From: Candidatus Undinarchaeota archaeon
GTDB taxonomy: Archaea > SpSt-1190 > JASMDC01
Reading direction: 5' to 3'
NCBI GenBank assembly: GCA_964519305.1
Contig: CAZFHY010000003.1
Coordinates: 125,249-189,248 of the forward strand
Length of the DNA stretch: 64,000 bases
Shown: positions 1 to 64,000 of the stretch, in pieces
Layout of the letters: each line of letters begins with the position of its first letter
Position numbering within the stretch: position 1 is the stretch's first letter
Translations under genes and position numbers: made by a program
The notes under the pieces: generated by a model
Databases searched by the model: none
What the model was told of the DNA's origin: nothing
The model's input: only the letters and a program-made list of their open reading frames with translations

Positions 1-504
1 CCCGCTGAGCTGGAAGTTGTCGTTGACCACGATGAGCCTGTTGACACGATGGTTCTTCATCAATGCACGGGCGGTGTCGATGCTCTCCTTCTCATTGATG
101 GTGATGGGTGAGAGGCTCATGAACTCCTCGACCGCCTCGTCACCTTCGTACTGTTTAAGGATATCATCGATGCAAACCGCACCCAGAAGATTGCCTTTGT
201 CCACGACAGGGATTGTCTCCACACCGGACTGAAGCATCTTCTCAGCAGCGCTTTCGACAGTGTCCTCTGGCTGGATGGTTGGGGGCGGGAACATCACGGT
301 GCGGATCTTGGATGTCGTCGGATTGATAGTACCGTCGAGGACACTGTGGATAGTGAGCATCCCTTCGAGCGTACTGTTCGACACGACGATCATCTCCCTG
401 ATCGACTTCCTTGTCATCTCGCTGATGGCCTTGACGACCGATCCGTCAGCGGATGCTTTGGGAACATCACTGCGGATCATGTCACGAGCAGAACTCTGCA
501 TCAT
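1..504 (-). CDS. CBS-domain protein (multiple CBS pairs), runs off the left edge
   Basis: Not in the ORF track; translated by hand from the ATG at 504: MMQSSARDMIRSDVPK...PTIQPEDTVESAAEKMLQSGVETIPVVDKGNLLGAVCIDDIL...PITINEKESIDTARALMKNHRVNRLIVV. These are typical CBS repeats. A GGAGGG SD lies upstream. Confidence 0.85.
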   Translation of the reverse strand, partial: MMQSSARDMIRSDVPKASADGSVVKAISEMTRKSIREMIVVSNSTLEGMLTIHSVLDGTINPTTSKIRTVMFPPPTIQPEDTVESAAEKMLQSGVETIPVVDKGNLLGAVCIDDILKQYEGDEAVEEFMSLSPITINEKESIDTARALMKNHRVNRLIVVNDNFQLSG

Positions 505-531
505 GGTCGTCCCTCCATGGAGGAACAATTA

Positions 532-2106
532 TTAACCTTTCGTTAAAGGGCGTCGCGCCATATACGGTCCCCTACGCTTGTAACCGAGCCTGCGGAAGTA
601 GGGGCGGACACCTATGCCACTAAGGATGAGCAGGCGTTCCTTATCCTGTTCACGGGCCATTGACTCGGCCTCTTCAAGGAGCTGGCGGCCAAGTCCGCGG
701 TGCTGTATGGCCTCTCGTTCATGCCCACCCAGTGGGAGCGCCTCTCCGCACACACGAAGCTCACGGACGATGGCGCAGTCCGTTCCCACTTCCTCGCGGT
801 GCGCCTGGGGGGAAGGGAAGCGAAGACGGCAGTAGCCTAGGAGAGCGTCATCCTCATCATCGGCCGAGATGAAGAGCTCGGTACCGTTACCCGCTTCGTA
901 CTGTTCAATGTTGAAACCGATGGCTTCTGCCGGCGCTGGTCGCTCTTTGCGTTGCCCTCGACCCACCTCTCGGCATCTGATGCACGAACACTTTGTGCCA
1001 CGTTTCGCCATCTCCCTTTCGACGAGCTCTGCAAGGTTCCCCGCCAACACGCCATCAGCGATGTGATTGGACGGGATGTCCCGTAGGATACGCATGGTGC
1101 GGACCCAGCGCGGCATCATGGACTTCACCTCGACCAGCAGATTCACCATCTCCTCTGTCGTTGGAGGGTGGTAGTCACCTTGACGCCATATATCGTACAA
1201 TCCGGTCCCTTCCAGGACCTGCGTGGGGTAGACCTTGACCATATCGGGACAGAACCGTGGATCGGTGAACACTTGGCGGAAGCTCTCGAGGTCCCGATCC
1301 CTGTTAGAACCAGGGAGCCCTGGCATGATGTGGTAATTGACCTTTAGCCCAGCATCACGGGCGGTCCTCGTCGCTTCAACAGCGTCCGCTACGGTGTGAC
1401 CTCGTCCCACCAGCTCGTAAACATCATCGAAGACTGTCTGGACGCCTAGTTCTACCCTGGTAGCGCCCAGCCTGAGCATGAGGTCGATATGGTCCTCCCT
1501 ACAGTAGTCAGGTCTCGTCTCGAAGGTTATGCTCACACAGCGATGCGAGGCATGCTCGTTCTTGCGCTGTGCCTCAAGGAGAGTAGGTGAATCTCCATTG
1601 TTGAGCGCATCGAGGCAACGATGGACGAAGTGCTCTTGCTCCGTGGGAGGACAGGAAGGAAAGGTACCTCCCATTATGATGAGCTCTACCTTGTCAGTAG
1701 AGTGCCCTGTCCTCTCCAGTTGTGTGACCCTAGCATTGGTCTGATCGAATGGATCGAATCCATGGGCGATGGCCCGCATAGCCGCCGGTTCATGCCCTGT
1801 ATAGCTCTGTGGTGCCTTATCGCCGCGGGGGCAGTAGGAGCAGGTTCCATGTGGACACGGTGCAGGTGCGCTCATGACGGCGATCACAGCCACACCCGAA
1901 AGGGAGCGGACAGGCTTCGTCCTCAGTACGGCGCGCCATTGCTTCTGTTCCTCCTCTGATAAGGCCGTGAGGACGTCCGCATTCGATGGTACACCGCCTA
2001 GTGCGAACTCGCGTGCGACTTCTAGCTTGATAGTGTTCAGGTCACCCGCACCTCGGATCTTGAGCTTCAGTATGATGGCTCCTGCTGCCTCCCTGGAAAG
2101 CTCCAC
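532..2106 (-). CDS. elp3: Elp3 tRNA uridine(34) carboxymethyl/acetyltransferase (radical SAM + GNAT)
   Basis: KPVRSLSGVAVIAVM, CPHGTCSYCP, MGGTF, ETRPD, ELGVQ and a C-terminal GNAT (QHRGLGRQLL...GVRPYFRRLGY). Confidence 0.96.
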   Translation of the reverse strand: MELSREAAGAIILKLKIRGAGDLNTIKLEVAREFALGGVPSNADVLTALSEEEQKQWRAVLRTKPVRSLSGVAVIAVMSAPAPCPHGTCSYCPRGDKAPQSYTGHEPAAMRAIAHGFDPFDQTNARVTQLERTGHSTDKVELIIMGGTFPSCPPTEQEHFVHRCLDALNNGDSPTLLEAQRKNEHASHRCVSITFETRPDYCREDHIDLMLRLGATRVELGVQTVFDDVYELVGRGHTVADAVEATRTARDAGLKVNYHIMPGLPGSNRDRDLESFRQVFTDPRFCPDMVKVYPTQVLEGTGLYDIWRQGDYHPPTTEEMVNLLVEVKSMMPRWVRTMRILRDIPSNHIADGVLAGNLAELVEREMAKRGTKCSCIRCREVGRGQRKERPAPAEAIGFNIEQYEAGNGTELFISADDEDDALLGYCRLRFPSPQAHREEVGTDCAIVRELRVCGEALPLGGHEREAIQHRGLGRQLLEEAESMAREQDKERLLILSGIGVRPYFRRLGYKRRGPYMARRPLTKG

Positions 2107-2129
2107 GAGCCCGGCTCTCGGGATAAATC

Positions 2130-2137
2130 CTTAAAGG
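2130..2137. promoter_or_regulatory. AT-rich TATA-like element between divergent elp3 and RDD genes
   Basis: CTTAAAGG lies about 25 nt from both the elp3 GTG (2106) and the RDD ATG (2160). Confidence 0.45.
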
Positions 2138-2159
2138 TATGCCGGGGAGACTCGTTCGA

Positions 2160-2963
2160 ATGAAGGACGAGGTATCCGATAACGACGGACGGATCCGGGA
2201 TGGGGAACCCCCGGTGACCATGAAGGCCGCTCAAAAGACCGAGCCCTCCGTCAAACCGCGGACCACAAAGCCCGTTCACCCTGTACCAGCATCACGGTAT
2301 CCCGGGGACGAGACCGGATTCTCCAACGAGGAGCGTGCCCTTGCCTTCGAGCTCATCGGCGACCTTGCCGTTGTGGGACGCGCAGGCATCTTCAAACGGC
2401 TAGCGGCGGGCCTAATCGATATAACCCTCGTGCTTATTTTCATCGTATGGCCGTGCATGGTAGCAGTGACGTTCTCCTCGGACATCGACCTGAACGAGGC
2501 CGATAGCTTCGAACTATCGAGCGATGATCCCGAGCAGTTCATTGAGGAGCATCAGACCCTTTTCAACGCCATACAACGCGCCCTTATACTCTCTGGGATC
2601 CTGGTTATCGTCTACTTCGCGATTACAGAAGGGACATTAGGTCAGAGCATTGGGAAGGCGTTCATGGACATCGGAGTCATCGCTGAGGACACATCACCAC
2701 TGGGTATCTCTGCGGCGCTTGGTCGTAACGTGCTCAAAGGAACCCTGATCGCTTCAATGGTGACCGTGCTAGCACCCGTTGTCCTAGTAGTATTCCTTAT
2801 TGACGTGATTTCCCTCATCTATGCTGATAAACACCAGCGTTACCTCGATCGGTTCGTAGGCTCGGTGTGTGTCGAGGGTTATGTGCTCGAACACAGCAAG
2901 AAAGGCTCAACCTCATCTACGGATGGCGAGTTCATTACATTCAAGGGGGCGGACAAGCGATGA
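2160..2963 (+). CDS. RDD family membrane protein
   Basis: AGIFKRLAAGLID, GQSIGKAFMDIGV and QRYLDRFVGSVCV motifs. The start could instead be 2139. Confidence 0.85.
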   Translation: MKDEVSDNDGRIRDGEPPVTMKAAQKTEPSVKPRTTKPVHPVPASRYPGDETGFSNEERALAFELIGDLAVVGRAGIFKRLAAGLIDITLVLIFIVWPCMVAVTFSSDIDLNEADSFELSSDDPEQFIEEHQTLFNAIQRALILSGILVIVYFAITEGTLGQSIGKAFMDIGVIAEDTSPLGISAALGRNVLKGTLIASMVTVLAPVVLVVFLIDVISLIYADKHQRYLDRFVGSVCVEGYVLEHSKKGSTSSTDGEFITFKGADKR

Positions 2964-3880
2964 ACATGAAGAACATCGGTATAGGTTTTCTAATCCTCAT
3001 AGGGCTCTTCCTCGTGAGCATCATTATGGGGGCTCTAGTGTCAGTGTCAACCGAGGACGTTGTGGGGGAGGCGATAGGTGTCATACGCCTTGATGGTATC
3101 ATCTCCTACGATGAGTCAGTCGGGATTCTTGGAGGCACCTCTGACATCGAGGATGTCATTACGCAACTCGACAAAGCTCGTAAAACCGGTAATATCAAGG
3201 GAGTCCTTCTGATCATCAACAGTCCTGGCGGAGCCCCAGTGGCCAGCCATGAGCTAGTTCGGGCTATCGAGCGTGTTAAGGAGCAGAAGCCTGTCGTTGC
3301 ATGGATCGCCGACGTGGGGGCATCGGGTGCCTATTGGGCAGCCTCAGCATGCAACCGAACAGTGGCCGACGAACTCTCTGTCACGGGTTCTGTCGGCGTT
3401 ATCTCACAGCATATGGATTATGGTGGCCTGTACGACAAGCTCGGGATAAACACTACTATCATCAAGGGCGGCCGGCTAAAGGATGCCGGAGCGAGCCATC
3501 GTCCATTGACCGATGAGGAACTGGAGCTCATCCAAGAAATTGTCAACACAACGCATACGGTCTTCATCCAGGACGTGATACGGAACCGGGGCCTTACGAC
3601 CGAGCAGGCGCTAGCCGTGTCAACTGGTCGGCTCTTCGTCGGTATCCAGGCCAAGGACATCGGTCTGGTGGACGAACTTGGGGGGAAGAATGATGCCCTC
3701 CGTGTCGTGACGGACCTTGCAGGGGTCCAATGGCGTCCGAGGACCATCGACCTGAAGACCAAGAAGGGATTCCTCGAGCTCATGGACGGGCTCACAGCGA
3801 CTCTCGGCTATGGCATCGGCCGGGGGATGGTCGCTTCCGCCGAGCAGACGGCGACACAGCAAGTGCTCTCTATGGGGTGA
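2960..3880 (+). CDS. sppA: Signal peptide peptidase SppA (S49, 36K type)
   Basis: N-terminal TM, INSPGG, GASGAYWAA, GSVGV, KGGRLKD, TGRLFVG and GLVDELGG. ATGA overlap with the RDD stop. Confidence 0.93.
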   Translation: MNMKNIGIGFLILIGLFLVSIIMGALVSVSTEDVVGEAIGVIRLDGIISYDESVGILGGTSDIEDVITQLDKARKTGNIKGVLLIINSPGGAPVASHELVRAIERVKEQKPVVAWIADVGASGAYWAASACNRTVADELSVTGSVGVISQHMDYGGLYDKLGINTTIIKGGRLKDAGASHRPLTDEELELIQEIVNTTHTVFIQDVIRNRGLTTEQALAVSTGRLFVGIQAKDIGLVDELGGKNDALRVVTDLAGVQWRPRTIDLKTKKGFLELMDGLTATLGYGIGRGMVASAEQTATQQVLSMG

Positions 3881-3966
3881 CCTCTCTCATGAGTGTGGAA
3901 CTGATGATGGATGGGCACCTGTAACGGATGACCATTATAGGGTCTCTGTGGCCTCTCATCGACAAA

Positions 3967-3974
3967 TTTATAAG
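3967..3974 (+). promoter_or_regulatory. TATA box of the psd-methyltransferase-pssA operon
   Basis: TTTATAAG ends 25 nt before the ATG at 3999, implying a leaderless or short-leader transcript. Confidence 0.6.
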
Positions 3975-3998
3975 TCAGGTGGGGCACAATTCCTTGAC

Positions 3999-4646
3999 AT
4001 GGAGCCCCTCCTATTACAAGGACTCCTCTCGTTTGGAATAGTTTGCGGGCTCTTTTACATATTCTTCCACCGGGACCCTGAACGCATGCCTCCTGAAGAG
4101 GATGACATAATCCTTAGTCCGGCGGACGGTTGGATCAAGTGTGTTAAACGCATCATGCCCGGAGAGGTCCCCGTCGTAGAGAAATATGGTCGTGAGATCG
4201 AGCTTGTCGACCTGCCCCATATGGGGATTCTCGAAGAGGGTAAGGGCGGTTTCCTGGTAAGTGTCTACATGTCCCTCATGGACGTCCACGTGAACCGGTC
4301 CCCTGTGGGAGGGACGGTCGAGAACATCCAGTACCGACCGGGAAAGCTCAAGCTCCTCGTTGGACGCACTTTCCAGGCGGAGAACGAACGTAACACACTT
4401 GTGCTCCAGAATGAGGACCATGACATGAAAGTAGGTGTGGTCCAGATAGCTTCCCCCTTCGTGCGCAGGATCGATTGTTACGTCGCTGACGGTGAGCCTG
4501 TCGAGCTCGGTCAGCGGATCGGCATGATCCGGCTCGGGAGCCAGGTCGATCTAATCCTCCCTGACAAGAAAGGGCTCGAGATCGTGGCACACAAGGGGAT
4601 GCGCGTTCGGGCTGGTACTTCAATCTTAGCTAGGTTACGAAGATGA
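3999..4646 (+). CDS. psd: Phosphatidyl/archaetidylserine decarboxylase proenzyme
   Basis: FFHRDPER, ILSPADG, YMSLMDVHVNRSP, NERN and the GMIRLGSQVD self-cleavage (GS) motif. Confidence 0.93.
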   Translation: MEPLLLQGLLSFGIVCGLFYIFFHRDPERMPPEEDDIILSPADGWIKCVKRIMPGEVPVVEKYGREIELVDLPHMGILEEGKGGFLVSVYMSLMDVHVNRSPVGGTVENIQYRPGKLKLLVGRTFQAENERNTLVLQNEDHDMKVGVVQIASPFVRRIDCYVADGEPVELGQRIGMIRLGSQVDLILPDKKGLEIVAHKGMRVRAGTSILARLRR

Positions 4647-5242
4647 GCTTCACATTCCTTTGCGAGGCAGCCAGGGACTTCCGCGCCATAGGCTCACCCA
4701 TACCTTCCCTGGGGGTAGCTGTCCGGCTCATGGTCCGCCAGGCCGGAGTGAAGGAGGGGGATGTCATTGCCGACGCGGGAGCCGGAACGGGTGTCATCGC
4801 GATCGAGGCTGCGCGTAAGGTCGGTCCATCCGGCCATGTCATAGCCGTCGAGAACAACAAGAACCTCTGTAAAAAAGCACGCAAACGCATAAAACGCGCG
4901 GATATGGAAGACCGCATCACACTTATCGAGGGTGATGCCTTCAAACTGCGCAAGTACCTCGCGGACTTGGACGGACGACCCGATCGGTTCGACGCTGTGC
5001 TCTCGTCTGTGCCCATCAGCTATCTACCCGATCCGACAGTTTATATCAAGAGCCTAGCGGACGCGACCAAGCCCGGCGGCACTGTCGTTCAGGAGACCCA
5101 TTTTGCACAGAAGGTAAGACACCTATTCCGTGAGGTAGGTCTCCAAGGGATCCACTCAGCTTTCACTATCATCACCTTCGCTCCTGGAGCAGTAGTCTCA
5201 GGAAAAGTACCGAATGAAGTCAAGGTGTCCGGCCAACGATGA
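4643..5242 (+). CDS. Class I SAM methyltransferase, PmtA-like phospholipid N-methyltransferase
   Basis: SAM motif DAGAGTG. The N-terminus FLCEAARDFRAIGSPIPS and FDAVLSSVP resemble rhizobial-type PmtA. Translationally coupled to both psd and pssA. Confidence 0.75.
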   Translation: MSFTFLCEAARDFRAIGSPIPSLGVAVRLMVRQAGVKEGDVIADAGAGTGVIAIEAARKVGPSGHVIAVENNKNLCKKARKRIKRADMEDRITLIEGDAFKLRKYLADLDGRPDRFDAVLSSVPISYLPDPTVYIKSLADATKPGGTVVQETHFAQKVRHLFREVGLQGIHSAFTIITFAPGAVVSGKVPNEVKVSGQR

Positions 5243-5940
5243 TCCGTGGGATGCTCGCTTTCATTGGAATAAAGGATCTGGTCACGATCTGCAACGCCTT
5301 CGCCGGCTGCGCCGCGATCGTCGTGGCTGCCAAAGGGGGGAACGTTCCGCTCGCATGCGGGCTCATCTTCCTTGCAGCGGTGTTCGACTTCCTCGATGGT
5401 GGGTTGGCGCGCGCTACAGCACCCAATCCCTTCGGCAAGGAACTGGACTCGCTCTGTGATGCCATCTCCTTCGGATTGGCACCGGCCTTACTTGTGTTCT
5501 TCCAGGGCCCGACCGTACCTCTTCACTACCTCGCAGCTCCCTTGATATACCTTGGCGGGGCGATCTTCCGCTTGGCACGCTTTAATGTCACGACACAGAA
5601 GAACTTTACCGGGATACCTTCGCCTGCGGCAGCCCTCACAGCAGCGGCCTTGACGCTTGCAGGTCTTTCATGGCAGATGCTCCATGGTACACTTGTCGTG
5701 CTTTCTTTCCTTATGATCTGCGACATCGAGTACCCGTCGCAGAAGAACCTCAAGTCCAGCCAGATACTCTTCATCGCTATCCTGGGCGTGATTGCCTACA
5801 TTGGGGTCAGCTCTCTGGGAGGTAACGTCCTTGGGACCGCTGGGTCCGCAATAGGTGTTGGCTACATACTCTCCCCTCTCGTTCTGTACGGGAATGCATC
5901 TGATCATGAAGAAGAGACTAAGGATACGGACGAGGAGTGA
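5239..5940 (+). CDS. pssA: CDP-alcohol phosphatidyltransferase, phosphatidyl/archaetidylserine synthase
   Basis: DFLDGGLARATAPNPFGKELDSLCD signature, SFGLAPA and RLARFN...FTGIPSPAAA. Confidence 0.92.
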   Translation: MIRGMLAFIGIKDLVTICNAFAGCAAIVVAAKGGNVPLACGLIFLAAVFDFLDGGLARATAPNPFGKELDSLCDAISFGLAPALLVFFQGPTVPLHYLAAPLIYLGGAIFRLARFNVTTQKNFTGIPSPAAALTAAALTLAGLSWQMLHGTLVVLSFLMICDIEYPSQKNLKSSQILFIAILGVIAYIGVSSLGGNVLGTAGSAIGVGYILSPLVLYGNASDHEEETKDTDEE

Positions 5941-5991
5941 GAGCACGACGTCTAGCATCCATTTAAATTAATTAATAGCCAAAGCACCGGT

Positions 5992-6669
5992 ATGGGCCAT
6001 GGAATGGGTCTAACCGATGAAATGCGGTATCTACTCATAGTCTCTCTCTTCGGCTTCACGGGAGTGATCCTTGCGTGGGCACTGAACATGGTGTTCGTGT
6101 ATCTTGCCAATGAGATCGTCGTGTCGCTGGGTGCAGTTGGGCGTCTCATTCCTGGTCTCGCTGACCATCTCGTGACCTTGGTATCTGGTTCGCTTTGGGG
6201 CTTCTTCGTATTCCTAGGCGTGGTCCAAGCCCGAGGGAAACGACAGAAGACTACCACATCACAGTTTACCTTGTGTTCCATTTCCTTGGGATTCGCTCTT
6301 CTGGGCGCGAGCGCAGTGATCGAGCTCCTAGGTATGATACTTCCCGGGCTAGTTAATGTAGTCGGCCATATCCTGCATGGAGCGCTCCTCGGATGCCTCT
6401 ACGGTTCCTTCCTGGCACTTATCATGCGGCTGGATGTCTGGCACATGTTCGTACCCCTCCTCAGTGTAGGTGGGGCGGTCGGCGCCTTAGCGGTAAGGGT
6501 CCTCCAAGATGTTCCCACTAGCGCCCAGGGGACTATCGAAGTGTATCTCTCTCAGTACGCCTTTACGTCCCAAGGATTCGTGCTCGGATTGTTCGCGGGA
6601 TACGCATTCTTCCTGTGCGACATGCATATGGGGATCTTGCGTCATGCCCGGTGGATGCCGGAGGACTAG
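5992..6669 (+). CDS. Hypothetical multi-pass membrane protein
   Basis: 225-aa ORF with about 6 Gly-rich hydrophobic helices. TTTAAATT TATA-like element at 5962. Confidence 0.7.
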   Translation: MGHGMGLTDEMRYLLIVSLFGFTGVILAWALNMVFVYLANEIVVSLGAVGRLIPGLADHLVTLVSGSLWGFFVFLGVVQARGKRQKTTTSQFTLCSISLGFALLGASAVIELLGMILPGLVNVVGHILHGALLGCLYGSFLALIMRLDVWHMFVPLLSVGGAVGALAVRVLQDVPTSAQGTIEVYLSQYAFTSQGFVLGLFAGYAFFLCDMHMGILRHARWMPED

Positions 6670-7997
6670 CTGTCCTCTACCGGTTCTTCCTCCCTTAAGC
6701 GTGCGACCTCTTTCCTGAGACGGTGTACGATCTCGCGGTCAGGGAGCAGACCGTCGGGTGCTTCCAAGGGTGCCCGCATGCGAACAGGTACACCATCCAT
6801 ACGGTACGCTGTCCCCTCGGACTCGATTCCGGTGAAAGCGCAGGGGATGTAAACGTCCGCGAGCTCGGATGTGACGTTCCATACAGGATCGATGACGATG
6901 ACCGGGATGCGTCGTAGGGCGCCGAGGGACTTGAGCGGTAAGTGGGCAGCAGGATCCGAGGCCACCACTAGGAGACAATCGCACTCACCCGAGGAGAGGA
7001 CCGGGAACAGGTCGGTCTCACCGGGATTATAGCGGGGGTGCCCGCGGGAGAGATCGACGGCGAAAGGGTAACCCGTTCGCCAAGTGAACGCTTCACATGC
7101 ACCCGTGACATTGAAATGTCCTCGCATAGGAAGGACAACGGCCTTCGTATGTTCGCTCAGGTCCCTGAGGAGCGAGAGGAGGGCGTCAACGTTACGATGG
7201 CGCCCCGTTGATGTTGTCAGTCCCAGTCCGAAGAAAAAGGCACAGAACTCGCTGTCTTTGAGCTTGTCAGAGAGCCATCGGAGCTCATCCAGTGGAATCC
7301 CATCGATGGAGTCGGGCATATCCTGTCCTTGGATGAGCATACGTAAGGCACAGAGCACCTCGTAATCACTCCCCGGTCTGACCTTTATGAACCTGTCGGC
7401 CACCTCGGCCGTACCCGTGGGACGGACATCTACCACGACCACCTGTCGATCGTCACGGCCTTTCTTCCGGAACGCACCTTCTGGGAAGACAGAGTAGCGG
7501 CTCATGTGCCGGTCGTGTGATGCGGCGGGATTCGAGCCCCAGTACACCACACAGTCTGCATGGTTGAGCACCTCGCCAAGCGTCGCTGAAGAGATCCCTA
7601 CTTCTTGGACGGCTTGGATGGAGGGTCCGTGGCAGAAGGATGAGCAGTTGTCGATCAGGGCTCCAAGTTCCTCCGCGAGGTCGAGCCCCTCGCATATGGT
7701 CTCAGTACTTGTTGAGCTCCAACCGAACAGGACGGGGCGCTCGGCCTTTTCAAGCAGCATTGCCGCCTGTTTCAGGGATTCATCCAGTGTGGCATCGCGG
7801 AAGTGGTCCGTCCGGACTTCCTTGAAATCTCCGTTCTTCACTCTGATCCTGGGGACGAGCTCTCGAGATGATGGCTTGGAGAATGCATGATCGCCGACCT
7901 TACAGGCATTGCATACATCCTCGATCGTGTTCTCTGAAGTACGCACTTCGATATCGTCACATAGGCATCCGCAATAGGGACACACGACATCTTTCAA
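6666..7997 (-). CDS. fwdB: Formylmethanofuran dehydrogenase subunit B (Mo/W-bisPGD)
   Basis: VVCPYCGCLCDDI...C Fe-S motif, metal-ligand CHGPS, WGSNP, HxRHMSRYS, PMRGHFNV, WRTGYPFAVD and GTAYRMDGVP. TTG start overlaps the fwdD stop. Confidence 0.93.
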   Translation of the reverse strand: MKDVVCPYCGCLCDDIEVRTSENTIEDVCNACKVGDHAFSKPSSRELVPRIRVKNGDFKEVRTDHFRDATLDESLKQAAMLLEKAERPVLFGWSSTSTETICEGLDLAEELGALIDNCSSFCHGPSIQAVQEVGISSATLGEVLNHADCVVYWGSNPAASHDRHMSRYSVFPEGAFRKKGRDDRQVVVVDVRPTGTAEVADRFIKVRPGSDYEVLCALRMLIQGQDMPDSIDGIPLDELRWLSDKLKDSEFCAFFFGLGLTTSTGRHRNVDALLSLLRDLSEHTKAVVLPMRGHFNVTGACEAFTWRTGYPFAVDLSRGHPRYNPGETDLFPVLSSGECDCLLVVASDPAAHLPLKSLGALRRIPVIVIDPVWNVTSELADVYIPCAFTGIESEGTAYRMDGVPVRMRAPLEAPDGLLPDREIVHRLRKEVARLREEEPVEDS

Positions 7998-8404
7998 GGT
8001 ACAGCCCTCCTGAGAAGGTCGCGTACACTCTCTACATCCTCACCAAGCGCCCGTGATACTCTGGCATCCAGACCTTTGAGACCTGGTAATCCTGAGCCCT
8101 CGCATGCATCGGTGCTCACAGCACTGGCCCATGGGCCAATAGGTATCGATACAAGTCCCTTCATACCCTCGAGGCCAGCCAGTACCCGGACGACGACCGA
8201 TCCGCCATCGGTAGTAACGCGGACGGTATCTCCTTCTGCCACGCCCAACGAACGCATGTCCGATGGAGCAAGGGAACAAATCCCTACGTTCTCGCGGTAT
8301 TCAGCGTGGAGCTTCTTATGGATGGTCGTACCCTGGCCTACAGTGCGCATGGTGACCAGGGTGAGCGTCAGCTCCTTAGACCGTCCCATGGCTATGGTCC
8401 CCAC
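7994..8404 (-). CDS. fwdD: Formylmethanofuran dehydrogenase subunit D (molybdopterin dinucleotide-binding)
   Basis: LVTMRTVGQG, DMRSLGVAEGDTVRV and IPIGPWASAV...GLPGLKG. AGGAGG SD. Confidence 0.9.
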   Translation of the reverse strand: MGTIAMGRSKELTLTLVTMRTVGQGTTIHKKLHAEYRENVGICSLAPSDMRSLGVAEGDTVRVTTDGGSVVVRVLAGLEGMKGLVSIPIGPWASAVSTDACEGSGLPGLKGLDARVSRALGEDVESVRDLLRRAVP

Positions 8405-8445
8405 TGGGCCTCCTTATTTTATGATCAGGCCTTTGTCGGACCCGA

Positions 8446-8745
8446 TCACTCCTTCTTCTTCAACACGACCTCGAACTGGCCATCCCAGCCAGCCCCTTGG
8501 ACCTTAAGGCCGTCTTCCTTTGCCTTGTCCAGGAACTCACGCAGGGGTTCGAGCATGTCGACCAGGAAACCGACCTGGGCGTTCACAGTAACGCCCTCGC
8601 GTCGGATACCGTGCATAGCGCAGATGACCGCATGCATATCGTTCGCGGAATCAGCATTGCATTCGACACCCTCTTTGTATCCCAACATCTTTCCTAGCGG
8701 GCAGATATCGCATCGTGTGAATGACTTGACGTTGTCGAAACCCAT
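8446..8745 (-). CDS. Small hypothetical Cys-containing protein
   Basis: Fills the operon gap between the M42 peptidase and fwdD. GGTGAT SD; CDIC plus two further Cys. Confidence 0.7.
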   Translation of the reverse strand: MGFDNVKSFTRCDICPLGKMLGYKEGVECNADSANDMHAVICAMHGIRREGVTVNAQVGFLVDMLEPLREFLDKAKEDGLKVQGAGWDGQFEVVLKKKE

Positions 8746-8765
8746 GAGTATCACCAATTAGCCCC

Positions 8766-9830
8766 CTAAAGGGCCCTAATGAATCCCTCCAGGAGGCGTA
8801 GAGATGCCTCCAGATCAGCGAGAGAAAAGATTTCAGCAGTGGAGTGTATGTATCGTGTGGGCACACCTACAGCACCGCTCATAACACCCCGTCTGACGGA
8901 CTGGATGGCGGACGCATCTGTGGTCGAGCCTTCGGCGATCTCGTACTGGATGGGGATCTTCCCTTCAGCAGCTGCGTCCTGGAGCGCCCTGAGCACGCGC
9001 TCGTGGACAATGAGCCCCCAATCGGCGATGACGATTGCCGGACCCTTTCCAAGTTCGATCTTTGGTTGTCCCTCGGGTACTCCCGGGAAGTCCGTAGCGA
9101 TCGAGACCTCAAGAGCGAGAGCGGCCTCGGGCTGGACGGCATACGCCGCTGTGGCAGCTCCCACGGTACCGAACTCCTCTTGGACAGTACCGGCAAGGTA
9201 TACAGTATTCTGAGGTCGATTGTCATGAAGGTAGCGTGCCAGGAGCACAAGCATAAGGCAACCGACACGATCGTCGGCCGCCGATATCATCACACGGTCC
9301 TTTCCTAGTAGCCTGACACCCTTCTCGAAGACTATGAAGTCACCCGGTGAGATCCCGAGAGCGAGTGTCTCATCCTTAGTGGACGTTCCGACGTCAAGGA
9401 ATAGATCATTGATCTTGAGCTTCTTCTTGTCCTCTTTCTTGTGAAGGTGCGGTGGAAGGGCGCCGATAACGCCATGGAATGCTCCCTTCTCCCGAGTGAG
9501 GATCTTGGCCTGCTGACCGAGGACCATGCGTGGGTCCAGTCCGCTCAGGTTGGTGAACCTTATCTGCCCCGTGTCCTCGATCACGGTAGCGAGCATGGCG
9601 ATCTCGTCCATATGTGCGGCCATTAAGATGGAAGTGCCGTCTTCATCCGCACCTTTGATGATGCCCACAAGGTTACCGAGCCGGTCGACCTTGATCTCGT
9701 CCACATATGGTCGCAGGAGCTCTGTGAGCGCTTCTCTGACCGGGCCCTCGCGAGCGGGAGGTCCGTCAGCGAGTGCGAGGTTCTCCAGCACTTCGATTGT
9801 CTCAGTCCGGTCAAGCGTGATCTTCTTCAT
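8766..9830 (-). CDS. M42 family (TET/Frv-type) aminopeptidase
   Basis: AAHMDE, DDRVG, TVQEE.G..GA, LGKGP, TTDA and PTRYIHS metal-binding motifs. Confidence 0.93.
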   Translation of the reverse strand: MKKITLDRTETIEVLENLALADGPPAREGPVREALTELLRPYVDEIKVDRLGNLVGIIKGADEDGTSILMAAHMDEIAMLATVIEDTGQIRFTNLSGLDPRMVLGQQAKILTREKGAFHGVIGALPPHLHKKEDKKKLKINDLFLDVGTSTKDETLALGISPGDFIVFEKGVRLLGKDRVMISAADDRVGCLMLVLLARYLHDNRPQNTVYLAGTVQEEFGTVGAATAAYAVQPEAALALEVSIATDFPGVPEGQPKIELGKGPAIVIADWGLIVHERVLRALQDAAAEGKIPIQYEIAEGSTTDASAIQSVRRGVMSGAVGVPTRYIHSTAEIFSLADLEASLRLLEGFIRAL

Positions 9831-9842
9831 TGTGAGGACCTC

Positions 9843-10652
9843 TTAGTCGAAAAGGTGTGATATGAAGTCGTGGGTGCAGCCGTTACCGGGAGCATTGAGG
9901 AGCTCCGGGACACCATCATCGTTCTTAGGGATCATGATGGATGAGGATACCGTGTTGTGGTTCATGGGATTCTCGGGAATGGCGTGGCGACAGATAGAGT
10001 ATTCGGATGGATCCGGATCGTGATCGCGGTAGACCTCCATGATATCCTTGGGATGTATCTTCTTTTTCGGTGCGAGGAGATCCTGTACCCGCTTCCTTCG
10101 CATATAGGAGCTTGGATAAGAGTAGACGTCAGGGCCGAACTCATCCAGGAAAATGAAGTGATTGGTTCGCACTTGGATGCCGTTCGTGATGCGCTGGACC
10201 GCGAACTCGGAGTCGGTGCCTTCGATGATCGCACCCTCGGTAGCATCTGCCAAGAGCATGCTTCCACCCATGTATCGCCCGTGCTCTATCTCCTCGGTCA
10301 CGAACCGGATGGCCTCCTCGACGTTCGCACAGAGGCCTAGGATCGCACGGCCAAGGACACCGCACTTCCGCAGAGTAGCGTCCGCGCCAGGGATGGGCTT
10401 CCAGTCCTCTTCCCATCCCGGTTTATTGATCTTGACGAAAAAAGTACCAATGCATAATCCTTTGTCATTGATACCCTGGGTGATTATGTCCGGTCGGGTC
10501 TTGTGGTTGACGCCCATGAATGAGTAATCCAAGCGGTCCTTGATGACCATCTCCTCCCCCCGGATTTCACCGCATTCCTTATCCCTGTTCTTGGCCATGA
10601 AAACCCGGCCGAAAGAAGACCGGTCAGCGCCGATGATAATGCCCGTACACAT
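9843..10652 (-). CDS. Ntn-hydrolase, C45/C69-like peptidase or acyltransferase with an N-terminal Cys nucleophile
   Basis: Starts MCTGIIIG...MAKNRD, then GINDKGL, LLAD and VRTNHF...SSYMRRKR. The true start is ATG 10652, not 10727. Confidence 0.85.
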   Translation of the reverse strand: MCTGIIIGADRSSFGRVFMAKNRDKECGEIRGEEMVIKDRLDYSFMGVNHKTRPDIITQGINDKGLCIGTFFVKINKPGWEEDWKPIPGADATLRKCGVLGRAILGLCANVEEAIRFVTEEIEHGRYMGGSMLLADATEGAIIEGTDSEFAVQRITNGIQVRTNHFIFLDEFGPDVYSYPSSYMRRKRVQDLLAPKKKIHPKDIMEVYRDHDPDPSEYSICRHAIPENPMNHNTVSSSIMIPKNDDGVPELLNAPGNGCTHDFISHLFD

Positions 10653-10739
10653 GAGAACCAACTCGAATACCGCGGTACGCGGCCGTATCGAAAGGAGTGC
10701 CCCAAACACATAAAAAGATGTTGGCACCCTTGCCCTTGT

Positions 10740-11636
10740 ATGTCCCTTACCATAGGGCTTTTCACGAGGAAGCTAACGTGGGAGAACCAGAAGGTCCTCG
10801 TAGCCCTCATCAAGAAAGGTTGCGACGTTCTCACCATCTCACCAGAAGAGATCCGTTTTGAGATATCTGACGGTATCAAGGCACGGTTAGAAGACTATGA
10901 CCTGTCACATCTTAGTGGTGTGTACAATCGTCTGGACGTCACTCCCGACCTCGGTATGCCCTATCATGCATTCCAAGCGATCAAATACATCGACAAGGCC
11001 GGAGTTCCCATCGTCAACAGCCCCGCATCAATCGCCACGGCACATAACAAGTTCAATACCTTCGCAGCGCTCATGGGTGGCGGGATCCGACTCCCGCTCA
11101 CAATCCTTGCCCAAGACGTTGTCCAAGCCGAATCCATCCTCAACCGGAGTGAACTCCCTCTTGTCATAAAACCTGTGTTCGGCTCATGGGGCCGAGATGC
11201 GTTCCTTGTGAACGACTTGGAAGAAGGCCACTACATCCTTGAGAACCTGGCTGAACGTGGTTGGTTCCAGGAATCGGGCATCCTGATACAACGATACATC
11301 GACAATCCTGGTAGGGACATCAGGGCGCTGGTCGTTGGTGACCGAGTCGTCGCCGCCATGTACCGATACGCACCTCGGGGGGAGTGGCGAACCAACATAT
11401 CTCTCGGTGGTCGTGGAGAGCCCTGTAAGATCACACCGGAGATCGAGGAACTGGCTGTCCGCTCCCTCGAGCTAGTGGGCGGTGAGATAATGGGCGTCGA
11501 CCTTATGGAGAGCAAGGAAGGGCTCTTCGTCCTCGAAGTGAACGGTTCGGCTGACTTCCGCGGCCTCACACGGGCCACGGGTGTGGATGTCAAGGAGATC
11601 ATTGCTGACTATCTTATCAAGACTTTTAGACGATGA
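10740..11636 (+). CDS. RimK/LysX family ATP-grasp amino-acid ligase
   Basis: NKFNT, VIKPVFGSWG, IQRYI, RDIRALVVG, WRTNISLGG, GVDLMES and LEVN. Confidence 0.92.
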   Translation: MSLTIGLFTRKLTWENQKVLVALIKKGCDVLTISPEEIRFEISDGIKARLEDYDLSHLSGVYNRLDVTPDLGMPYHAFQAIKYIDKAGVPIVNSPASIATAHNKFNTFAALMGGGIRLPLTILAQDVVQAESILNRSELPLVIKPVFGSWGRDAFLVNDLEEGHYILENLAERGWFQESGILIQRYIDNPGRDIRALVVGDRVVAAMYRYAPRGEWRTNISLGGRGEPCKITPEIEELAVRSLELVGGEIMGVDLMESKEGLFVLEVNGSADFRGLTRATGVDVKEIIADYLIKTFRR

Positions 11637-11969
11637 TTAGCCTTTGATGTCGTTAATTCGAACCGCTTCATTATGACCTCGCCTACGAGCGTGCTCTTCA
11701 TGGCTATGGAACGCAACCTCATGTCGCTCAGGAAGTCGATGGGTGAGGAGCTTCCAGCGATCCTTGTCCACGAGGGTGCTGGCCAGTCCGACATGAGGCA
11801 TTTCCCTGGTACCGGAGCCCAATGCATCGAGATAGGTCCCCGTGGAAATGGCGCTCATGCTCGAACGGAGTATGTCGAGAAGGATTCATTGACTATCCAT
11901 GCGAAGGCGCTCGCGGCAACGCTACTGGACCTAATCGGTGATGAACGTGCCACGTGGGCGAGCTCCTGA
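11637..11969 (+). pseudogene. C-terminal fragment of an M20 (ArgE/DapE/LysK-like) metallopeptidase
   Basis: TSPTSVL...GQSDMRHF...IEIGPRGNGAHARTEYV matches the M20 C-terminus. The N-terminal catalytic residues are absent. Confidence 0.65.
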
Positions 11970-12029
11970 TTTTTTAGAAGGCTCTGGAGCTTGAGCTTTA
12001 TGAATCATGAATGACTCTGTCAGACTTTC

Positions 12030-12152
12030 ATGGACGAGGGGGATGAGGTTTTTCTTCACGGGGAGGAATTGAGACGTATCGATGAGATCATTGATACCAT
12101 GTTCGTATCCCTACGTTCAATGGACATGGTCCTCCCACTGGACGACTACTGA
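12030..12152 (+). CDS. Possible 40-aa acidic ORF or gene remnant
   Basis: MDEGDEVFLHGEELRRIDEIIDTMFVSLRSMDMVLPLDDY has a protein-like composition but no recognisable motif. Confidence 0.25.
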   Translation: MDEGDEVFLHGEELRRIDEIIDTMFVSLRSMDMVLPLDDY

Positions 12153-12542
12153 ACCGCTTGTTCGCTTTCTAGGCAGAAGATCTCTGATTTCTTAAGCATT
12201 GTCAGGTACATGCAGGGGAACTGAACTTTTGCAGAATGAGAATGAAACCATGTCGCCCCCTCCGCTCGATCGGCATCATCGGCCGGGACTTGGTATACGG
12301 GCTATTTTTCCAGACGCCACCCGTCAGGCGCCTATCAGTCGGGACATGAAGTCCCGCAACCGTGTAAAGGTCGCTATGTACCCCGTTTATTTCCTACTGG
12401 ACCACTGATGGTTTTCAAGATTTATTAAAGTTTATTAGACCGCTCAGATCGGTAACAGACCCCCCTGGCATACATCGTAGTAAATGCTATAAGCAGCCAC
12501 CGATATGATAAGTACACGGGTGCTGGGAACCCCGTCCTGAGA

Positions 12543-13898
12543 ATGGTACGAGAACGGAAGACGAAGGCCGGACGCGAACGTCGATCATCCTCCAAAGGAA
12601 ACCGTGATAACTCCCAGGATATCGGTCCGGTCGACGATCAGTTCGAGTTGAAAGGGACCGGTCATGAGGATCAGCTCCCGGTCGTGAGCCGCAGGGACTT
12701 CGTCCAGGAAGGTATCACCTTTCTAGCATTGGCCGGTCTAGCCGGTCTGGGCCTACGTGCATTCAGGAGCCCGGTAATAGGACCCCTTCCGACACCTCAC
12801 CCTCTTGAGGGTCCACCTTCACCCGTAACGATCGATGGTGCTTCCGGACCATCCCCGGGAAGCACTCCGATTCCCGGTCTACAAGAAGCGAGCTTCTACG
12901 TTCAGGCAGCAGGTGGCAAGGTCGCCTGCGATCTATGTCCCCATGGTTGTGTTCTCTCACCAGGCCAACGAGGAATCTGCAGGGTCCGGGAGAACCATGA
13001 TGGGCGCCTTTATACCCATGGATATGGGAATCCCTGTTCAGTCCATATCGATCCCATCGAGAAGAAGCCGCTGCTCCACTTCCTGCCGACCACCACTGCG
13101 TTCTCTATCGCTATTGGTGGGTGTAACTTCAGATGTCTCAACTGTCAGAACTGGGAGATCTCACAACGTACCCCCGAGGAGGTCGAACAAGGGGAGCTCA
13201 CACCTGTCGAGGTTGCCGAGCTCGCAAAGAGGGACGGCTGCGAATCGGTCGCTTATACGTACTCGGAGCCATCTTCGTGGTACGAGTACATGCTCGACAG
13301 TGGGACCGCGACACGTGCATTGGGCATGCGGAACGTGTGGGTGACGAACGGCTATCTCAACCAGAGACCGCTCATGGAGCTGTGCAAGGTGCTAGATGGT
13401 GCGAACGTCGACCTCAAGACCTTCTCGGAGAAGATGTACAGCGAGCTATGCTCCGGGACACTACAGCCTGTCAAGGACACTCTAGTAACGCTCAGGGAAC
13501 AGGGTGTATGGGTGGAGGTGACGACGCTCCTGGTGCCCGGGTATTCCGATGATATGGACATGCTACGTGACATGTGCACTTGGATGGTCAAAACCCTCGG
13601 TCCGGACGTACCGCATCACATCTCCCGGTTCCATCCGGACCATAAACTCAACCACCTCCCTTGGACCCCGATTAAGACGCTGAAGGAAGCGCGTGAGATA
13701 GCTAGGGATGCGGGGGAGCATTATGTTTACATCGGGAACATCGCACCTTCCTCTGACATTCCTGATCCCGAGACGACCTATTGCCCATCATGTGGAGAGG
13801 CCGTGATCGAGCGCACCGGTTTCGTGGTCACGAAGAACGAGCTGGAGGGCGGCACCTGTCCAAAATGCGGTGAATCCATCGCGGGAGTGTGGGCCTAG
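12543..13898 (+). CDS. amrS: AmmeMemoRadiSam-type radical SAM enzyme with an N-terminal twin-arginine motif
   Basis: CDLCPHGC...GICRVR, DPIEKKPL.HF, GCNFRCLNCQNWEISQ, YTYSEP, RFHP and TYCPSC...CPKC. SRRDFV is followed by a hydrophobic helix. Confidence 0.9.
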   Translation: MVRERKTKAGRERRSSSKGNRDNSQDIGPVDDQFELKGTGHEDQLPVVSRRDFVQEGITFLALAGLAGLGLRAFRSPVIGPLPTPHPLEGPPSPVTIDGASGPSPGSTPIPGLQEASFYVQAAGGKVACDLCPHGCVLSPGQRGICRVRENHDGRLYTHGYGNPCSVHIDPIEKKPLLHFLPTTTAFSIAIGGCNFRCLNCQNWEISQRTPEEVEQGELTPVEVAELAKRDGCESVAYTYSEPSSWYEYMLDSGTATRALGMRNVWVTNGYLNQRPLMELCKVLDGANVDLKTFSEKMYSELCSGTLQPVKDTLVTLREQGVWVEVTTLLVPGYSDDMDMLRDMCTWMVKTLGPDVPHHISRFHPDHKLNHLPWTPIKTLKEAREIARDAGEHYVYIGNIAPSSDIPDPETTYCPSCGEAVIERTGFVVTKNELEGGTCPKCGESIAGVWA

Positions 13899-13962
13899 TT
13901 CCCTCGCCCTCACCGCTGCATTTTTCAATCTTGACCGAATGTTGATCGACGAGGGACCAATA

Positions 13963-14592
13963 ATGGGAATGTTGGACAACATCCACTGGCTCGGACACGC
14001 GAGCTTTAAAGTCACGGGACCGCTCACGGTCTATATCGATCCTTGGAACGTCTCCGAGACCCATGATGCTGACATTATCCTTGTCACGCACGACCATTAC
14101 GACCATCTCTCTCTGGATGACGTCGATCGTGTCGCCAAACCGGACGCAGTTGTCGTGGCACCGCCAGGCATGGGGGGGAAGATCGGCCCTACCGGACTTG
14201 CGTTCCAGCCGCTCGGTCCTGGGCAGGCCGCAACCGTGAAGGGCATGACGGTCGAGGCGGTCGCTGCCTACAATCCTGCAAAACCCTTTCATCCCAGCTC
14301 CAATGGATGGAACGGATACGTGTTCACTCTCGAAGATACACGTATCTATCATGCTGGTGATTCCGACCTGACTCCCGAGATGCAAAGCGTCACCGCTGAC
14401 ATCGTGCTCCTACCGGTGGGCGGGAAGTTCACCATGGATGCGGGCGAGGCCGCGCGTGCCGTCCAGGCGATTGGTCCTAAAGCTGCGATCCCTATGCATT
14501 GGGGGAGCATCGTGGGCAGCGAGGATGACGCTCGACGTTTCTGTTCCCTGGTCGGCGGGGTAGGGGTAATCAAACCCAAAGAGAGCAATTAG
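13963..14592 (+). CDS. MBL-fold metallo-hydrolase (UPF0173/UlaG-like)
   Basis: WLGHASF, YIDP, THDHYDH, YHAGD and AIPMHWG. Confidence 0.9.
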   Translation: MGMLDNIHWLGHASFKVTGPLTVYIDPWNVSETHDADIILVTHDHYDHLSLDDVDRVAKPDAVVVAPPGMGGKIGPTGLAFQPLGPGQAATVKGMTVEAVAAYNPAKPFHPSSNGWNGYVFTLEDTRIYHAGDSDLTPEMQSVTADIVLLPVGGKFTMDAGEAARAVQAIGPKAAIPMHWGSIVGSEDDARRFCSLVGGVGVIKPKESN

Positions 14593-14674
14593 TACGGACC
14601 ATTGACAGTGGCTCCTACGCCCTCTCATCGCGCCAGGTTTAGGTATATAAAACATAACGGGAAAGGGTCGTGCG

Positions 14675-15010
14675 ATGGGTACGAAGGGGAAGCTAGCGGA
14701 AAAGGCAGTGGCCCTTGAAGCGGAGTTTATCAGGCTCGAGTCCCAGCGTCGCGTTCTTAGGGACGAGATACGCATCCTCGAACGTGAGGTGTACGAACTC
14801 CACCATCTTCGGGCCGAAAAGGATGGCACATGCCCCTTCTGCAAGAGAGCCTTCACACCCGAGGTCATCGACAACCTCCTTGTCGAACGCGAGGAGGAGC
14901 TGGAGGGCATCATCTCGGCTCTCGACACTGTGCGTGAGAACCATGCAGACGTCGAGAAGCGTCTTGTCGATATGCACAAGAAGATGAGCGGTGGTACAAA
15001 GGACGTCTAA
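14675..15010 (+). CDS. Small coiled-coil protein with a Rad50-type zinc hook (CPFC)
   Basis: Heptad helices flank GTCPFCKRAFTPEVIDNLL. TATATAAA at 14644. Confidence 0.75.
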   Translation: MGTKGKLAEKAVALEAEFIRLESQRRVLRDEIRILEREVYELHHLRAEKDGTCPFCKRAFTPEVIDNLLVEREEELEGIISALDTVRENHADVEKRLVDMHKKMSGGTKDV

Positions 15011-15011
15011 T

Positions 15012-16070
15012 ATGGTACTGCGAGGATGGACCTTCGCTCTGTTTGTAGTGGCGCTCCTAGCTATACCTTGTACCGGTTATAGTTACGATTCGATCCAGTA
15101 CTCTATCAGTATCATAAACGAGACTGCTTCTGATGAGCAGATCGAGTTTACCATCATAAATGAAGAGAACACGACGATGAACTCTTTCAATCATACATTC
15201 TCAGGTTCTGTCGAAGTGTTCTCAGTGCTCATGGATGGACAGAAACCATCATATGAACTGCATCGATTGGAAGAACGGGGAGTACGTATACAACTGAGAG
15301 TGCCTTTCAGTCGGCCGCTCGGTCCAGGGGACCGCTCCAGCTTCGTTATTAAGGTCAGGACGCATGGACATGTTGAGAAGGTGGGGGACGGGTTCATGTT
15401 CTCCCGAAGTTTCGGTTTCAAGAAGCGGTCCTCCCTCTTCAAATGCAATGTGTTCCTTCCCATCGGGGCCATGTTGCCCACACCGGGAAAAGAGGAGGCG
15501 CCTGCTCTCTTCTTCCCTCCGGGTGACCTTTCACATGACGGTCGCAGGCTAAAAATTAGCTGGGCCGTGAGCGATCTTGAAGCACGTGAGCCCTTTGTAT
15601 CCTTCATCCTCTACGAGTTCCCACCAGAGGTAACAACGATCGTAAGGACGGTGCTTGTGGAAAATAACGAGACGCGTCGCATGCTCGATACGGCCCTCAA
15701 TACATCTGAGCTCCTGCGGGTCCAGCTCCAGGAAGAGCAGTCCACGAACCGGATGCTCTCTTCGTTCCTCCTCTTAGAGACCGTTGCCCTGGCGCTAATC
15801 GCTTACTTCCACATTTTCTCCCGCGCACGTGCCGCCCAGGGTGTCAGCACTCTCATACTTGATAGCCTTGACGAGGATGAAGCATGCGTGCTATCCAAGG
15901 CCGTGGAACAGGTTGAGCCCATCACGCAGCGTGAGGTCCAGGACCTCCTAGGATTCAGCAAGGCAAAGCTATCGCGGACCTTGGACCGGCTCGAGGCGAA
16001 GGGTTTCATCAAAAAGGTAAGATGTGGCCGTACGAACAAGGTCCATGTCACTGAGAAAGCGCTCCGTTAA
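15012..16070 (+). CDS. Membrane-anchored protein: signal peptide, extracellular beta domain, TM and C-terminal winged HTH (COG2512-like)
   Basis: LDEDEACVL...ITQREVQDLLGFSKAKLSRTLDRLEAKGFIKKVRCGRTNKV follows a TM helix. Confidence 0.82.
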   Translation: MVLRGWTFALFVVALLAIPCTGYSYDSIQYSISIINETASDEQIEFTIINEENTTMNSFNHTFSGSVEVFSVLMDGQKPSYELHRLEERGVRIQLRVPFSRPLGPGDRSSFVIKVRTHGHVEKVGDGFMFSRSFGFKKRSSLFKCNVFLPIGAMLPTPGKEEAPALFFPPGDLSHDGRRLKISWAVSDLEAREPFVSFILYEFPPEVTTIVRTVLVENNETRRMLDTALNTSELLRVQLQEEQSTNRMLSSFLLLETVALALIAYFHIFSRARAAQGVSTLILDSLDEDEACVLSKAVEQVEPITQREVQDLLGFSKAKLSRTLDRLEAKGFIKKVRCGRTNKVHVTEKALR

Positions 16071-16130
16071 CGCTGCAGGATACCTTTAAGTGCTTTGGGC
16101 GGACAATAGTGGGCTACGAGGTGCTTGACC

Positions 16131-16562
16131 ATGAGCGAGGACAAGAAGGAAGAGGATCGAAAAGACGATGTCGATGAGTCGACGTCCGATACGATTGAGG
16201 AGAAGACGGTAAAAGCGCCCCGCGAAGAGGAAGATCAATCGGAAGAGGACGCAGTCGAGGAAGAGGTCACTGAAGAAGAGGAAGAAGAAGAAGAGGAAGA
16301 AGAAGAAGAGGAGAAGACCGAAGAGCGAAAGCCTCTATCCAAATCCCCCGTCAAACCTCCTGCACCCAAGAAGAAGGCGGAGGAGGCTGGACCTCTTGGG
16401 ATCCCGCAGCACGACATTCTTCCGCTATTTCTTGCACTGGCAGGACTGATGGTGATGGTGTTTGCTCGATACCAGACCGCAAACCTCAACCTGCTCTATG
16501 GAGGTCTTGGACTGGTCGTCATCGGTGTCATCGCCTTCGTTGTCACGAACGTCACGCGATGA
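16131..16562 (+). CDS. Hypothetical acidic protein with two C-terminal TM helices
   Basis: Glu-rich N-terminus, Pro/Lys linker and two hydrophobic segments. GAGGTG SD. Confidence 0.75.
   Translation: MSEDKKEEDRKDDVDESTSDTIEEKTVKAPREEEDQSEEDAVEEEVTEEEEEEEEEEEEEEKTEERKPLSKSPVKPPAPKKKAEEAGPLGIPQHDILPLFLALAGLMVMVFARYQTANLNLLYGGLGLVVIGVIAFVVTNVTR
16272..16313 (+). repeat. GAA/GAG poly-Glu run (~14 codons)
   Basis: gaagaagaggaagaagaagaagaggaagaagaagaagaggag. Confidence 0.85.
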
Positions 16563-17283
16563 GGCCGGCTTCAACAACGCCCGCAGCAACAAGAGCGGCA
16601 CAGAGCAGACCGATCAAGCGGACGTAAGGCCCATGTGCATCTCGAACTGAGGCGTCCACATCACCACTGCTGTCCATGACCGCAAGGACCTCACACGCGA
16701 TTGCGTAGCCCACTGAAGCACCGATTATCAGGACAGGAAGTTCTACGATCGCATGGGGTAACACATATCTAACGAGCGAGTAGAGACCTTCGAGGCCGGT
16801 CATACCAGCGAGCCCGAGGAGCATGCCCCCGACCGCGCCGTTGAGCGCCATACCGCCTCCCGGAAAGAGGAATAGGAGGAAGTATGTGTCCTGGTCCTCA
16901 TCCGCGACATCGTCCAGACCGGGATCGAAATAGGCCCCTAGCCGGTATATCGCTCGAGAGATAGGCCCAGGAGGGCGACGTTCGGTTATCCGTGCGAGGA
17001 ACAGTCCGCCCAGTGCCATGAAGAGGAGTGCAACGATGTTGTTTACCATCAAAGCGAGGGATATGCCGGCACCTGAGGCGCCTGCGGCCTCTCCTACAGC
17101 ATGACCGACCGCAGCAGGAGCGACGACCCGGGTCATTGCCACGGTGATTGCCTGACCTGATTGGACTGGCGCTGCAAGTTCACCCAGAAATACCATGCTG
17201 AGGCCGAAAAGAATTCCCTCGACGAACCTCCATAACATATGCGGGATAGCGTCCCGCACCCGGGGGGGGAGCATCCTACACAC
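16552..17283 (-). CDS. SpoIIM/DUF95 family membrane protein
   Basis: VNNIVAL, LNGAVGG and LPHAIVELP motifs. The start may be ATG 17274. Confidence 0.8.
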   Translation of the reverse strand: MCRMLPPRVRDAIPHMLWRFVEGILFGLSMVFLGELAAPVQSGQAITVAMTRVVAPAAVGHAVGEAAGASGAGISLALMVNNIVALLFMALGGLFLARITERRPPGPISRAIYRLGAYFDPGLDDVADEDQDTYFLLFLFPGGGMALNGAVGGMLLGLAGMTGLEGLYSLVRYVLPHAIVELPVLIIGASVGYAIACEVLAVMDSSGDVDASVRDAHGPYVRLIGLLCAALVAAGVVEAGLIA

Positions 17284-18319
17284 CGGAACCTGAACTGACG
17301 ATATTCACGATGAGCGCCAGGTAGAGCAGGAACAGGAGCGAGGACTCGAAGCGAGTAAGACGCCTGTCAATGAGCATGATGACCAGAAGAAGGGTCACCA
17401 GCACCATGGCCGGTGCATAGAACGAGATGATGAGTGGTGGTACCAGCATCACACTACCGCCGGACATAGAGGGATAGATAATGGAACATATCCCGATGAC
17501 GACCAGGATGTTGAAGTTGTTTGAGCCCATTATCCCGCCCGTGATCATCTCCTCTTGTCCCTTGAACTGGGATATGAGCGAGGTGACTAGCTCTGGGAGC
17601 GATGTGCCGATGGCGATCATGGTGAATCCGATAATGACATCGAGGACGTCATCGGCGATACCCAGCATCCGACCCACATCTGTACCGATGGAGACCGCTC
17701 CGGTCACGGTTGCCCGGGAGCCTAAGAACACGAACAAGATCCCCATCAGGACGAGCAGCCCTGCCTTGTTGGGTGGTATGCTTGGCTCCTCTTGCTTGTT
17801 GCGGGAACCGCGCAGGTTCGTGACATAAGCCACGTACATCATTAGGAGGATTACCCCCTCCAGGGGGACGATCTTCCCATCGAGCGCGACGATGACGAAC
17901 GCGAAAGTGGACACAAGAAGGAAAGGGACCTCGGCAAGGAGCACGTTCCACTTGATATCGATACCGTGGACCATGCCACAGACACCGAGCACGAGAGTGA
18001 TATTGGCGATATTGGATCCTACGATGTTACCTAGCACCAGATCAGGCTTATTGATGGTAAGAGCCATCAGCGATGCACCAAGTTCTGGAAGGCTCGTTCC
18101 CAGTGCAACGATCGTGGAGCCGACCAAGAATGCAGGTACTCCGAAGTGGATCCCGAGATTGGATGCGCCCTCAGTGAACCTGTCAGCACCAGATACGAGC
18201 ACAACGATACCACATAGGAATAGCAGGTAGGGATTATTCAATCCCGTCGTGGGGAATAGCATGCCTGCGAGTAACAGGGAGAAGGCCAGAGCCGATGCTA
18301 TATCCTGCTGGCTGACCAC
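17276..18319 (-). CDS. Calcium/sodium (cation:Ca2+) antiporter, YrbG-like
   Basis: Two alpha repeats, GTSLPE...GNIVGSNIAN and GTSLPE...GGIMGSNNFN. The start is set to GTG 18319, downstream of the TATA. Confidence 0.92.
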   Translation of the reverse strand: MVSQQDIASALAFSLLLAGMLFPTTGLNNPYLLFLCGIVVLVSGADRFTEGASNLGIHFGVPAFLVGSTIVALGTSLPELGASLMALTINKPDLVLGNIVGSNIANITLVLGVCGMVHGIDIKWNVLLAEVPFLLVSTFAFVIVALDGKIVPLEGVILLMMYVAYVTNLRGSRNKQEEPSIPPNKAGLLVLMGILFVFLGSRATVTGAVSIGTDVGRMLGIADDVLDVIIGFTMIAIGTSLPELVTSLISQFKGQEEMITGGIMGSNNFNILVVIGICSIIYPSMSGGSVMLVPPLIISFYAPAMVLVTLLLVIMLIDRRLTRFESSLLFLLYLALIVNIVSSGSGV

Positions 18320-18340
18320 GTTGGCTCCACTACGCTCACA

Positions 18341-18349
18341 TTTTATAAA
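18341..18349. promoter_or_regulatory. TATA box in the divergent antiporter/GT-C intergenic region
   Basis: TTTTATAAA. Confidence 0.55.
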
Positions 18350-18417
18350 GGCATGGGTGACTGGAAATGCCCGTATCGGGGAAACCCTTTTCAAGGTTAG
18401 GCAAGGGTGGGAACGTT

Positions 18418-21400
18418 GTGAAGCGGGCCTCGAGACTTGTCGCGGTCATTGTTGTCGCGGCACTCCTCTACATCCTCCCGGAGATCCTGCGTGAACTCTT
18501 CCTCGGAACGTATGGTTTCGTTGGTTGGCCTACGTACTACCATACACGGATCGCCCGTCTAATCGTCAATGAGCAGGCCTTTCCTGTTTATGACGCGCAG
18601 TCCTTTGGCGGAAGGCCATGGTCCTATCCACCCGGCTTCCCTTCGCTACTTGCTGTAGTGGCCATCGTGAACGGGTGGGAGCCGAGCCTCTCGGTCATCA
18701 TCGTCCCTCCGATCATCGGAGCGGTATCCATCGGCCTCGTCTATGCCATCGCCCGACGGGTCGGCGTACCACCTCTGCTGGCAGCAGTGATCTTTTCGAT
18801 CAGTCCGCCCCAAGTGTACTCTGCCAGCCACTCGATGTCCCGCATCCTTCCGTTGTTCGAGGCCTATGCTGTCCTCCTACTGCTCCTCCTCTATCTGCGC
18901 TCGCGCCGGACCGCTTTCCTAGCGCTCTCGGTCCTCTGTCTAGCTACGACCTGGGGATCACACCTGGCGGTCAGCCTCTATTCCTGTATCCTTGTCGCAG
19001 GTCTCCTCTACGAAGGAGGGATCAGTCCTTCAGAAGCCCTTCTGCTCTTCGTAGGCTCCTTCCTCCTCGTGGGTTTCTGGTATGTGAATATCTACACTAC
19101 GCTCGGCATACCAGAGAAGAACGCGTTCCATCAGAACTTCGGTGACCTGACTGCCTACTTTCCTGACCTGATCTTCGAGTTGAGGCTAACGTCCTTGAGC
19201 CTTCTTGTGTATGCTGCGTCCCTCCTTGCTATCCCTATCCTGTCACGTAGCCCTGAGGGGAGAGCGGTAGCGTGGTGGATGTTCGTTACCCTCGTGTTCG
19301 TAATGGCCGTGGGGAACCGTGAGAACATCTACCTCGCGATGCCGTTCTCGCTTGCCGCGTCCATAGTATTTCGCAAACTACCACGTCGCCTCATGGTGCC
19401 CGTTCTGGTGCTCCTGTTGTACTATGCATGGAACCAGACCGCGTTCATGGCGATCCTACCGCCGAACACACCTCTTATTGACACGATGCGCTGGGTGGGC
19501 AACAACACACCACTGGACGCAGTCGTGCTCTCTGAATGGTCGAAAGGCCACTGGATCGCGACCATCGCCGGTCGACAGAACGTCATGGACTTCTTCGCCG
19601 AGTACGTGGACGATGCCGACGAAGTATGGTGGGACACGCGTATCATCTTCCAGGGTGATAATGTTACCAAGACCATGGGCTTGCTGGCTAAGTACAACGT
19701 CAGTCATATCCTCATCGACTCACCGATGCGTCAGTGGGAATTGTGGGGTTGGGAGAAGTACGGCCTGCTATCTTACGTCAATGATACGGAGGAGTTCAGC
19801 CTCGTTTACAACAACACCTATGCTCAGGTATACGAGGTGCACAACACTTATCCTCCCATCGAGATCCACATCCCCAAGCTGGAGCGACAACAGAACACGT
19901 TCACAAGACTGTCCCGCGTGCTCCCCGTGCTAGCGCTCGTTGTGGCGGGTGGTGTCTGGTGGAGCGGGACCCTCTCTACGGTGGCCCTCTCGTTGTTGAT
20001 GCTCCTTATCGCGCTCCCGTTCCATATCTATCCGATCGCGGCCAACGTCGCACCTCTCGGATGGGATGCGGCGTTCCACCAACGTCTGACATCACTACTC
20101 GGGAGCCAGGCGGACCTTCCTGTATTTGATCCGCTCTCGTCAGGGGGACGGCCGGTGGGCATCGGGATGGGGTACCATATCCTTGGTGCGCTCGTAGGGC
20201 TCCGGACCGTGAACACGATGGCCTATCTCGCGCTATTCCCGCTGTTCTACGTGTTCGCCCGCCGATACCTGCCACGACCCTATGCGGTTCTGGCAAGCGG
20301 TGTGTTCCTACTTCAGTTCGAGGTCCTGGTGAGCTCTACTGCTCTACATCCCCGCATTCTGGGCCTTGCGCTCGTACTGGCCCACATGCGTTGGCGCAAC
20401 CCCCTGATGCTCTTGGCCATCTCGACCATTCATCTTCCGTCATTCCTCTTCGCCATCCAGATATCGCTGCTCAGTGACCTTGTGGAAAAATGGCGAGCCG
20501 TCGATCTCGTCCTCCTGATACTGACAGTTCCGGCGTTCCTGTTCCGGCTTGTCTCATTTAATCCATTAGTGCCCCTGGTCCTGGTATTCCCGTTCATCTG
20601 GGTCCGGGAGAAGCGAAGCTTAGTAGCGCCCCTCATGGTCGCACTCCTCTGGCTCGCTTTCCTCAACGCAGGAGGGATGGTGTTCAACGATCCCACATGG
20701 GGGTGGACCGAGCCATGGAACTTCTATACGTACAAGTACAGCTACATGGGTGTCCTACTTGGATTGATAGCGCTTCCCCTGGTGCCGTCGGAGCTCATTG
20801 CTCTGACCGCGTACTCTGTCGTGCTGACTAAGTACCAGTTCCTGACCTATGTCCCCAATACCTTCTCGCTCTTCCCTTCAGTATTCGTGGCCATGATGGC
20901 TGCTATCGGTCTACGAGCTGTCATACGCACCGTGGTCGATCCGGCTGAGCCCAAGTTCGGGAGGAAGGTGGCGGGAGCACTGCTTATCTTCATGATATAC
21001 TGGTGCGCTCGGGCGAGCCTCAATCACGCGCTCAACGCCTATCCGGACGTTACACTGGAGGATCTCGAAGCGCTGAAATGGGTGGAGGCCAACGCAACGG
21101 GTACTGTCCTGGGGTCGGTGGATATATCTGCAGTCTGGCTTCCCACCTACGCCAACCGCACATCCTATCTGGATGCTGAGTTCTTCACGACACCGGACTT
21201 CGTTCATCGTGAGAACATCACGAAGAGCATCTTCGCCAAGGACGATCCGAATGTGGTCCGCTATCTAGTGGATAAGGAAGGGATCGACTATATCTACCTG
21301 ACCGCCGAGGACCCGCGCTTTATCAGGCGAGGTATCGAGAACATCACAAAGAAGTTCGAGCAGGCTAACCTAACTCTTGTCTACAAGAACGATCGCGCCC

Positions 21401-21432
21401 GTATATTCGCGACGGGGGTGGGTCCGGAGTGA
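18418..21432 (+). CDS. Tandem double STT3/AglB-like GT-C membrane glycosyltransferase
   Basis: Module 1: GWPTYYHTRIAR...D.QSFGGRP.SYPPG...WVGNNTP.DAVVLSEWSKGHWI. Module 2: GWDAAFHQRL...DPLSSGGRP...LEALKWVEANATGTVL...IDYIYL. Confidence 0.75.
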   Translation: MKRASRLVAVIVVAALLYILPEILRELFLGTYGFVGWPTYYHTRIARLIVNEQAFPVYDAQSFGGRPWSYPPGFPSLLAVVAIVNGWEPSLSVIIVPPIIGAVSIGLVYAIARRVGVPPLLAAVIFSISPPQVYSASHSMSRILPLFEAYAVLLLLLLYLRSRRTAFLALSVLCLATTWGSHLAVSLYSCILVAGLLYEGGISPSEALLLFVGSFLLVGFWYVNIYTTLGIPEKNAFHQNFGDLTAYFPDLIFELRLTSLSLLVYAASLLAIPILSRSPEGRAVAWWMFVTLVFVMAVGNRENIYLAMPFSLAASIVFRKLPRRLMVPVLVLLLYYAWNQTAFMAILPPNTPLIDTMRWVGNNTPLDAVVLSEWSKGHWIATIAGRQNVMDFFAEYVDDADEVWWDTRIIFQGDNVTKTMGLLAKYNVSHILIDSPMRQWELWGWEKYGLLSYVNDTEEFSLVYNNTYAQVYEVHNTYPPIEIHIPKLERQQNTFTRLSRVLPVLALVVAGGVWWSGTLSTVALSLLMLLIALPFHIYPIAANVAPLGWDAAFHQRLTSLLGSQADLPVFDPLSSGGRPVGIGMGYHILGALVGLRTVNTMAYLALFPLFYVFARRYLPRPYAVLASGVFLLQFEVLVSSTALHPRILGLALVLAHMRWRNPLMLLAISTIHLPSFLFAIQISLLSDLVEKWRAVDLVLLILTVPAFLFRLVSFNPLVPLVLVFPFIWVREKRSLVAPLMVALLWLAFLNAGGMVFNDPTWGWTEPWNFYTYKYSYMGVLLGLIALPLVPSELIALTAYSVVLTKYQFLTYVPNTFSLFPSVFVAMMAAIGLRAVIRTVVDPAEPKFGRKVAGALLIFMIYWCARASLNHALNAYPDVTLEDLEALKWVEANATGTVLGSVDISAVWLPTYANRTSYLDAEFFTTPDFVHRENITKSIFAKDDPNVVRYLVDKEGIDYIYLTAEDPRFIRRGIENITKKFEQANLTLVYKNDRARIFATGVGPE

Positions 21433-22871
21433 GAACGGATCGTGTACGCTGGATCGTTGTGCTCGTGGCGATCTCGCTCATCCTCCGAACGATGATCGGG
21501 CTCACGCTAACGCCGTATCTCCATGGCATGGACGGGTATTTCCACCTGAGGATGGCCCACCTCGTAGTCCGCGACGGCCAGATACCGACCGTGGACGCGA
21601 ACTCATGGGGAGGACGTTATTACAATTATCTCCCTGCTTTCCATGTTCTGTTGGCGACCATCAGGCTCGCCACTGGTATCCCATTCGAGACAGCGGCCCG
21701 TGCCATCGGACCCCTTATCTCAATTCTCCCCACATTATCCATCTTCTTGTTGGTCCGTCCCCATGGTACTCGCCAGGCCTTTCTCGCCATGTTGGCGTTC
21801 GCCCTTGCGCCGTACGCTATGTTCAAGTTCACCGTGAACGCTATGGCGGATGCCCTGTCCCTCGGTCTCATCGTACATGCTGTTCTCTTGGCGTCACGAG
21901 GACTGTACCCTCTCCTCTGCCTCACGGTCTTCACCTGCGCTTTCACTCATCCCTCGGCTGCATTCCTCCTCATCCTCACACCTTTCCTCCCCGCTCGCCG
22001 CTCATTGATACTCGTCCTGTTCCTGGCGCCAGTGTGGGTGTTCCTGGCATCATTAGCCCCTATCGCGGGCCAAGGGATAGCTCATCAGTTCGTGCCAGAC
22101 CTCCTCCTGGACCATATCTACGAGCCGGTAACGCGACTACACCTCACGATCGGTTTCAATCCCCTCATCGGTATCCTGGCGGTCGCGGGCTTGGCGTTCC
22201 ATGACGGGTCGCGGAGCGAGAGGATGCTGCTCGTACTCTCAACATGTATAATCGTGGGTGTTATGCTCGGTTATTTAGAGGCGGGTCGCGGTATAGCCTA
22301 CCTAACTCCTGCCGTGGCAGTGTTCGCGGCCGCTGCTGCCGACCGGTTAGCGACCGGGGGCTGGCCTGCCGGGTTCTTACTCGCAGGTTCCCTGGTATTC
22401 AGTATCCTGGTCCTCATGTGGGCCATCCACTTCTCCTTCTGGGGTGTGATGTCGCCGGCCCAGCGTGGTGCACTCCTCTGGTTGAAGGACCAGCCTCGCG
22501 GGACCGTGGCCACCTGGCTGGGGGACGGGCAATGGATCGCCACCGTAGCCGACCAACCGAACATCATGGACGGTCATTTCACGGGGCGTACGGATTCCAA
22601 TGAACGTCTTAACGACCTCAATGACCTCTTCAACGTCACGACGGCCAGTAAGGCAGAGGGGATTCTCCGTAAGTATGACGTGACCTACGTCTACCTTCAC
22701 AAGCTCCACTGGCACTGGATGGAGCGACAGGGTTATGAGCATGATCGGCTCGTCTATTCCATTGATAGCTCGTCCTGCTTCGTCAAGGATTTCGACAATG
22801 GACATTCTCGGTTCTATCGTGTTGTCCGTCGCACCGATTGTTTCCCGCCGAACATCGCAGACATAATCTGA
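21429..22871 (+). CDS. STT3/AglB-like GT-C membrane glycosyltransferase
   Basis: GMDGYFHLRMA...DANSWGGRYYNYLPAFH and LLWLKDQPRGTVATWLGDGQWI...KYDVTYVY. GTGA overlap with the upstream gene. Confidence 0.75.
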   Translation: MRTDRVRWIVVLVAISLILRTMIGLTLTPYLHGMDGYFHLRMAHLVVRDGQIPTVDANSWGGRYYNYLPAFHVLLATIRLATGIPFETAARAIGPLISILPTLSIFLLVRPHGTRQAFLAMLAFALAPYAMFKFTVNAMADALSLGLIVHAVLLASRGLYPLLCLTVFTCAFTHPSAAFLLILTPFLPARRSLILVLFLAPVWVFLASLAPIAGQGIAHQFVPDLLLDHIYEPVTRLHLTIGFNPLIGILAVAGLAFHDGSRSERMLLVLSTCIIVGVMLGYLEAGRGIAYLTPAVAVFAAAAADRLATGGWPAGFLLAGSLVFSILVLMWAIHFSFWGVMSPAQRGALLWLKDQPRGTVATWLGDGQWIATVADQPNIMDGHFTGRTDSNERLNDLNDLFNVTTASKAEGILRKYDVTYVYLHKLHWHWMERQGYEHDRLVYSIDSSSCFVKDFDNGHSRFYRVVRRTDCFPPNIADII

Positions 22872-22931
22872 TGTTGAGGGCGCGGGGCGAAACACAAACC
22901 TTTTTGATTGTTCGCCCATCACCTCCAATCC

Positions 22932-23234
22932 ATGGTACTTGGCACTATGGGCGGAGGGGAATGGCTGGTCGTACTACTGCTCGCTTTCCTCCTCTTCGGT
23001 CCCAAGAAGCTCCCTGAGCTTGCCCGCTCACTAGGGCTCGCGTCCTCCGAGTACAAGAAAGCTGTCAAAGAAGGCGAGGAGACGCTCAAGAAAGAACCCG
23101 AAGAAAAGAAGAGCGATGTCGTGAAGGCCGCAGAGGCGCTAGGCATCGATATCAAGGGTAAGTCTGAGAAGGAGCTTAAGCAAGAGATCGCGACTCAAAT
23201 GAAGGGAAAAGAGGACGGGAGCGGCGACGACTGA
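22932..23234 (+). CDS. tatA: Twin-arginine translocase TatA/E
   Basis: GGGEWLVVLLLAFLLFGPKKLPELARSLG. Confidence 0.95.
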   Translation: MVLGTMGGGEWLVVLLLAFLLFGPKKLPELARSLGLASSEYKKAVKEGEETLKKEPEEKKSDVVKAAEALGIDIKGKSEKELKQEIATQMKGKEDGSGDD

Positions 23235-23235
23235 A

Positions 23236-23958
23236 GTGGAAATGCCCGTGGAGGAGCACCTCGAGGAGCTCCGCCGCAGGCTCTTTATCTTCATAATCGC
23301 TCTGTTCTTTGCCCTGCTCGCGCTCTTCCCTCTAAGCGGGCCTGTGTTCAAGCGGATGCAGGAGGACCTGATCCTCACGGGGGACGGGACGGCGGTCCAG
23401 GTAATCGCCACGTCGCTCACTGAGTCGATCGTGGCACGTGTAAAGATAGCCACTTACAGCGCGCTTCTCTTCATCCTTCCGACGGTGGGCTTCTATGAGG
23501 CCTTCTCCTTCGTCAATCCCGGACTCCGCGCAAAAGAGAGACGTGTGGTGTTCGCCACGGTGATTCCGGTGTTCATCATGTTCGCGGCAGGCGCCGTTTT
23601 CGCGTACAAGGTCCTCCTTCCCGTTATGATCTCGTTCCTTGTCGGATTCACCCTGGACATGGGGGTGCAACCCTTTCTTGCGGTGGACACGATGGTATCG
23701 TTCATCTTCGCGACCATGCTGTTGATGGGTTTCATGTTCGAGCTCCCAGTGATGTGCGCTCTGCTCGCGTGGCTGGGCGTGCTCCCCCCAGAGCTCCTGA
23801 GCTACTACAGACGACATATCTACCTGATAATCTTCTTCTTGGCGGGAGTTGTCACTCCCGATCCGACCTTCGTCAGCCAGTTCGTGCTTGCCATCCCCAT
23901 GGTTGTCCTGTTCGAGCTGGGTGTCGTGTTCGCACGCATAATGTGGAGGGGAGACTGA
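23236..23958 (+). CDS. tatC: Twin-arginine translocase TatC
   Basis: MPVEEHLEELRRRL, FVNPGL...E, FELPV, TPDP and PMVVLFELG. Confidence 0.95.
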   Translation: MEMPVEEHLEELRRRLFIFIIALFFALLALFPLSGPVFKRMQEDLILTGDGTAVQVIATSLTESIVARVKIATYSALLFILPTVGFYEAFSFVNPGLRAKERRVVFATVIPVFIMFAAGAVFAYKVLLPVMISFLVGFTLDMGVQPFLAVDTMVSFIFATMLLMGFMFELPVMCALLAWLGVLPPELLSYYRRHIYLIIFFLAGVVTPDPTFVSQFVLAIPMVVLFELGVVFARIMWRGD

Positions 23959-24864
23959 ATGGAACCCATGGTGCGAATGGATGAGGTGTCCAAGAGCTTT
24001 GATGACATCGAGGCCGTGAGCGCTCTTACTTTTTCCATCAAACCCGGCGAGGTGTTCGGCCTGCTTGGACCCAACGGTGCAGGGAAGACGACGGCCATCC
24101 GCCTGCTCAACGGTATACTACTTCCCGACCATGGTGAGATAGAGGTCTTCGGAGAGTCCCTGCACGAGAATCCCACGAACAAGGCACGCATCGGCTATCT
24201 CCCCGAGGAACGTGGCCTCTACCAGAAGATGAGAGTGCTGGACGCCATGGTGTTCTTCGCCGCGCTTAACGGAGTGGCCCGACATGTTGCCCGCGAGAGG
24301 GCAAATGAACTTCTGGAGCACTTCGAAGTAGATCCTGGTCTCAAGGTTGAGGCGCTGTCCAAAGGGAACCGTGCCAAGCTCCTCATGGCCATAACGATCA
24401 TCCACGATCCTGAGCTCCTCATCTTGGACGAGCCTTTCTCGGGTCTCGATCCCGTGGGCGTCAGGGTCATGCGGGACATCATACTTGAGAAAAAGCGCGC
24501 AGGTGCATCGATCGTGCTCTCTACACACCAGATGACGGATGCCGAGATGCTCTGCGACCGTATCTGCCTCATCAACAAAGGGAAACGGGTCGTCTATGGC
24601 CCTCTCAGCGAGGTCAGGAAGGCCTTCGGGATGCGATGCATCGAGGTCGAGGGGGAGGGTGACATGGATTCCCTGAGCGAGCTGGGGTACGAGTACGAGG
24701 TAATGGGTAATACTGCCCGCGTATACGGTGCTGAACAGCAGCCGGTGCTTGCCCATCTACTGAAGAAACAGGTGAAGCTCACATCGTTCAGCGTGTCCGA
24801 GGCGCCCCTGGAGAAGATATTCCTTGATGTGGTAGGTGATAGCAATAATGCGACCGATGATTGA
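23959..24864 (+). CDS. ABC-2 exporter ATP-binding subunit (NatA-like)
   Basis: GPNGAGKT, GYLPEERGLY, LSKGN, LILDEPFSGLDP and STH. Confidence 0.93.
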   Translation: MEPMVRMDEVSKSFDDIEAVSALTFSIKPGEVFGLLGPNGAGKTTAIRLLNGILLPDHGEIEVFGESLHENPTNKARIGYLPEERGLYQKMRVLDAMVFFAALNGVARHVARERANELLEHFEVDPGLKVEALSKGNRAKLLMAITIIHDPELLILDEPFSGLDPVGVRVMRDIILEKKRAGASIVLSTHQMTDAEMLCDRICLINKGKRVVYGPLSEVRKAFGMRCIEVEGEGDMDSLSELGYEYEVMGNTARVYGAEQQPVLAHLLKKQVKLTSFSVSEAPLEKIFLDVVGDSNNATDD

Positions 24865-26008
24865 AGTAGCACGTCGGGAGTTCTTCGAGAACGTCAAACG
24901 ACCGGGCTACATCATCATCACGCTCATCTATCCCCTCTTCCTGTTCTCCATGCTGCTACTCCCATCACAGCTCATGGAGCGGTTCGCCACAGAAGCCACT
25001 ATCGGCGTTGTGGACGAGGTCGGCGGGCTCTTCGGTACACTTAGAAAGGCCGCATCACGGATGGAGGTCGTACCTTTCAATACAACGAAAGATGCGGATG
25101 CAGCGCTCAATGCTCATGATATCCGAGGGTACCTGATAATCCATAACGTCTCAACGGGCACTTACGTCACTGCGTCACAGAACCCAGCAGAGCTCTTTAA
25201 TGTCCGAGCTGCGTTCGAGGCTGTCGTCCTGTCGCGTCGCTTGAGGAACGAGGGGCTGGACTCCTCTGCTCAGGCAAGGGTGTTGGCCCGCGTATCCTTC
25301 AGTCATAATGTGATATCGGAGACGGGCGTCAAAGAAGGCAATATACTCACATTCCTGATAGCTTACATGATCCCCATCCTTTTCATCGTGCCCCTCTTCC
25401 TTACCGGACAGTATCTGGTCCAGAGCGTAGCTGAGGAAAAGGAGAACCGTGTAGTGGAGCTCATCCTCTCTTCACCCCTCTCACCTTCTTCCTTGCTCCT
25501 GGGAAAGGTGCTCGGACTGTGCGTTCTGGGGCTCATCCAGATGACGATATGGTTCGGTGGTGCAGCTTATGCACTGGCCTCGACGACGGTCCAGATCACT
25601 GCTTCGACCATCGCCCTATCACTACTGTTCTTCCTGCTCGGATACCTGTTCTACGGTATGGTGCTGGCAGGGCTTGGTGCCATGGGCTCATCACTTCGCG
25701 AGTCACAGTACATCAGCATGACGGTTTCGTGGTTCGCCCTTGTCCCTTTCATCCTCTTGCCCGCGATCCAGGAGAACGTGGCTCTCGCACGTCTATTAGC
25801 TCTATTTCCCTTCTTCACTCCAATGGTCATGATCATACGGATATTCTCGCACCCACCTTCCCTCGGCGAGGTCTTCTTCTATTCACTGGTCCTGCTAATC
25901 TCAACGATCATCGCCTCGCGTGTGTTCGGTCGCATTTTCCGTGCGACCATCCTCATGTACGGGACCCGGCCGACCATTCGTCAACTGTGGCGGGCGCTCA
26001 CAGTTTGA
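24848..26008 (+). CDS. ABC-2 exporter permease (NatB-like)
   Basis: ARREF, EEKENRVVELILSS, LLGKVLG and PFFTPM. GGTGAT SD. Confidence 0.9.
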   Translation: MRPMIEVARREFFENVKRPGYIIITLIYPLFLFSMLLLPSQLMERFATEATIGVVDEVGGLFGTLRKAASRMEVVPFNTTKDADAALNAHDIRGYLIIHNVSTGTYVTASQNPAELFNVRAAFEAVVLSRRLRNEGLDSSAQARVLARVSFSHNVISETGVKEGNILTFLIAYMIPILFIVPLFLTGQYLVQSVAEEKENRVVELILSSPLSPSSLLLGKVLGLCVLGLIQMTIWFGGAAYALASTTVQITASTIALSLLFFLLGYLFYGMVLAGLGAMGSSLRESQYISMTVSWFALVPFILLPAIQENVALARLLALFPFFTPMVMIIRIFSHPPSLGEVFFYSLVLLISTIIASRVFGRIFRATILMYGTRPTIRQLWRALTV

Positions 26009-26012
26009 TGGT

Positions 26013-26762
26013 TCATGAGTACAGGATGACGACCGGGCAATGGTCGGAGCCCATTACCTCTGGTAGTATGAAGGATTCCTGAACTCTGGATAGTAGCTTC
26101 CGGGAAACACATACGTAATCTATGCGCCACCCTATGTTCCTGGCTCGAGAGTTGAACCGGTACGACCACCATGTATAGTGCCCTGGATCCTTCGTGAAGT
26201 GTCGGAAAGTGTCCACGTACCCTGCCTCGAGGATCGCAGAGAAGTCGCGACGCTCCTCGTCCGAGAACCCCGGATTTTCATGGTTCCGGTCCGGATTTGC
26301 CAGGTCTATCTCCTCGTGGGCGACGTTCAGGTCACCGGTGATGATCACAGGTTTCAATGACTCGAGGTGCTTGACGAAGTCGAGGAAGTCGCGGTCCCAT
26401 GTCATGCGGTAAGGCAGACGTTTGAGCCCGTGTTGAGCGTTCGGTGTGTACACGCACACGAGGAAGTGGTCGGAGAACTCGAGCGTGATGAGGCGCCCCT
26501 CAGTATCATGCTCCTCCTTTCCCATGCCGTAGAGCACTGCCAAGGGCTTGATACGTGTGAACACGGCCGTTCCGGAATAGCCTTTCTTCTCCGCGCTGTT
26601 CCAGTACTGCTCGTATCCGGGGAGCTCCATGTTGACATCCTCCGGTCGGGCTTTTGTCTCCTGGACACAGATGATGTCAGGGGCAATCTCAGAGATTGTC
26701 TCGATGAATCCCTTGCGGATGGCGGCACGGATGCCATTGACGTTCCAAGAGAGGAGCTTCAT
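26013..26762 (-). CDS. xth: Exodeoxyribonuclease III / AP endonuclease
   Basis: SWNVNGIRA, QETK, GYSGT, GDLNVAH, YTWWSYR, GWRIDY and GSDHCP. Confidence 0.96.
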   Translation of the reverse strand: MKLLSWNVNGIRAAIRKGFIETISEIAPDIICVQETKARPEDVNMELPGYEQYWNSAEKKGYSGTAVFTRIKPLAVLYGMGKEEHDTEGRLITLEFSDHFLVCVYTPNAQHGLKRLPYRMTWDRDFLDFVKHLESLKPVIITGDLNVAHEEIDLANPDRNHENPGFSDEERRDFSAILEAGYVDTFRHFTKDPGHYTWWSYRFNSRARNIGWRIDYVCVSRKLLSRVQESFILPEVMGSDHCPVVILYS

Positions 26763-26817
26763 AAGTCACGGTCGCCCCAGATGTTTTAAGAGTGTTGCGT
26801 GGATGTCGCTGGAACGC

Positions 26818-27240
26818 TCATCGTGTGTACATGTGCCGGCTGTGGTCCTTACTGCGGCGCTGGAACGCGAAATGCTTGAAGTGTTTAACGAACATCCTTG
26901 CTGAGAAGATCCCCACGATGGTGCCTTTTTCGGTGACGACGACACGGCGGATATTATGTTTTGTCATCAGATCGCTCGCCGCTACCGGATCATCATCTAT
27001 ATCCACCTTGACGAGGGGTTTGGAGATGATGCTCCCGGCTTCGACCGTGTTTGGGTCGTCACCCTTTGCGACCACGCGTCTGATGATGTCCCGCTCTGTG
27101 ACTATCCCTTCAATATGGCTTCCCTTTTCAACGAGGACCGAACTAATGCCCTTCTTCATCATAAGCTTGGCCACGTCGGTAATGTTCGTTGTTGCAGCGA
27201 CCTTTGTAGTGGGGCGCATCACGTCCTTGAGCAGCACCAT
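26818..27240 (-). CDS. CBS-pair protein
   Basis: VAKLMMKKGISSVLV...GIVTERDI and LMTKHNIRRVVV...VGIFS. Confidence 0.9.
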   Translation of the reverse strand: MVLLKDVMRPTTKVAATTNITDVAKLMMKKGISSVLVEKGSHIEGIVTERDIIRRVVAKGDDPNTVEAGSIISKPLVKVDIDDDPVAASDLMTKHNIRRVVVTEKGTIVGIFSARMFVKHFKHFAFQRRSKDHSRHMYTR

Positions 27241-27287
27241 GGTTTGTACGGTGCACGCTAAAGGTTAAGAGCGTTGGGTCGGAAGCG

Positions 27288-29135
27288 CTAGCAACTCTCC
27301 TTACGAGCGATGCGTTCGTAGCCGCCATCTCCGACCGGTTCCACCAGCATCGGATCGAGCGTTACCGTACCGAGGTCGTTTGTTCCTTCTGAAACAGTGA
27401 GTACCTCACCGTGGGGGAGTACCTTCCATCCGGGCCTTCCGTCCCGGTCCATGGATGGTACGAAAAGTGCAAGATATCGTCCCGGTACGACCCCCTCGAT
27501 AGTGAACTGCCCGTTCTCATCAACGATAGCGGTAAGGGACTCGCTCATCCTTGGATTGAGGGGGGATAGGATGATCTCGATGAATGTTGGTGGTTTCCCG
27601 TCGACGTAGCCGAGAGGAACGGTCCCTCTGTCGTCCACGCGTCTGGAATTGATACAGAAGACTCGGTTGCGCATCGCGACGGTCCCCTTGACCGTGGCGT
27701 GGTCAAGGATCGTGATCTCACGGGAGAACGTTGACAGGATGTTAACTCGCTCCACGTACCGGGCCTTCCCTGCCGGATCAGCGGATTCAGCGACAAGGGT
27801 GTGGATATTGCAGGGAGCATTATCTACCTGTAGCCGATCAGAGCCCTCTGTGGGGTAGATAAATGGACATGAGTCGATATACACGGAACCGGTGCGTACC
27901 GACGTCCCCGATGAGTCGACCATCCCGATATCCAGCGTGCACGAACCCTGGCAGACATGGGATATCTCCTCTGGACCGGTGACACTATCGTCGATTCCCT
28001 TGATGTTATCTTCACGGAGGAATGGGCGCATGTAGAACACGAACTCGAGAGGTCTGACTTCAACGCTCCCTTCGCCACCTACGACCTTCGCGCTCTTCAT
28101 GAGGTCCCTGATGCGCATCTCCACGGGGAATGTCACATTGTACACTACAGAGAAGCGCTTGAAGCATGCTTGAGATGCAATAATGGTCGGTACGGATATC
28201 TCCTCGACAACATCGGTGCTCTCCTTTTCAGTATCCTTGTTGGCCAGGAGCGTGAACTTGAGCGCCTGACGGTCCACCTCGGCCGTCCAGGCAACAAGGT
28301 CGTCAGCGGGTTGTTTGCTACGTACCGTATCAAGTTCCAGTGCTACAGCGAGCTGTGCGTTCTGGCGGAAGGGCTCGACCATTTCTGTATGGTGGACCTT
28401 CTTGGCAACGCCACAGGACGTGAGGCCGCGCATGCCCATGTTCGGGCCCCATATGCGAGAATCCTGTGTGATCGTCATGAGCAGGTTGTCCTCTATTTCA
28501 CGTCGATCGATGTACGCCTCCACGTACGCGACAGCACGGTCACGTAATGTCTTCAATCGTAAAGGTACGTTCTTATCGAACTGGATCGCGGTCGTGACCG
28601 ACACACCTTCGTCATCGAGCACGGTCAGCGGGAGCGCAAGGGTCGTGCGGATGCTCTCGTTGTACAGCTCGACAGTGGCGTTTGGTGCCCCCATTGTGAT
28701 ATGGTTGAGTGTCAGTGTGCGCTTGAGCTTGTCCCTTTCCACGGCGACTCGACGGGAAACCTCTTCAGCCATCATGATCTGCATGACCTCGATGGTGGGC
28801 ACGTTAACTTTCTTCCCCCTGTCGAAGAGATATGGGACGCCTCGTGGATGGCCTAGAGGTGCGTTCTCCTCAGTAAAGCCCCCATGTAAGGCCATCTCTT
28901 CGGCGGACTGGTGTATGGCCCTCTCGAGGATGGACGATATCGCCTGTTCGATTTTGACCTGTTCCTCCTTGACACCTTCGGCCTGCCTGCGGTCGTCCGC
29001 AAGGTCACGGTCCTGCTGGCCCCGTGTAAGGAACATGTACAGCGTCCCGATGATGAGGACCGAGAGGGCGATCAGAGCTATCATGGAGAGCTGACCGCGA
29101 TCGGCGCGGCGGATGATCGTCCCCCTCATAAGCAA
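27288..29135 (-). CDS. Large secreted protein with a class III (prepilin-type) signal peptide and C-terminal beta-sandwich domains
   Basis: RRADRG/QLSMIALIALSVLIIG. The C-terminal VDENGQFTIEGVVPGRY is carboxypeptidase-regulatory-like. Confidence 0.7.
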   Translation of the reverse strand: MLMRGTIIRRADRGQLSMIALIALSVLIIGTLYMFLTRGQQDRDLADDRRQAEGVKEEQVKIEQAISSILERAIHQSAEEMALHGGFTEENAPLGHPRGVPYLFDRGKKVNVPTIEVMQIMMAEEVSRRVAVERDKLKRTLTLNHITMGAPNATVELYNESIRTTLALPLTVLDDEGVSVTTAIQFDKNVPLRLKTLRDRAVAYVEAYIDRREIEDNLLMTITQDSRIWGPNMGMRGLTSCGVAKKVHHTEMVEPFRQNAQLAVALELDTVRSKQPADDLVAWTAEVDRQALKFTLLANKDTEKESTDVVEEISVPTIIASQACFKRFSVVYNVTFPVEMRIRDLMKSAKVVGGEGSVEVRPLEFVFYMRPFLREDNIKGIDDSVTGPEEISHVCQGSCTLDIGMVDSSGTSVRTGSVYIDSCPFIYPTEGSDRLQVDNAPCNIHTLVAESADPAGKARYVERVNILSTFSREITILDHATVKGTVAMRNRVFCINSRRVDDRGTVPLGYVDGKPPTFIEIILSPLNPRMSESLTAIVDENGQFTIEGVVPGRYLALFVPSMDRDGRPGWKVLPHGEVLTVSEGTNDLGTVTLDPMLVEPVGDGGYERIARKESC

Positions 29136-31936
29136 CCCGCCTCCTCAAGATTGTTCCAGTCGCCCGGATTCCCCTCCAGATAGATCAGGAACCTGTCCGT
29201 CGCCGTCTCATCAGAGGTGGCGGCTGTCACTTCGATGGGGACGGGCGTGTCCGGAGGTGGGACGTCGGGGCATAGGTCCACCTGACCCAGCTTCAACTGT
29301 ATACCTTCGGCAGTGCTGATCATGTCGACCAGGTTCTCGGGCGGCAGTTGCTTATCATGGATCTTTACTGTGAACGATTCGGGGGTCAGTGTGTCGCCCC
29401 CCCTGAGCTGCATGAACACGTCCATCGTGAAGCCCATGGCCACAAGAGCGTAGAAGAGCGGTTCGTCCGCAGTACCGGGGCTCACTTTAACGATCCGGAG
29501 GTCAAGGGGCACACGGTCAACGATGGAGAACGCATCAACGGCCTGACCTTCGCGACCGAGGCGGGATATGCGGACGGTGAGCGTTCCCGATCCTGCGGCC
29601 TGGATGCTCCTGAACGTGCCCACGACCTCCCATAGACCTGAAATCGGTTGGTACTTGGCGGCCACTGCCACTGCATTCAGTTCGCCGGCGAGCATCTCGA
29701 ACGACTCCTGGGGAAGGTCATCGACATCGTTCCCCTGTGCATCCAGAACACGCACCATGGTCTTTACTGAAACACCGGTACGTAGCTGCTTGGCGCTAAC
29801 TGATGTGGGATTCACGTTCTTGATAACGAGGTCCAGCTTGGAGAGCTGTTCGGGATACCAGACATAGAAGGGGCTGCGGGCGAGCTGCATGGCCTCACGG
29901 TGGGTCACGAGCAGGAACGCGTCGTACTGGCCCGGTGACAGGTCCGGAGCGAACTTCGCAGTGAACTCCCATCCTTTCTCCTCATCGAGGTACCTGGCGC
30001 TCACCTCGGAGCCCTCCACGTCCCCTATAAGGGCCCGGACCTCGAGCGCGTCCTGCACGTCCTCCCTAAGGAAGCTGCCTTCGGATTTCAGGTGACCATG
30101 CCATGTTAGACGGATTCCATCGCGGAGCTCGTCTGCCCGCACGTGGTCCACTGGTGGATCCTCGATCCTGAGCACGAGATCGACCTTCCGACAACCATCA
30201 GGAGTGCAGGTCTCACCGAAAGAGCAGGATGATATGGGTCGTGACGTGTGGTCCAAACAGACACATGTGCTTGCACACACCTCACCGACCTGGAGGCAGT
30301 CCATCGTGTTCAGACCCCGCTTCGCAAGGCACTGGCCATCCTCGTGCACGATGATGTAGGGGCTCTTGGTCAGCTCCGTGTCGACGCACTGGCCTCCTGA
30401 ACATCGCTGGCCGTATTCGCACACTGCCGCAGCGTTATCGTCCGTATCGAAGCAAACGCACAGTGGAAGTGAGGAAGTCGTGGGGAAGCACCGGTCCTCG
30501 CTGCCGATGCAGGGGAGAGTGTGCTGGTTCACCCGCATAACGCCCTCATGACAGAGCTCATAGCGCTGTGTGCGCTGGAGAGGTTGCCACTCCATGACGG
30601 AGAACATCTTGGAGGATACGCCCTTTATCCTTCCGTCCTCGATCTGTTTCACATTGATAAGGACGGGTCCTGGTGGAGTCGAGGCAGGGACCGGGATGGA
30701 TATCACCGTGTCGCATCCGGGTGTGTCCAGCTCGGCGATGCGTACCCTGTTCTTATCTAGGAGCTCGGTGCGCGTGAAGTCACACGTGGCCGATGGATCG
30801 GGGTGGATGTACACCTCGTTACCGGGCATGACCTGCTCTGGTTCGATGAGAGGTTCCTCTCCACCGATATATCCGGAGCCCATGAAGTTGATCAGGACAC
30901 CGGCCGAGCCCTCGATCCCGTTGGCACTTGCCTTCACTCGCACCCTGTGGTCGCCCGGTACCCAGGACGTGGATGTCCCGACCATCATGTCAGTACATCC
31001 GCGGTAGAAGCCGTCAGTGACCGTGAAACCCTCTATGTTCTGAACGGACACATCGCAAGCATCAAGGGCCTCATCGCCGGTGACCTCCAGCGTGAACACC
31101 TCCCCCAGAAATATCTGAGGTCTATCCACTGTTACGGTTAGCGACAGGGATGAGTCAGTGAGCCTGACGGTTGACTTGGCTAGGGAGAGCTTTCCCAACC
31201 GATAGGATACGACCAATAGCTCGTATTCTCCAGGTTCCAAGAACGCGGACGTGGCCAATGCTGTTGGGCGGCAGAGGACCGATAGCTGCTTGGCCACGAC
31301 GACATCGTCCTTCACGAGCGCGGCCGCGCACAACTCGCCCTCCAGTTTTGGGATGCTGATGAACTCGCCGAGCATATAGGAATCCTGTTCAGGTGAGAAT
31401 GAGAGCGATCCGGGGATGCCAACAAGGGAAAACGATGAAGAATAAGTGGACTCGCCCACGTTCTCCAGCACGGTCCTGTGCGTGGGATATACCACATCGA
31501 GCTGTCGAGAGAGCACCCTATAGCCACGTGTGAACACGAACTGCTTGGGCTTGTGCTCGAAGAGAACATCGAGCTTGAGCTTGTCCTCGAGGAATGTGAG
31601 GTCCTTGAACGTGAAGCGTGGCTGGTCGAATACCGTGAACGATATCTCGCTCCGTCCACCTTCCTTTTCGGAGATGCGCACCTCGCAGTTGAGGAATGTC
31701 GTGTCACCGCCGGTAGCGAACTGTTTCCGACATAGCTGGCGGAGGGTGTCCTCGTTGATACGCCTCTCGCGGAGGTAAGAGGATGGGATAGTGAGAGCGA
31801 TACGGCTCTTGGCGTACTTGAAGCCTCGGATGTCAACCTCCTCCACCACTTCGTCCACGGTCGGAAGAGCGGTGGCCAGTACCGCCAACAGTATGGCGAT
31901 AAGCATGACGGGAACTATATAGGAGATGCGAGACAC
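29126..31936 (-). CDS. Secreted 936-aa protein with Ig-like beta domains and a Cys-rich middle region
   Basis: Signal peptide and PGxY-type motifs. Duplicated C..(V/I)GE.C...C.C.D......C..G..C...C unit. Confidence 0.75.
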   Translation of the reverse strand: MSRISYIVPVMLIAILLAVLATALPTVDEVVEEVDIRGFKYAKSRIALTIPSSYLRERRINEDTLRQLCRKQFATGGDTTFLNCEVRISEKEGGRSEISFTVFDQPRFTFKDLTFLEDKLKLDVLFEHKPKQFVFTRGYRVLSRQLDVVYPTHRTVLENVGESTYSSSFSLVGIPGSLSFSPEQDSYMLGEFISIPKLEGELCAAALVKDDVVVAKQLSVLCRPTALATSAFLEPGEYELLVVSYRLGKLSLAKSTVRLTDSSLSLTVTVDRPQIFLGEVFTLEVTGDEALDACDVSVQNIEGFTVTDGFYRGCTDMMVGTSTSWVPGDHRVRVKASANGIEGSAGVLINFMGSGYIGGEEPLIEPEQVMPGNEVYIHPDPSATCDFTRTELLDKNRVRIAELDTPGCDTVISIPVPASTPPGPVLINVKQIEDGRIKGVSSKMFSVMEWQPLQRTQRYELCHEGVMRVNQHTLPCIGSEDRCFPTTSSLPLCVCFDTDDNAAAVCEYGQRCSGGQCVDTELTKSPYIIVHEDGQCLAKRGLNTMDCLQVGEVCASTCVCLDHTSRPISSCSFGETCTPDGCRKVDLVLRIEDPPVDHVRADELRDGIRLTWHGHLKSEGSFLREDVQDALEVRALIGDVEGSEVSARYLDEEKGWEFTAKFAPDLSPGQYDAFLLVTHREAMQLARSPFYVWYPEQLSKLDLVIKNVNPTSVSAKQLRTGVSVKTMVRVLDAQGNDVDDLPQESFEMLAGELNAVAVAAKYQPISGLWEVVGTFRSIQAAGSGTLTVRISRLGREGQAVDAFSIVDRVPLDLRIVKVSPGTADEPLFYALVAMGFTMDVFMQLRGGDTLTPESFTVKIHDKQLPPENLVDMISTAEGIQLKLGQVDLCPDVPPPDTPVPIEVTAATSDETATDRFLIYLEGNPGDWNNLEEAGCL

Positions 31937-32005
31937 GCTACAAACCCCTCCGGTAAGGGGGTCTGCGAGGTATATAAAGGTTTGGTTGCCGTAAGCCGTC
32001 TTTCG

Positions 32006-35000
32006 CTAGCCGAGCTCCACTACGTGCCTGACCTTCTGCTTGAGCCGTATATGCTCGTCCGTCCCACGCTTGACCAGGTCCATCGCCTTGGTATAGTAGA
32101 ACCGCGCCTTCTCCCTTTGGTCCTTGTCCTCCGTGTCGATACCAAGGAACTGGTTGCCCAGATGCTCGTAACGGTTGAATAGGAACTCCTTGGCCTCTGC
32201 GTTCTTCGGTTGGAGTGTGAGGACCTTCTCGAAGGTCTCCTGGGCCTGTTCTTCGCGCTTGGTCCGTGCAAAGAGATTGGCCATGGCCACCAAGGCCGGA
32301 ACACTGTCGCCAACGGGGCCTGATGCACTGTCATATGCGTCCAAGGCCTTGTCGTCAAACCCGTCCTCTTCATAGAGCTCGCCTGCGTGCAGCCAGGCAT
32401 CCAGACGTGAATGGTCGACCTCAGCGAGCCGGACGTAGTGCTCGATGGCCTTGTGAGCGAGCCCTTCGGCCTTGTAGCTCACGGCCAGGGCCTCCAGGGC
32501 GATGGTGTTGGACGGATCCGTTGACAACACACGATTGTAATACCGCTTGGAGTGTACAGAATCGCCGGTATCGTTGTAGGCCTTCCCGGCATTGAGCATG
32601 GCCTGCACGTTCCCCTCGTCATGCTGGAGCACCATCCCGTACCACGCCAGGGCGCTCGCGGGATCCCCTGCCAGGTAGAGTGCGTTACCCACACGGAGCT
32701 GCATCTCAGGATCGAGCTCGCCAGCTCGTGGTGCATAGGTGCGGGCGGAGTTGGCCATGGCAGCAACTGTAGCGTCATCTAGGCCTATCGACGATGCGTC
32801 ATGAACGCTTGAGGGGAGTGGCGATAGGGCTTCGGATAGAGATTCCAACGGAGTAGGCCCTGAAGTGGGAAGCTGGACCTGCTCCGGAGTGGCGGTCTCT
32901 GCTGCATGCTGGGCGATGTAGCCCGTCATGTCGTACACACCTGCTTGCGGAGCAGTACTCTGAGGAAGCTCCACACCAGGTCCGTCTTCCTCCCCTCCGA
33001 CAACGAGCCGGTAGAGCATTACTGAGGACAGGGCGAGGACGACTGTGAGCACTGCGGCGATGAGCATCCAGGGAGGGCCCTCACGCAGGACGAGGGGTGC
33101 AGCGCTCACTACCTGACCGGGCATCACCTGATCAGGCTCCTCGGTCGCGACGGCCGCGACGGTCGCGCTGTAATCAGTACGGTCGATATCGGTAGCCATC
33201 TGGATGGCGCGATCGGCAAGTTCCATGGCATCCTTGTAGGACCCCTGGGTGATCATGCTGTCGACCTGCCTTACTGTGAGATTGAGCTTCTCTCTCTTGT
33301 ACTCGCTGTCCACGTGATCGATGATGGCCCGGAGGACCTCGAGCTTGTCCAAAGCCTCTTGGAGTTGTGGATCGGGCGGGGGCGTTGGTATGGGCGTAGG
33401 TGCCACCGATGCAGATACGTCGGGACCGGGGGAAGGTGTTGCAGTGGCGTTCGGTGTCGGTGCTGGTGTCGCGGTCGGCGAGGGCGATGGGGTCGCTGTT
33501 GCGTTCGGTGTCGGTGCTGGTGTCGCCGTAGCGTTCGGTGTAGGTATCGGCGTCGCTGTGACGTTGGGCGTGGCCTCCGGTGTGGGGATGGGCGTCGGTG
33601 TGGGTGTAGCCACGACTTCAGCGAGCAGGTAAGCGAACGAGCATCCGAAGTTCTCAAGCTTGTCCCTGCAGCATATACGTACGGTATGGTTCGCCGGATC
33701 GAGCTCCAGTTCCCATGTGACCGAGCCCTCCCCTGCATCCCGCCACTTCTTCGAAACACCGTCGATGTCAAGCCCACAGTCGCGTGGTCCTGCATAGGGA
33801 TCGGTAATGTTCACGGTGATCGCGTAGGTCCCGGACGGGACAGTCATATCCTTGAGGTCCGTCGTGGGGGGATCGGTGTCACGGGCGATGATTATTCGGC
33901 CTTCGCCCGTCTTCCCATCGATGTCGGAGCACGTTATGACCGCGTTGTGCTCCCCGCTCTCTGGAAGGTCGGCCCTTACCTTCGCAAGCCCGGTCCGCTG
34001 CCACTCCTCAAGGTCCAGGTCCATGGTCTCGTCCTCGAGGTCGGCTCCTGCAGGCGTGGTCATTCGCAGTTTGCAGTTGTCTATGTGGTAGTTCGAGCTA
34101 ACGTTGGCGTACACCCAGATACGATTGCGCTCTGTCGGTTCTACCGGTTCGATAGAAACGTTAACCTCGGCAGGTGCCTCGGTGTAGGCGAAGGTGATGA
34201 GCATCGATGCGGCATTGTCAGTGGCGTTGATCCAGAGGTCGCGTTCACCGCTCCCCGTAACAGGTGCGTGGAACTTACATGTGCAGGGCGGGTCCGTGCA
34301 AGGGCAAGTCTTCTCCAGCGCCCCATGGGAGTTGAGGGTGTCCTTTCGTGTGACGCGTACCTGGGCGACGAGGTTCGAGAACGCGCCAGTATCACGTTCG
34401 ATGGTAAGGTTGATCGCCTCGCCGTCGAACCGCGCAGAGCCCGATGTTTGGACTCCGGATGCGGAGACCAGGTAGAATGGCTCGGAAACGGCCTCCACGT
34501 CACCAATGGCGAAGCGTGTGGGTGATGTTGCGATGTAGCGTACCCTTACCGGGAGCGTGCAGTCCCAGTGCCTCTCATGCGTGACGTTATCGTTCTCTAC
34601 CTGGTGGAGCCTGGACCTGTCAGGGCTACTGATGAGGAGGAGGGCACGTTCGGGCGTCGGGTCCATGGTGAGGTTAACGGCGAGCGTGGGCTCTGACACC
34701 GAAGTGAGACAGATCGCCCTGGCAGGTTCCAGAGGGGGTAGCACAGCATATGGCCCGACGAAGTTATGATAGATGGATTCGGTACCTGCACGCATACCGA
34801 TCTGTATAGTGGAGGGTACACTGTCCCGCACTCCCGGGAGCCAGGCGGCCATGGTCTTCCCTGTGGAAGAAAGGAGGGGGGTCGTCTCATTGACGTTGAG
34901 GCTGATGGCTGCGGTCGTGCATCCTCCTTCTACTGGTTCGAGCGTGACGTTGCGTACTACCCGTCCCAGACCTGCATCGTAGTCGAGGGTCACGACGTCC

Positions 35001-35395
35001 TTGATCCCATCACCGAAGTCAAGCGAGAATGTCACGTTGGGACAGGTCGGGGTGGCCGTGAGCGTGATGCCCTCGATGACCGTTCCTTGTCCCGGGAGCA
35101 TCATGGTACGGGTACCGGCGAGGACCAGGCGGGTGCTGTAGTCCATGAAATGGCAGAGGTCACCATCGATTGTGCAAAGTTCGGGCGAGGCGCCCGGGAT
35201 GGGGAGCACGACGCCCTCTGCATCAAAAGTGATGACTGTGGCCTCGTCGCCAACGGTATAGAGCGTAGGATTGCTCACGGTGAGCGTTGCGAGGACGGGC
35301 GCTAGCATAAGTGCGATCGCCAGGAGAACCGTCGTCCTTCTACGCATAGGGACTCTTAGACCAGCGTGCTTTTTACGTTTTTGTGCAGCGCCCAT
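32006..35395 (-). CDS. Type I membrane protein: extracellular Ig-like domains, PT stalk, TM and cytoplasmic TPR repeats
   Basis: Signal peptide, DTDPPT Ig-like motif, (PT)n linker, [22 protein letters not shown] and TPR consensus such as [14 protein letters not shown]...[10 protein letters not shown]. The start may be 35347. Confidence 0.82.
33425..33612 (-). repeat. Pro/Thr stalk repeats (TP[AI]PTPN[AV]TA)
   Basis: The 26-nt GCGTTCGGTGTCGGTGCTGGTGTCGC occurs at 33447 and 33501, with a partial copy at 33531. Confidence 0.85.
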
Positions 35396-35410
35396 CGAGC
35401 CACAAGCGGT

Positions 35411-36676
35411 CTACCATACCGGTCCCTTGATGAACTCGCGCACTACGTTGGTAGCATATGCTCCCTTGGTAAGAAAGAACCGGAGGGACACGGCCCCCTC
35501 ATCAGCTCCCAGTTCACTAGAGAAATCCTCGTACCGTACTATCGCGGCCCGGCGCGTACCGTCCGACGATGAGATGCAGGACGAGAACAGTGATAGGTCG
35601 GTCCCTTCCTCCTCGATGACCTTACGCTCCAGTTCTCCGGGCTCACCGGTGGCAAGGGTCGTTCGTGATCCTGGTAACGGGAGAGAGACGGATGCTTTTC
35701 CTGCGCGACAGATGGTCGTGAGCCTTTCGATGTTCTCATTGTCCACGGGAATGGTCTTCCATCCGATGAGGAGGATATCGCCTTCTACAGGTTCGTCCAA
35801 GGGCATGCCCTGCTCTATGCGCAGGGAAAGGATACGATTGAACATCAGGCCCTGGTATGAATGGATCAGCAGGCGAAGGAGCTTTTTGGGGATGACCCGG
35901 AACGCGGCTGCTGGAGGACGGCCGCGGGACAGCTCACGTAGCATGGCCCTTTCATACGTGAGGCCATGTGGGAACGTTTCTAATGCGTGGTCGAAGTCAC
36001 CGTCCTTTGCCAGCTCGGCCCGAGCTTCACGGGATCTGGGGGCCTCGTTGGGATGGTCGGCCCATAGGAACTCGGCTAGCGCTCCATCGAGGTCACCATT
36101 GACGAGGGCCTTCCCTACCAAGTGGTTGTTTGGTCTAGAGGCGCCGAACCGTTGGATGCCCAGGTAGTTGGGAGCAAAGCCTCCGAGCTGTTCTTCGATG
36201 GTGGTGAGTCGTTCACCAAGACCATCCGGCTCGGGGATATCGCGTACGACGATGGTGAACCGGTTCCCCCTGAGCATGCCGAGCTTGATCTTGCGTCGTG
36301 CCCGATAGACATCGAGCACCTCGATACCGGGGATGCTGAGGTCGAGGAGTTTGTCCGGTTCGACACCCATGAGCGAGACCTTCTGCTCGGTCACGGCCTG
36401 CCGGTCCTTGTTCCCAGCGAATCCGAACGACTGCATCCCGACACCGAGTTCTCGTCCCAGTCTGATGAGGGCGCCCATCGTGTCCCAACGTCGTTTACGT
36501 AGTGTGAACACCACGTGTGAGCCTTCGGGATCTGCCGGGATGTCGGAAACTTCGGAGACGATGAAGTCCTCGGGCTCTGACTTGATACTTCCCCCGATAC
36601 CCGGCACCGAAGAGCGATAGCATCGTATCCCGACGCGACGTTCGAGCTCAGGTGGTTCAACGGTCGATGTGGGCAT
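35411..36676 (-). CDS. truD: tRNA pseudouridine(13) synthase TruD
   Basis: GGSIKSEPEDFIV.E, AGNKDRQAVTEQ, GNRFTI, PNYLGIQRFG and GAYATNVVRE. Confidence 0.95.
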   Translation of the reverse strand: MPTSTVEPPELERRVGIRCYRSSVPGIGGSIKSEPEDFIVSEVSDIPADPEGSHVVFTLRKRRWDTMGALIRLGRELGVGMQSFGFAGNKDRQAVTEQKVSLMGVEPDKLLDLSIPGIEVLDVYRARRKIKLGMLRGNRFTIVVRDIPEPDGLGERLTTIEEQLGGFAPNYLGIQRFGASRPNNHLVGKALVNGDLDGALAEFLWADHPNEAPRSREARAELAKDGDFDHALETFPHGLTYERAMLRELSRGRPPAAAFRVIPKKLLRLLIHSYQGLMFNRILSLRIEQGMPLDEPVEGDILLIGWKTIPVDNENIERLTTICRAGKASVSLPLPGSRTTLATGEPGELERKVIEEEGTDLSLFSSCISSSDGTRRAAIVRYEDFSSELGADEGAVSLRFFLTKGAYATNVVREFIKGPVW

Positions 36677-36732
36677 GGGACGACTCTCGGTCCTCATTGA
36701 ACAACTTAATAAAGGGAACCCACTCGTTGCAC

Positions 36733-37071
36733 GTGGACGACAGGCTCCTTCTAAAGCTGGCTGCAACGACCTTCTTGGTCGGATTGTGTGCCGTGGTATT
36801 GCTGGATGGACCTCGTGACTTCGCCATCGCTGATATCCCGGATGCAGGTCTTGTTCGCTTGCATGGTATAGTGACCTCCGTACGTGAAAGGGGTCCGGGC
36901 TTCCTCTTCGTCCTACGGGATGTGACCGGTGAAGCCACTGTCTTGACGGGTTACGATGGATGCATGGTATCTACGGGCATGGTCGTGACCTTGGAAGGCC
37001 GTGTCCGTATCAGGGGGAAGCAGAAGGAAGTGGTCGCAGGTGATGTGCAGTGCTCTGGGCCATCGCTTTAG
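36733..37071 (+). CDS. Small membrane-anchored OB-fold protein
   Basis: N-terminal TM, then VRLHGIVTSV...FLFVLRDVTG...VTLEGRV. Confidence 0.7.
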   Translation: MDDRLLLKLAATTFLVGLCAVVLLDGPRDFAIADIPDAGLVRLHGIVTSVRERGPGFLFVLRDVTGEATVLTGYDGCMVSTGMVVTLEGRVRIRGKQKEVVAGDVQCSGPSL

Positions 37072-38210
37072 GGCTTGCCCTGGGAACGGTCACAGGGCTC
37101 GTCCCGGGGATCCATGTGAACCTTGTCTCGCTCATGGTGAACGACAGGCTCGCAGGTGATTCTGCCGTACCTGTGCTCGTGGCCATGGCCACGGTCCATA
37201 CGTTCCTTGATTTCATCCCCTCTGTGCTACTAGGTATCCCAGACGAGGCCACGGCGCTATCTGTGTTACCGGCCCACAAGTACGCGCTCGAGGGACGGGC
37301 GGTTGAAGCATACTTCCTTACTGTGGTAGGCGGTTTCAGTGCTCTGATCCTATCCCTGTTGCTCCTCCCCGTTTTCTTCGCTGTGGTACCGGCGTTCTAT
37401 GCCAAACCCTGGATCGCGACAGTACTGGTCGTGGGCACGATCTTCGTTCTGGTACTCACGGAGCAGAACCGAAGAGGGGCTTTAGCCGTCCTGCTGCTAG
37501 CGGCGTTCCTCGGACAGGTCGCAAGTGACGTCCCGGAGGCTCTGTTCCCCATGCTCTCAGGGATGTTCGGCGTATCGACCCTTCTTCTCTCACTGGTCGA
37601 TGCAGGAGGGATGCCACAACAGGAGACCAGCGGGGGGGTGAGCGTGGGATGGGGGGATGCTCTCCGTGGTACCGTTGCTGGTACCCTGTCGGGTGCGCTC
37701 GTCGGGATGGTCCCGGGAGTTGGTAACTCGCAAGCCTGTCTTGTCTCGTCGTTGCTCGTTGGAGGGAACGACCGGACGCTCCTCGTCTCCATGGGGGCGG
37801 TGAACACCGCCAATTTCATATTCAACATGGTCACGCTCTCGCTAGTGGGGAAGGCACGCTCTGGAGTGGCAATCGCAGTTCAGGAGGCGGCTGCCGGGGC
37901 TGACGTGTTCCGGACCTCGTTGATGTCGATGGTGCTCGCCGCGTCCCTTGCTACAGCGGTATCCCTTACCATATTCACCCAGTTCGTGCGTATAGTGGGG
38001 AAGCTCGATTACCGGGTCCTTACTCTTTCGATAGTCTTCCTGGTCACTCTCGCAGTCGCATGGAGATGTGGTCCTGCAGGGCTTGCCCTTCTGGCAGCAT
38101 CTACGGCCCTAGGTGTCGTCCCACCGACTATCGGAGTCAAGCGATCGCTCTGTATGGGGTGCATCATGGTGCCGGTGGCAGTATCGCTGCTCGGCCGAGG
38201 GATTTATTAA
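37050..38210 (+). CDS. TctA/DUF112 family membrane permease (archaeal type)
   Basis: GTVTGLVPGIHVN, HTFLDFIPS.LLGIPD...SVLPAH and GKARSG. Confidence 0.87.
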   Translation: MLWAIALGLALGTVTGLVPGIHVNLVSLMVNDRLAGDSAVPVLVAMATVHTFLDFIPSVLLGIPDEATALSVLPAHKYALEGRAVEAYFLTVVGGFSALILSLLLLPVFFAVVPAFYAKPWIATVLVVGTIFVLVLTEQNRRGALAVLLLAAFLGQVASDVPEALFPMLSGMFGVSTLLLSLVDAGGMPQQETSGGVSVGWGDALRGTVAGTLSGALVGMVPGVGNSQACLVSSLLVGGNDRTLLVSMGAVNTANFIFNMVTLSLVGKARSGVAIAVQEAAAGADVFRTSLMSMVLAASLATAVSLTIFTQFVRIVGKLDYRVLTLSIVFLVTLAVAWRCGPAGLALLAASTALGVVPPTIGVKRSLCMGCIMVPVAVSLLGRGIY

Positions 38211-38233
38211 CCATACTGACATGAGCTTCGACG

Positions 38234-38848
38234 ATGAGCGAACTGGGAGCGATATCGGACGAGATAGTGGCCCGCATCCGCGCCGGGGCCGTGGTCGTAT
38301 ACCCCACAGATACTGTGTACGGTATCGGCTGCGTTCTGGACGATGACGCGGTCGAGCGTGTGTACGAGGCCAAAGGACGTGAAGAGGGCAAGCCCATGTC
38401 CATCGCCGTCCCCCGCGTGGAGGATGTCGCACATTATGCACGGCTCGTGAACGTCGATACTCTTGATGGATTGCTACCCGGCGCCGTTACTGTGGTGCTT
38501 CCACGTACCGATATTGTACCGGACAGAGTGACCGCTGGCGGGACAACGATCGCTGTGAGGGTCCCTGACCATCCTCTTGCACTTGAGCTGGTCCGACGGG
38601 CAGGCCCTCTCGTCGCCACATCAGCGAACAAGTCAGGGATGCCTGCAGCGACCACCTGCGAGGAAGCAAAGCGGCAGCTGGGCTCGGCGGTAGATATTTA
38701 TATCGATGGCGGCCCCTGTGGGGGCAACCTGCCCTCCACTGTCGTGGACCTGATTAACGGGACCATACTCAGGGAGGGCGCATCTGCACCGGAGGTCCGA
38801 GAATGGATGATACGACACTGGAAAGGTACGTCAGGGCCGGAGAGATAG
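38234..38848 (+). CDS. tsaC: L-threonylcarbamoyladenylate synthase (YrdC/TsaC, single domain)
   Basis: YPTDTVYGIG, KGR, PGAVT, AVRVP, TSANKSG and PSTVVD. Confidence 0.93.
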   Translation: MSELGAISDEIVARIRAGAVVVYPTDTVYGIGCVLDDDAVERVYEAKGREEGKPMSIAVPRVEDVAHYARLVNVDTLDGLLPGAVTVVLPRTDIVPDRVTAGGTTIAVRVPDHPLALELVRRAGPLVATSANKSGMPAATTCEEAKRQLGSAVDIYIDGGPCGGNLPSTVVDLINGTILREGASAPEVREWMIRHWKGTSGPER

Positions 38849-39696
38849 CACGAAAAGCCTTGGACGTGGCGGCCGGACGCGTGGCCGTGGGCGTCAAACT
38901 GGCGGACGTGGCCTCCGAGGCAGAAGGCATCATCAAGGACCTGGGTGCCGGTATCGCTTTCCCCATGAACATCTCGATCGATGCCATCGCAGCTCACTAC
39001 ACACCGTTGCCTGACGATCCAAAAGTGTTCGAGCGTGGGCAGATAGTCAAGCTCGATCTGGGTGCGCATGTCGACGGATGTATAGCTGACACCGCGTTGA
39101 CGGTCGAGGTTGGTACCAGTGACAATACCCCGATGGTGAACGCCTCTCGGGAGGCGCTCCGGGCCGCTATCGAGCTGGTGCAGCCGGGCGTACGTCTCGA
39201 GCACGTCGGTAAGGTAATCGAGGATACCATACGTGACGCTGGATTCTCCCCGATCATCAACCTCACAGGACATACGATGCGCTCATGGGAGCTCCACGCC
39301 GGAAAGTCCGTCTACAACGTTAGGCGCCCTGGGACCACGATCCTTGAGAAGGGTGAGGTCGTTGCGATCGAACCCTTCGCGACCGATGGAGAGGGCCGCG
39401 TGGGGGACAGCAGTAGATCGGACATCTACCGTATCATCGGCCCGGGAAAGGTCCGTATGCGTACTGCTCGCAAGATATTGGACACCGTGCTAAAAGAGTA
39501 CCGGACCTTGCCGTTCGCTCGGCGAATGCTGGTGAAGAAGTACGGCCTTGCACAGACTACCATCGCACTCAAGCAACTGGTGGTCTCGCACACGGCCCAT
39601 AACTACCCGATCCTCAAAGAACATGGGGACGGTCTCGTGACGCAGGCGGAGCACACGGTCGTCGTGCTCGATGATCCGATCGTCACGACAGGATGA
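38803..39696 (+). CDS. map: Type II methionine aminopeptidase
   Basis: AFPMN, AAHYTP, KLDLGAHVDG.IADTA, NLTGH, LHAG, AIEPFAT and QAEHT. Confidence 0.95.
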   Translation: MDDTTLERYVRAGEIARKALDVAAGRVAVGVKLADVASEAEGIIKDLGAGIAFPMNISIDAIAAHYTPLPDDPKVFERGQIVKLDLGAHVDGCIADTALTVEVGTSDNTPMVNASREALRAAIELVQPGVRLEHVGKVIEDTIRDAGFSPIINLTGHTMRSWELHAGKSVYNVRRPGTTILEKGEVVAIEPFATDGEGRVGDSSRSDIYRIIGPGKVRMRTARKILDTVLKEYRTLPFARRMLVKKYGLAQTTIALKQLVVSHTAHNYPILKEHGDGLVTQAEHTVVVLDDPIVTTG

Positions 39697-39713
39697 ATCC
39701 GGCGAGAAAGCCC

Positions 39714-40715
39714 CTATTCCTCGGACACTTCGTCCTTGATATGGATGGCTTCCGCGGCCAGCCGTGTGCCGAGAATCGCATTGCGCACGGAAGAGACATA
39801 GTGGGCCATCTTACCCGAGTTCAGCCTTTCACCATCCTCGTCCCTGAGGTGGTCGAGCACGCGCATGATACCGGTCGCGCCACCCCCGTAGCTGTTGGCG
39901 ACCGATGTGACGGCACCTAGTTCCATCTCGATCGCGTCGTAACCCTGTTCGAGCAGCTGGTCAACGCGCTCCGGTGTCTCTTCACGGATGAATCCGCTGG
40001 CATCGTAGACACGGCCGTTCTTGAGCACGATATCGAGCGAGTCGGACGCCTCCAGCAGCGCACCGTTCATGTCCTCGCTTATCTGTGTATCTGACTGGTA
40101 GATATCGGGTATCGGTGATTGGGTCCCGACCTTGCCCTCTGTATAGAACAGTTCGCCCGGTTTCACCTGTTCACTGATGCCCCCGGCCGAGCCGATGTAG
40201 TAGAAGTTACGGGCGCCGCCCCTGCAGAGCGCGTCCGTGAGGATGGCGGTCTCTTCCTGGCCGCGAGGTGCGGCGACGAGGCCCATGCGGGTTCCCTTGT
40301 AGTTGATGATCTTGTGGGTCTTGGTGAAGGACTTCTCCACCTTGGCGCCGCTGGGGATGTTGTACGAGGCCTGGAAGACCATGATGTAGTCCTGAGGGAT
40401 GTCGATGTCGTCCAGCGGGGATCCCGAGGATTCGCTCGATGACTTGGCCTCACGTTTGTTATCGATATACGTGGCCAGCTTCTCGGCACCGTTCAGACAC
40501 GCGTCCTGCCAGCTAGTTGGGAGATAGCGTGTGAAAGCACAGAGGAGGCTCGTGCTCAAGCCACCGCCGCGCTTGGGGCTGCCATAGAGCCCTTCCTTCT
40601 TGATGTAGCCAGCAAGGGCCGATTCCCTTTCGACTGGGTCCTGTATGCCTGCGAAGTACCCCGCGAATGTGGGATCACTGGCATCCATTGTCGGTTCCCG
40701 GTCGAGATCGTACAT
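39714..40715 (-). CDS. Divergent nucleoside phosphorylase/nucleosidase (PNP_UDP fold) with a ~110-aa N-terminal extension
   Basis: IGSAGGIS..VKPGEL, FIRETPERV...GYDAIEME and RVLDHL. Confidence 0.75.
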   Translation of the reverse strand: MYDLDREPTMDASDPTFAGYFAGIQDPVERESALAGYIKKEGLYGSPKRGGGLSTSLLCAFTRYLPTSWQDACLNGAEKLATYIDNKREAKSSSESSGSPLDDIDIPQDYIMVFQASYNIPSGAKVEKSFTKTHKIINYKGTRMGLVAAPRGQEETAILTDALCRGGARNFYYIGSAGGISEQVKPGELFYTEGKVGTQSPIPDIYQSDTQISEDMNGALLEASDSLDIVLKNGRVYDASGFIREETPERVDQLLEQGYDAIEMELGAVTSVANSYGGGATGIMRVLDHLRDEDGERLNSGKMAHYVSSVRNAILGTRLAAEAIHIKDEVSEE

Positions 40716-40818
40716 GACAATCGCCTATGTTACTACTTTTGTGTGAATGCCAGCCGGCACGGCCGCTATTTAAATGTTCCATTGGTACTAAAGTGTGCTA
40801 ATTAGTTGCACGGACCGG

Positions 40819-41607
40819 TCATTCGTGCCGATCGCCCACCAATCCTTCGAGCTTGTGCCACTGACGTACAAGGAAATGGGGTATGATACCGCCATACCGG
40901 CCTGCCGTGAAGACTGACTTTTCGATGAGGTCCTCGTTTTCCCGAGTCCTGTGAGGTTCACATCTACCCTCCCTGATCGCGTCGAGCACATCATCGACGG
41001 AGCCGACGTCCTTCGGTAGCAATGTCATCCCCAGGCCGAGACCCCAGGGTTCGTGGGCATCAGAACCGCCCGTGGACGGGTAGCCGAGCACGTCAACGAG
41101 CTCTTCTCCCCGTTTGTTACCGTTCATAGGCATGGTCAAGCGGGCATTATAGGCCTCGACTGCGTCGAATGGGACTGGCCCCAGTCCACCCTCATCTGGT
41201 GATGTAAACAGTCTATCTGCTAAGGAACCGTACACATATGGATGGGCGAGAACGGCTACACCGCCCTTGTCATGGATATCGTCCACGGTATCGGCCCATG
41301 AACGTCCCGGCCCTATGGGCTCGTACACCCCCAGGGCGAGAACGTGACCCTGTGCCGTCGATACTTCCATCCCCGGGACGACGATGAATCCCGGATACTT
41401 CTCGGCCTCCTTCAATGCCCGCTCGTATCCGTCGAGGGTATCGTGATCCGTAATAGCAATACCGGAGAGGCCACGTTGATATGCCTCCCGGACGACCGCT
41501 TCGGGGCTCCTGAGCCCGTCCGAGCAGTACGTATGGGAGTGGAGCTCGAACACGGAATACTCGCCTATGAGCGAGTCGGTCTCATGTCGGACCATCTCAC
41601 GGAACAT
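40819..41607 (-). CDS. PHP-family phosphoesterase
   Basis: ELHSHTYCSDG, AITDHD, GMEVST..GHVL, AHP and GGSDAH. Confidence 0.92.
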   Translation of the reverse strand: MFREMVRHETDSLIGEYSVFELHSHTYCSDGLRSPEAVVREAYQRGLSGIAITDHDTLDGYERALKEAEKYPGFIVVPGMEVSTAQGHVLALGVYEPIGPGRSWADTVDDIHDKGGVAVLAHPYVYGSLADRLFTSPDEGGLGPVPFDAVEAYNARLTMPMNGNKRGEELVDVLGYPSTGGSDAHEPWGLGLGMTLLPKDVGSVDDVLDAIREGRCEPHRTRENEDLIEKSVFTAGRYGGIIPHFLVRQWHKLEGLVGDRHE

Positions 41608-41628
41608 GGGACATCACCGCCGCATCGA

Positions 41629-42672
41629 TCAGCAAGGATCGCCGCGTATCTTCTCCTTGAGCGCGTTCCGCTCCTGCCGAAGATTCTGGAGCTTTTCGTT
41701 CACGTCGATGAGATCGTCGACGGACATCCCTTGATAGATGAGACCTTGGTCATAATCCGGGATGAGCGTCTCCCGATGGTACTTTGCGTAATCGAGGTTG
41801 AAGACTGACTCTTCCAGGATGGTCCCTATGTACCGTGGTCCATACTTGAGGGCCCGTCCGATGTTCGCGAGCGTGAAATCACCAGAACCTCGTTTCTCGA
41901 TGCTCCGAAAGACGTTGAGGAATGGTGTGGCGATCTTGCGGCCGAAGCCCTTCACGATGGGATTGTGCAGAATGCCCCCTCCCCGCTCGCCGGTGTACTC
42001 ATAGAGCGGATTCTCTCCATCCTCAATCTTGCGTATCCTGCCCTCCTTCTCGAGCCTGTCGAGCGCCGGTTGGTATGACTCACGGATCCTGTCTAGCATT
42101 GAGGGGAGATTACCGCGTTCACGTACACGCTCCAGACGCTCTGTGAACACGGGGAGTGTTAGCACGTGCTGGACGAGCTTCGTGTCGGCCACATCATTGC
42201 GATAGAAGTTTACCGGTACGTCCGGTTCGACGTCACGCGCGAGGTATGCGATATCATCGAGGACATCACATGTGAGATCGTACTTGTTCTCGGCGTCGAC
42301 CTGGGCGACGTATTCGCGACCGATAGGGGCTTCGTATCCGAACACGGTCGTGTTGATGTGCTCCGAGGTCTTGGCGAGGGAATCTTTCATGTTACGCTCG
42401 AAGCGCTGTTGTGTATGGGCTATCACATGGAGCTCGATACCGTCCACATAGCTCATCTCCATACCGGTCTCCTGCTCGTAGCCCTCATTGAGCACGACGA
42501 AGCAGTCGAGGTCAGAAGCATGCTTCTCGTACCCGTTGACCCTTGAACCGTAGAACATCACGGCCTTGATGGCCTCCTCCCCGTAGCGGTCCGTAATCTC
42601 CTCGACCGCATCGTTCAGTATCATGGTGTTCGCTGCCGTCAACAGCATCGGCTCGACCATGTACTGTGTCAT
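41629..42672 (-). CDS. Pol-beta superfamily nucleotidyltransferase-domain protein with a helical C-terminal region
   Basis: FYGSRVNG.....SDLDCFVV and a third acidic strand, IELHV. GGTGA SD. Confidence 0.82.
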   Translation of the reverse strand: MTQYMVEPMLLTAANTMILNDAVEEITDRYGEEAIKAVMFYGSRVNGYEKHASDLDCFVVLNEGYEQETGMEMSYVDGIELHVIAHTQQRFERNMKDSLAKTSEHINTTVFGYEAPIGREYVAQVDAENKYDLTCDVLDDIAYLARDVEPDVPVNFYRNDVADTKLVQHVLTLPVFTERLERVRERGNLPSMLDRIRESYQPALDRLEKEGRIRKIEDGENPLYEYTGERGGGILHNPIVKGFGRKIATPFLNVFRSIEKRGSGDFTLANIGRALKYGPRYIGTILEESVFNLDYAKYHRETLIPDYDQGLIYQGMSVDDLIDVNEKLQNLRQERNALKEKIRGDPC

Positions 42673-42682
42673 CGATATTCAC

Positions 42683-43432
42683 CTAGATAGTATTGAGGAA
42701 GAGGTTCCTGAGTGTCTTATCGCCCAGTTCGTCACGTACCTGCTGCTGCATTTCCGCGACCTCGGGATCGTCCGTCCCCTCGAACTGGAGGTAGAGCTTC
42801 TGGTTCTTCGAGTATGTGTTGTAGACACGGCGGGCCGCGTCGACCGCGAGCAGTCCCCCGATGATTGGATTGCCCGTGAGGGCGAGGATACCGGCACCTT
42901 CAAGCTCCACGAGCCCGAGCAGTGCTTCGTTGATGTAGCTATGCTCGTGCACTTCGGTCTGCCCGTGTACCTGTCCGTCTGCCGTGTCGAACTTGATCTG
43001 CATCTCCTTTATCCTGGCGCCCTCGAAATCGACGATCTCCTTTATGTCGTCGATCGAGCATACAGTGGGTGATGAGTAGGTGGATGTGTGGTGGTCGTAG
43101 TGTCCCACATCGTTGTGGTCAGCGTCCTTGTCTATCACGTTGACGTAATCAGTGGCTGCGTCCTTGACGATGATACTGGTGCGGTCATCATACTCGATCT
43201 CGAACATGTAAGAGGTGATTGCGAGGTCCCCGTGACCGTTCTCAAGGAAATAGCTGCGTATGCTGTCCACGTTGTCGCGGACCTTCTCTCCCTCGAAGGC
43301 CTTCTTTTTGAAGAGGATACCTCGGGTAACACCGTAGATCATAGTGAGGTCGTCCACCTTGTATGTAGCGTCCGCTGCCATGTCGGCTGTTTCTTGCTGA
43401 TGGACAGGGTCGAGCTCGTACATCCTCTTCAC
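42683..43432 (-). CDS. Hypothetical acidic protein with a C-terminal hydrophobic hairpin
   Basis: 249-aa ORF in the operon with a GTGA overlap. GAGILALTGNPIIGGLLAV segment. Confidence 0.75.
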   Translation of the reverse strand: MKRMYELDPVHQQETADMAADATYKVDDLTMIYGVTRGILFKKKAFEGEKVRDNVDSIRSYFLENGHGDLAITSYMFEIEYDDRTSIIVKDAATDYVNVIDKDADHNDVGHYDHHTSTYSSPTVCSIDDIKEIVDFEGARIKEMQIKFDTADGQVHGQTEVHEHSYINEALLGLVELEGAGILALTGNPIIGGLLAVDAARRVYNTYSKNQKLYLQFEGTDDPEVAEMQQQVRDELGDKTLRNLFLNTI

Positions 43433-43632
43433 TCCAAAAAGCCGTTGTCGTCAGCATAGGCAATGGCGGCCAGGGCCAATCCGCCCGCACCGGCGAGCGC
43501 GGCACCGACCAGTGCGATGCGACAATAGTGGTTGGGTTTCATGTCATAGGCCACGGCGGTCGATTCGACTGCATCCGCGTGGCCGTATTCGATCGTTTCA
43601 AGTTCGTTGAGGTACATCCTTCCCGTCACCAT
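43429..43632 (-). CDS. Small hypothetical single-TM protein
   Basis: IALVGAALAGAGGLALAAIAY. First gene after the TTATAAG element at about 43670. Confidence 0.65.
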   Translation of the reverse strand: MVTGRMYLNELETIEYGHADAVESTAVAYDMKPNHYCRIALVGAALAGAGGLALAAIAYADDNGFLE

Positions 43633-43821
43633 TCACTAATTGATAGTGACGACGCCGTGAGGACCCCCTTATAAGCCTTCCCTTGTGCGATTGCGGATTT
43701 CGTTATGATCCTTTCCATTCTGCTAGAAATCACTGAATTGTCCAAAGAAGTTCCTGACGAGTACGGGTCTTCGCTCCCGCCTCCCAAATAGATTTAAAGC
43801 AGACCATCATAACGGACGCCA

Positions 43822-44538
43822 ATGCCACTTCTCAAGTTCATCGACCGGTGCGAGAAGGAGGATATTATGTCTTCCACCGCCAGTGGTGTCACTGTGCTCA
43901 CCGAGATCCTCAGATGTCGAGGGTGGGAGGTCGAGAAACACCAGGGCACGGTCGATTCCGGTGTCCTTGAAGAGCCGGACGTCATCATCGTTGCTTATCC
44001 GACCGAATCGTTCAGTGGTGAAGAGATAGAAGCTATGATGCAATTCGTTAATGCGGGAGGAGGTCTTTTCCTCGTCGGTGAATGGGGAAACGTGCACGAG
44101 AACGCCGACACTCTAAATTCCATCGCGCATAACTTCAGCATCTCCTTCAATGGCGACCGGATCTGTGATCCCACATATTACATCCGCAAGGGTCTCAAGG
44201 GCAAGGTGTTCGACGTTCCCGTGTTCAACCTAAGGCCCCATGCTATCACGGAGGGTGTCAAGTCCTTCCGTATCGTCTCCGCGTGCTCGTTGACAGCACC
44301 CTATGACAACATTATCGCCTGGGGGAGCAAGGAGTCATTTGCGGACCTCGACTTTGATAGTGAGCTGGACGCCTTCGAAACAGGCCAGTACGTGCCTGTG
44401 TTCGCAGTGGCCACCTATGGGAACGGACGTGTCGCTGCTGTAGGGGACCTTTCCTGGCTCTCGAACGAGTACATTATCAACATGGGGAACGCCCAGCTCG
44501 CGCTCAACACCCTTTCGTGGCTGACCAAGCGACTGTGA
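43822..44538 (+). CDS. Class I GATase-like / GldG-IFT52 (DUF4350-type) domain protein
   Basis: DVIIVAYPTESFSGEEIEAMMQFVNAGGGLFLVGE, HAITEGV and GRVAAVGD...N..LALN. TTTAAA at 43793. Confidence 0.78.
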   Translation: MPLLKFIDRCEKEDIMSSTASGVTVLTEILRCRGWEVEKHQGTVDSGVLEEPDVIIVAYPTESFSGEEIEAMMQFVNAGGGLFLVGEWGNVHENADTLNSIAHNFSISFNGDRICDPTYYIRKGLKGKVFDVPVFNLRPHAITEGVKSFRIVSACSLTAPYDNIIAWGSKESFADLDFDSELDAFETGQYVPVFAVATYGNGRVAAVGDLSWLSNEYIINMGNAQLALNTLSWLTKRL

Positions 44539-44543
44539 ACCCC

Positions 44544-45056
44544 ATGGGCGAGGACCCGCTGCTCGAGCGCATAGAGGGCTGGTGCACCGACGAATCGGTA
44601 CCGGCCGAAAGGTTCGATGATGATTCCATTGCATGGGGGCTCCATCTACGATACCCGCCTTCCAATCCCAAGAGGATCGACGTGCTCTGTCCTAAAGACC
44701 GGGAGGGTGTCCTGATCCTCTTCACCGGAGTGCACCTTGCACCGGGTCAGGTCGACGTCCTGAAGGCCATGAACACACCTACGCGTCAGGACCTCGTATG
44801 GGACCTGTACATGTTCCTCGTATCTCGAGGTGTGTTCTCTTCCTTCCATCGAACAGAGGGCATTCTCACACGAGTTCAGTTCCAACATGAGCTATTCTTC
44901 GATGACCTCGACCGGCCATCGTTCCTTGGAGGTCTGCGGGAGAGCTATTCGACCCTGATGTGGCTCATCTCAGCGGTCCAACGTGCATGCGGAGCAGAGC
45001 GCGGTCGCAAGGTAGGGAACGCTCCCCCGGACGAAGAGCTACCTATGTTCCGGTAA
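44544..45056 (+). CDS. Hypothetical protein, DUF2299-like
   Basis: IEGWCTDE...LHLRYP...IDVLCPKDR...LFFDDLDRPSF resembles archaeal DUF2299. Confidence 0.6.
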   Translation: MGEDPLLERIEGWCTDESVPAERFDDDSIAWGLHLRYPPSNPKRIDVLCPKDREGVLILFTGVHLAPGQVDVLKAMNTPTRQDLVWDLYMFLVSRGVFSSFHRTEGILTRVQFQHELFFDDLDRPSFLGGLRESYSTLMWLISAVQRACGAERGRKVGNAPPDEELPMFR

Positions 45057-45213
45057 GCGGAGCAGTTCGTCCCCGATCGTGAATAATCCAACATGTCTTT
45101 GGAGCGGGGCATGGATTTCCACGTATTTTGCTCCACAGCGAGAATAAAGGCGCCAGATTCGGTAGAAAATGGTCGAAAAAGCGGAAACGTATTAATAGGA
45201 GCAAGGACACTAT

Positions 45214-45399
45214 ATGGTCGTGCTTTCGAACATAGCACAGATCATGGACCCGCGGGATGGGGATTTCGATTGGTCCGATGAACATGGTAAGCCAGCGACC
45301 CTCATCAAGACATGTGAGCGATGCGGCAAGGTCATCAAGGGGAAGGAACGGTTCTGCAAGGAGTGCCGTGACGACACCATGATGGCGACCTTCGACTGA
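45214..45399 (+). CDS. Small zinc-finger protein (CxxC-x10-CxxC)
   Basis: CERCGKVIKGKERFCKEC. ATTAATA element upstream. Confidence 0.65.
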   Translation: MVVLSNIAQIMDPRDGDFDWSDEHGKPATLIKTCERCGKVIKGKERFCKECRDDTMMATFD

Positions 45400-45506
45400 A
45401 GCGGCTTCCACTGATAAGGCCGGGACCGCCCTTTCACCCGGGACCCAGCCACATCCTTTTATCTCTATTCTGTCTCAGGGTACACAGTGCGCACGAGGTG
45501 ACCTTG

Positions 45507-46187
45507 ATGACACAGGACAAGGAGAAGGCCGCATCCGCTGCCCTGAAGGAGGTCCGGGACGGGATGGTGCTCGGGCTCGGAACAGGTTCGACGACCGCTC
45601 TATTCCTCGAACGCCTTGCTGATAAGGCCCGCAACGAGGATCTGGAGCTGTGCGGGGTGCCCACATCGATACAAACGGCACATCTTGCCACTAGACTGGG
45701 TTTCCGTATCGTTACTCTCAATGAAGTGGACGTAGTGGACCTGGCTGTGGACGGGTGTGACGAGTTCGACGCCGAGCTCGACCTGATCAAGGGGCGAGGC
45801 GGGGCCATGGTCCGGGAGAAGGTCGTTGACTATGCCGCAAAGCGCCTTATCATCCTTGCTGATTCCTCAAAGCGTGTAGGACAATTGGGTGAACGAGTGC
45901 CCGTGCCGGTAGAAGTGCTCCCATATGCCTGGCCGGCAGTTGCCCGGGAGATCGAAGAGATGGGGGCCAAGTGGGCCCTGCGTGAAGGTACGGCAAAGGA
46001 CGGCCCTGTAGTGACCGACAACGGAAATCTCATTCTGGATGCCAGGTTCGGTCTGATAGATGATCCCCAAGCACTGGAGCGTAGACTAGCAGCCATCCCG
46101 GGTGTTCTCGGGAGCGGTCTTTTCACTGGCCACGTAGATATCGTGTACTGCGGGACCAAGGATGGTGTAGACGTGATAACGCGGTAG
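45507..46187 (+). CDS. rpiA: Ribose-5-phosphate isomerase A
   Basis: LGLGTGST, PTS, DGCDE, IKGRGGA..REK, PVEV and TDNGN. GAGGTG SD. Confidence 0.96.
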   Translation: MTQDKEKAASAALKEVRDGMVLGLGTGSTTALFLERLADKARNEDLELCGVPTSIQTAHLATRLGFRIVTLNEVDVVDLAVDGCDEFDAELDLIKGRGGAMVREKVVDYAAKRLIILADSSKRVGQLGERVPVPVEVLPYAWPAVAREIEEMGAKWALREGTAKDGPVVTDNGNLILDARFGLIDDPQALERRLAAIPGVLGSGLFTGHVDIVYCGTKDGVDVITR

Positions 46188-46206
46188 TCCGACGCCCAGA
46201 GATAGC

Positions 46207-46214
46207 TTTTTAAG
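46207..46214 (+). promoter_or_regulatory. TATA box of tRNA-Met
   Basis: TTTTTAAG about 24 nt upstream of the mature 5' end. Confidence 0.55.
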
Positions 46215-46237
46215 AGTTGATGGTACCCCGCCCAAAC

Positions 46238-46353
46238 GCCGGGGTAACTCAGTTGGTTAGAGTGCCAGACTCATAAGGCCCGGAGGGCCTAGGTCAATAC
46301 CCTGTGGGCACTGAGCCATCTGGAAGCCGCGTGTTCGAGTCACGCCCCCGGCA
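46238..46353 (+). tRNA. tRNA-Met(CAT), elongator type, with a 42-nt intron (46276-46317) at 37/38
   Basis: Acceptor stem GCCGGGG/CCCCGGC, D arm ACTC/GAGT, anticodon stem CCAGA/TCTGG, CAT at 46272-74, T arm GCGTG-TTCGAGT-CACGC. BHB helix CTCA/TGAG with TAA and CCA bulges. CCA end not encoded. Confidence 0.93.
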
Positions 46354-46395
46354 TACATTACCACCTAGGGATAGCTGTACCAATCTAAAGGTGGG

Positions 46396-46420
46396 GGGAG
46401 GGAGGCAAAGCCTCCCTCCC
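46396..46420. terminator. Perfect 11-bp hairpin between the convergent tRNA and the giant gene
   Basis: GGGAGGGAGGC-AAA-GCCTCCCTCCC. Confidence 0.7.
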
Positions 46421-46443
46421 GTCTGATCCCAGCCCCTTCTTAC

Positions 46444-49400
46444 TTACCGTGCGTCGCACGTGCATCCGCAGTGCTCGGTAGTCAGCCGGCAGGTGTTCGG
46501 GTCCACATGGAGCTCGCACACCGGCAGACACTCACGGCACTCGACGTTCAGCTGGCAGGAAGCGAAGATCAAGTTCGTCTTGATGTCCTGCCTGTCTCCT
46601 GACATCTGCCCAGCGTCCTGCACCTTCAACGAGGCATAGGGGAAGAGATATTCGCTAACGGTCTCTTCGTTCCACACCGTGCCGTCATCGGCCTTGGCCA
46701 GCAGGAAAATCCTGTAGGTGTTGCCTATTGCGGCCACGAACGGTGAGGTCTGGAGCGTCCGCTTAGCACCCCGCTCGGCCAGGCTCGCGATGACCGTGGT
46801 ATGTGCCTCGGCCACCTCACTGCCATCGTCCTTCATCACCAACAGCTCTATGTTCCCGTCGAACGCGAACGGTACGATGTTCTGGACCTCCATGGACGCG
46901 ATGACCTGGGTGTCCTCGAACCTGGCGTTCACGGCCTTGCCCTCCATGTCCTTGAAGATAGCGTCCACTACTCGGAGCTTCAGGGCCTTGACCTCGAGGT
47001 ACGCCGACGGGTAGGACATCTCTATCTGTGTCTTCTCCGTCTCGCACTTGGTGGTCATGACCTTGCCTGAGCAGGAGTTTGTACCTGCACCTTGTTCAAG
47101 GAGGATCTGCCGTATCACGACAGTGCCATCGGGGGCCTTGACCTCGACTCCGACGCGGATGATCACGTCCATCTGCCTGGAGTTCACTTCATAGGCCTCG
47201 GTAGCGAGCACAGAGTCACGGACCGGTTCCGTGATAGTGTACGTCGCCCTCGAGTCAGGTATCTCGATGCCCTCGATCGCCATGAACACGCTCACATTGA
47301 GCGGGAACCACTCGGAGGTGATCTTGATCTTACCTTCGGCAGTAGCGCCGGGGTACGCCGACGTGGTGCGCTCTCCGGCCACCTCGAAGTAGGCGTCGGT
47401 GAGCTCCAGGTCACCCATCTCGATGAAGTTCACGAGCTCGCCCTCGGCCGAGAAGATCGCCTTCCCTGCCTTGGTGATCACAGCGTATGGCTGCACGGAC
47501 TTGCCCGTGTAGCTCTCGTCGAGCACCATGGCGTTGGTCCTGTACCTGAATGTCTCTCCGGGTCGCAGTAGAGCGATATCCCTGGTCGTCACGGGGGCGA
47601 CATTCTCCTCGCACACGCAGTCGCAGGTGTAGCCGGTCGGACATTCGGGGCAGTCGCAGTCCTCGACGGTCTTGAGCTTGACCTCTACGGCACCGCTGTA
47701 CGTGAACTCACCCGCGTTGTCGATGATGACGTCGATCTGACTCTCCTCTCCGATATAGAACGTGTTGGAGTAGTCATCCCCGCGCATCATGCGCAGAGTG
47801 ACGTGGAGGTCCGGTGACAGTGCCTTCTCGACACGCAGACAGGACTCGTCCATACCGCAGGCGACGATCTTGTCGTTGAGAACGGGGTTCTCGTTGCAGC
47901 TCTTCAGGCAGTCCTTCTGCAGGTTGCTCTCGATGTACTCGGCCATGCAGTCGGTCTCGCAGGTGATGTCCGCCTCGCGGGCAGCGTCTTCGCACCGGAC
48001 CGCAAGCCGCTCGTTGTCCTTGAGCTTGCGCAGGCACTCTTCCCTGATGGGGCTGGTGACCTTCGCGCACTTGCCGTTCAGACAGGAGCCGATGCCGTCC
48101 TTACATGCAGTGCCGTCGACCTTGCCGACGCACTCGTTCTCACCTGATGTGACCTTGAAGCACTGGCCCTCTATGCACGCACCAGTGCCGGCACCGCAGG
48201 AGGTGCCCTCGGGCATACCATCGCACTCATCGCCAGGGATGATCTCGAGGCATCGGTACTCCTCGCACACGCCGTCGCCGTCGTTGCACGAAGTACCGTC
48301 GCTCTTGTCGCGACACTCGTCTGGCGAGACGACCTCGACACAGTTCTTGGCCTCGCATATACCTGCGCCCGCTGCGCACGGGAGACCGTCCTCCTTGGAA
48401 CCGCACTCGGTGTTGTCCTCGATGATATCGACACATTCACCTTCTGTGCAGGAGCCAGCGCCGTCGTTACATGACTCGCCGTTCGGCTTGTCATAGCACT
48501 CGGGCGGGGGCAGGATGATGTCGACGCACTTACCTGAGGTACAGACTCCGCCACCGTTGTTGCACGATTCGCCATCAACCAGGAGCTCGCACTCGTCGTT
48601 GTTGGGTATCTTCTCGACGCACTTGCCGTCGGTGCAGATGCCCAGGCCGTTCTTGCATGTGTCGCCATCCGTGGCACCGGAGCAGTCACCGCTCGGTATG
48701 ACGTCAACGCACTTACCTTCCTTGCAGATATCGTTGCCGCCGTTGCAGGTTACTCCGTCCTCCTTGTCCGCACACTCGTCCACAGGATCTAGCACATCGA
48801 CGCATCGGTGGTCGACGCATATGTCCTCTCCGCCGTTGCACCTGGCACCGTCCTCTTTATCGGCGCACTCATCGGGATCGGTGAGCTCAGTGCAGCGTCC
48901 TTCGTTGCAGGATCCCTTTCCGTCGTCACAAGGCTCGCCATCCTCCATATCGGCGCACTCGTCGTCGTCGGGATCGAGGATGTCGGCGCATACACCGTCC
49001 TTGCAGATACCCTCGCCGCCCTGGCACTCGGTGCCGTCGGGGCGGGTTGCACAGGAGTCGGTGGAGCACGATAGTGAGATCGGCTCCTCCTTGAACCCGT
49101 ACTTGCAGCAATATCCGGTCTCGGAAGTGACGGTCTGACACTTGTCGAAGCTCACGCTCGTAGCGATGCTCGAAGGAGCTATGCACATGCTGTAGTCCTG
49201 ATCGCCGTCGCCAGTCTGGGAGGACGGGTCCACGATACGGAACTTGCGGTCGATGCACTTCTTGGCACCAGCGGCGCATGAGGTCCCTTCGACCTTGGTA
49301 CAGTAGCAGGCCTCGATCTTGTAGCTGCCTGCTTCCATGTCCTCGACGTCATCGTCCAGGACACCCTTCTGGTCCCAGAAGATGCTCTCCATCGAGGTGA

Positions 49401-52400
49401 CTCCCTTGCATCCGGTCGGTGCTTCCTGCATGACCTGATCGACGTTCTTCCAGCCACCGGAGCTCTTGTAGACCTTCCACCACTCCTCGCAGACGAAGAC
49501 CTGTGACTCGGTGGGGTTCTTGAACTCGAAGATTATGTTCGAACCCATGCTGTGGGTGGAACTGCCGTCGATGTATGGCTCGTCCGTATTAGCGGGCTCA
49601 TCGATGCTCAGGTCGACCTCGAACATCGCACGGCAGCAGCCGAGGTACTTCGAGTTCGTCGGTTCCTGAACGTTCTGGTTGCACTTCTGGCTCGTGAGCC
49701 TCCATTCGTTGCCCCGCTCGCAAACACACATACCTGTCTGCGCGTGGCAGTGCGAGTTCTCGGCCTCTGCACACGTCTTGCAGACTCCCACGCACACGAC
49801 GGGATTATCGGGATCGGTATCCGGATCGGTAACACCGGTGTTGCACTTGGTGGCGCCAGGCCAGCACATGAGCACGGTCGAGCCTTCGGCCTTGCAGCAC
49901 TTGCCCTCGTTCTCGGTGTTCCGAAGACAGAGCTCGCCCTCCTCCTTATCATCACAGGTCATGTCCCCCCAGTCCTCGGGGCACTCGTCGACCTGGGTGT
50001 TGCAGTAGAGCTCGCCGTCCTTGGTGCAGCACAGACCCTTGTTGTTGTCCTCGCCGTACTTGCAGAAGTCGCCCATCTCCTTTTCCTCGCATGTCTCGCG
50101 AGCCTCGGGATCGTCGGCCTCCTCGTCCTCTTCTTCGGGGTCCTCCTCCTCAGTGGTGTCGTCGGCAGGCGGATCGTTCTGCGGGCACTGGGTGCGCGAG
50201 CAGTAGAACACCTGTACTAGGTCCACGTCAGCGACCGTTGCGCCGCCCCACATCTTGCAGCAGGTACCTCCGCCACCGGGGTAGCTGGAGTACCGGTGCT
50301 GGTTGTTGTTGTTGTAGTTACGCCAGCCGCCTCCTTGGTCACCGCTCTGGTAGCCACCCTGGTAGCCACCGCCGGACCCGCCGCCATAGGCGTCGCACGG
50401 TTGTCCCTCGTACTGGCAGTTGTCATGCTGCTGGTACTGCGAGCCGCAGTTCTTGAAGATGTTGACGCTCTGCCCGAACTTCTTCCATTCGGATCCCGAG
50501 CTGCCTATGACATCACGGTTCGTCTCGCAGTAGGGGGCATGGTTACCGAACATGCCGAAGCCGGCGCAGCACATACCGGTGCCGCCGTTGCATGAATCGC
50601 CCACCCTCCTGCCGTAACAGGTGTCGGAGACGCTGCACTCCTTTGTCTTGATACAGTAGAGGTTCTCTCCCTCCTTGCAGCACATACCGCCGCCCTCGCC
50701 ACCCTGGCCGGGGAAGGAGCACTCTGCACCCTCTCCGCGTGACATGCAGAACTCGGAAGGCTTGTTGTCCCCGCAGTCCTCAGCGGATTCGAGACCCGGT
50801 CTGCACTTACCCCAGCAGCAGCGGCCGTTCATCTCTTTACCGCCACAGGGCTTACCCTGTGACACGGGGAGGCCGGGAGGATTCTGCTTCTTCTTCGTCT
50901 CGTCCCACGTGCACGCCATGTCGTAAGCGTGACACGCCTTGGCGTCAGTGCACTGACCGTAGCAGCAGATACCACCGGTACAGGCCGTGTTATCGCTCAC
51001 GTCCTTGCACTCCTCCATGGCATCAACGCTCTGGATCTGGTAATCGAAACACCCTTCGATCTTCTTGAACAGCTCGTCGGGCTTCATCTCCTCGCGGGCA
51101 AGATTGTCCACCGTCTGGAGGTAGGAGCCCTTCCACTCGTCGGCGTTCTTCTTGTCGGATCGCTCGTCGAAGTTGATCTCCGAGTCCAGGCCATCGGGCT
51201 CGCAGTCGTCGTCCACATCCTTGCAGTCGTCCGACGGGTGGATGCACCTGCCGATGAGCTGTGGGAGCCGATAGATACCCTCACACTTCTCCATGGCCTT
51301 CAGGGTCTTCTCTCCAAGGGTCTTCTTCTGGCCCTTGATATCGGCAGTACCAGCATCGGCGCATGCGCCCTCATCGGGCGAACATAGGTTGTCCTCGAAC
51401 AGACTCCACTTGTAACCCGCGTACATGGGCGCTAGGTCCGCCTTGGACCCGGAGAGTGTGAACTTGCCGGAGTCGAACACCTTGTAGTCGAACTTCTGGA
51501 CGCCCTTCTCCGCGTTGATGTCCGTCTTGAGCCCGTCCTCCTCCTCCTGGGCCATGATGATGGTGTTCTTCACGGCCTCCTGGAACTTCTTCATGCCAAT
51601 ACCGGAATTGGTAGTGTCCTCTCGGAGGGCCCGGATGGCCTTCATCTCGTACACGATGACGACGTCCGGGTGCGCGGTATCAGCTGTCTTGTTCGAAGGC
51701 TTCGAGCTACCCTTGTACTGGTACTCATCGATGACCTGCTTGTTCGAGGCCTCCTTCTTCTCGGGAGTGTACGTGGAGTACGACGCGGGGGCCGTCTTGG
51801 TGAAGTCGCAGGTCGGCTTCAGCTTATTGCCGATCGTGTCGATCTGCTGGAGGATACCATCAGAGCCCTTGAACCTTACATGGAAGTTCTCGATGAACGC
51901 CACCATGCCCTGGAGCTTTTCCTTCATGGCGCACGGGGAGAGGTCGCCCTTGTTGTCGTTGAAGACCTTGGAGCCCGAGACCGTACAGACGTCCTTGAGC
52001 AGGGCTGCCCGCTTCTGACAGTCGGCGAGCGCGGACGATAGCAGGATGGCGTGCTTTGCCGCCTTGACCTCGATTACAGCGCCCTTGGCGTCATAATCCT
52101 TGTACTCCTTGTCCTCGTAGTCATCGGTGAAGAACCAGTGCTTCTTACCCTCGTTGTACTCACCACAATAGGTGTACTTCTTGACGGTCTCTTTTGATAC
52201 GGTCCCGATCTTCTCACAGTCCATGCCGGAACCGGAGGGTTGCTTGCCGGTTGCATAGCCATAGCACTCCACGAAGTTCGCCGCGTACTTATCGCTCTTC
52301 TTCTTGGTATCTTCACCGAAGGTGCATTCACTGCTGGGGCACTCGTCCTTGGTCTTGCATACCATGGCGGGCCCCTTTCCGGCACCGCCGGCGGTCTTGC

Positions 52401-54984
52401 ACCACTTCATCTTCTTGTTGTCGGCCTTGCCGGATTCCGTCTTGGGGCTCGTACCCCAGATGCGCTTCTTGCATCGGCCGATGGAGTCGCCGAACGTGGT
52501 GGATACCTTGCTGCATTCGGCGGGGGTCGTAGTGGACGTCCCCGAGATGACCGTGCATCCGCTCGGCGCCTCTCCGGGCGTGAATCCGCTAGCATAGGCA
52601 CTGTCACATGTCTCAGATCGGGAGCTAGAGCCGTCGCAGAGCTCGTCGGTGAGCCCGCCGTGCTCGAACACCTTCACTCCGAGGTCCTCCTCCTTGAGGT
52701 CGTCGACATCGCTCGAATCCTCCTTGCACACCCAAGTGCGCGAGAACGTGAGCCCGTCCGAGTCATCCTTGCACGGACCCTCCTTGGGATTGATCTTGTT
52801 CATGGATTCGGCCTGCAGTTCGCCATTGGTACCTGACTTGCAGTCGGGGCAGTCGAACCCGCCCGCATGTATCTCGGCACCTGCGCAGCAGCTGAGGACG
52901 GCGCACAGACCGCACTTGTCGGCTGACGTGAGGGCGTCCTTGTGCTTCGTACCCTCGACGTCGAAGGCGCACTTGCGTGCTTCCTCGCTCAGGCACACGT
53001 ACTGTGCAGCATCGTCACAGAGCTTGGGACCGAACTCCTCGGCCTTCGCTGCGGCTATCTGATCGATGGTGAACTTGAGGTTCTTGGCGTTCCCCATGTC
53101 CCCTACGTTGGCGTCCGCGCAGGTCGGATATTCGGTGCCTTTGAATTCATTATAATAGGAGTCGCAGTTCTTGCACTGCTCATCGAACGCCTTGAGCAGT
53201 TGCCTGAGGTGCTCCAAGAGGCCTCCGATGGCCTTCTCGTCGCCAAAGTAGAACGCGTCGATCTCCATGAGGGCGCCCCGCATCTTCTGCAAGTGCTCGC
53301 ACATGTTAGCGACACCGTGCTTCTTGCGGTCATATTCGGACTTATACTTGGAGCAGTCGAGCTTGTTCGGGTCGAGCGGTGATGGTGTGGAGTCCTTGCC
53401 CTCGATGGCCGGCGGGTCCTTGACCTTGATGACGGTCGAAGAAAGGACCTCCGTCTTGCATTCGCTCTTCATCATGAGGGCGCCTTCTTCGCTGTCCTCC
53501 TTCTTGCAGCATACCTCCTCGTCAGAGCATTCATCGATGCTCCCTGCCTTCTGGCTGCCTGTGGGACATTCCTTGGCATCGTCGGTTATCTCATGAGTGA
53601 ATGTCGAACCCTTCGCACCTTCCTCGCCGGTCCCATCCTCGGTTCGCTTGCAGCAGATGGAAAGGCCGTTCTTGAGCTGCTCGTCCTTCAGCTTCTGAGC
53701 CATCTCGTTGCACTTGGCCTCGTCCTTGTTCTCGACACCATCTCCGCAGAGCTTGTCATACGAATCCTTGAGGTCCTTTGTCGCTTCCTTGGACTCAGGT
53801 GAACCTGGATCTTTGTTATCGAGTGTCTCGGTGGCGGCGTCCCACTTTTCCTGGGCCTCCTTGTCCGCGATGACGGCCTCTTGGTTCTCCTTCTTGCAGG
53901 AGTCGCCGTCCGCATCGACCGCGATGACCACGGCGTTGCCAGTGCCATCACGCTTGAGGACACAGCGCTGCTCTTCCTTCGTACATGTCCCCAGGGCCGT
54001 GCCATCGCCGCACTGTGTCTCCTTGGGGAGGGCCGCAGTGCACTTCTCGACGCCGTTCTTGCTGGCATCCCCTGCGAACGTGACACCGAGATCAGCACCA
54101 CTGCAGGACTTGCGACAATTGTAGGTCTTCTTGGTCGCGTCTCCCTCGATACAGACCTTGCCTACATCCGCGATGACCGTTTCGTCCTTATCTTCGCCAA
54201 CGATAACGGCGGCCCCAGAGTCGTCCGCCTTGGGGATGGTTATCGAGGCCTTGCATCGTTTGGCGCGTGAATAGAATTCTGGATTATAATACATCTCGGC
54301 CGAATACGTCTTTCCGCCGTGCGCATCCAGAGCGAAGGTGTACGTGATGGCCTTTGATGCCTTGTAGCAATGGTTCGGGAAACCGGGTTGGCCGTTCCCA
54401 TTGCCATTGCATTTGTAAGTGCTCGTTGCTACGTGGTTGCCGCCGTTGTACAGCCAGACCCAGACGCTCGACTGACCGGATTTCGCGTGTCCGCACTCGA
54501 ACGTGGCCTCGGTCTTCGTGGGCTCTCCGACGGCTTTGCAGTAGAACGATGAACAATCCTGAGCGGTGGTCGATGAGCTGTCGTCATTGTTATTAATAGG
54601 GGGAGTGACGACCTTCTTCTTGCACACGTTGTCCTTGCACTCCAGGTCGTTGCCGGACTCGCAATAGGTGCCTCCGCAGCACTTCTTGCCCTCTCTTCCA
54701 CAGTCGAGGTTGGTCATACAGTCATAATTGGAGACTTTTGTATATCGTCTATAGATATCGGCCCTGTCGAAGGCCGCTTGTACCTGTTTACATGAATCGT
54801 CGAAGAAACCGCGGCTCCCTACCCAGTTGTACTTTGATTCTTTTAGAACGTCGTTCGATTTGTAATAGACCGTCTCATAGCAACAGACGGGGTATGCTGA
54901 CATTGCCGGGACCAACAGTATGAAGATACATGCTAGTCCCACAAGTACGCTCATTGGAATTGTGCTCAATCGTTCGTTCACCAT
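46444..54984 (-). CDS. Giant (2846-aa) secreted cysteine-rich protein
   Basis: Signal peptide, very high Cys content, several repeat families, C-terminal beta-sandwich-like domains and no C-terminal TM. Confidence 0.88.
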   Translation of the reverse strand: MVNERLSTIPMSVLVGLACIFILLVPAMSAYPVCCYETVYYKSNDVLKESKYNWVGSRGFFDDSCKQVQAAFDRADIYRRYTKVSNYDCMTNLDCGREGKKCCGGTYCESGNDLECKDNVCKKKVVTPPINNNDDSSSTTAQDCSSFYCKAVGEPTKTEATFECGHAKSGQSSVWVWLYNGGNHVATSTYKCNGNGNGQPGFPNHCYKASKAITYTFALDAHGGKTYSAEMYYNPEFYSRAKRCKASITIPKADDSGAAVIVGEDKDETVIADVGKVCIEGDATKKTYNCRKSCSGADLGVTFAGDASKNGVEKCTAALPKETQCGDGTALGTCTKEEQRCVLKRDGTGNAVVIAVDADGDSCKKENQEAVIADKEAQEKWDAATETLDNKDPGSPESKEATKDLKDSYDKLCGDGVENKDEAKCNEMAQKLKDEQLKNGLSICCKRTEDGTGEEGAKGSTFTHEITDDAKECPTGSQKAGSIDECSDEEVCCKKEDSEEGALMMKSECKTEVLSSTVIKVKDPPAIEGKDSTPSPLDPNKLDCSKYKSEYDRKKHGVANMCEHLQKMRGALMEIDAFYFGDEKAIGGLLEHLRQLLKAFDEQCKNCDSYYNEFKGTEYPTCADANVGDMGNAKNLKFTIDQIAAAKAEEFGPKLCDDAAQYVCLSEEARKCAFDVEGTKHKDALTSADKCGLCAVLSCCAGAEIHAGGFDCPDCKSGTNGELQAESMNKINPKEGPCKDDSDGLTFSRTWVCKEDSSDVDDLKEEDLGVKVFEHGGLTDELCDGSSSRSETCDSAYASGFTPGEAPSGCTVISGTSTTTPAECSKVSTTFGDSIGRCKKRIWGTSPKTESGKADNKKMKWCKTAGGAGKGPAMVCKTKDECPSSECTFGEDTKKKSDKYAANFVECYGYATGKQPSGSGMDCEKIGTVSKETVKKYTYCGEYNEGKKHWFFTDDYEDKEYKDYDAKGAVIEVKAAKHAILLSSALADCQKRAALLKDVCTVSGSKVFNDNKGDLSPCAMKEKLQGMVAFIENFHVRFKGSDGILQQIDTIGNKLKPTCDFTKTAPASYSTYTPEKKEASNKQVIDEYQYKGSSKPSNKTADTAHPDVVIVYEMKAIRALREDTTNSGIGMKKFQEAVKNTIIMAQEEEDGLKTDINAEKGVQKFDYKVFDSGKFTLSGSKADLAPMYAGYKWSLFEDNLCSPDEGACADAGTADIKGQKKTLGEKTLKAMEKCEGIYRLPQLIGRCIHPSDDCKDVDDDCEPDGLDSEINFDERSDKKNADEWKGSYLQTVDNLAREEMKPDELFKKIEGCFDYQIQSVDAMEECKDVSDNTACTGGICCYGQCTDAKACHAYDMACTWDETKKKQNPPGLPVSQGKPCGGKEMNGRCCWGKCRPGLESAEDCGDNKPSEFCMSRGEGAECSFPGQGGEGGGMCCKEGENLYCIKTKECSVSDTCYGRRVGDSCNGGTGMCCAGFGMFGNHAPYCETNRDVIGSSGSEWKKFGQSVNIFKNCGSQYQQHDNCQYEGQPCDAYGGGSGGGYQGGYQSGDQGGGWRNYNNNNQHRYSSYPGGGGTCCKMWGGATVADVDLVQVFYCSRTQCPQNDPPADDTTEEEDPEEEDEEADDPEARETCEEKEMGDFCKYGEDNNKGLCCTKDGELYCNTQVDECPEDWGDMTCDDKEEGELCLRNTENEGKCCKAEGSTVLMCWPGATKCNTGVTDPDTDPDNPVVCVGVCKTCAEAENSHCHAQTGMCVCERGNEWRLTSQKCNQNVQEPTNSKYLGCCRAMFEVDLSIDEPANTDEPYIDGSSTHSMGSNIIFEFKNPTESQVFVCEEWWKVYKSSGGWKNVDQVMQEAPTGCKGVTSMESIFWDQKGVLDDDVEDMEAGSYKIEACYCTKVEGTSCAAGAKKCIDRKFRIVDPSSQTGDGDQDYSMCIAPSSIATSVSFDKCQTVTSETGYCCKYGFKEEPISLSCSTDSCATRPDGTECQGGEGICKDGVCADILDPDDDECADMEDGEPCDDGKGSCNEGRCTELTDPDECADKEDGARCNGGEDICVDHRCVDVLDPVDECADKEDGVTCNGGNDICKEGKCVDVIPSGDCSGATDGDTCKNGLGICTDGKCVEKIPNNDECELLVDGESCNNGGGVCTSGKCVDIILPPPECYDKPNGESCNDGAGSCTEGECVDIIEDNTECGSKEDGLPCAAGAGICEAKNCVEVVSPDECRDKSDGTSCNDGDGVCEEYRCLEIIPGDECDGMPEGTSCGAGTGACIEGQCFKVTSGENECVGKVDGTACKDGIGSCLNGKCAKVTSPIREECLRKLKDNERLAVRCEDAAREADITCETDCMAEYIESNLQKDCLKSCNENPVLNDKIVACGMDESCLRVEKALSPDLHVTLRMMRGDDYSNTFYIGEESQIDVIIDNAGEFTYSGAVEVKLKTVEDCDCPECPTGYTCDCVCEENVAPVTTRDIALLRPGETFRYRTNAMVLDESYTGKSVQPYAVITKAGKAIFSAEGELVNFIEMGDLELTDAYFEVAGERTTSAYPGATAEGKIKITSEWFPLNVSVFMAIEGIEIPDSRATYTITEPVRDSVLATEAYEVNSRQMDVIIRVGVEVKAPDGTVVIRQILLEQGAGTNSCSGKVMTTKCETEKTQIEMSYPSAYLEVKALKLRVVDAIFKDMEGKAVNARFEDTQVIASMEVQNIVPFAFDGNIELLVMKDDGSEVAEAHTTVIASLAERGAKRTLQTSPFVAAIGNTYRIFLLAKADDGTVWNEETVSEYLFPYASLKVQDAGQMSGDRQDIKTNLIFASCQLNVECRECLPVCELHVDPNTCRLTTEHCGCTCDAR
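48058..49053 (-). repeat. 11 tandem ~30-aa four-Cys repeats (Cx4[DNE]GxxCxxGxxxCx4C)
   Basis: Counted from CATRPDGTECQGGEGICKDGVC through CVGKVDGTACKDGIGSCLNGKC. Confidence 0.9.
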
Positions 54985-55381
54985 ATGAATCGACCTTCCT
55001 CTTTACATGACAACGTGTAGTGTCCTTTTAGGCGGAACCTCTGCCGATATATAAAGGGCCCCGTGACTGTTTTATAAAGAGGCGTCCCCCAAATAGCCAG
55101 TATTTCCACTATGCGGTCTGAATGGGGCCCAATTACGGTTCCAGACCGTTCCGGGCGTATTAAGCGCCATTTTCTATTGCAACAGAGGAAGTATCCGCGT
55201 ACTTAGCGGTCATCATTGACGTTCGGCTATTCGTCAGGTGTCGATTATGCTTCCGGGTGGTCTTTTTCGATATATCGGTCCAACGTAGAAATCCGGGACA
55301 CCGACCATCCTCCGTTCTATCGGGATCAAGTGCGCCTCCAAGGTCACTTTTTTAATACTACCCCGCGAGGATACGCCCAGT

Positions 55382-56158
55382 ATGGCCTTTGGCGAGATCG
55401 AGGATGAAGATGAAGAGACGACGACCCAGTTGACCGAGGGCGAGGCGCTGGGGAAGCCGTCCCAGGTCACACGTGTAAGGTCAGGGGTCCCTGGCCTTGA
55501 CGATCTTCTCCAGGGCGGCATACCCCGCAACAACCTTGTCCTCGTCACGGGCTCGTGCGGGAACGGGAAATCGACGCTCGGTATGCAGTTCCTCTGCCAT
55601 GGGGCCCAGTACGAGGACGAACCTGGCGTCTATCTTACCCTTGAGGAACCGCCGGAGCAGATCATTGAGAACGCCGGTCACTATGGCTGGGACGTCAAAG
55701 GTCTCATCAATGAGAAGAAGCTCAATGTAGTTGAACCCGAACTCTATAAGTGGGAATCTCTGGTCACCACTATAGAGGATTCAGTGATGGAGATAAGTGC
55801 CAAGCGACTTGTCCTCGACTCCGCGACCATCCTCGGGATGTATTTCAACGATCAGTACAAGATACGTCGTTCGTTCATGGACCTTTCGCGGATCCTGCGG
55901 AGGGTCAATTGCACGACATTCATGATCTCGGAAAGGGAAGAGGGCGCGAACAAGTACTCAGTCTATGGGGTCGAGGAGTTCGTCGTCGACGGTGTTATCG
56001 TCCTCTACTTCATCAAAGAGAAGAACATGTTCATGCGGGCGCTGGCAGTGCGTAAGATGCGCTCGACGAACCACAGCACGAAGATCTATCCGTTCAAGAT
56101 CGCGGCCCCCGGGGGCATCAAGGTCTATCCCTCAGCTGAGATATTCGGTGATGTGTGA
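55382..56158 (+). CDS. Single-domain KaiC/RAD55 family ATPase
   Basis: SGVPGLDDLLQGGIP, GSCGNGKST, TLEE, RLVLDS, EEFVVDGVI.L and VRKMRSTNH. Confidence 0.93.
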   Translation: MAFGEIEDEDEETTTQLTEGEALGKPSQVTRVRSGVPGLDDLLQGGIPRNNLVLVTGSCGNGKSTLGMQFLCHGAQYEDEPGVYLTLEEPPEQIIENAGHYGWDVKGLINEKKLNVVEPELYKWESLVTTIEDSVMEISAKRLVLDSATILGMYFNDQYKIRRSFMDLSRILRRVNCTTFMISEREEGANKYSVYGVEEFVVDGVIVLYFIKEKNMFMRALAVRKMRSTNHSTKIYPFKIAAPGGIKVYPSAEIFGDV

Positions 56159-56239
56159 CGTGATTATCGGTCTTTTTTCGGGTTCCTGCCCCCTGCTCGA
56201 TGCCTCCGATACGGGTCAAGTAGCGCGTTTCACTGGTCA

Positions 56240-56258
56240 GTTATTAAAGATTAATAAC
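56240..56258. promoter_or_regulatory. Perfect inverted repeat, putative transcription-factor site upstream of the S-layer promoter
   Basis: GTTATTAA-AGA-TTAATAAC. Confidence 0.5.
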
Positions 56259-56341
56259 ATTCATGAGTTACACAAGATTGACGTAGCGATGTTCGGCGAA
56301 TGACGTGTTACTACTGGCCAGCAAGTGCATTTTTACCAAAC

Positions 56342-56350
56342 TTTTATAAA
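56342..56350 (+). promoter_or_regulatory. Strong TATA box of the S-layer gene
   Basis: TTTTATAAA preceded by a BRE-like CCAAAC. AAGGAG SD at about 56387. Confidence 0.7.
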
Positions 56351-56403
56351 TCAGGTTCGGACTAGTCTGGCCTAAGCGAATGCTGAAAGGAGTGTGCATT
56401 AAA

Positions 56404-59148
56404 ATGCAGACCATTAAGAAAGGAATCAAGCGCATGGCCGCCTTGGCGGGCAGCGCTCTAATGCTGGGATCTACCATTGCGGCTCCCGCCCTCTCTGCGA
56501 ACCTCTCGGACTTCCCCGGGATGTACATAAAGGACGGCGAGCTCAAGTCCACTATAGTGGTCGGTAAGGTCGCAGCCACCGCCGACGTCGTGGGTGCCGT
56601 GAACATTGCGGCCGCCATGGCTCAGGCTACCCATAAGAAGGCCACCATCTCCGGCGGAGGTGCTGGTTCTGCGAAACTGACCAAGACGGATGTCGCGGGT
56701 CTTATCCACGACTTCGCCCTTGCCGCTGACGGTAAGGGTACCGACGATGAGAAGGTGGACATCTGCTTCGCCGACTTTAAGGAGGGTTTCCTTGAGGAGA
56801 CCGCGAACCTTATTGAGGGTCTTCACGACTACCACGGCATGCCTATGCTTCAGGATGTCTATGTGAACCCTGCCGGAGAGCCTGATGACTCGTTCCGTGT
56901 GTACGACATCATCACCTTCGACACCACGAAGCTCGGTTCCTCTGGTAACCTTGGTTTCACCATCGACAAGAACGTGCTTAGGTTCTCGGTCGCTGCGAGC
57001 TCCCTTAAGTACAAGGTGTTCATCGAGTCGCCCACGGACGTGGACTACGACCGTGACAACACCGAGGGTAACGACCACGTCGACGACTACGCCAACTACA
57101 CGATCTCCGGTAAGGGAGATTCGACCAACGGCGGTCTTGGTGTGGACAACTACCTACCCATGAAGATCTTCGGGCACGACGTCCGCCTGTCGGACTTCGA
57201 CGCCGTTGACAACAATGACAATGCTGCGACCCCGAAGTTCGTCATCCTTATGGGTGACAAGAAGGTCATCCACAAGGGCAAGACCACCGAGTACAAGGGT
57301 TACAAGATCACCCTGAACGACGTGGCCTCCGGGTCCAACACCGCGTTCTTCGAGATCGTGGACCCCTCCGGGCAGACCCATATGTTCTCGCCCAACTACG
57401 ACGATGTGCACAAGACCACCCCTGCTACCATCAGCAAGAAGATCAGTGAGTTCACCATCGAGATCAGGCCCGACACCTGGAACTCGCTCTCCACTGCTGA
57501 GGTCTGGATGGGCTTTGGTGACATCGAGCGCACCGTCACTGACGGTAAGAAGTGGAAGGACAACACCAACAAGGAGACCGACTGGGAGCTCGAGAACCTC
57601 TGCTGTGAGGTAAGCTCGACTGTCATCAAGGGTACCGCGGGTTGTGCCAACTACGGGACCGAGGGTCTTGGAACCGACGACGGTCGCACTTGTATCATCG
57701 AGTACAAGTACACCAAGGACAAGAAGGGCTCAAGCAAGGGACTCGCCAAGGACGAGTACATCAGCTCGCCCGACGACAAGTGGAAGCTCCAGTTCCACGG
57801 TCTTAACGTGGACGAGGATGCCATGGGTGACTTCAAGGTCATCTGGTCCACCTCCGTCAACTCTCCCTTCGACAAGAAGGGCGAGGACTTCGAGTACATG
57901 GACGGATACCGCATCGTCCCGCCGGAGGGTGCTACCTTCCTGCTGGACAACAAGAAGCCTGTGGCCGAGATCTTCGTGGGTCTGGCCCAGGACGCCCTGA
58001 CCACGGCCGAGCACAGCCGCGACTGTGACGGTGCTGGTCAGTTCACCAAGGAGTCCGGCAATGCCGAGACATCCGAGGCGAACCCGTCCCGTATCGACGA
58101 CGCTTGTACCTTTATCAACTACAAGGAGAACGCTGACGACGACGACTACAAGTTCTACAAGCTGCTCAGTGAGCTGAGTGGTACGGCGTACACGACGACC
58201 AACTCGAACCTTGGTTCTGTTGGTAACACTGGAGCTGCTGGTGAAGACGGACCTAAAGTGCTGCTTCTGGCCAAGATGTACTACGGTACTGCGATCTACC
58301 AGCTCGGTATTACGCAGGAAGAATCCGCCAATGCTATCATCGGGACTGACAATCTTGCTCAGGACGAGGGTACGCTCTACATTGCCAGTGAGGAGGAGGG
58401 CTCCGCGAAGATTCAGTTCATCGTGGGCTTCGACTTCGCGCACACGGCCGCTAAGGACGAGACCGGTATCGAAGAGATCAACCTCTACAAGACTAGCGGT
58501 GGTATCGGCTCTACGCTCGGTACACAGAAGGAGGACCAGGTTGGTAACTACGGTATCATCGCCAAGTCCCCCGAGGACGCTCTCGAGGCCGGCGACGTGA
58601 TACTGAAGATGGCCAAGATGGACGTCCGCGGTCTTGTGTCGCTGAACGCTGGTGTGACCGAAGACATAAAGGAACTCAAGAAGGGCGACAAGGTGGGCGA
58701 GTTCACCGTTGCTGACATCATACCCGATGTCCCCAGCGGCGACTACTACACCTACAGCAACATCGCTGTGCCCGTGGCCCTGCTTGACTCCGAGGTCTCG
58801 GACCCGACCTCTGCCATGTACGGGGACTTCGTCCTCGTGGGCGGCCCTTCGGCCAACGCCCTTGTGCAGGAACTCGGCTTCACCAAGTGGGACTTCTGTG
58901 ACGACGCTGACCAGGCGCTTCCCTGTGACGCTCCGATCGCCTTGATCGAGCTCAAGGAGGATGCCTTCACTGTCGGCAAGAAGGCTATCGTGGCTGGTGG
59001 CTGGGAGGCTGAGCACACCCGTGCGGCGTGCTACATCCTTCAGCACTACTACGACTACGAGGACAAGCTAACTGGAACCAGCCTGAAGTTCAAGACGGCT
59101 GCGTCCGTGGCTCTGCCCATCGAGGCCGCAGACATCTCCTTCGCGTAA
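56404..59148 (+). CDS. S-layer protein (Methanococcales/Thermococcales-type S_layer_N and S_layer_C domains)
   Basis: IKRMAALAGSALMLGST, IVVGKVAATADVVGAVNIAA, VALLDSEV, VLVGGPSANALV and IVAGGWEAEHTRAA. Strong codon bias typical of highly expressed genes. Confidence 0.92.
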   Translation: MQTIKKGIKRMAALAGSALMLGSTIAAPALSANLSDFPGMYIKDGELKSTIVVGKVAATADVVGAVNIAAAMAQATHKKATISGGGAGSAKLTKTDVAGLIHDFALAADGKGTDDEKVDICFADFKEGFLEETANLIEGLHDYHGMPMLQDVYVNPAGEPDDSFRVYDIITFDTTKLGSSGNLGFTIDKNVLRFSVAASSLKYKVFIESPTDVDYDRDNTEGNDHVDDYANYTISGKGDSTNGGLGVDNYLPMKIFGHDVRLSDFDAVDNNDNAATPKFVILMGDKKVIHKGKTTEYKGYKITLNDVASGSNTAFFEIVDPSGQTHMFSPNYDDVHKTTPATISKKISEFTIEIRPDTWNSLSTAEVWMGFGDIERTVTDGKKWKDNTNKETDWELENLCCEVSSTVIKGTAGCANYGTEGLGTDDGRTCIIEYKYTKDKKGSSKGLAKDEYISSPDDKWKLQFHGLNVDEDAMGDFKVIWSTSVNSPFDKKGEDFEYMDGYRIVPPEGATFLLDNKKPVAEIFVGLAQDALTTAEHSRDCDGAGQFTKESGNAETSEANPSRIDDACTFINYKENADDDDYKFYKLLSELSGTAYTTTNSNLGSVGNTGAAGEDGPKVLLLAKMYYGTAIYQLGITQEESANAIIGTDNLAQDEGTLYIASEEEGSAKIQFIVGFDFAHTAAKDETGIEEINLYKTSGGIGSTLGTQKEDQVGNYGIIAKSPEDALEAGDVILKMAKMDVRGLVSLNAGVTEDIKELKKGDKVGEFTVADIIPDVPSGDYYTYSNIAVPVALLDSEVSDPTSAMYGDFVLVGGPSANALVQELGFTKWDFCDDADQALPCDAPIALIELKEDAFTVGKKAIVAGGWEAEHTRAACYILQHYYDYEDKLTGTSLKFKTAASVALPIEAADISFA

Positions 59149-59164
59149 GACAGGAGATTAAGGA

Positions 59165-59210
59165 TTCCCTCCGCGCTTCGGCGCGGGGGGAATTCTTTCC
59201 CTTTTTTTTT
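59165..59210 (+). terminator. Hairpin (cUUCGg loop) plus T-tract terminator after the S-layer gene
   Basis: TTCCCTCCGCGC-TTCG-GCGCGGGGGGAA followed by a T9 run. Confidence 0.85.
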
Positions 59211-59281
59211 AGGCCCTTCTGAAAAAGGGTGGGCGCTGCCTCTAGCTATAGATTAAAAGGATGAGCGCGACCTAGTTGTTA

Positions 59282-62200
59282 ATGAATAAATGGAGGTCTG
59301 TTGCGGCGCTCATTATCATGTCGTTAGCGCTTGCAGTAGGCGATATCACAGTGAATTATCGGGTAACGGATGTTTTCGCTCAATGGGAGAGGTTCGAGTT
59401 CTCCATAGATGGTTCGATCACTTCGGGAGGATCACTGTCGATTCCCGAATGCGATGCCGGTATGTGTGAATTTCGGGTATGGCTGGAGACAGGGGACGTC
59501 TCGTTCACTCACGCGCTAGATATAGATAGCACTGATGGAACTAAGAAGGAAGTTCTTGGGCTTCCTAGCTATGAGACAGGTTCATGTGAAGTCGATGTGC
59601 ATAACATCGCATTGGATGACGAGGAGAAAATTACTTTCTACGATGAAATCGCCTGTCAGGATTCATCGAAAGGAGAGATGATATATGAATTCATACTCGA
59701 GAACGAACCCGGTGAAGGTCAGGCACAAGCGAAGGTCAAGTGTTGGTGGACCAATAACGAACCGTTCGACGGAAAGATAGAATTCACGGTCCAGAAAGGA
59801 TCCGAGAACGAGGCCACAGGAATTGTGGATTGTGTAGATGGTGAGGCAGAGTTCTTATTTCCTGCCTCAAAGCTCAATAAGGGATTGAACTCGATTATAA
59901 TCGATCCTGTGGATAGTAATCAATACAATCTTTGCATTGTACATTTAGACGCGAGTAAGGAAATCAGATCATTTATACCGATTATTAAACCTTGGGAAGG
60001 CGGATCAGTTGGGCTTAAGAGCTACATTGCTACAATAAACCTTCCGGTAAGACGACTATCAACAGGGAATATGTTCGTAACGGATACTCAAAACAAGCTT
60101 AGGACTGAAACAACACCACGGGATTTTGCTTTCGGATGTACAGAGTTCGATGGAATACGCGTATCTTCAACAATGTCGCTAGGTAGTCTTACATCAGGTA
60201 ATATGGCCATATTCTTCACACCAGTATTAGATGGTTGTGGTGCTAATGCTAGTCCTCCGACATTGATCGTTCCTAGTACACCCACTGGAAAGGTATGGTT
60301 AGGTAACGATTTAGTAAACGAAGGCACGATCAATGGTACATCACTTGATTTCACTGAAGGGACAGCCATTCACATGATCAGCCTGGAAGGTGAGGCTGAT
60401 TCAACAGTGGGCTATTATTCTAATGCAGAGATGGCAGCTCCAGTATCATTAGTATCGTCTTTCTTCTCAGCTCACGTAACTGGCACGAGCGGAGTGACCG
60501 ATCCATACGACGCGATATCAAAAGGGCTAATCTTTAACGCTGTACCAGGTGAGATCAGCTACGGTTGGTGCATGGGTGTCACCGGAATCCGTGAATGCCC
60601 ACCGTCACCGGGCTTCACGAAGACCTACTCCGCAAGCGAGCTAGATGGCCGTGAGCTATCAGTCACCTCTTATGGTGGAAGAGTATCGATGAACGTATCC
60701 TGTTCGCTCACATCGACACCGACGTCCTTCACGGTGAACGAGCGAACGCTCACACCCGGGCAGCACATCATACCGTACTCACCTACCCTCTCTATTACCG
60801 CCGACCGCGCGGGCACTGCTGACGTATCGGTCACTCTTCTTGGCAATCGCACTGACACGGTCACCATGACCGCATCCCACGATGCGGCATCCAATGTCAT
60901 GCGATACACGCTGACCATCATGCTCAAACAGAGTGACGAGGGTGCATGGGTGACCGCTGACCTCGGTCTCGATCCATCGAAGGTCAGGACTGACACGTCC
61001 ACCGTCATCTGTGGTGCAACGAGTCGCACATTGAACTATACGGGCACCACACTGACCCTCTCTCCTGAAGATGTCGCCGCGTGCATGTCCACAGGTGGTG
61101 TTGAGGTATCCATAGCCACGACAGAATGCCTTGCCGGTGACTGCCCATCCTGCACCGAACTTGCAGGGGGCGATGTGTGCCGTGTAGCTCAGGCGGACAG
61201 CGTCCTCGCTGGCACCTGCTGCGGCGGGACCTGCCTCACCGATGGTCTGTCCGGTGATACGTGCGGTGTTGGACAGTGTGTCGGCACCCTTGCGTGCAAT
61301 GCGACCGAAGCGTCATGGTACTGCGCATCGGCTGTGGCAGGGTGCTGTGACGGCGATGTACCCGGTACATGTGACGCGGAAGGGGTGTGCCAGGTGTCCC
61401 CTGGCGGGGCTTGCGCTCCGAAATGTCTTGGGGACAAGAGCGATAAGTTCGTCACATTCGCGTGCCGGGCCGGTGTGTGCGAGGAGGCCGAGTGGAGCGA
61501 CTGTGGTGAGAAGGGCCAGTCATGCATGCCTGCAAAGGGTTGTGTGTCCTGCACGAAGAACGATGACTGTGGTGTAATGTGCGACTACAACGCACCAAGC
61601 GGATTCTACTCTCATGTGACCTATACCTGTGAGAACGAGGCATGCGTACCCCACGGTATACCATGCGGTGGCACGGTCCCGTTCTGCACGCCCAGTGCCG
61701 GATGCCGCGGGTGTGACAACGCAACCGAGTGCAGGTCGATGTTCGGGGATAGCTTCGTCTGCCGTAACAAGGTGTGCGATGACACAAAAGGCGATGGTGT
61801 CTGCGAGAACGCGTTGGATGAGTACTGCGACAGCTCGACCGACTGCGCATGCTCCGATGAAGAGGTGTGCAACCGGGGAGATCCACGCTCGGACTACCGC
61901 GGATGCTTCACGGTGAGCTGCAACGACACATACTGCGACATGACCGTCAGTGATATATTCCTCGAGAAGGACCTGACATTCGACGAGTGTGCAAAAGGCT
62001 GCAAGGGGTGCACTCTGGACGTGTGCGGGAAGGACGGTGCCTGTACCCCCGCGTCCGGCGAGCGCTGCGATACGTCAGCGGACTGTGCGTGCGCTCTGGA
62101 CGAGGTCTGCATGCCCGGCGATCCGCGCTCTACTGAGGGCGATGGGTGCATCAAGCCTGCCTGCGACGACAGTATCTGCGACATCAACCTCACCGATGCT

Positions 62201-63973
62201 GCTTCCAAGCAGAGCGTACAGCTGAACGAGTGCGTGCTCGGGTGCACCGGGTGCAATGTCACTGTGTGCGCGGCAGATCCCGGGTGCAACATCCTTTCGG
62301 GAGAGGACTGCAGCAATTCACCTGACTGCCGGTGCGGTGAGGGCGCGCTTTGCGGTCCGGACGATCCGCGAGCGAACGACGCCGGGTGCTACATACGTCA
62401 GTGCGGTGACGGCGTGTGCGACATCACCCTGGGCGAGTGTACGACCGGGTGCATGGACTGTAACATCACGACATGTCTGGCCGATGTCACGTGCAACGTG
62501 CCCGTGGGAGAGAACTGCGACAACACGGCCGACCAGTGCGCGTGCCCCGCGGGCTGGGAGTGCAGGCCAGACCACGAGGAGGCCACCGAGACCGGGTGCT
62601 ACAACGAGAAGTGCGGTAATGGTGTGTGCGAGCCCGACGAGGGCGAGTGTGCCGGGCGATGCCTTGACTGCGGAGTAGGTGATTGTATAGGTGACGGTGA
62701 GTGCTCGGCGTTCCACCAGGAGACCTGTGGTTCGGCGGCCAAGGACTGCTCGTGCACGGCCGGTCTGATATGCGGTCCTGAGCGCGAGGGGGCCGATCTC
62801 ATGGGCTGCGTGGCGCCCTTCTGCGGCGACGGTGCGTGCGAGGCGGGAGAGGATAGCATCGCCTGCTGCGACGACTGCGGGTGCGATGACGGTTTCGCCT
62901 GCACGGCGAGAAGGTGCGGCCCCGTGTGCGGTGATGGGAACGTTGTTGCAGGAGAGACGGCAGCGACCTGCTGCAAGGACGTGGGATGCTCTGATGGCTA
63001 CACATGCACGGATGACGGTTGCGTCTCCCGGTGCGGTGACGGTGTCTGTACCGAGGACGAGGGCTGGGAGGACTGCTGCACGGACTGCGGTTGCCTTGAT
63101 AGCTACGAATGTACTGCAGGAGTTTGCATACCCATCTGCGGCGACGGTGTGTGCACGAGCGACGAGAGCGGTGACGCTTGCTGCGTGGACTGCGGATGCA
63201 CGGAGGGGCAACGGTGCAAACGGGAGACCCTGAAATGCGTTCCCGCGTGCGGGGACGGGACGTGCGAACTGAGCGACAGTCTGAACGAGTGTGCAGTTTG
63301 CCGCCAGGACTGCACGGTCGACCAGTGCGCGAAGAACGGACGGTGCGACACCGAAGTAGGCGAGCACTGCTCCAACTCACCGGACTGCTCGTGCGATGTC
63401 AGTATCACGCTGGGAAAGGATACAGAGGTCGTCACTCTCTCCCAGAGGGAGGGTGGTAAGGAAGAGGAGAGCGTATCCCTCTTCGTGGGCAACGTGGGTG
63501 AGGCCGATGAGTTCGTTTCGATATCAGTGGAAGGGCCGGAGGGAGTGGTCGCTGCCACCGACCTCCCGCGCGTGCTCCTGAAACCTGACACGCCGTTCCC
63601 CTACAGCTTCAACGTCAGGGCCATGGAACCGGGCAATCATACCGTGACTGTCAGGATAATCCGGGAGCAGGGGCCTGAGGTGGTACGTACAGTGATCGTC
63701 GATGTCGAGGCCCGGTCAATGCTCGACACGATGCTCTGGATGTCCACTATCAAGGACCTCCTTGAGATCCTGTTCCTCCCCATCGTGCTGGTGGGTACCT
63801 TTTACAAAGGTATTGACTGGTACAAGCGTCGGAAGGAAGAGAAAAGGCTCACTGACCAGTACTCGGCGGTACAGCAGCAAACGGCGCCCGGGCAGCAGGC
63901 CACCATGGGGCGGTACGGTCATGGCCAGTACTATGGCAGTGGTTATCACCCGGGTTTGACAGTTCGTTCTTGA
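59282..63973 (+). CDS. Large (~1563-aa) cysteine-rich type I membrane surface protein
   Basis: Signal peptide, beta-rich N-terminal part, a long Cys-repeat region, an Ig-like domain, TM LLEILFLPIVLVGTFY and a Q/G/Y-rich tail. Confidence 0.88.
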   Translation: MNKWRSVAALIIMSLALAVGDITVNYRVTDVFAQWERFEFSIDGSITSGGSLSIPECDAGMCEFRVWLETGDVSFTHALDIDSTDGTKKEVLGLPSYETGSCEVDVHNIALDDEEKITFYDEIACQDSSKGEMIYEFILENEPGEGQAQAKVKCWWTNNEPFDGKIEFTVQKGSENEATGIVDCVDGEAEFLFPASKLNKGLNSIIIDPVDSNQYNLCIVHLDASKEIRSFIPIIKPWEGGSVGLKSYIATINLPVRRLSTGNMFVTDTQNKLRTETTPRDFAFGCTEFDGIRVSSTMSLGSLTSGNMAIFFTPVLDGCGANASPPTLIVPSTPTGKVWLGNDLVNEGTINGTSLDFTEGTAIHMISLEGEADSTVGYYSNAEMAAPVSLVSSFFSAHVTGTSGVTDPYDAISKGLIFNAVPGEISYGWCMGVTGIRECPPSPGFTKTYSASELDGRELSVTSYGGRVSMNVSCSLTSTPTSFTVNERTLTPGQHIIPYSPTLSITADRAGTADVSVTLLGNRTDTVTMTASHDAASNVMRYTLTIMLKQSDEGAWVTADLGLDPSKVRTDTSTVICGATSRTLNYTGTTLTLSPEDVAACMSTGGVEVSIATTECLAGDCPSCTELAGGDVCRVAQADSVLAGTCCGGTCLTDGLSGDTCGVGQCVGTLACNATEASWYCASAVAGCCDGDVPGTCDAEGVCQVSPGGACAPKCLGDKSDKFVTFACRAGVCEEAEWSDCGEKGQSCMPAKGCVSCTKNDDCGVMCDYNAPSGFYSHVTYTCENEACVPHGIPCGGTVPFCTPSAGCRGCDNATECRSMFGDSFVCRNKVCDDTKGDGVCENALDEYCDSSTDCACSDEEVCNRGDPRSDYRGCFTVSCNDTYCDMTVSDIFLEKDLTFDECAKGCKGCTLDVCGKDGACTPASGERCDTSADCACALDEVCMPGDPRSTEGDGCIKPACDDSICDINLTDAASKQSVQLNECVLGCTGCNVTVCAADPGCNILSGEDCSNSPDCRCGEGALCGPDDPRANDAGCYIRQCGDGVCDITLGECTTGCMDCNITTCLADVTCNVPVGENCDNTADQCACPAGWECRPDHEEATETGCYNEKCGNGVCEPDEGECAGRCLDCGVGDCIGDGECSAFHQETCGSAAKDCSCTAGLICGPEREGADLMGCVAPFCGDGACEAGEDSIACCDDCGCDDGFACTARRCGPVCGDGNVVAGETAATCCKDVGCSDGYTCTDDGCVSRCGDGVCTEDEGWEDCCTDCGCLDSYECTAGVCIPICGDGVCTSDESGDACCVDCGCTEGQRCKRETLKCVPACGDGTCELSDSLNECAVCRQDCTVDQCAKNGRCDTEVGEHCSNSPDCSCDVSITLGKDTEVVTLSQREGGKEEESVSLFVGNVGEADEFVSISVEGPEGVVAATDLPRVLLKPDTPFPYSFNVRAMEPGNHTVTVRIIREQGPEVVRTVIVDVEARSMLDTMLWMSTIKDLLEILFLPIVLVGTFYKGIDWYKRRKEEKRLTDQYSAVQQQTAPGQQATMGRYGHGQYYGSGYHPGLTVRS
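61780..63395 (+). repeat. Cys-rich repeat arrays (CGDGxC...E...CCxDCGC and longer ...GExC..S.DC.C.....C...DPR....GC units)
   Basis: Repeated CGDG/CGNG and E-x4-CC-x-DC motifs in the translation. Confidence 0.85.
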
Positions 63974-64000
63974 AAGGCTCGTTTTGATAAACGAAGATGA

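Follow-up and report, generated by a model that had tools for sequence, protein, structure and literature searches.

The methyltransferase gene that lies between psd and pssA in the stretch of DNA analysed here (64,000 nucleotides, hereafter the window) probably encodes an archaetidylethanolamine N-methyltransferase, producing mono-, di- or trimethylated headgroups. We hold this reading with modest confidence, on the basis of the sequence and setting of the gene. Together the three genes (Table 1) would constitute a translationally coupled operon for the amino-headgroup branch of archaeal phospholipid synthesis.

Table 1. Genes and putative promoter element of the operon, in window positions.
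Feature	Position	Strand	Details
TATA-box-like TTTATAA	3967..3973	+	26-32 nt 5' of the psd ATG; putative promoter, function inferred
psd/asd, 215 aa	3999..4646	+	ATG 3999, TGA 4644-4646; archaetidylserine (phosphatidylserine) decarboxylase proenzyme
Class I SAM-dependent methyltransferase, 199 aa	4643..5242	+	ATG 4643, TGA 5240-5242; candidate archaetidylethanolamine N-methyltransferase, distant PmtA/OlsG-like
pssA/ass, 233 aa	5239..5940	+	ATG 5239; CDP-archaeol:serine archaetidyltransferase (archaetidylserine synthase)

The first-pass annotation of this DNA described three ATGA-coupled genes behind one TATA box, and this observation is confirmed, as both overlaps and the TTTATAA can be read directly. 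The psd/methyltransferase junction at 4643 (...GAAGATGAGC...) and the methyltransferase/pssA junction at 5239 (...AACGATGATCC...) are each a 4-nt ATGA overlap. The TTTATAA lies inside the 118-nt gap between the upstream gene and psd. With 12 occurrences in the window, TTTATAW exceeds the 2.34 expected, and none of 100 shuffles gave at least 12. To judge by the position of the element, the operon transcript may be leaderless or nearly so. There is no signal of horizontal transfer, since the GC content of the operon (0.54-0.59) is similar to that of the remainder of the first 12 kb. The window also holds an S-layer-like gene and giant open reading frames.

Both flanking genes are bona fide members of the serine branch, Psd/Asd and PssA/Ass, as had been claimed. 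The psd product matches Pfam PS_Dcarbxylase (PF02666) over residues 18-210 (141.2 bits against a cut-off of 22, 4.2e-41), carries the LGS self-cleavage site at G180-S181 and has one N-terminal hydrophobic segment. It falls under the NCBIfam equivalog cut-offs of NF003685 (171 vs 183 bits) and TIGR00164 AS_decarb (162 vs 230). PssA matches Pfam CDP-OH_P_transf (PF01066, 56 bits, 6.4e-15), is over the cut-off of TIGR00473 pssA (124.9 bits, cut-off 107) and is under that of the archaeal model NF038087 arch_ser_synth (133 bits, cut-off 240). It carries the CDP-alcohol motif, D50-x2-DG-x2-AR...G-x3-D-x3-D74, and has five hydrophobic segments. The description of the operon as a 'complete route' stands for Psd and PssA and does not extend to the supply of CDP-archaeol; the route requires CDP-archaeol, and a Pfam scan of 37 window proteins found no CarS or other core-lipid gene within the window. 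The nearest database record is labelled Undinarchaeales (DPANN), a group that has been reported to be without core lipid synthesis genes. In such a lineage, on a more speculative view, the operon could tailor headgroups on host-derived lipid backbones.

The methyltransferase matches 24 class I SAM-methyltransferase Pfam families and, judged by sequence, is a divergent class I enzyme. Its predicted SAM-binding site is intact, with the motif D44-x-G46-x-G48-x-G50 set within I42-A43-D44-A45-G46-A47-G48-T49-G50; G46, G48 and G50 are invariant and E70 is nearly invariant in alignment A1. Residues S121 and P124, which form an S-x-x-P segment, are conserved throughout the family. The protein has no hydrophobic segment. 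It has an amphipathic N-terminal helix (hydrophobic moment 0.44-0.82 in nine family members), which is of low confidence in the AlphaFold2 model (pLDDT 88.9 for the model). In a Foldseek search of the PDB this model matched generic class I methyltransferases only, with TrmI (tRNA m1A58 methyltransferase) at or near the top at a TM score of about 0.7, and none of the best 60 chains in a PDB profile search is named as a phospholipid N-methyltransferase. The predicted fold does not discriminate between functions.

Such matches would be accounted for by a class I methyltransferase with a routine housekeeping substrate (tRNA, rRNA, a protein, a quinone or another small molecule) whose gene lies here through compact-genome packing and not through shared function; we consider this explanation unlikely, while allowing it appreciable weight. 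By sequence and by fold, TrmN, fibrillarin and CbiT are, like TrmI-type enzymes, among the best PDB matches, and a search of the ESM Atlas returned generic methyltransferase clusters only. GCD14 (34.2 bits, cut-off 26), PCMT and Ubie_methyltran are over their Pfam cut-offs, all in the core only, and relatives carry the database names 'TRM11 family' (NCBI, P0035) and 'UbiE' (JGI, P0003). However, the 199-residue protein is without the extra domains of such enzymes. The TrmI match (3lga/3mb5) does not begin until residue 82 of the chain and is limited to profile positions 27-163, Pfam detects no THUMP domain, and the Trm11-like match of P0035 (TIGR01177) is confined to the core, at model positions 169-257 of 330. 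The ATGA coupling on both sides also places the gene inside a two-step lipid pathway, and natural fusions of methyltransferase to Psd are known within the superfamily.

Comparison of whole sequences separates the core of the methyltransferase from its ends. The top-scoring NCBIfam model is MpqE, a quinone C-methyltransferase (53 bits), which like most of the other models listed begins to align near residue 26-36. The alignments of OlsG and PmtA_Agro, in contrast, begin at the N-terminus. OlsG (NF041658, 49 bits) gives the longest NCBIfam alignment, over residues 4-164, and misses its cut-off of 350; PmtA_Agro (NF045881, 41.6 bits) aligns residues 9-150 with model positions 23-158 of 197 and misses its cut-off of 250. 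The Pfam model Ubie_methyltran (PF01209) is passed with 39.6 bits against 20.1, over only positions 40-150 of 233. UbiE/MenG enzymes have quinones as their substrates. Profile comparison with hhalign gave E 2.7e-40 over 183 columns (query 3-192) against 34 PmtA/OlsG-like proteins and E 5.2e-32 over 122 columns (query 23-150 only) against 23 generic UbiE-like methyltransferases, a comparison in which the rows, as for the trees, were chosen from query hits by alignment extent and which therefore favours the contrast between full-length and core-only matches. The N- and C-terminal parts align with PmtA/OlsG-like proteins only, which argues against a housekeeping enzyme. In the core the identity is 34% to the generic profile vs 28% to the PmtA/OlsG-like profile. 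Taken as a whole, end-to-end homology to PmtA/OlsG-like proteins, comprising the N-terminal helix, the S-x-x-P segment and the C-terminal strands, is supported by these alignments. The PmtA-like character that the first-pass annotation saw in the N-terminal and 'SSVP' segments is thus real in extent, and slight in strength at 49 bits for OlsG and 41.6 for PmtA_Agro.

The relatives show the same affinity. For 16 of the 20 that were scanned, the best NCBIfam match is PmtA or OlsG. Alignment A4 contains 44 full-length-type relatives; at 1e-10, OlsG matches 43 of these and PmtA 40. No retrieved relative reaches the curated cut-off of either model, and the link to a characterised enzyme is therefore two steps removed. 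An unrooted IQ-TREE phylogeny (70 rows by 215 columns) is split, with support 99/97, into one set holding 23 generic methyltransferases, the five members of the window clade and two Methanopyrus-type proteins and another holding P0034, 36 PmtA/OlsG-like proteins and three fusion domains. A branch with support 100/92 has all 23 generic methyltransferases together on one side, which speaks for the lipid reading; the window clade joins them with support 96/46, a placement that favours a housekeeping role. The window clade and the Methanopyrus pair fall outside the PmtA/OlsG-like crown; as the tree is unrooted, they may form a basal grade leading to it. Against PmtA, profile comparison supports homology along the whole length, with a PmtA_Agro score far below the threshold, and phylogeny gives a position beyond the crown.

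Full-length relatives are few. Above about 80 bits, an exhaustive search of 1.84 billion representatives gave no more than four additional ones (P0032-P0035). One of these, P0035 (182 aa, 36% identity), bears the NCBI label Methanopyrus sp., and P0181 is a full-length Methanopyrus-type relative with 33% identity. None of the 94 proteins listed is labelled Methanoperedens; many of these rows are without a name. Scanning genome contigs with profile A3 gave 51 loci, namely one real relative and 50 that match generic methyltransferases in the core alone. This one locus has the same psd-methyltransferase-pssA order and the same overlaps; its DNA is 86.1% identical to that of the window locus, so it is not independent evidence. 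The synteny survey therefore shows the order kept in a close relative, with no second real relative among the 51 loci in which to follow it.

Three proteins of 445-478 aa (P0264, P0265 and P0266) join an N-terminal PmtA/OlsG-like methyltransferase to a C-terminal Psd (PF02666, about 1e-32). Their methyltransferase domains score 67-77 bits with OlsG and 57-65 bits with PmtA, and in the tree they nest in the bacterial-like crown with P0203 and not beside the window clade. Such fusions are three of the 11 proteins found at E <= 1e-6 in a length-restricted search. The best hits of the exhaustive search include 17 long proteins, none with a Psd or CDP-alcohol domain; all are tandem methyltransferases. 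The window operon resembles the fusions in pairing a PmtA/OlsG-like methyltransferase with Psd, here through an ATGA overlap. It differs in that the fusions place the methyltransferase before Psd in a single chain, and their methyltransferase domains are 26-28% identical to the window protein. The three natural fusions, together with the full-length Methanopyrus-labelled relative P0035, support a lipid role for the methyltransferase.

A lipid-directed enzyme need not act on archaetidylethanolamine. The target could be archaetidylserine (through its amine), some other amino-headgroup or the lipid anchor of a surface protein, in a system of archaeosortase type with paralogues of PssA and Psd; we think this improbable. 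OlsG, by its model name an ornithine lipid N-methyltransferase, belongs to the same superfamily and acts on a lipid-bound primary amine. It methylates ornithine lipid up to three times. OlsG scores as well as PmtA with the window protein (49 vs 41.6 bits), so the sequence does not reveal headgroup specificity. Two NCBIfam models for a 'protein sorting system', anchor_synt_A and anchor_synt_D, match PssA (87 bits) and Psd (115 bits), and the S-layer-like gene and giant open reading frames of the window would be in keeping with an anchored surface protein. The ordinary Ass and Asd models, at 133 and 162 bits, nevertheless outscore both sorting-system models, which also fall far short of their own cut-offs of 200 and 240; for this reason the lipid-anchoring reading is given low weight. 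No archaeosortase was detected by Pfam among the 37 window proteins scanned. Unlike that of OlsG, the context in the window is one of genes for phosphatidylserine and phosphatidylethanolamine, and one article states that ornithine lipids are absent from archaea (PMC3972451). The local product predicted from the gene order is archaetidylethanolamine, which has a free amine.

The nearest bacterial parallel to an archaetidylethanolamine N-methyltransferase is offered by PmtA of the Sinorhizobium type (A. tumefaciens, S. meliloti). Each is a class I SAM methyltransferase of small size (about 200 aa) that is soluble or peripheral, and their homology takes in the N-terminal helix and the S-x-x-P segment. 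The same article gives the SAM motif of Pmt enzymes as VL(E/D)xGxGxG, with E58, G60, G62 and E84 in the A. tumefaciens protein (PMC3972451). The window protein has the (E/D)xGxGxG core, with I-A replacing V-L, and an acidic residue after strand 2. Both enzymes would also act downstream of PssA and Psd chemistry. The window protein is unlike PmtA in its C-terminal motif (F-A-P-G, where the family has N-x-P-P), in a core that is nearer to UbiE-like methyltransferases, in its tree position outside the crown, in the embedding of its gene between psd and pssA and in its presumed substrate, which would have an ether-isoprenoid sn-glycerol-1-phosphate backbone. Rhodobacter-type Pmt enzymes are described as UbiE-like in PMC3972451, and the core of the window protein passes PF01209; this likeness is drawn from the Pfam model and the description. 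P0035 and P0181 share the N-terminal helix and have an S-T-V-P-V segment and a V-P-G C-terminal motif; unlike the window protein they use DAGTGNG and have no 'GPSG' insertion following the SAM motif.

We propose that PssA/Ass would first join CDP-archaeol and serine to give archaetidylserine, which Psd/Asd would decarboxylate to archaetidylethanolamine. The methyltransferase, with no membrane-spanning segment, would be a peripheral enzyme that may sit on the membrane surface by its amphipathic N-terminal helix. There it would methylate the nitrogen of ethanolamine one to three times, with SAM as the donor; substrate, N-methylation and number of methyl groups are each part of the prediction. 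The expected products are N-methyl-, N,N-dimethyl- and possibly trimethyl-archaetidylethanolamine, the last being archaetidylcholine.

Lipids of this kind are on record from archaea. Nishihara et al. reportedly named an archaetidylcholine lipid from Methanopyrus kandleri in the title of a 2002 paper. MMPE- and DMPE-archaeol were found in an enrichment of Ca. Methanoperedens (PMC6581649), and PE-, PME-, DME- and PC-archaeol are reported from springs and sediments (PMC13032954). The word 'methyltransferase' does not appear in a 2022 review of how archaea make their glycerophospholipids (PMC9385802). Our literature search found no characterised archaeal N-methyltransferase for phosphatidylethanolamine or archaetidylethanolamine, which agrees with the earlier remark that the genes for choline headgroups in archaea are poorly defined.

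At 600 bp and lodged between asd and ass, the gene offers a concrete candidate for the missing methylation enzyme, and one that can be tested cheaply. More tentatively, the window protein with P0032, P0033, P0034 and P0035/P0181 may represent the missing archaeal archaetidylethanolamine N-methyltransferase as a lineage of its own outside the bacterial PmtA/OlsG crown, a possibility raised by their sequences to which we give somewhat less than even weight. If true, it would account for the archaetidylcholine of Methanopyrus and for part of the environmental PME-, PDME- and PC-archaeols. If the window enzyme is active, its gene would be a marker by which PME-, PDME- and PC-archaeol biomarkers could be assigned to their producers, and would show whether methylation of phosphatidylethanolamine as a path to choline lipids had a separate origin on ether lipids. 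Activity would also pose the question of what use a DPANN-labelled lineage makes of a headgroup pathway.

Three open reading frames, psd, a gene for a 199-aa SAM methyltransferase and pssA, lie in tandem with an ATGA overlap at each junction, and the three-gene arrangement and positions in the first-pass annotation are thus upheld. The GC content of the operon (0.54-0.59) does not depart from that of the surrounding sequence. A TATA-like box precedes psd; the window holds 12 copies of its TTTATAW pattern where 2.34 are expected, and none of 100 shuffles held 12 or more. A second TATA-like heptamer, within the methyltransferase gene about 190 nt 5' of the pssA start, may be an internal promoter or a chance match. 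The psd frame is open as far upstream as an ATG at 3810, overlapping the end of the S49 peptidase gene. In a related locus, L001 (JASMDC010000034.1), the longest psd ORF (5297-6004) encodes 235 aa, against 215 aa in the window. A start at 3999 is likelier than at 3810, because, counted from the former, Pfam similarity sets in at residue 18.

Features of the window by position
Feature	Position	Strand	Remarks
5' extension of psd frame	3810-3998
TTTATAA box	3967-3973	+	118-nt gap after S49 peptidase gene; 26-32 nt 5' of psd ATG
psd	ATG 3999 to TGA 4644-4646	+	ORF reading
Methyltransferase gene	ATG 4643 to TGA 5240-5242	+	ORF reading
TTTATAT heptamer	5040-5046	+
pssA	ATG 5239 to 5940	+	ORF reading
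Gene for 225-aa protein	5992-6669	+	Six predicted hydrophobic segments; no Pfam match
Molybdopterin gene pair	6666-8404	-	PF00384, then PF01568
Large ORFs	18367-22871	+	No Pfam match at 1e-5
Large ORFs	27288-31936	-	No Pfam match at 1e-5
TPR protein gene	32006-35395		1129 aa
Giant ORF	46444-54984	-	2846 aa; no Pfam match at E <= 1e-3
KaiC-like gene	55382-56158
S-layer-like gene	56380-59148
Giant ORF	59276-63973	+	1565 aa; no Pfam match at E <= 1e-3

The predicted product of the first ORF is a phosphatidylserine/archaetidylserine decarboxylase. It matches Pfam PF02666 at 141 bits and NCBIfam equivalog models at 162-171 bits, below their cut-offs, and carries an LGS autocleavage site at G180-S181 and a single N-terminal hydrophobic segment. 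The third ORF is predicted to encode a serine-type CDP-alcohol phosphatidyltransferase, with 124.9 bits on TIGR00473 pssA (cut-off 107), 133 bits on the archaeal model NF038087, a complete CDP-alcohol motif from D50 to D74 and five hydrophobic segments. For both proteins the NCBIfam 'protein sorting system' paralogue models scored lower than the ordinary ones. The gene for a 225-aa protein, which begins 51 nt past pssA after an AT-rich spacer and keeps this position in L001 (7326-8027), could be part of the lipid locus or unrelated.

The protein encoded between psd and pssA is a class I SAM methyltransferase (24 Pfam families matched) with an intact SAM site (D44-x-G46-x-G48-x-G50 and E70) and no predicted hydrophobic segment. 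The available text on Pmt enzymes describes essential residues and a VL(E/D)xGxGxG motif, the (E/D)xGxGxG core of which the window protein fits (PMC3972451). By raw score the top curated model was MpqE, a quinone C-methyltransferase (53 bits), matched only from residue 28. The models for the ornithine lipid N-methyltransferase OlsG (49 bits, residues 4-164, cut-off 350) and Agrobacterium-type PmtA (41.6 bits, residues 9-150, cut-off 250) match from the N-terminus. The N-terminal resemblance to PmtA noted earlier is genuine but faint; both scores fall far under the curated cut-offs. The protein lies outside the curated PmtA and OlsG families but most likely acts like a PmtA; a third reading, that it is directed at lipids but has a different acceptor, we consider improbable.

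A word-indexed search returned three proteins at 85-90% identity, the next being 40% identical over the core only. HMMER, run exhaustively against 1.84 billion representatives, yielded 3540 matches at E <= 1e-3, among which the only further strong full-length relatives were P0032 (40%), P0033 (39%), P0034 (33%) and P0035 (36%); the remaining matches aligned from the first dozen residues were proteins of ~185-220 aa. PmtA or OlsG was the best NCBIfam match for 16 of 20 relatives scanned (CpaM for P0035, ArsM- or CpaM-like models for the other three), and none of the 20 reached a cut-off. Of 44 full-length-type relatives in an alignment, 43 matched OlsG and 40 PmtA at 1e-10. Profile-profile comparison aligned the window clade with 34 PmtA/OlsG-like proteins over 183 columns (query 3-192, E 2.7e-40) and with 23 generic UbiE/ArsM-like proteins over 122 (query 23-150, E 5.2e-32), both sets having been picked from the query's own matches by extent of alignment. 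Core identity was 34% to the generic profile vs 28% to the PmtA/OlsG-like one.

The main rival, that the protein is an unrelated housekeeping methyltransferase, is in our judgement unlikely, and the phylogeny cuts both ways. In an unrooted IQ-TREE analysis (70 rows x 215 columns) the 23 generic methyltransferases formed one side of a branch (support 100/92), and a second split (99/97) separated these, the window clade of five and the Methanopyrus-type pair (P0035 and P0181) from P0034, 36 PmtA/OlsG-like proteins and three fusion domains. The window clade joined the generic group with support of 96/46. In this tree the window protein grouped cleanly with neither PmtA nor UbiE and was not nested in the PmtA/OlsG crown. 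The topology is compatible with a ladder from generic enzymes through the window clade, the Methanopyrus-type pair and P0034 to the crown; a quick tree built before it agreed, though it was less well resolved.

AlphaFold2, run on the 44-sequence alignment, gave a confident Rossmann-type model (pLDDT 88.9, pTM 0.85). Foldseek against the PDB returned generic class I methyltransferases, led by 1o54 and the P. abyssi tRNA m1A58 enzyme (TM ~0.7), as did a PDB sequence-profile search. Since the match to TrmI starts only at residue 82 of that chain, the additional domain of TrmI has no counterpart in the window protein. Its N-terminal helix (residues 4-11) was modelled at low confidence; the helix is amphipathic in nine family members examined (hydrophobic moment 0.44-0.82), which would suit surface binding but is no proof of it.

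Two independent pointers lead to lipids. (i) P0035 is labelled by NCBI as a Methanopyrus sp. 'TRM11 family SAM-dependent methyltransferase'. Among cultured archaea, Methanopyrus is the chief source of choline ether lipids. As cited in PMC6581649, PMC5572230 and PMC3426160, Nishihara et al. (2002) name an archaetidylcholine lipid from Methanopyrus kandleri in their title. The TRM11 name is no evidence for an RNA substrate, since P0035 has 182 aa and the Trm11-like model matched the methyltransferase core alone. (ii) Three of 11 proteins found at E <= 1e-6 by a length-restricted search (P0264, P0265 and P0266; 445-478 aa) join an N-terminal PmtA/OlsG-like domain (OlsG 67-77 bits, PmtA 57-65 bits) to a C-terminal Psd domain (PF02666, ~1e-32), tying the superfamily physically to PE formation. 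The fusions come from metagenomic sources outside the window. Their methyltransferase domains fall inside the crown next to another relative, P0203, away from the window clade, and none of the 17 long matches of the exhaustive search was such a fusion.

A profile search of genome contigs gave 51 loci, with a true relative of the methyltransferase in L001 only. There the gene order and overlaps are identical; because L001 is collinear with window positions 1-11239 at 86.1% nucleotide identity, this synteny gives no independent support. Archaeal character is seen in the window genes for ELP3, TruD, a KaiC-like ATPase and an S-layer-like protein. The molybdopterin oxidoreductase and the molybdopterin-dinucleotide-binding domain protein that follows it presumably resemble formylmethanofuran dehydrogenase subunits B and D (FwdB/D). 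The KaiC-like and S-layer-like genes lie between the two giant ORFs, which may encode large surface proteins; four further large ORFs (1021, 480, 615 and 936 aa) adjoin the TPR gene. The window and L001 share a GC content of 56.8%, and L001 is labelled 'Candidatus Undinarchaeales archaeon'. Undinarchaeales MAGs are described, in the accessible text of PMC7414124, as ~0.6 Mb with 40-42% GC and as being without the genes that lead from glycerone phosphate as far as archaetidylinositol phosphate. The window lineage differs from these at least in GC, and 'Undinarchaeales' as a label may extend to a quite separate lineage. The complete route to N-methylated aminolipids or archaetidylcholine that had been proposed for the operon would also need a source of CDP-archaeol, which PssA requires; Pfam found neither CarS nor core-lipid genes within the 64-kb window.

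Products of the proposed kind have precedent. The available text of PMC6581649 describes MMPE- and DMPE-archaeol and hydroxyarchaeol in a Ca. Methanoperedens enrichment and names no gene; that of a 2026 paper (PMC13032954) reports PE-, PME- and DME-archaeol and states that over 30 archaeal species carry KEGG annotations for EC 2.1.1.17/71. The rows available from its supplementary table are halophilic archaea, and a term search of that file did not find 'Methanopyrus'. Neither 'methyltransferase' nor 'Methanopyrus' occurs in the searchable text of a 2022 review of archaeal glycerophospholipid biosynthesis (PMC9385802), and we found no characterised archaeal enzyme for archaetidylethanolamine or choline-lipid N-methylation in open-access text.

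We propose, at somewhat better than even confidence, that the candidate's most likely function is that of an archaetidylethanolamine N-methyltransferase, which would act on archaetidylethanolamine after Ass (pssA) and Asd (psd). The gene reduces an unsettled problem of archaeal lipid biochemistry to a one-gene expression experiment.
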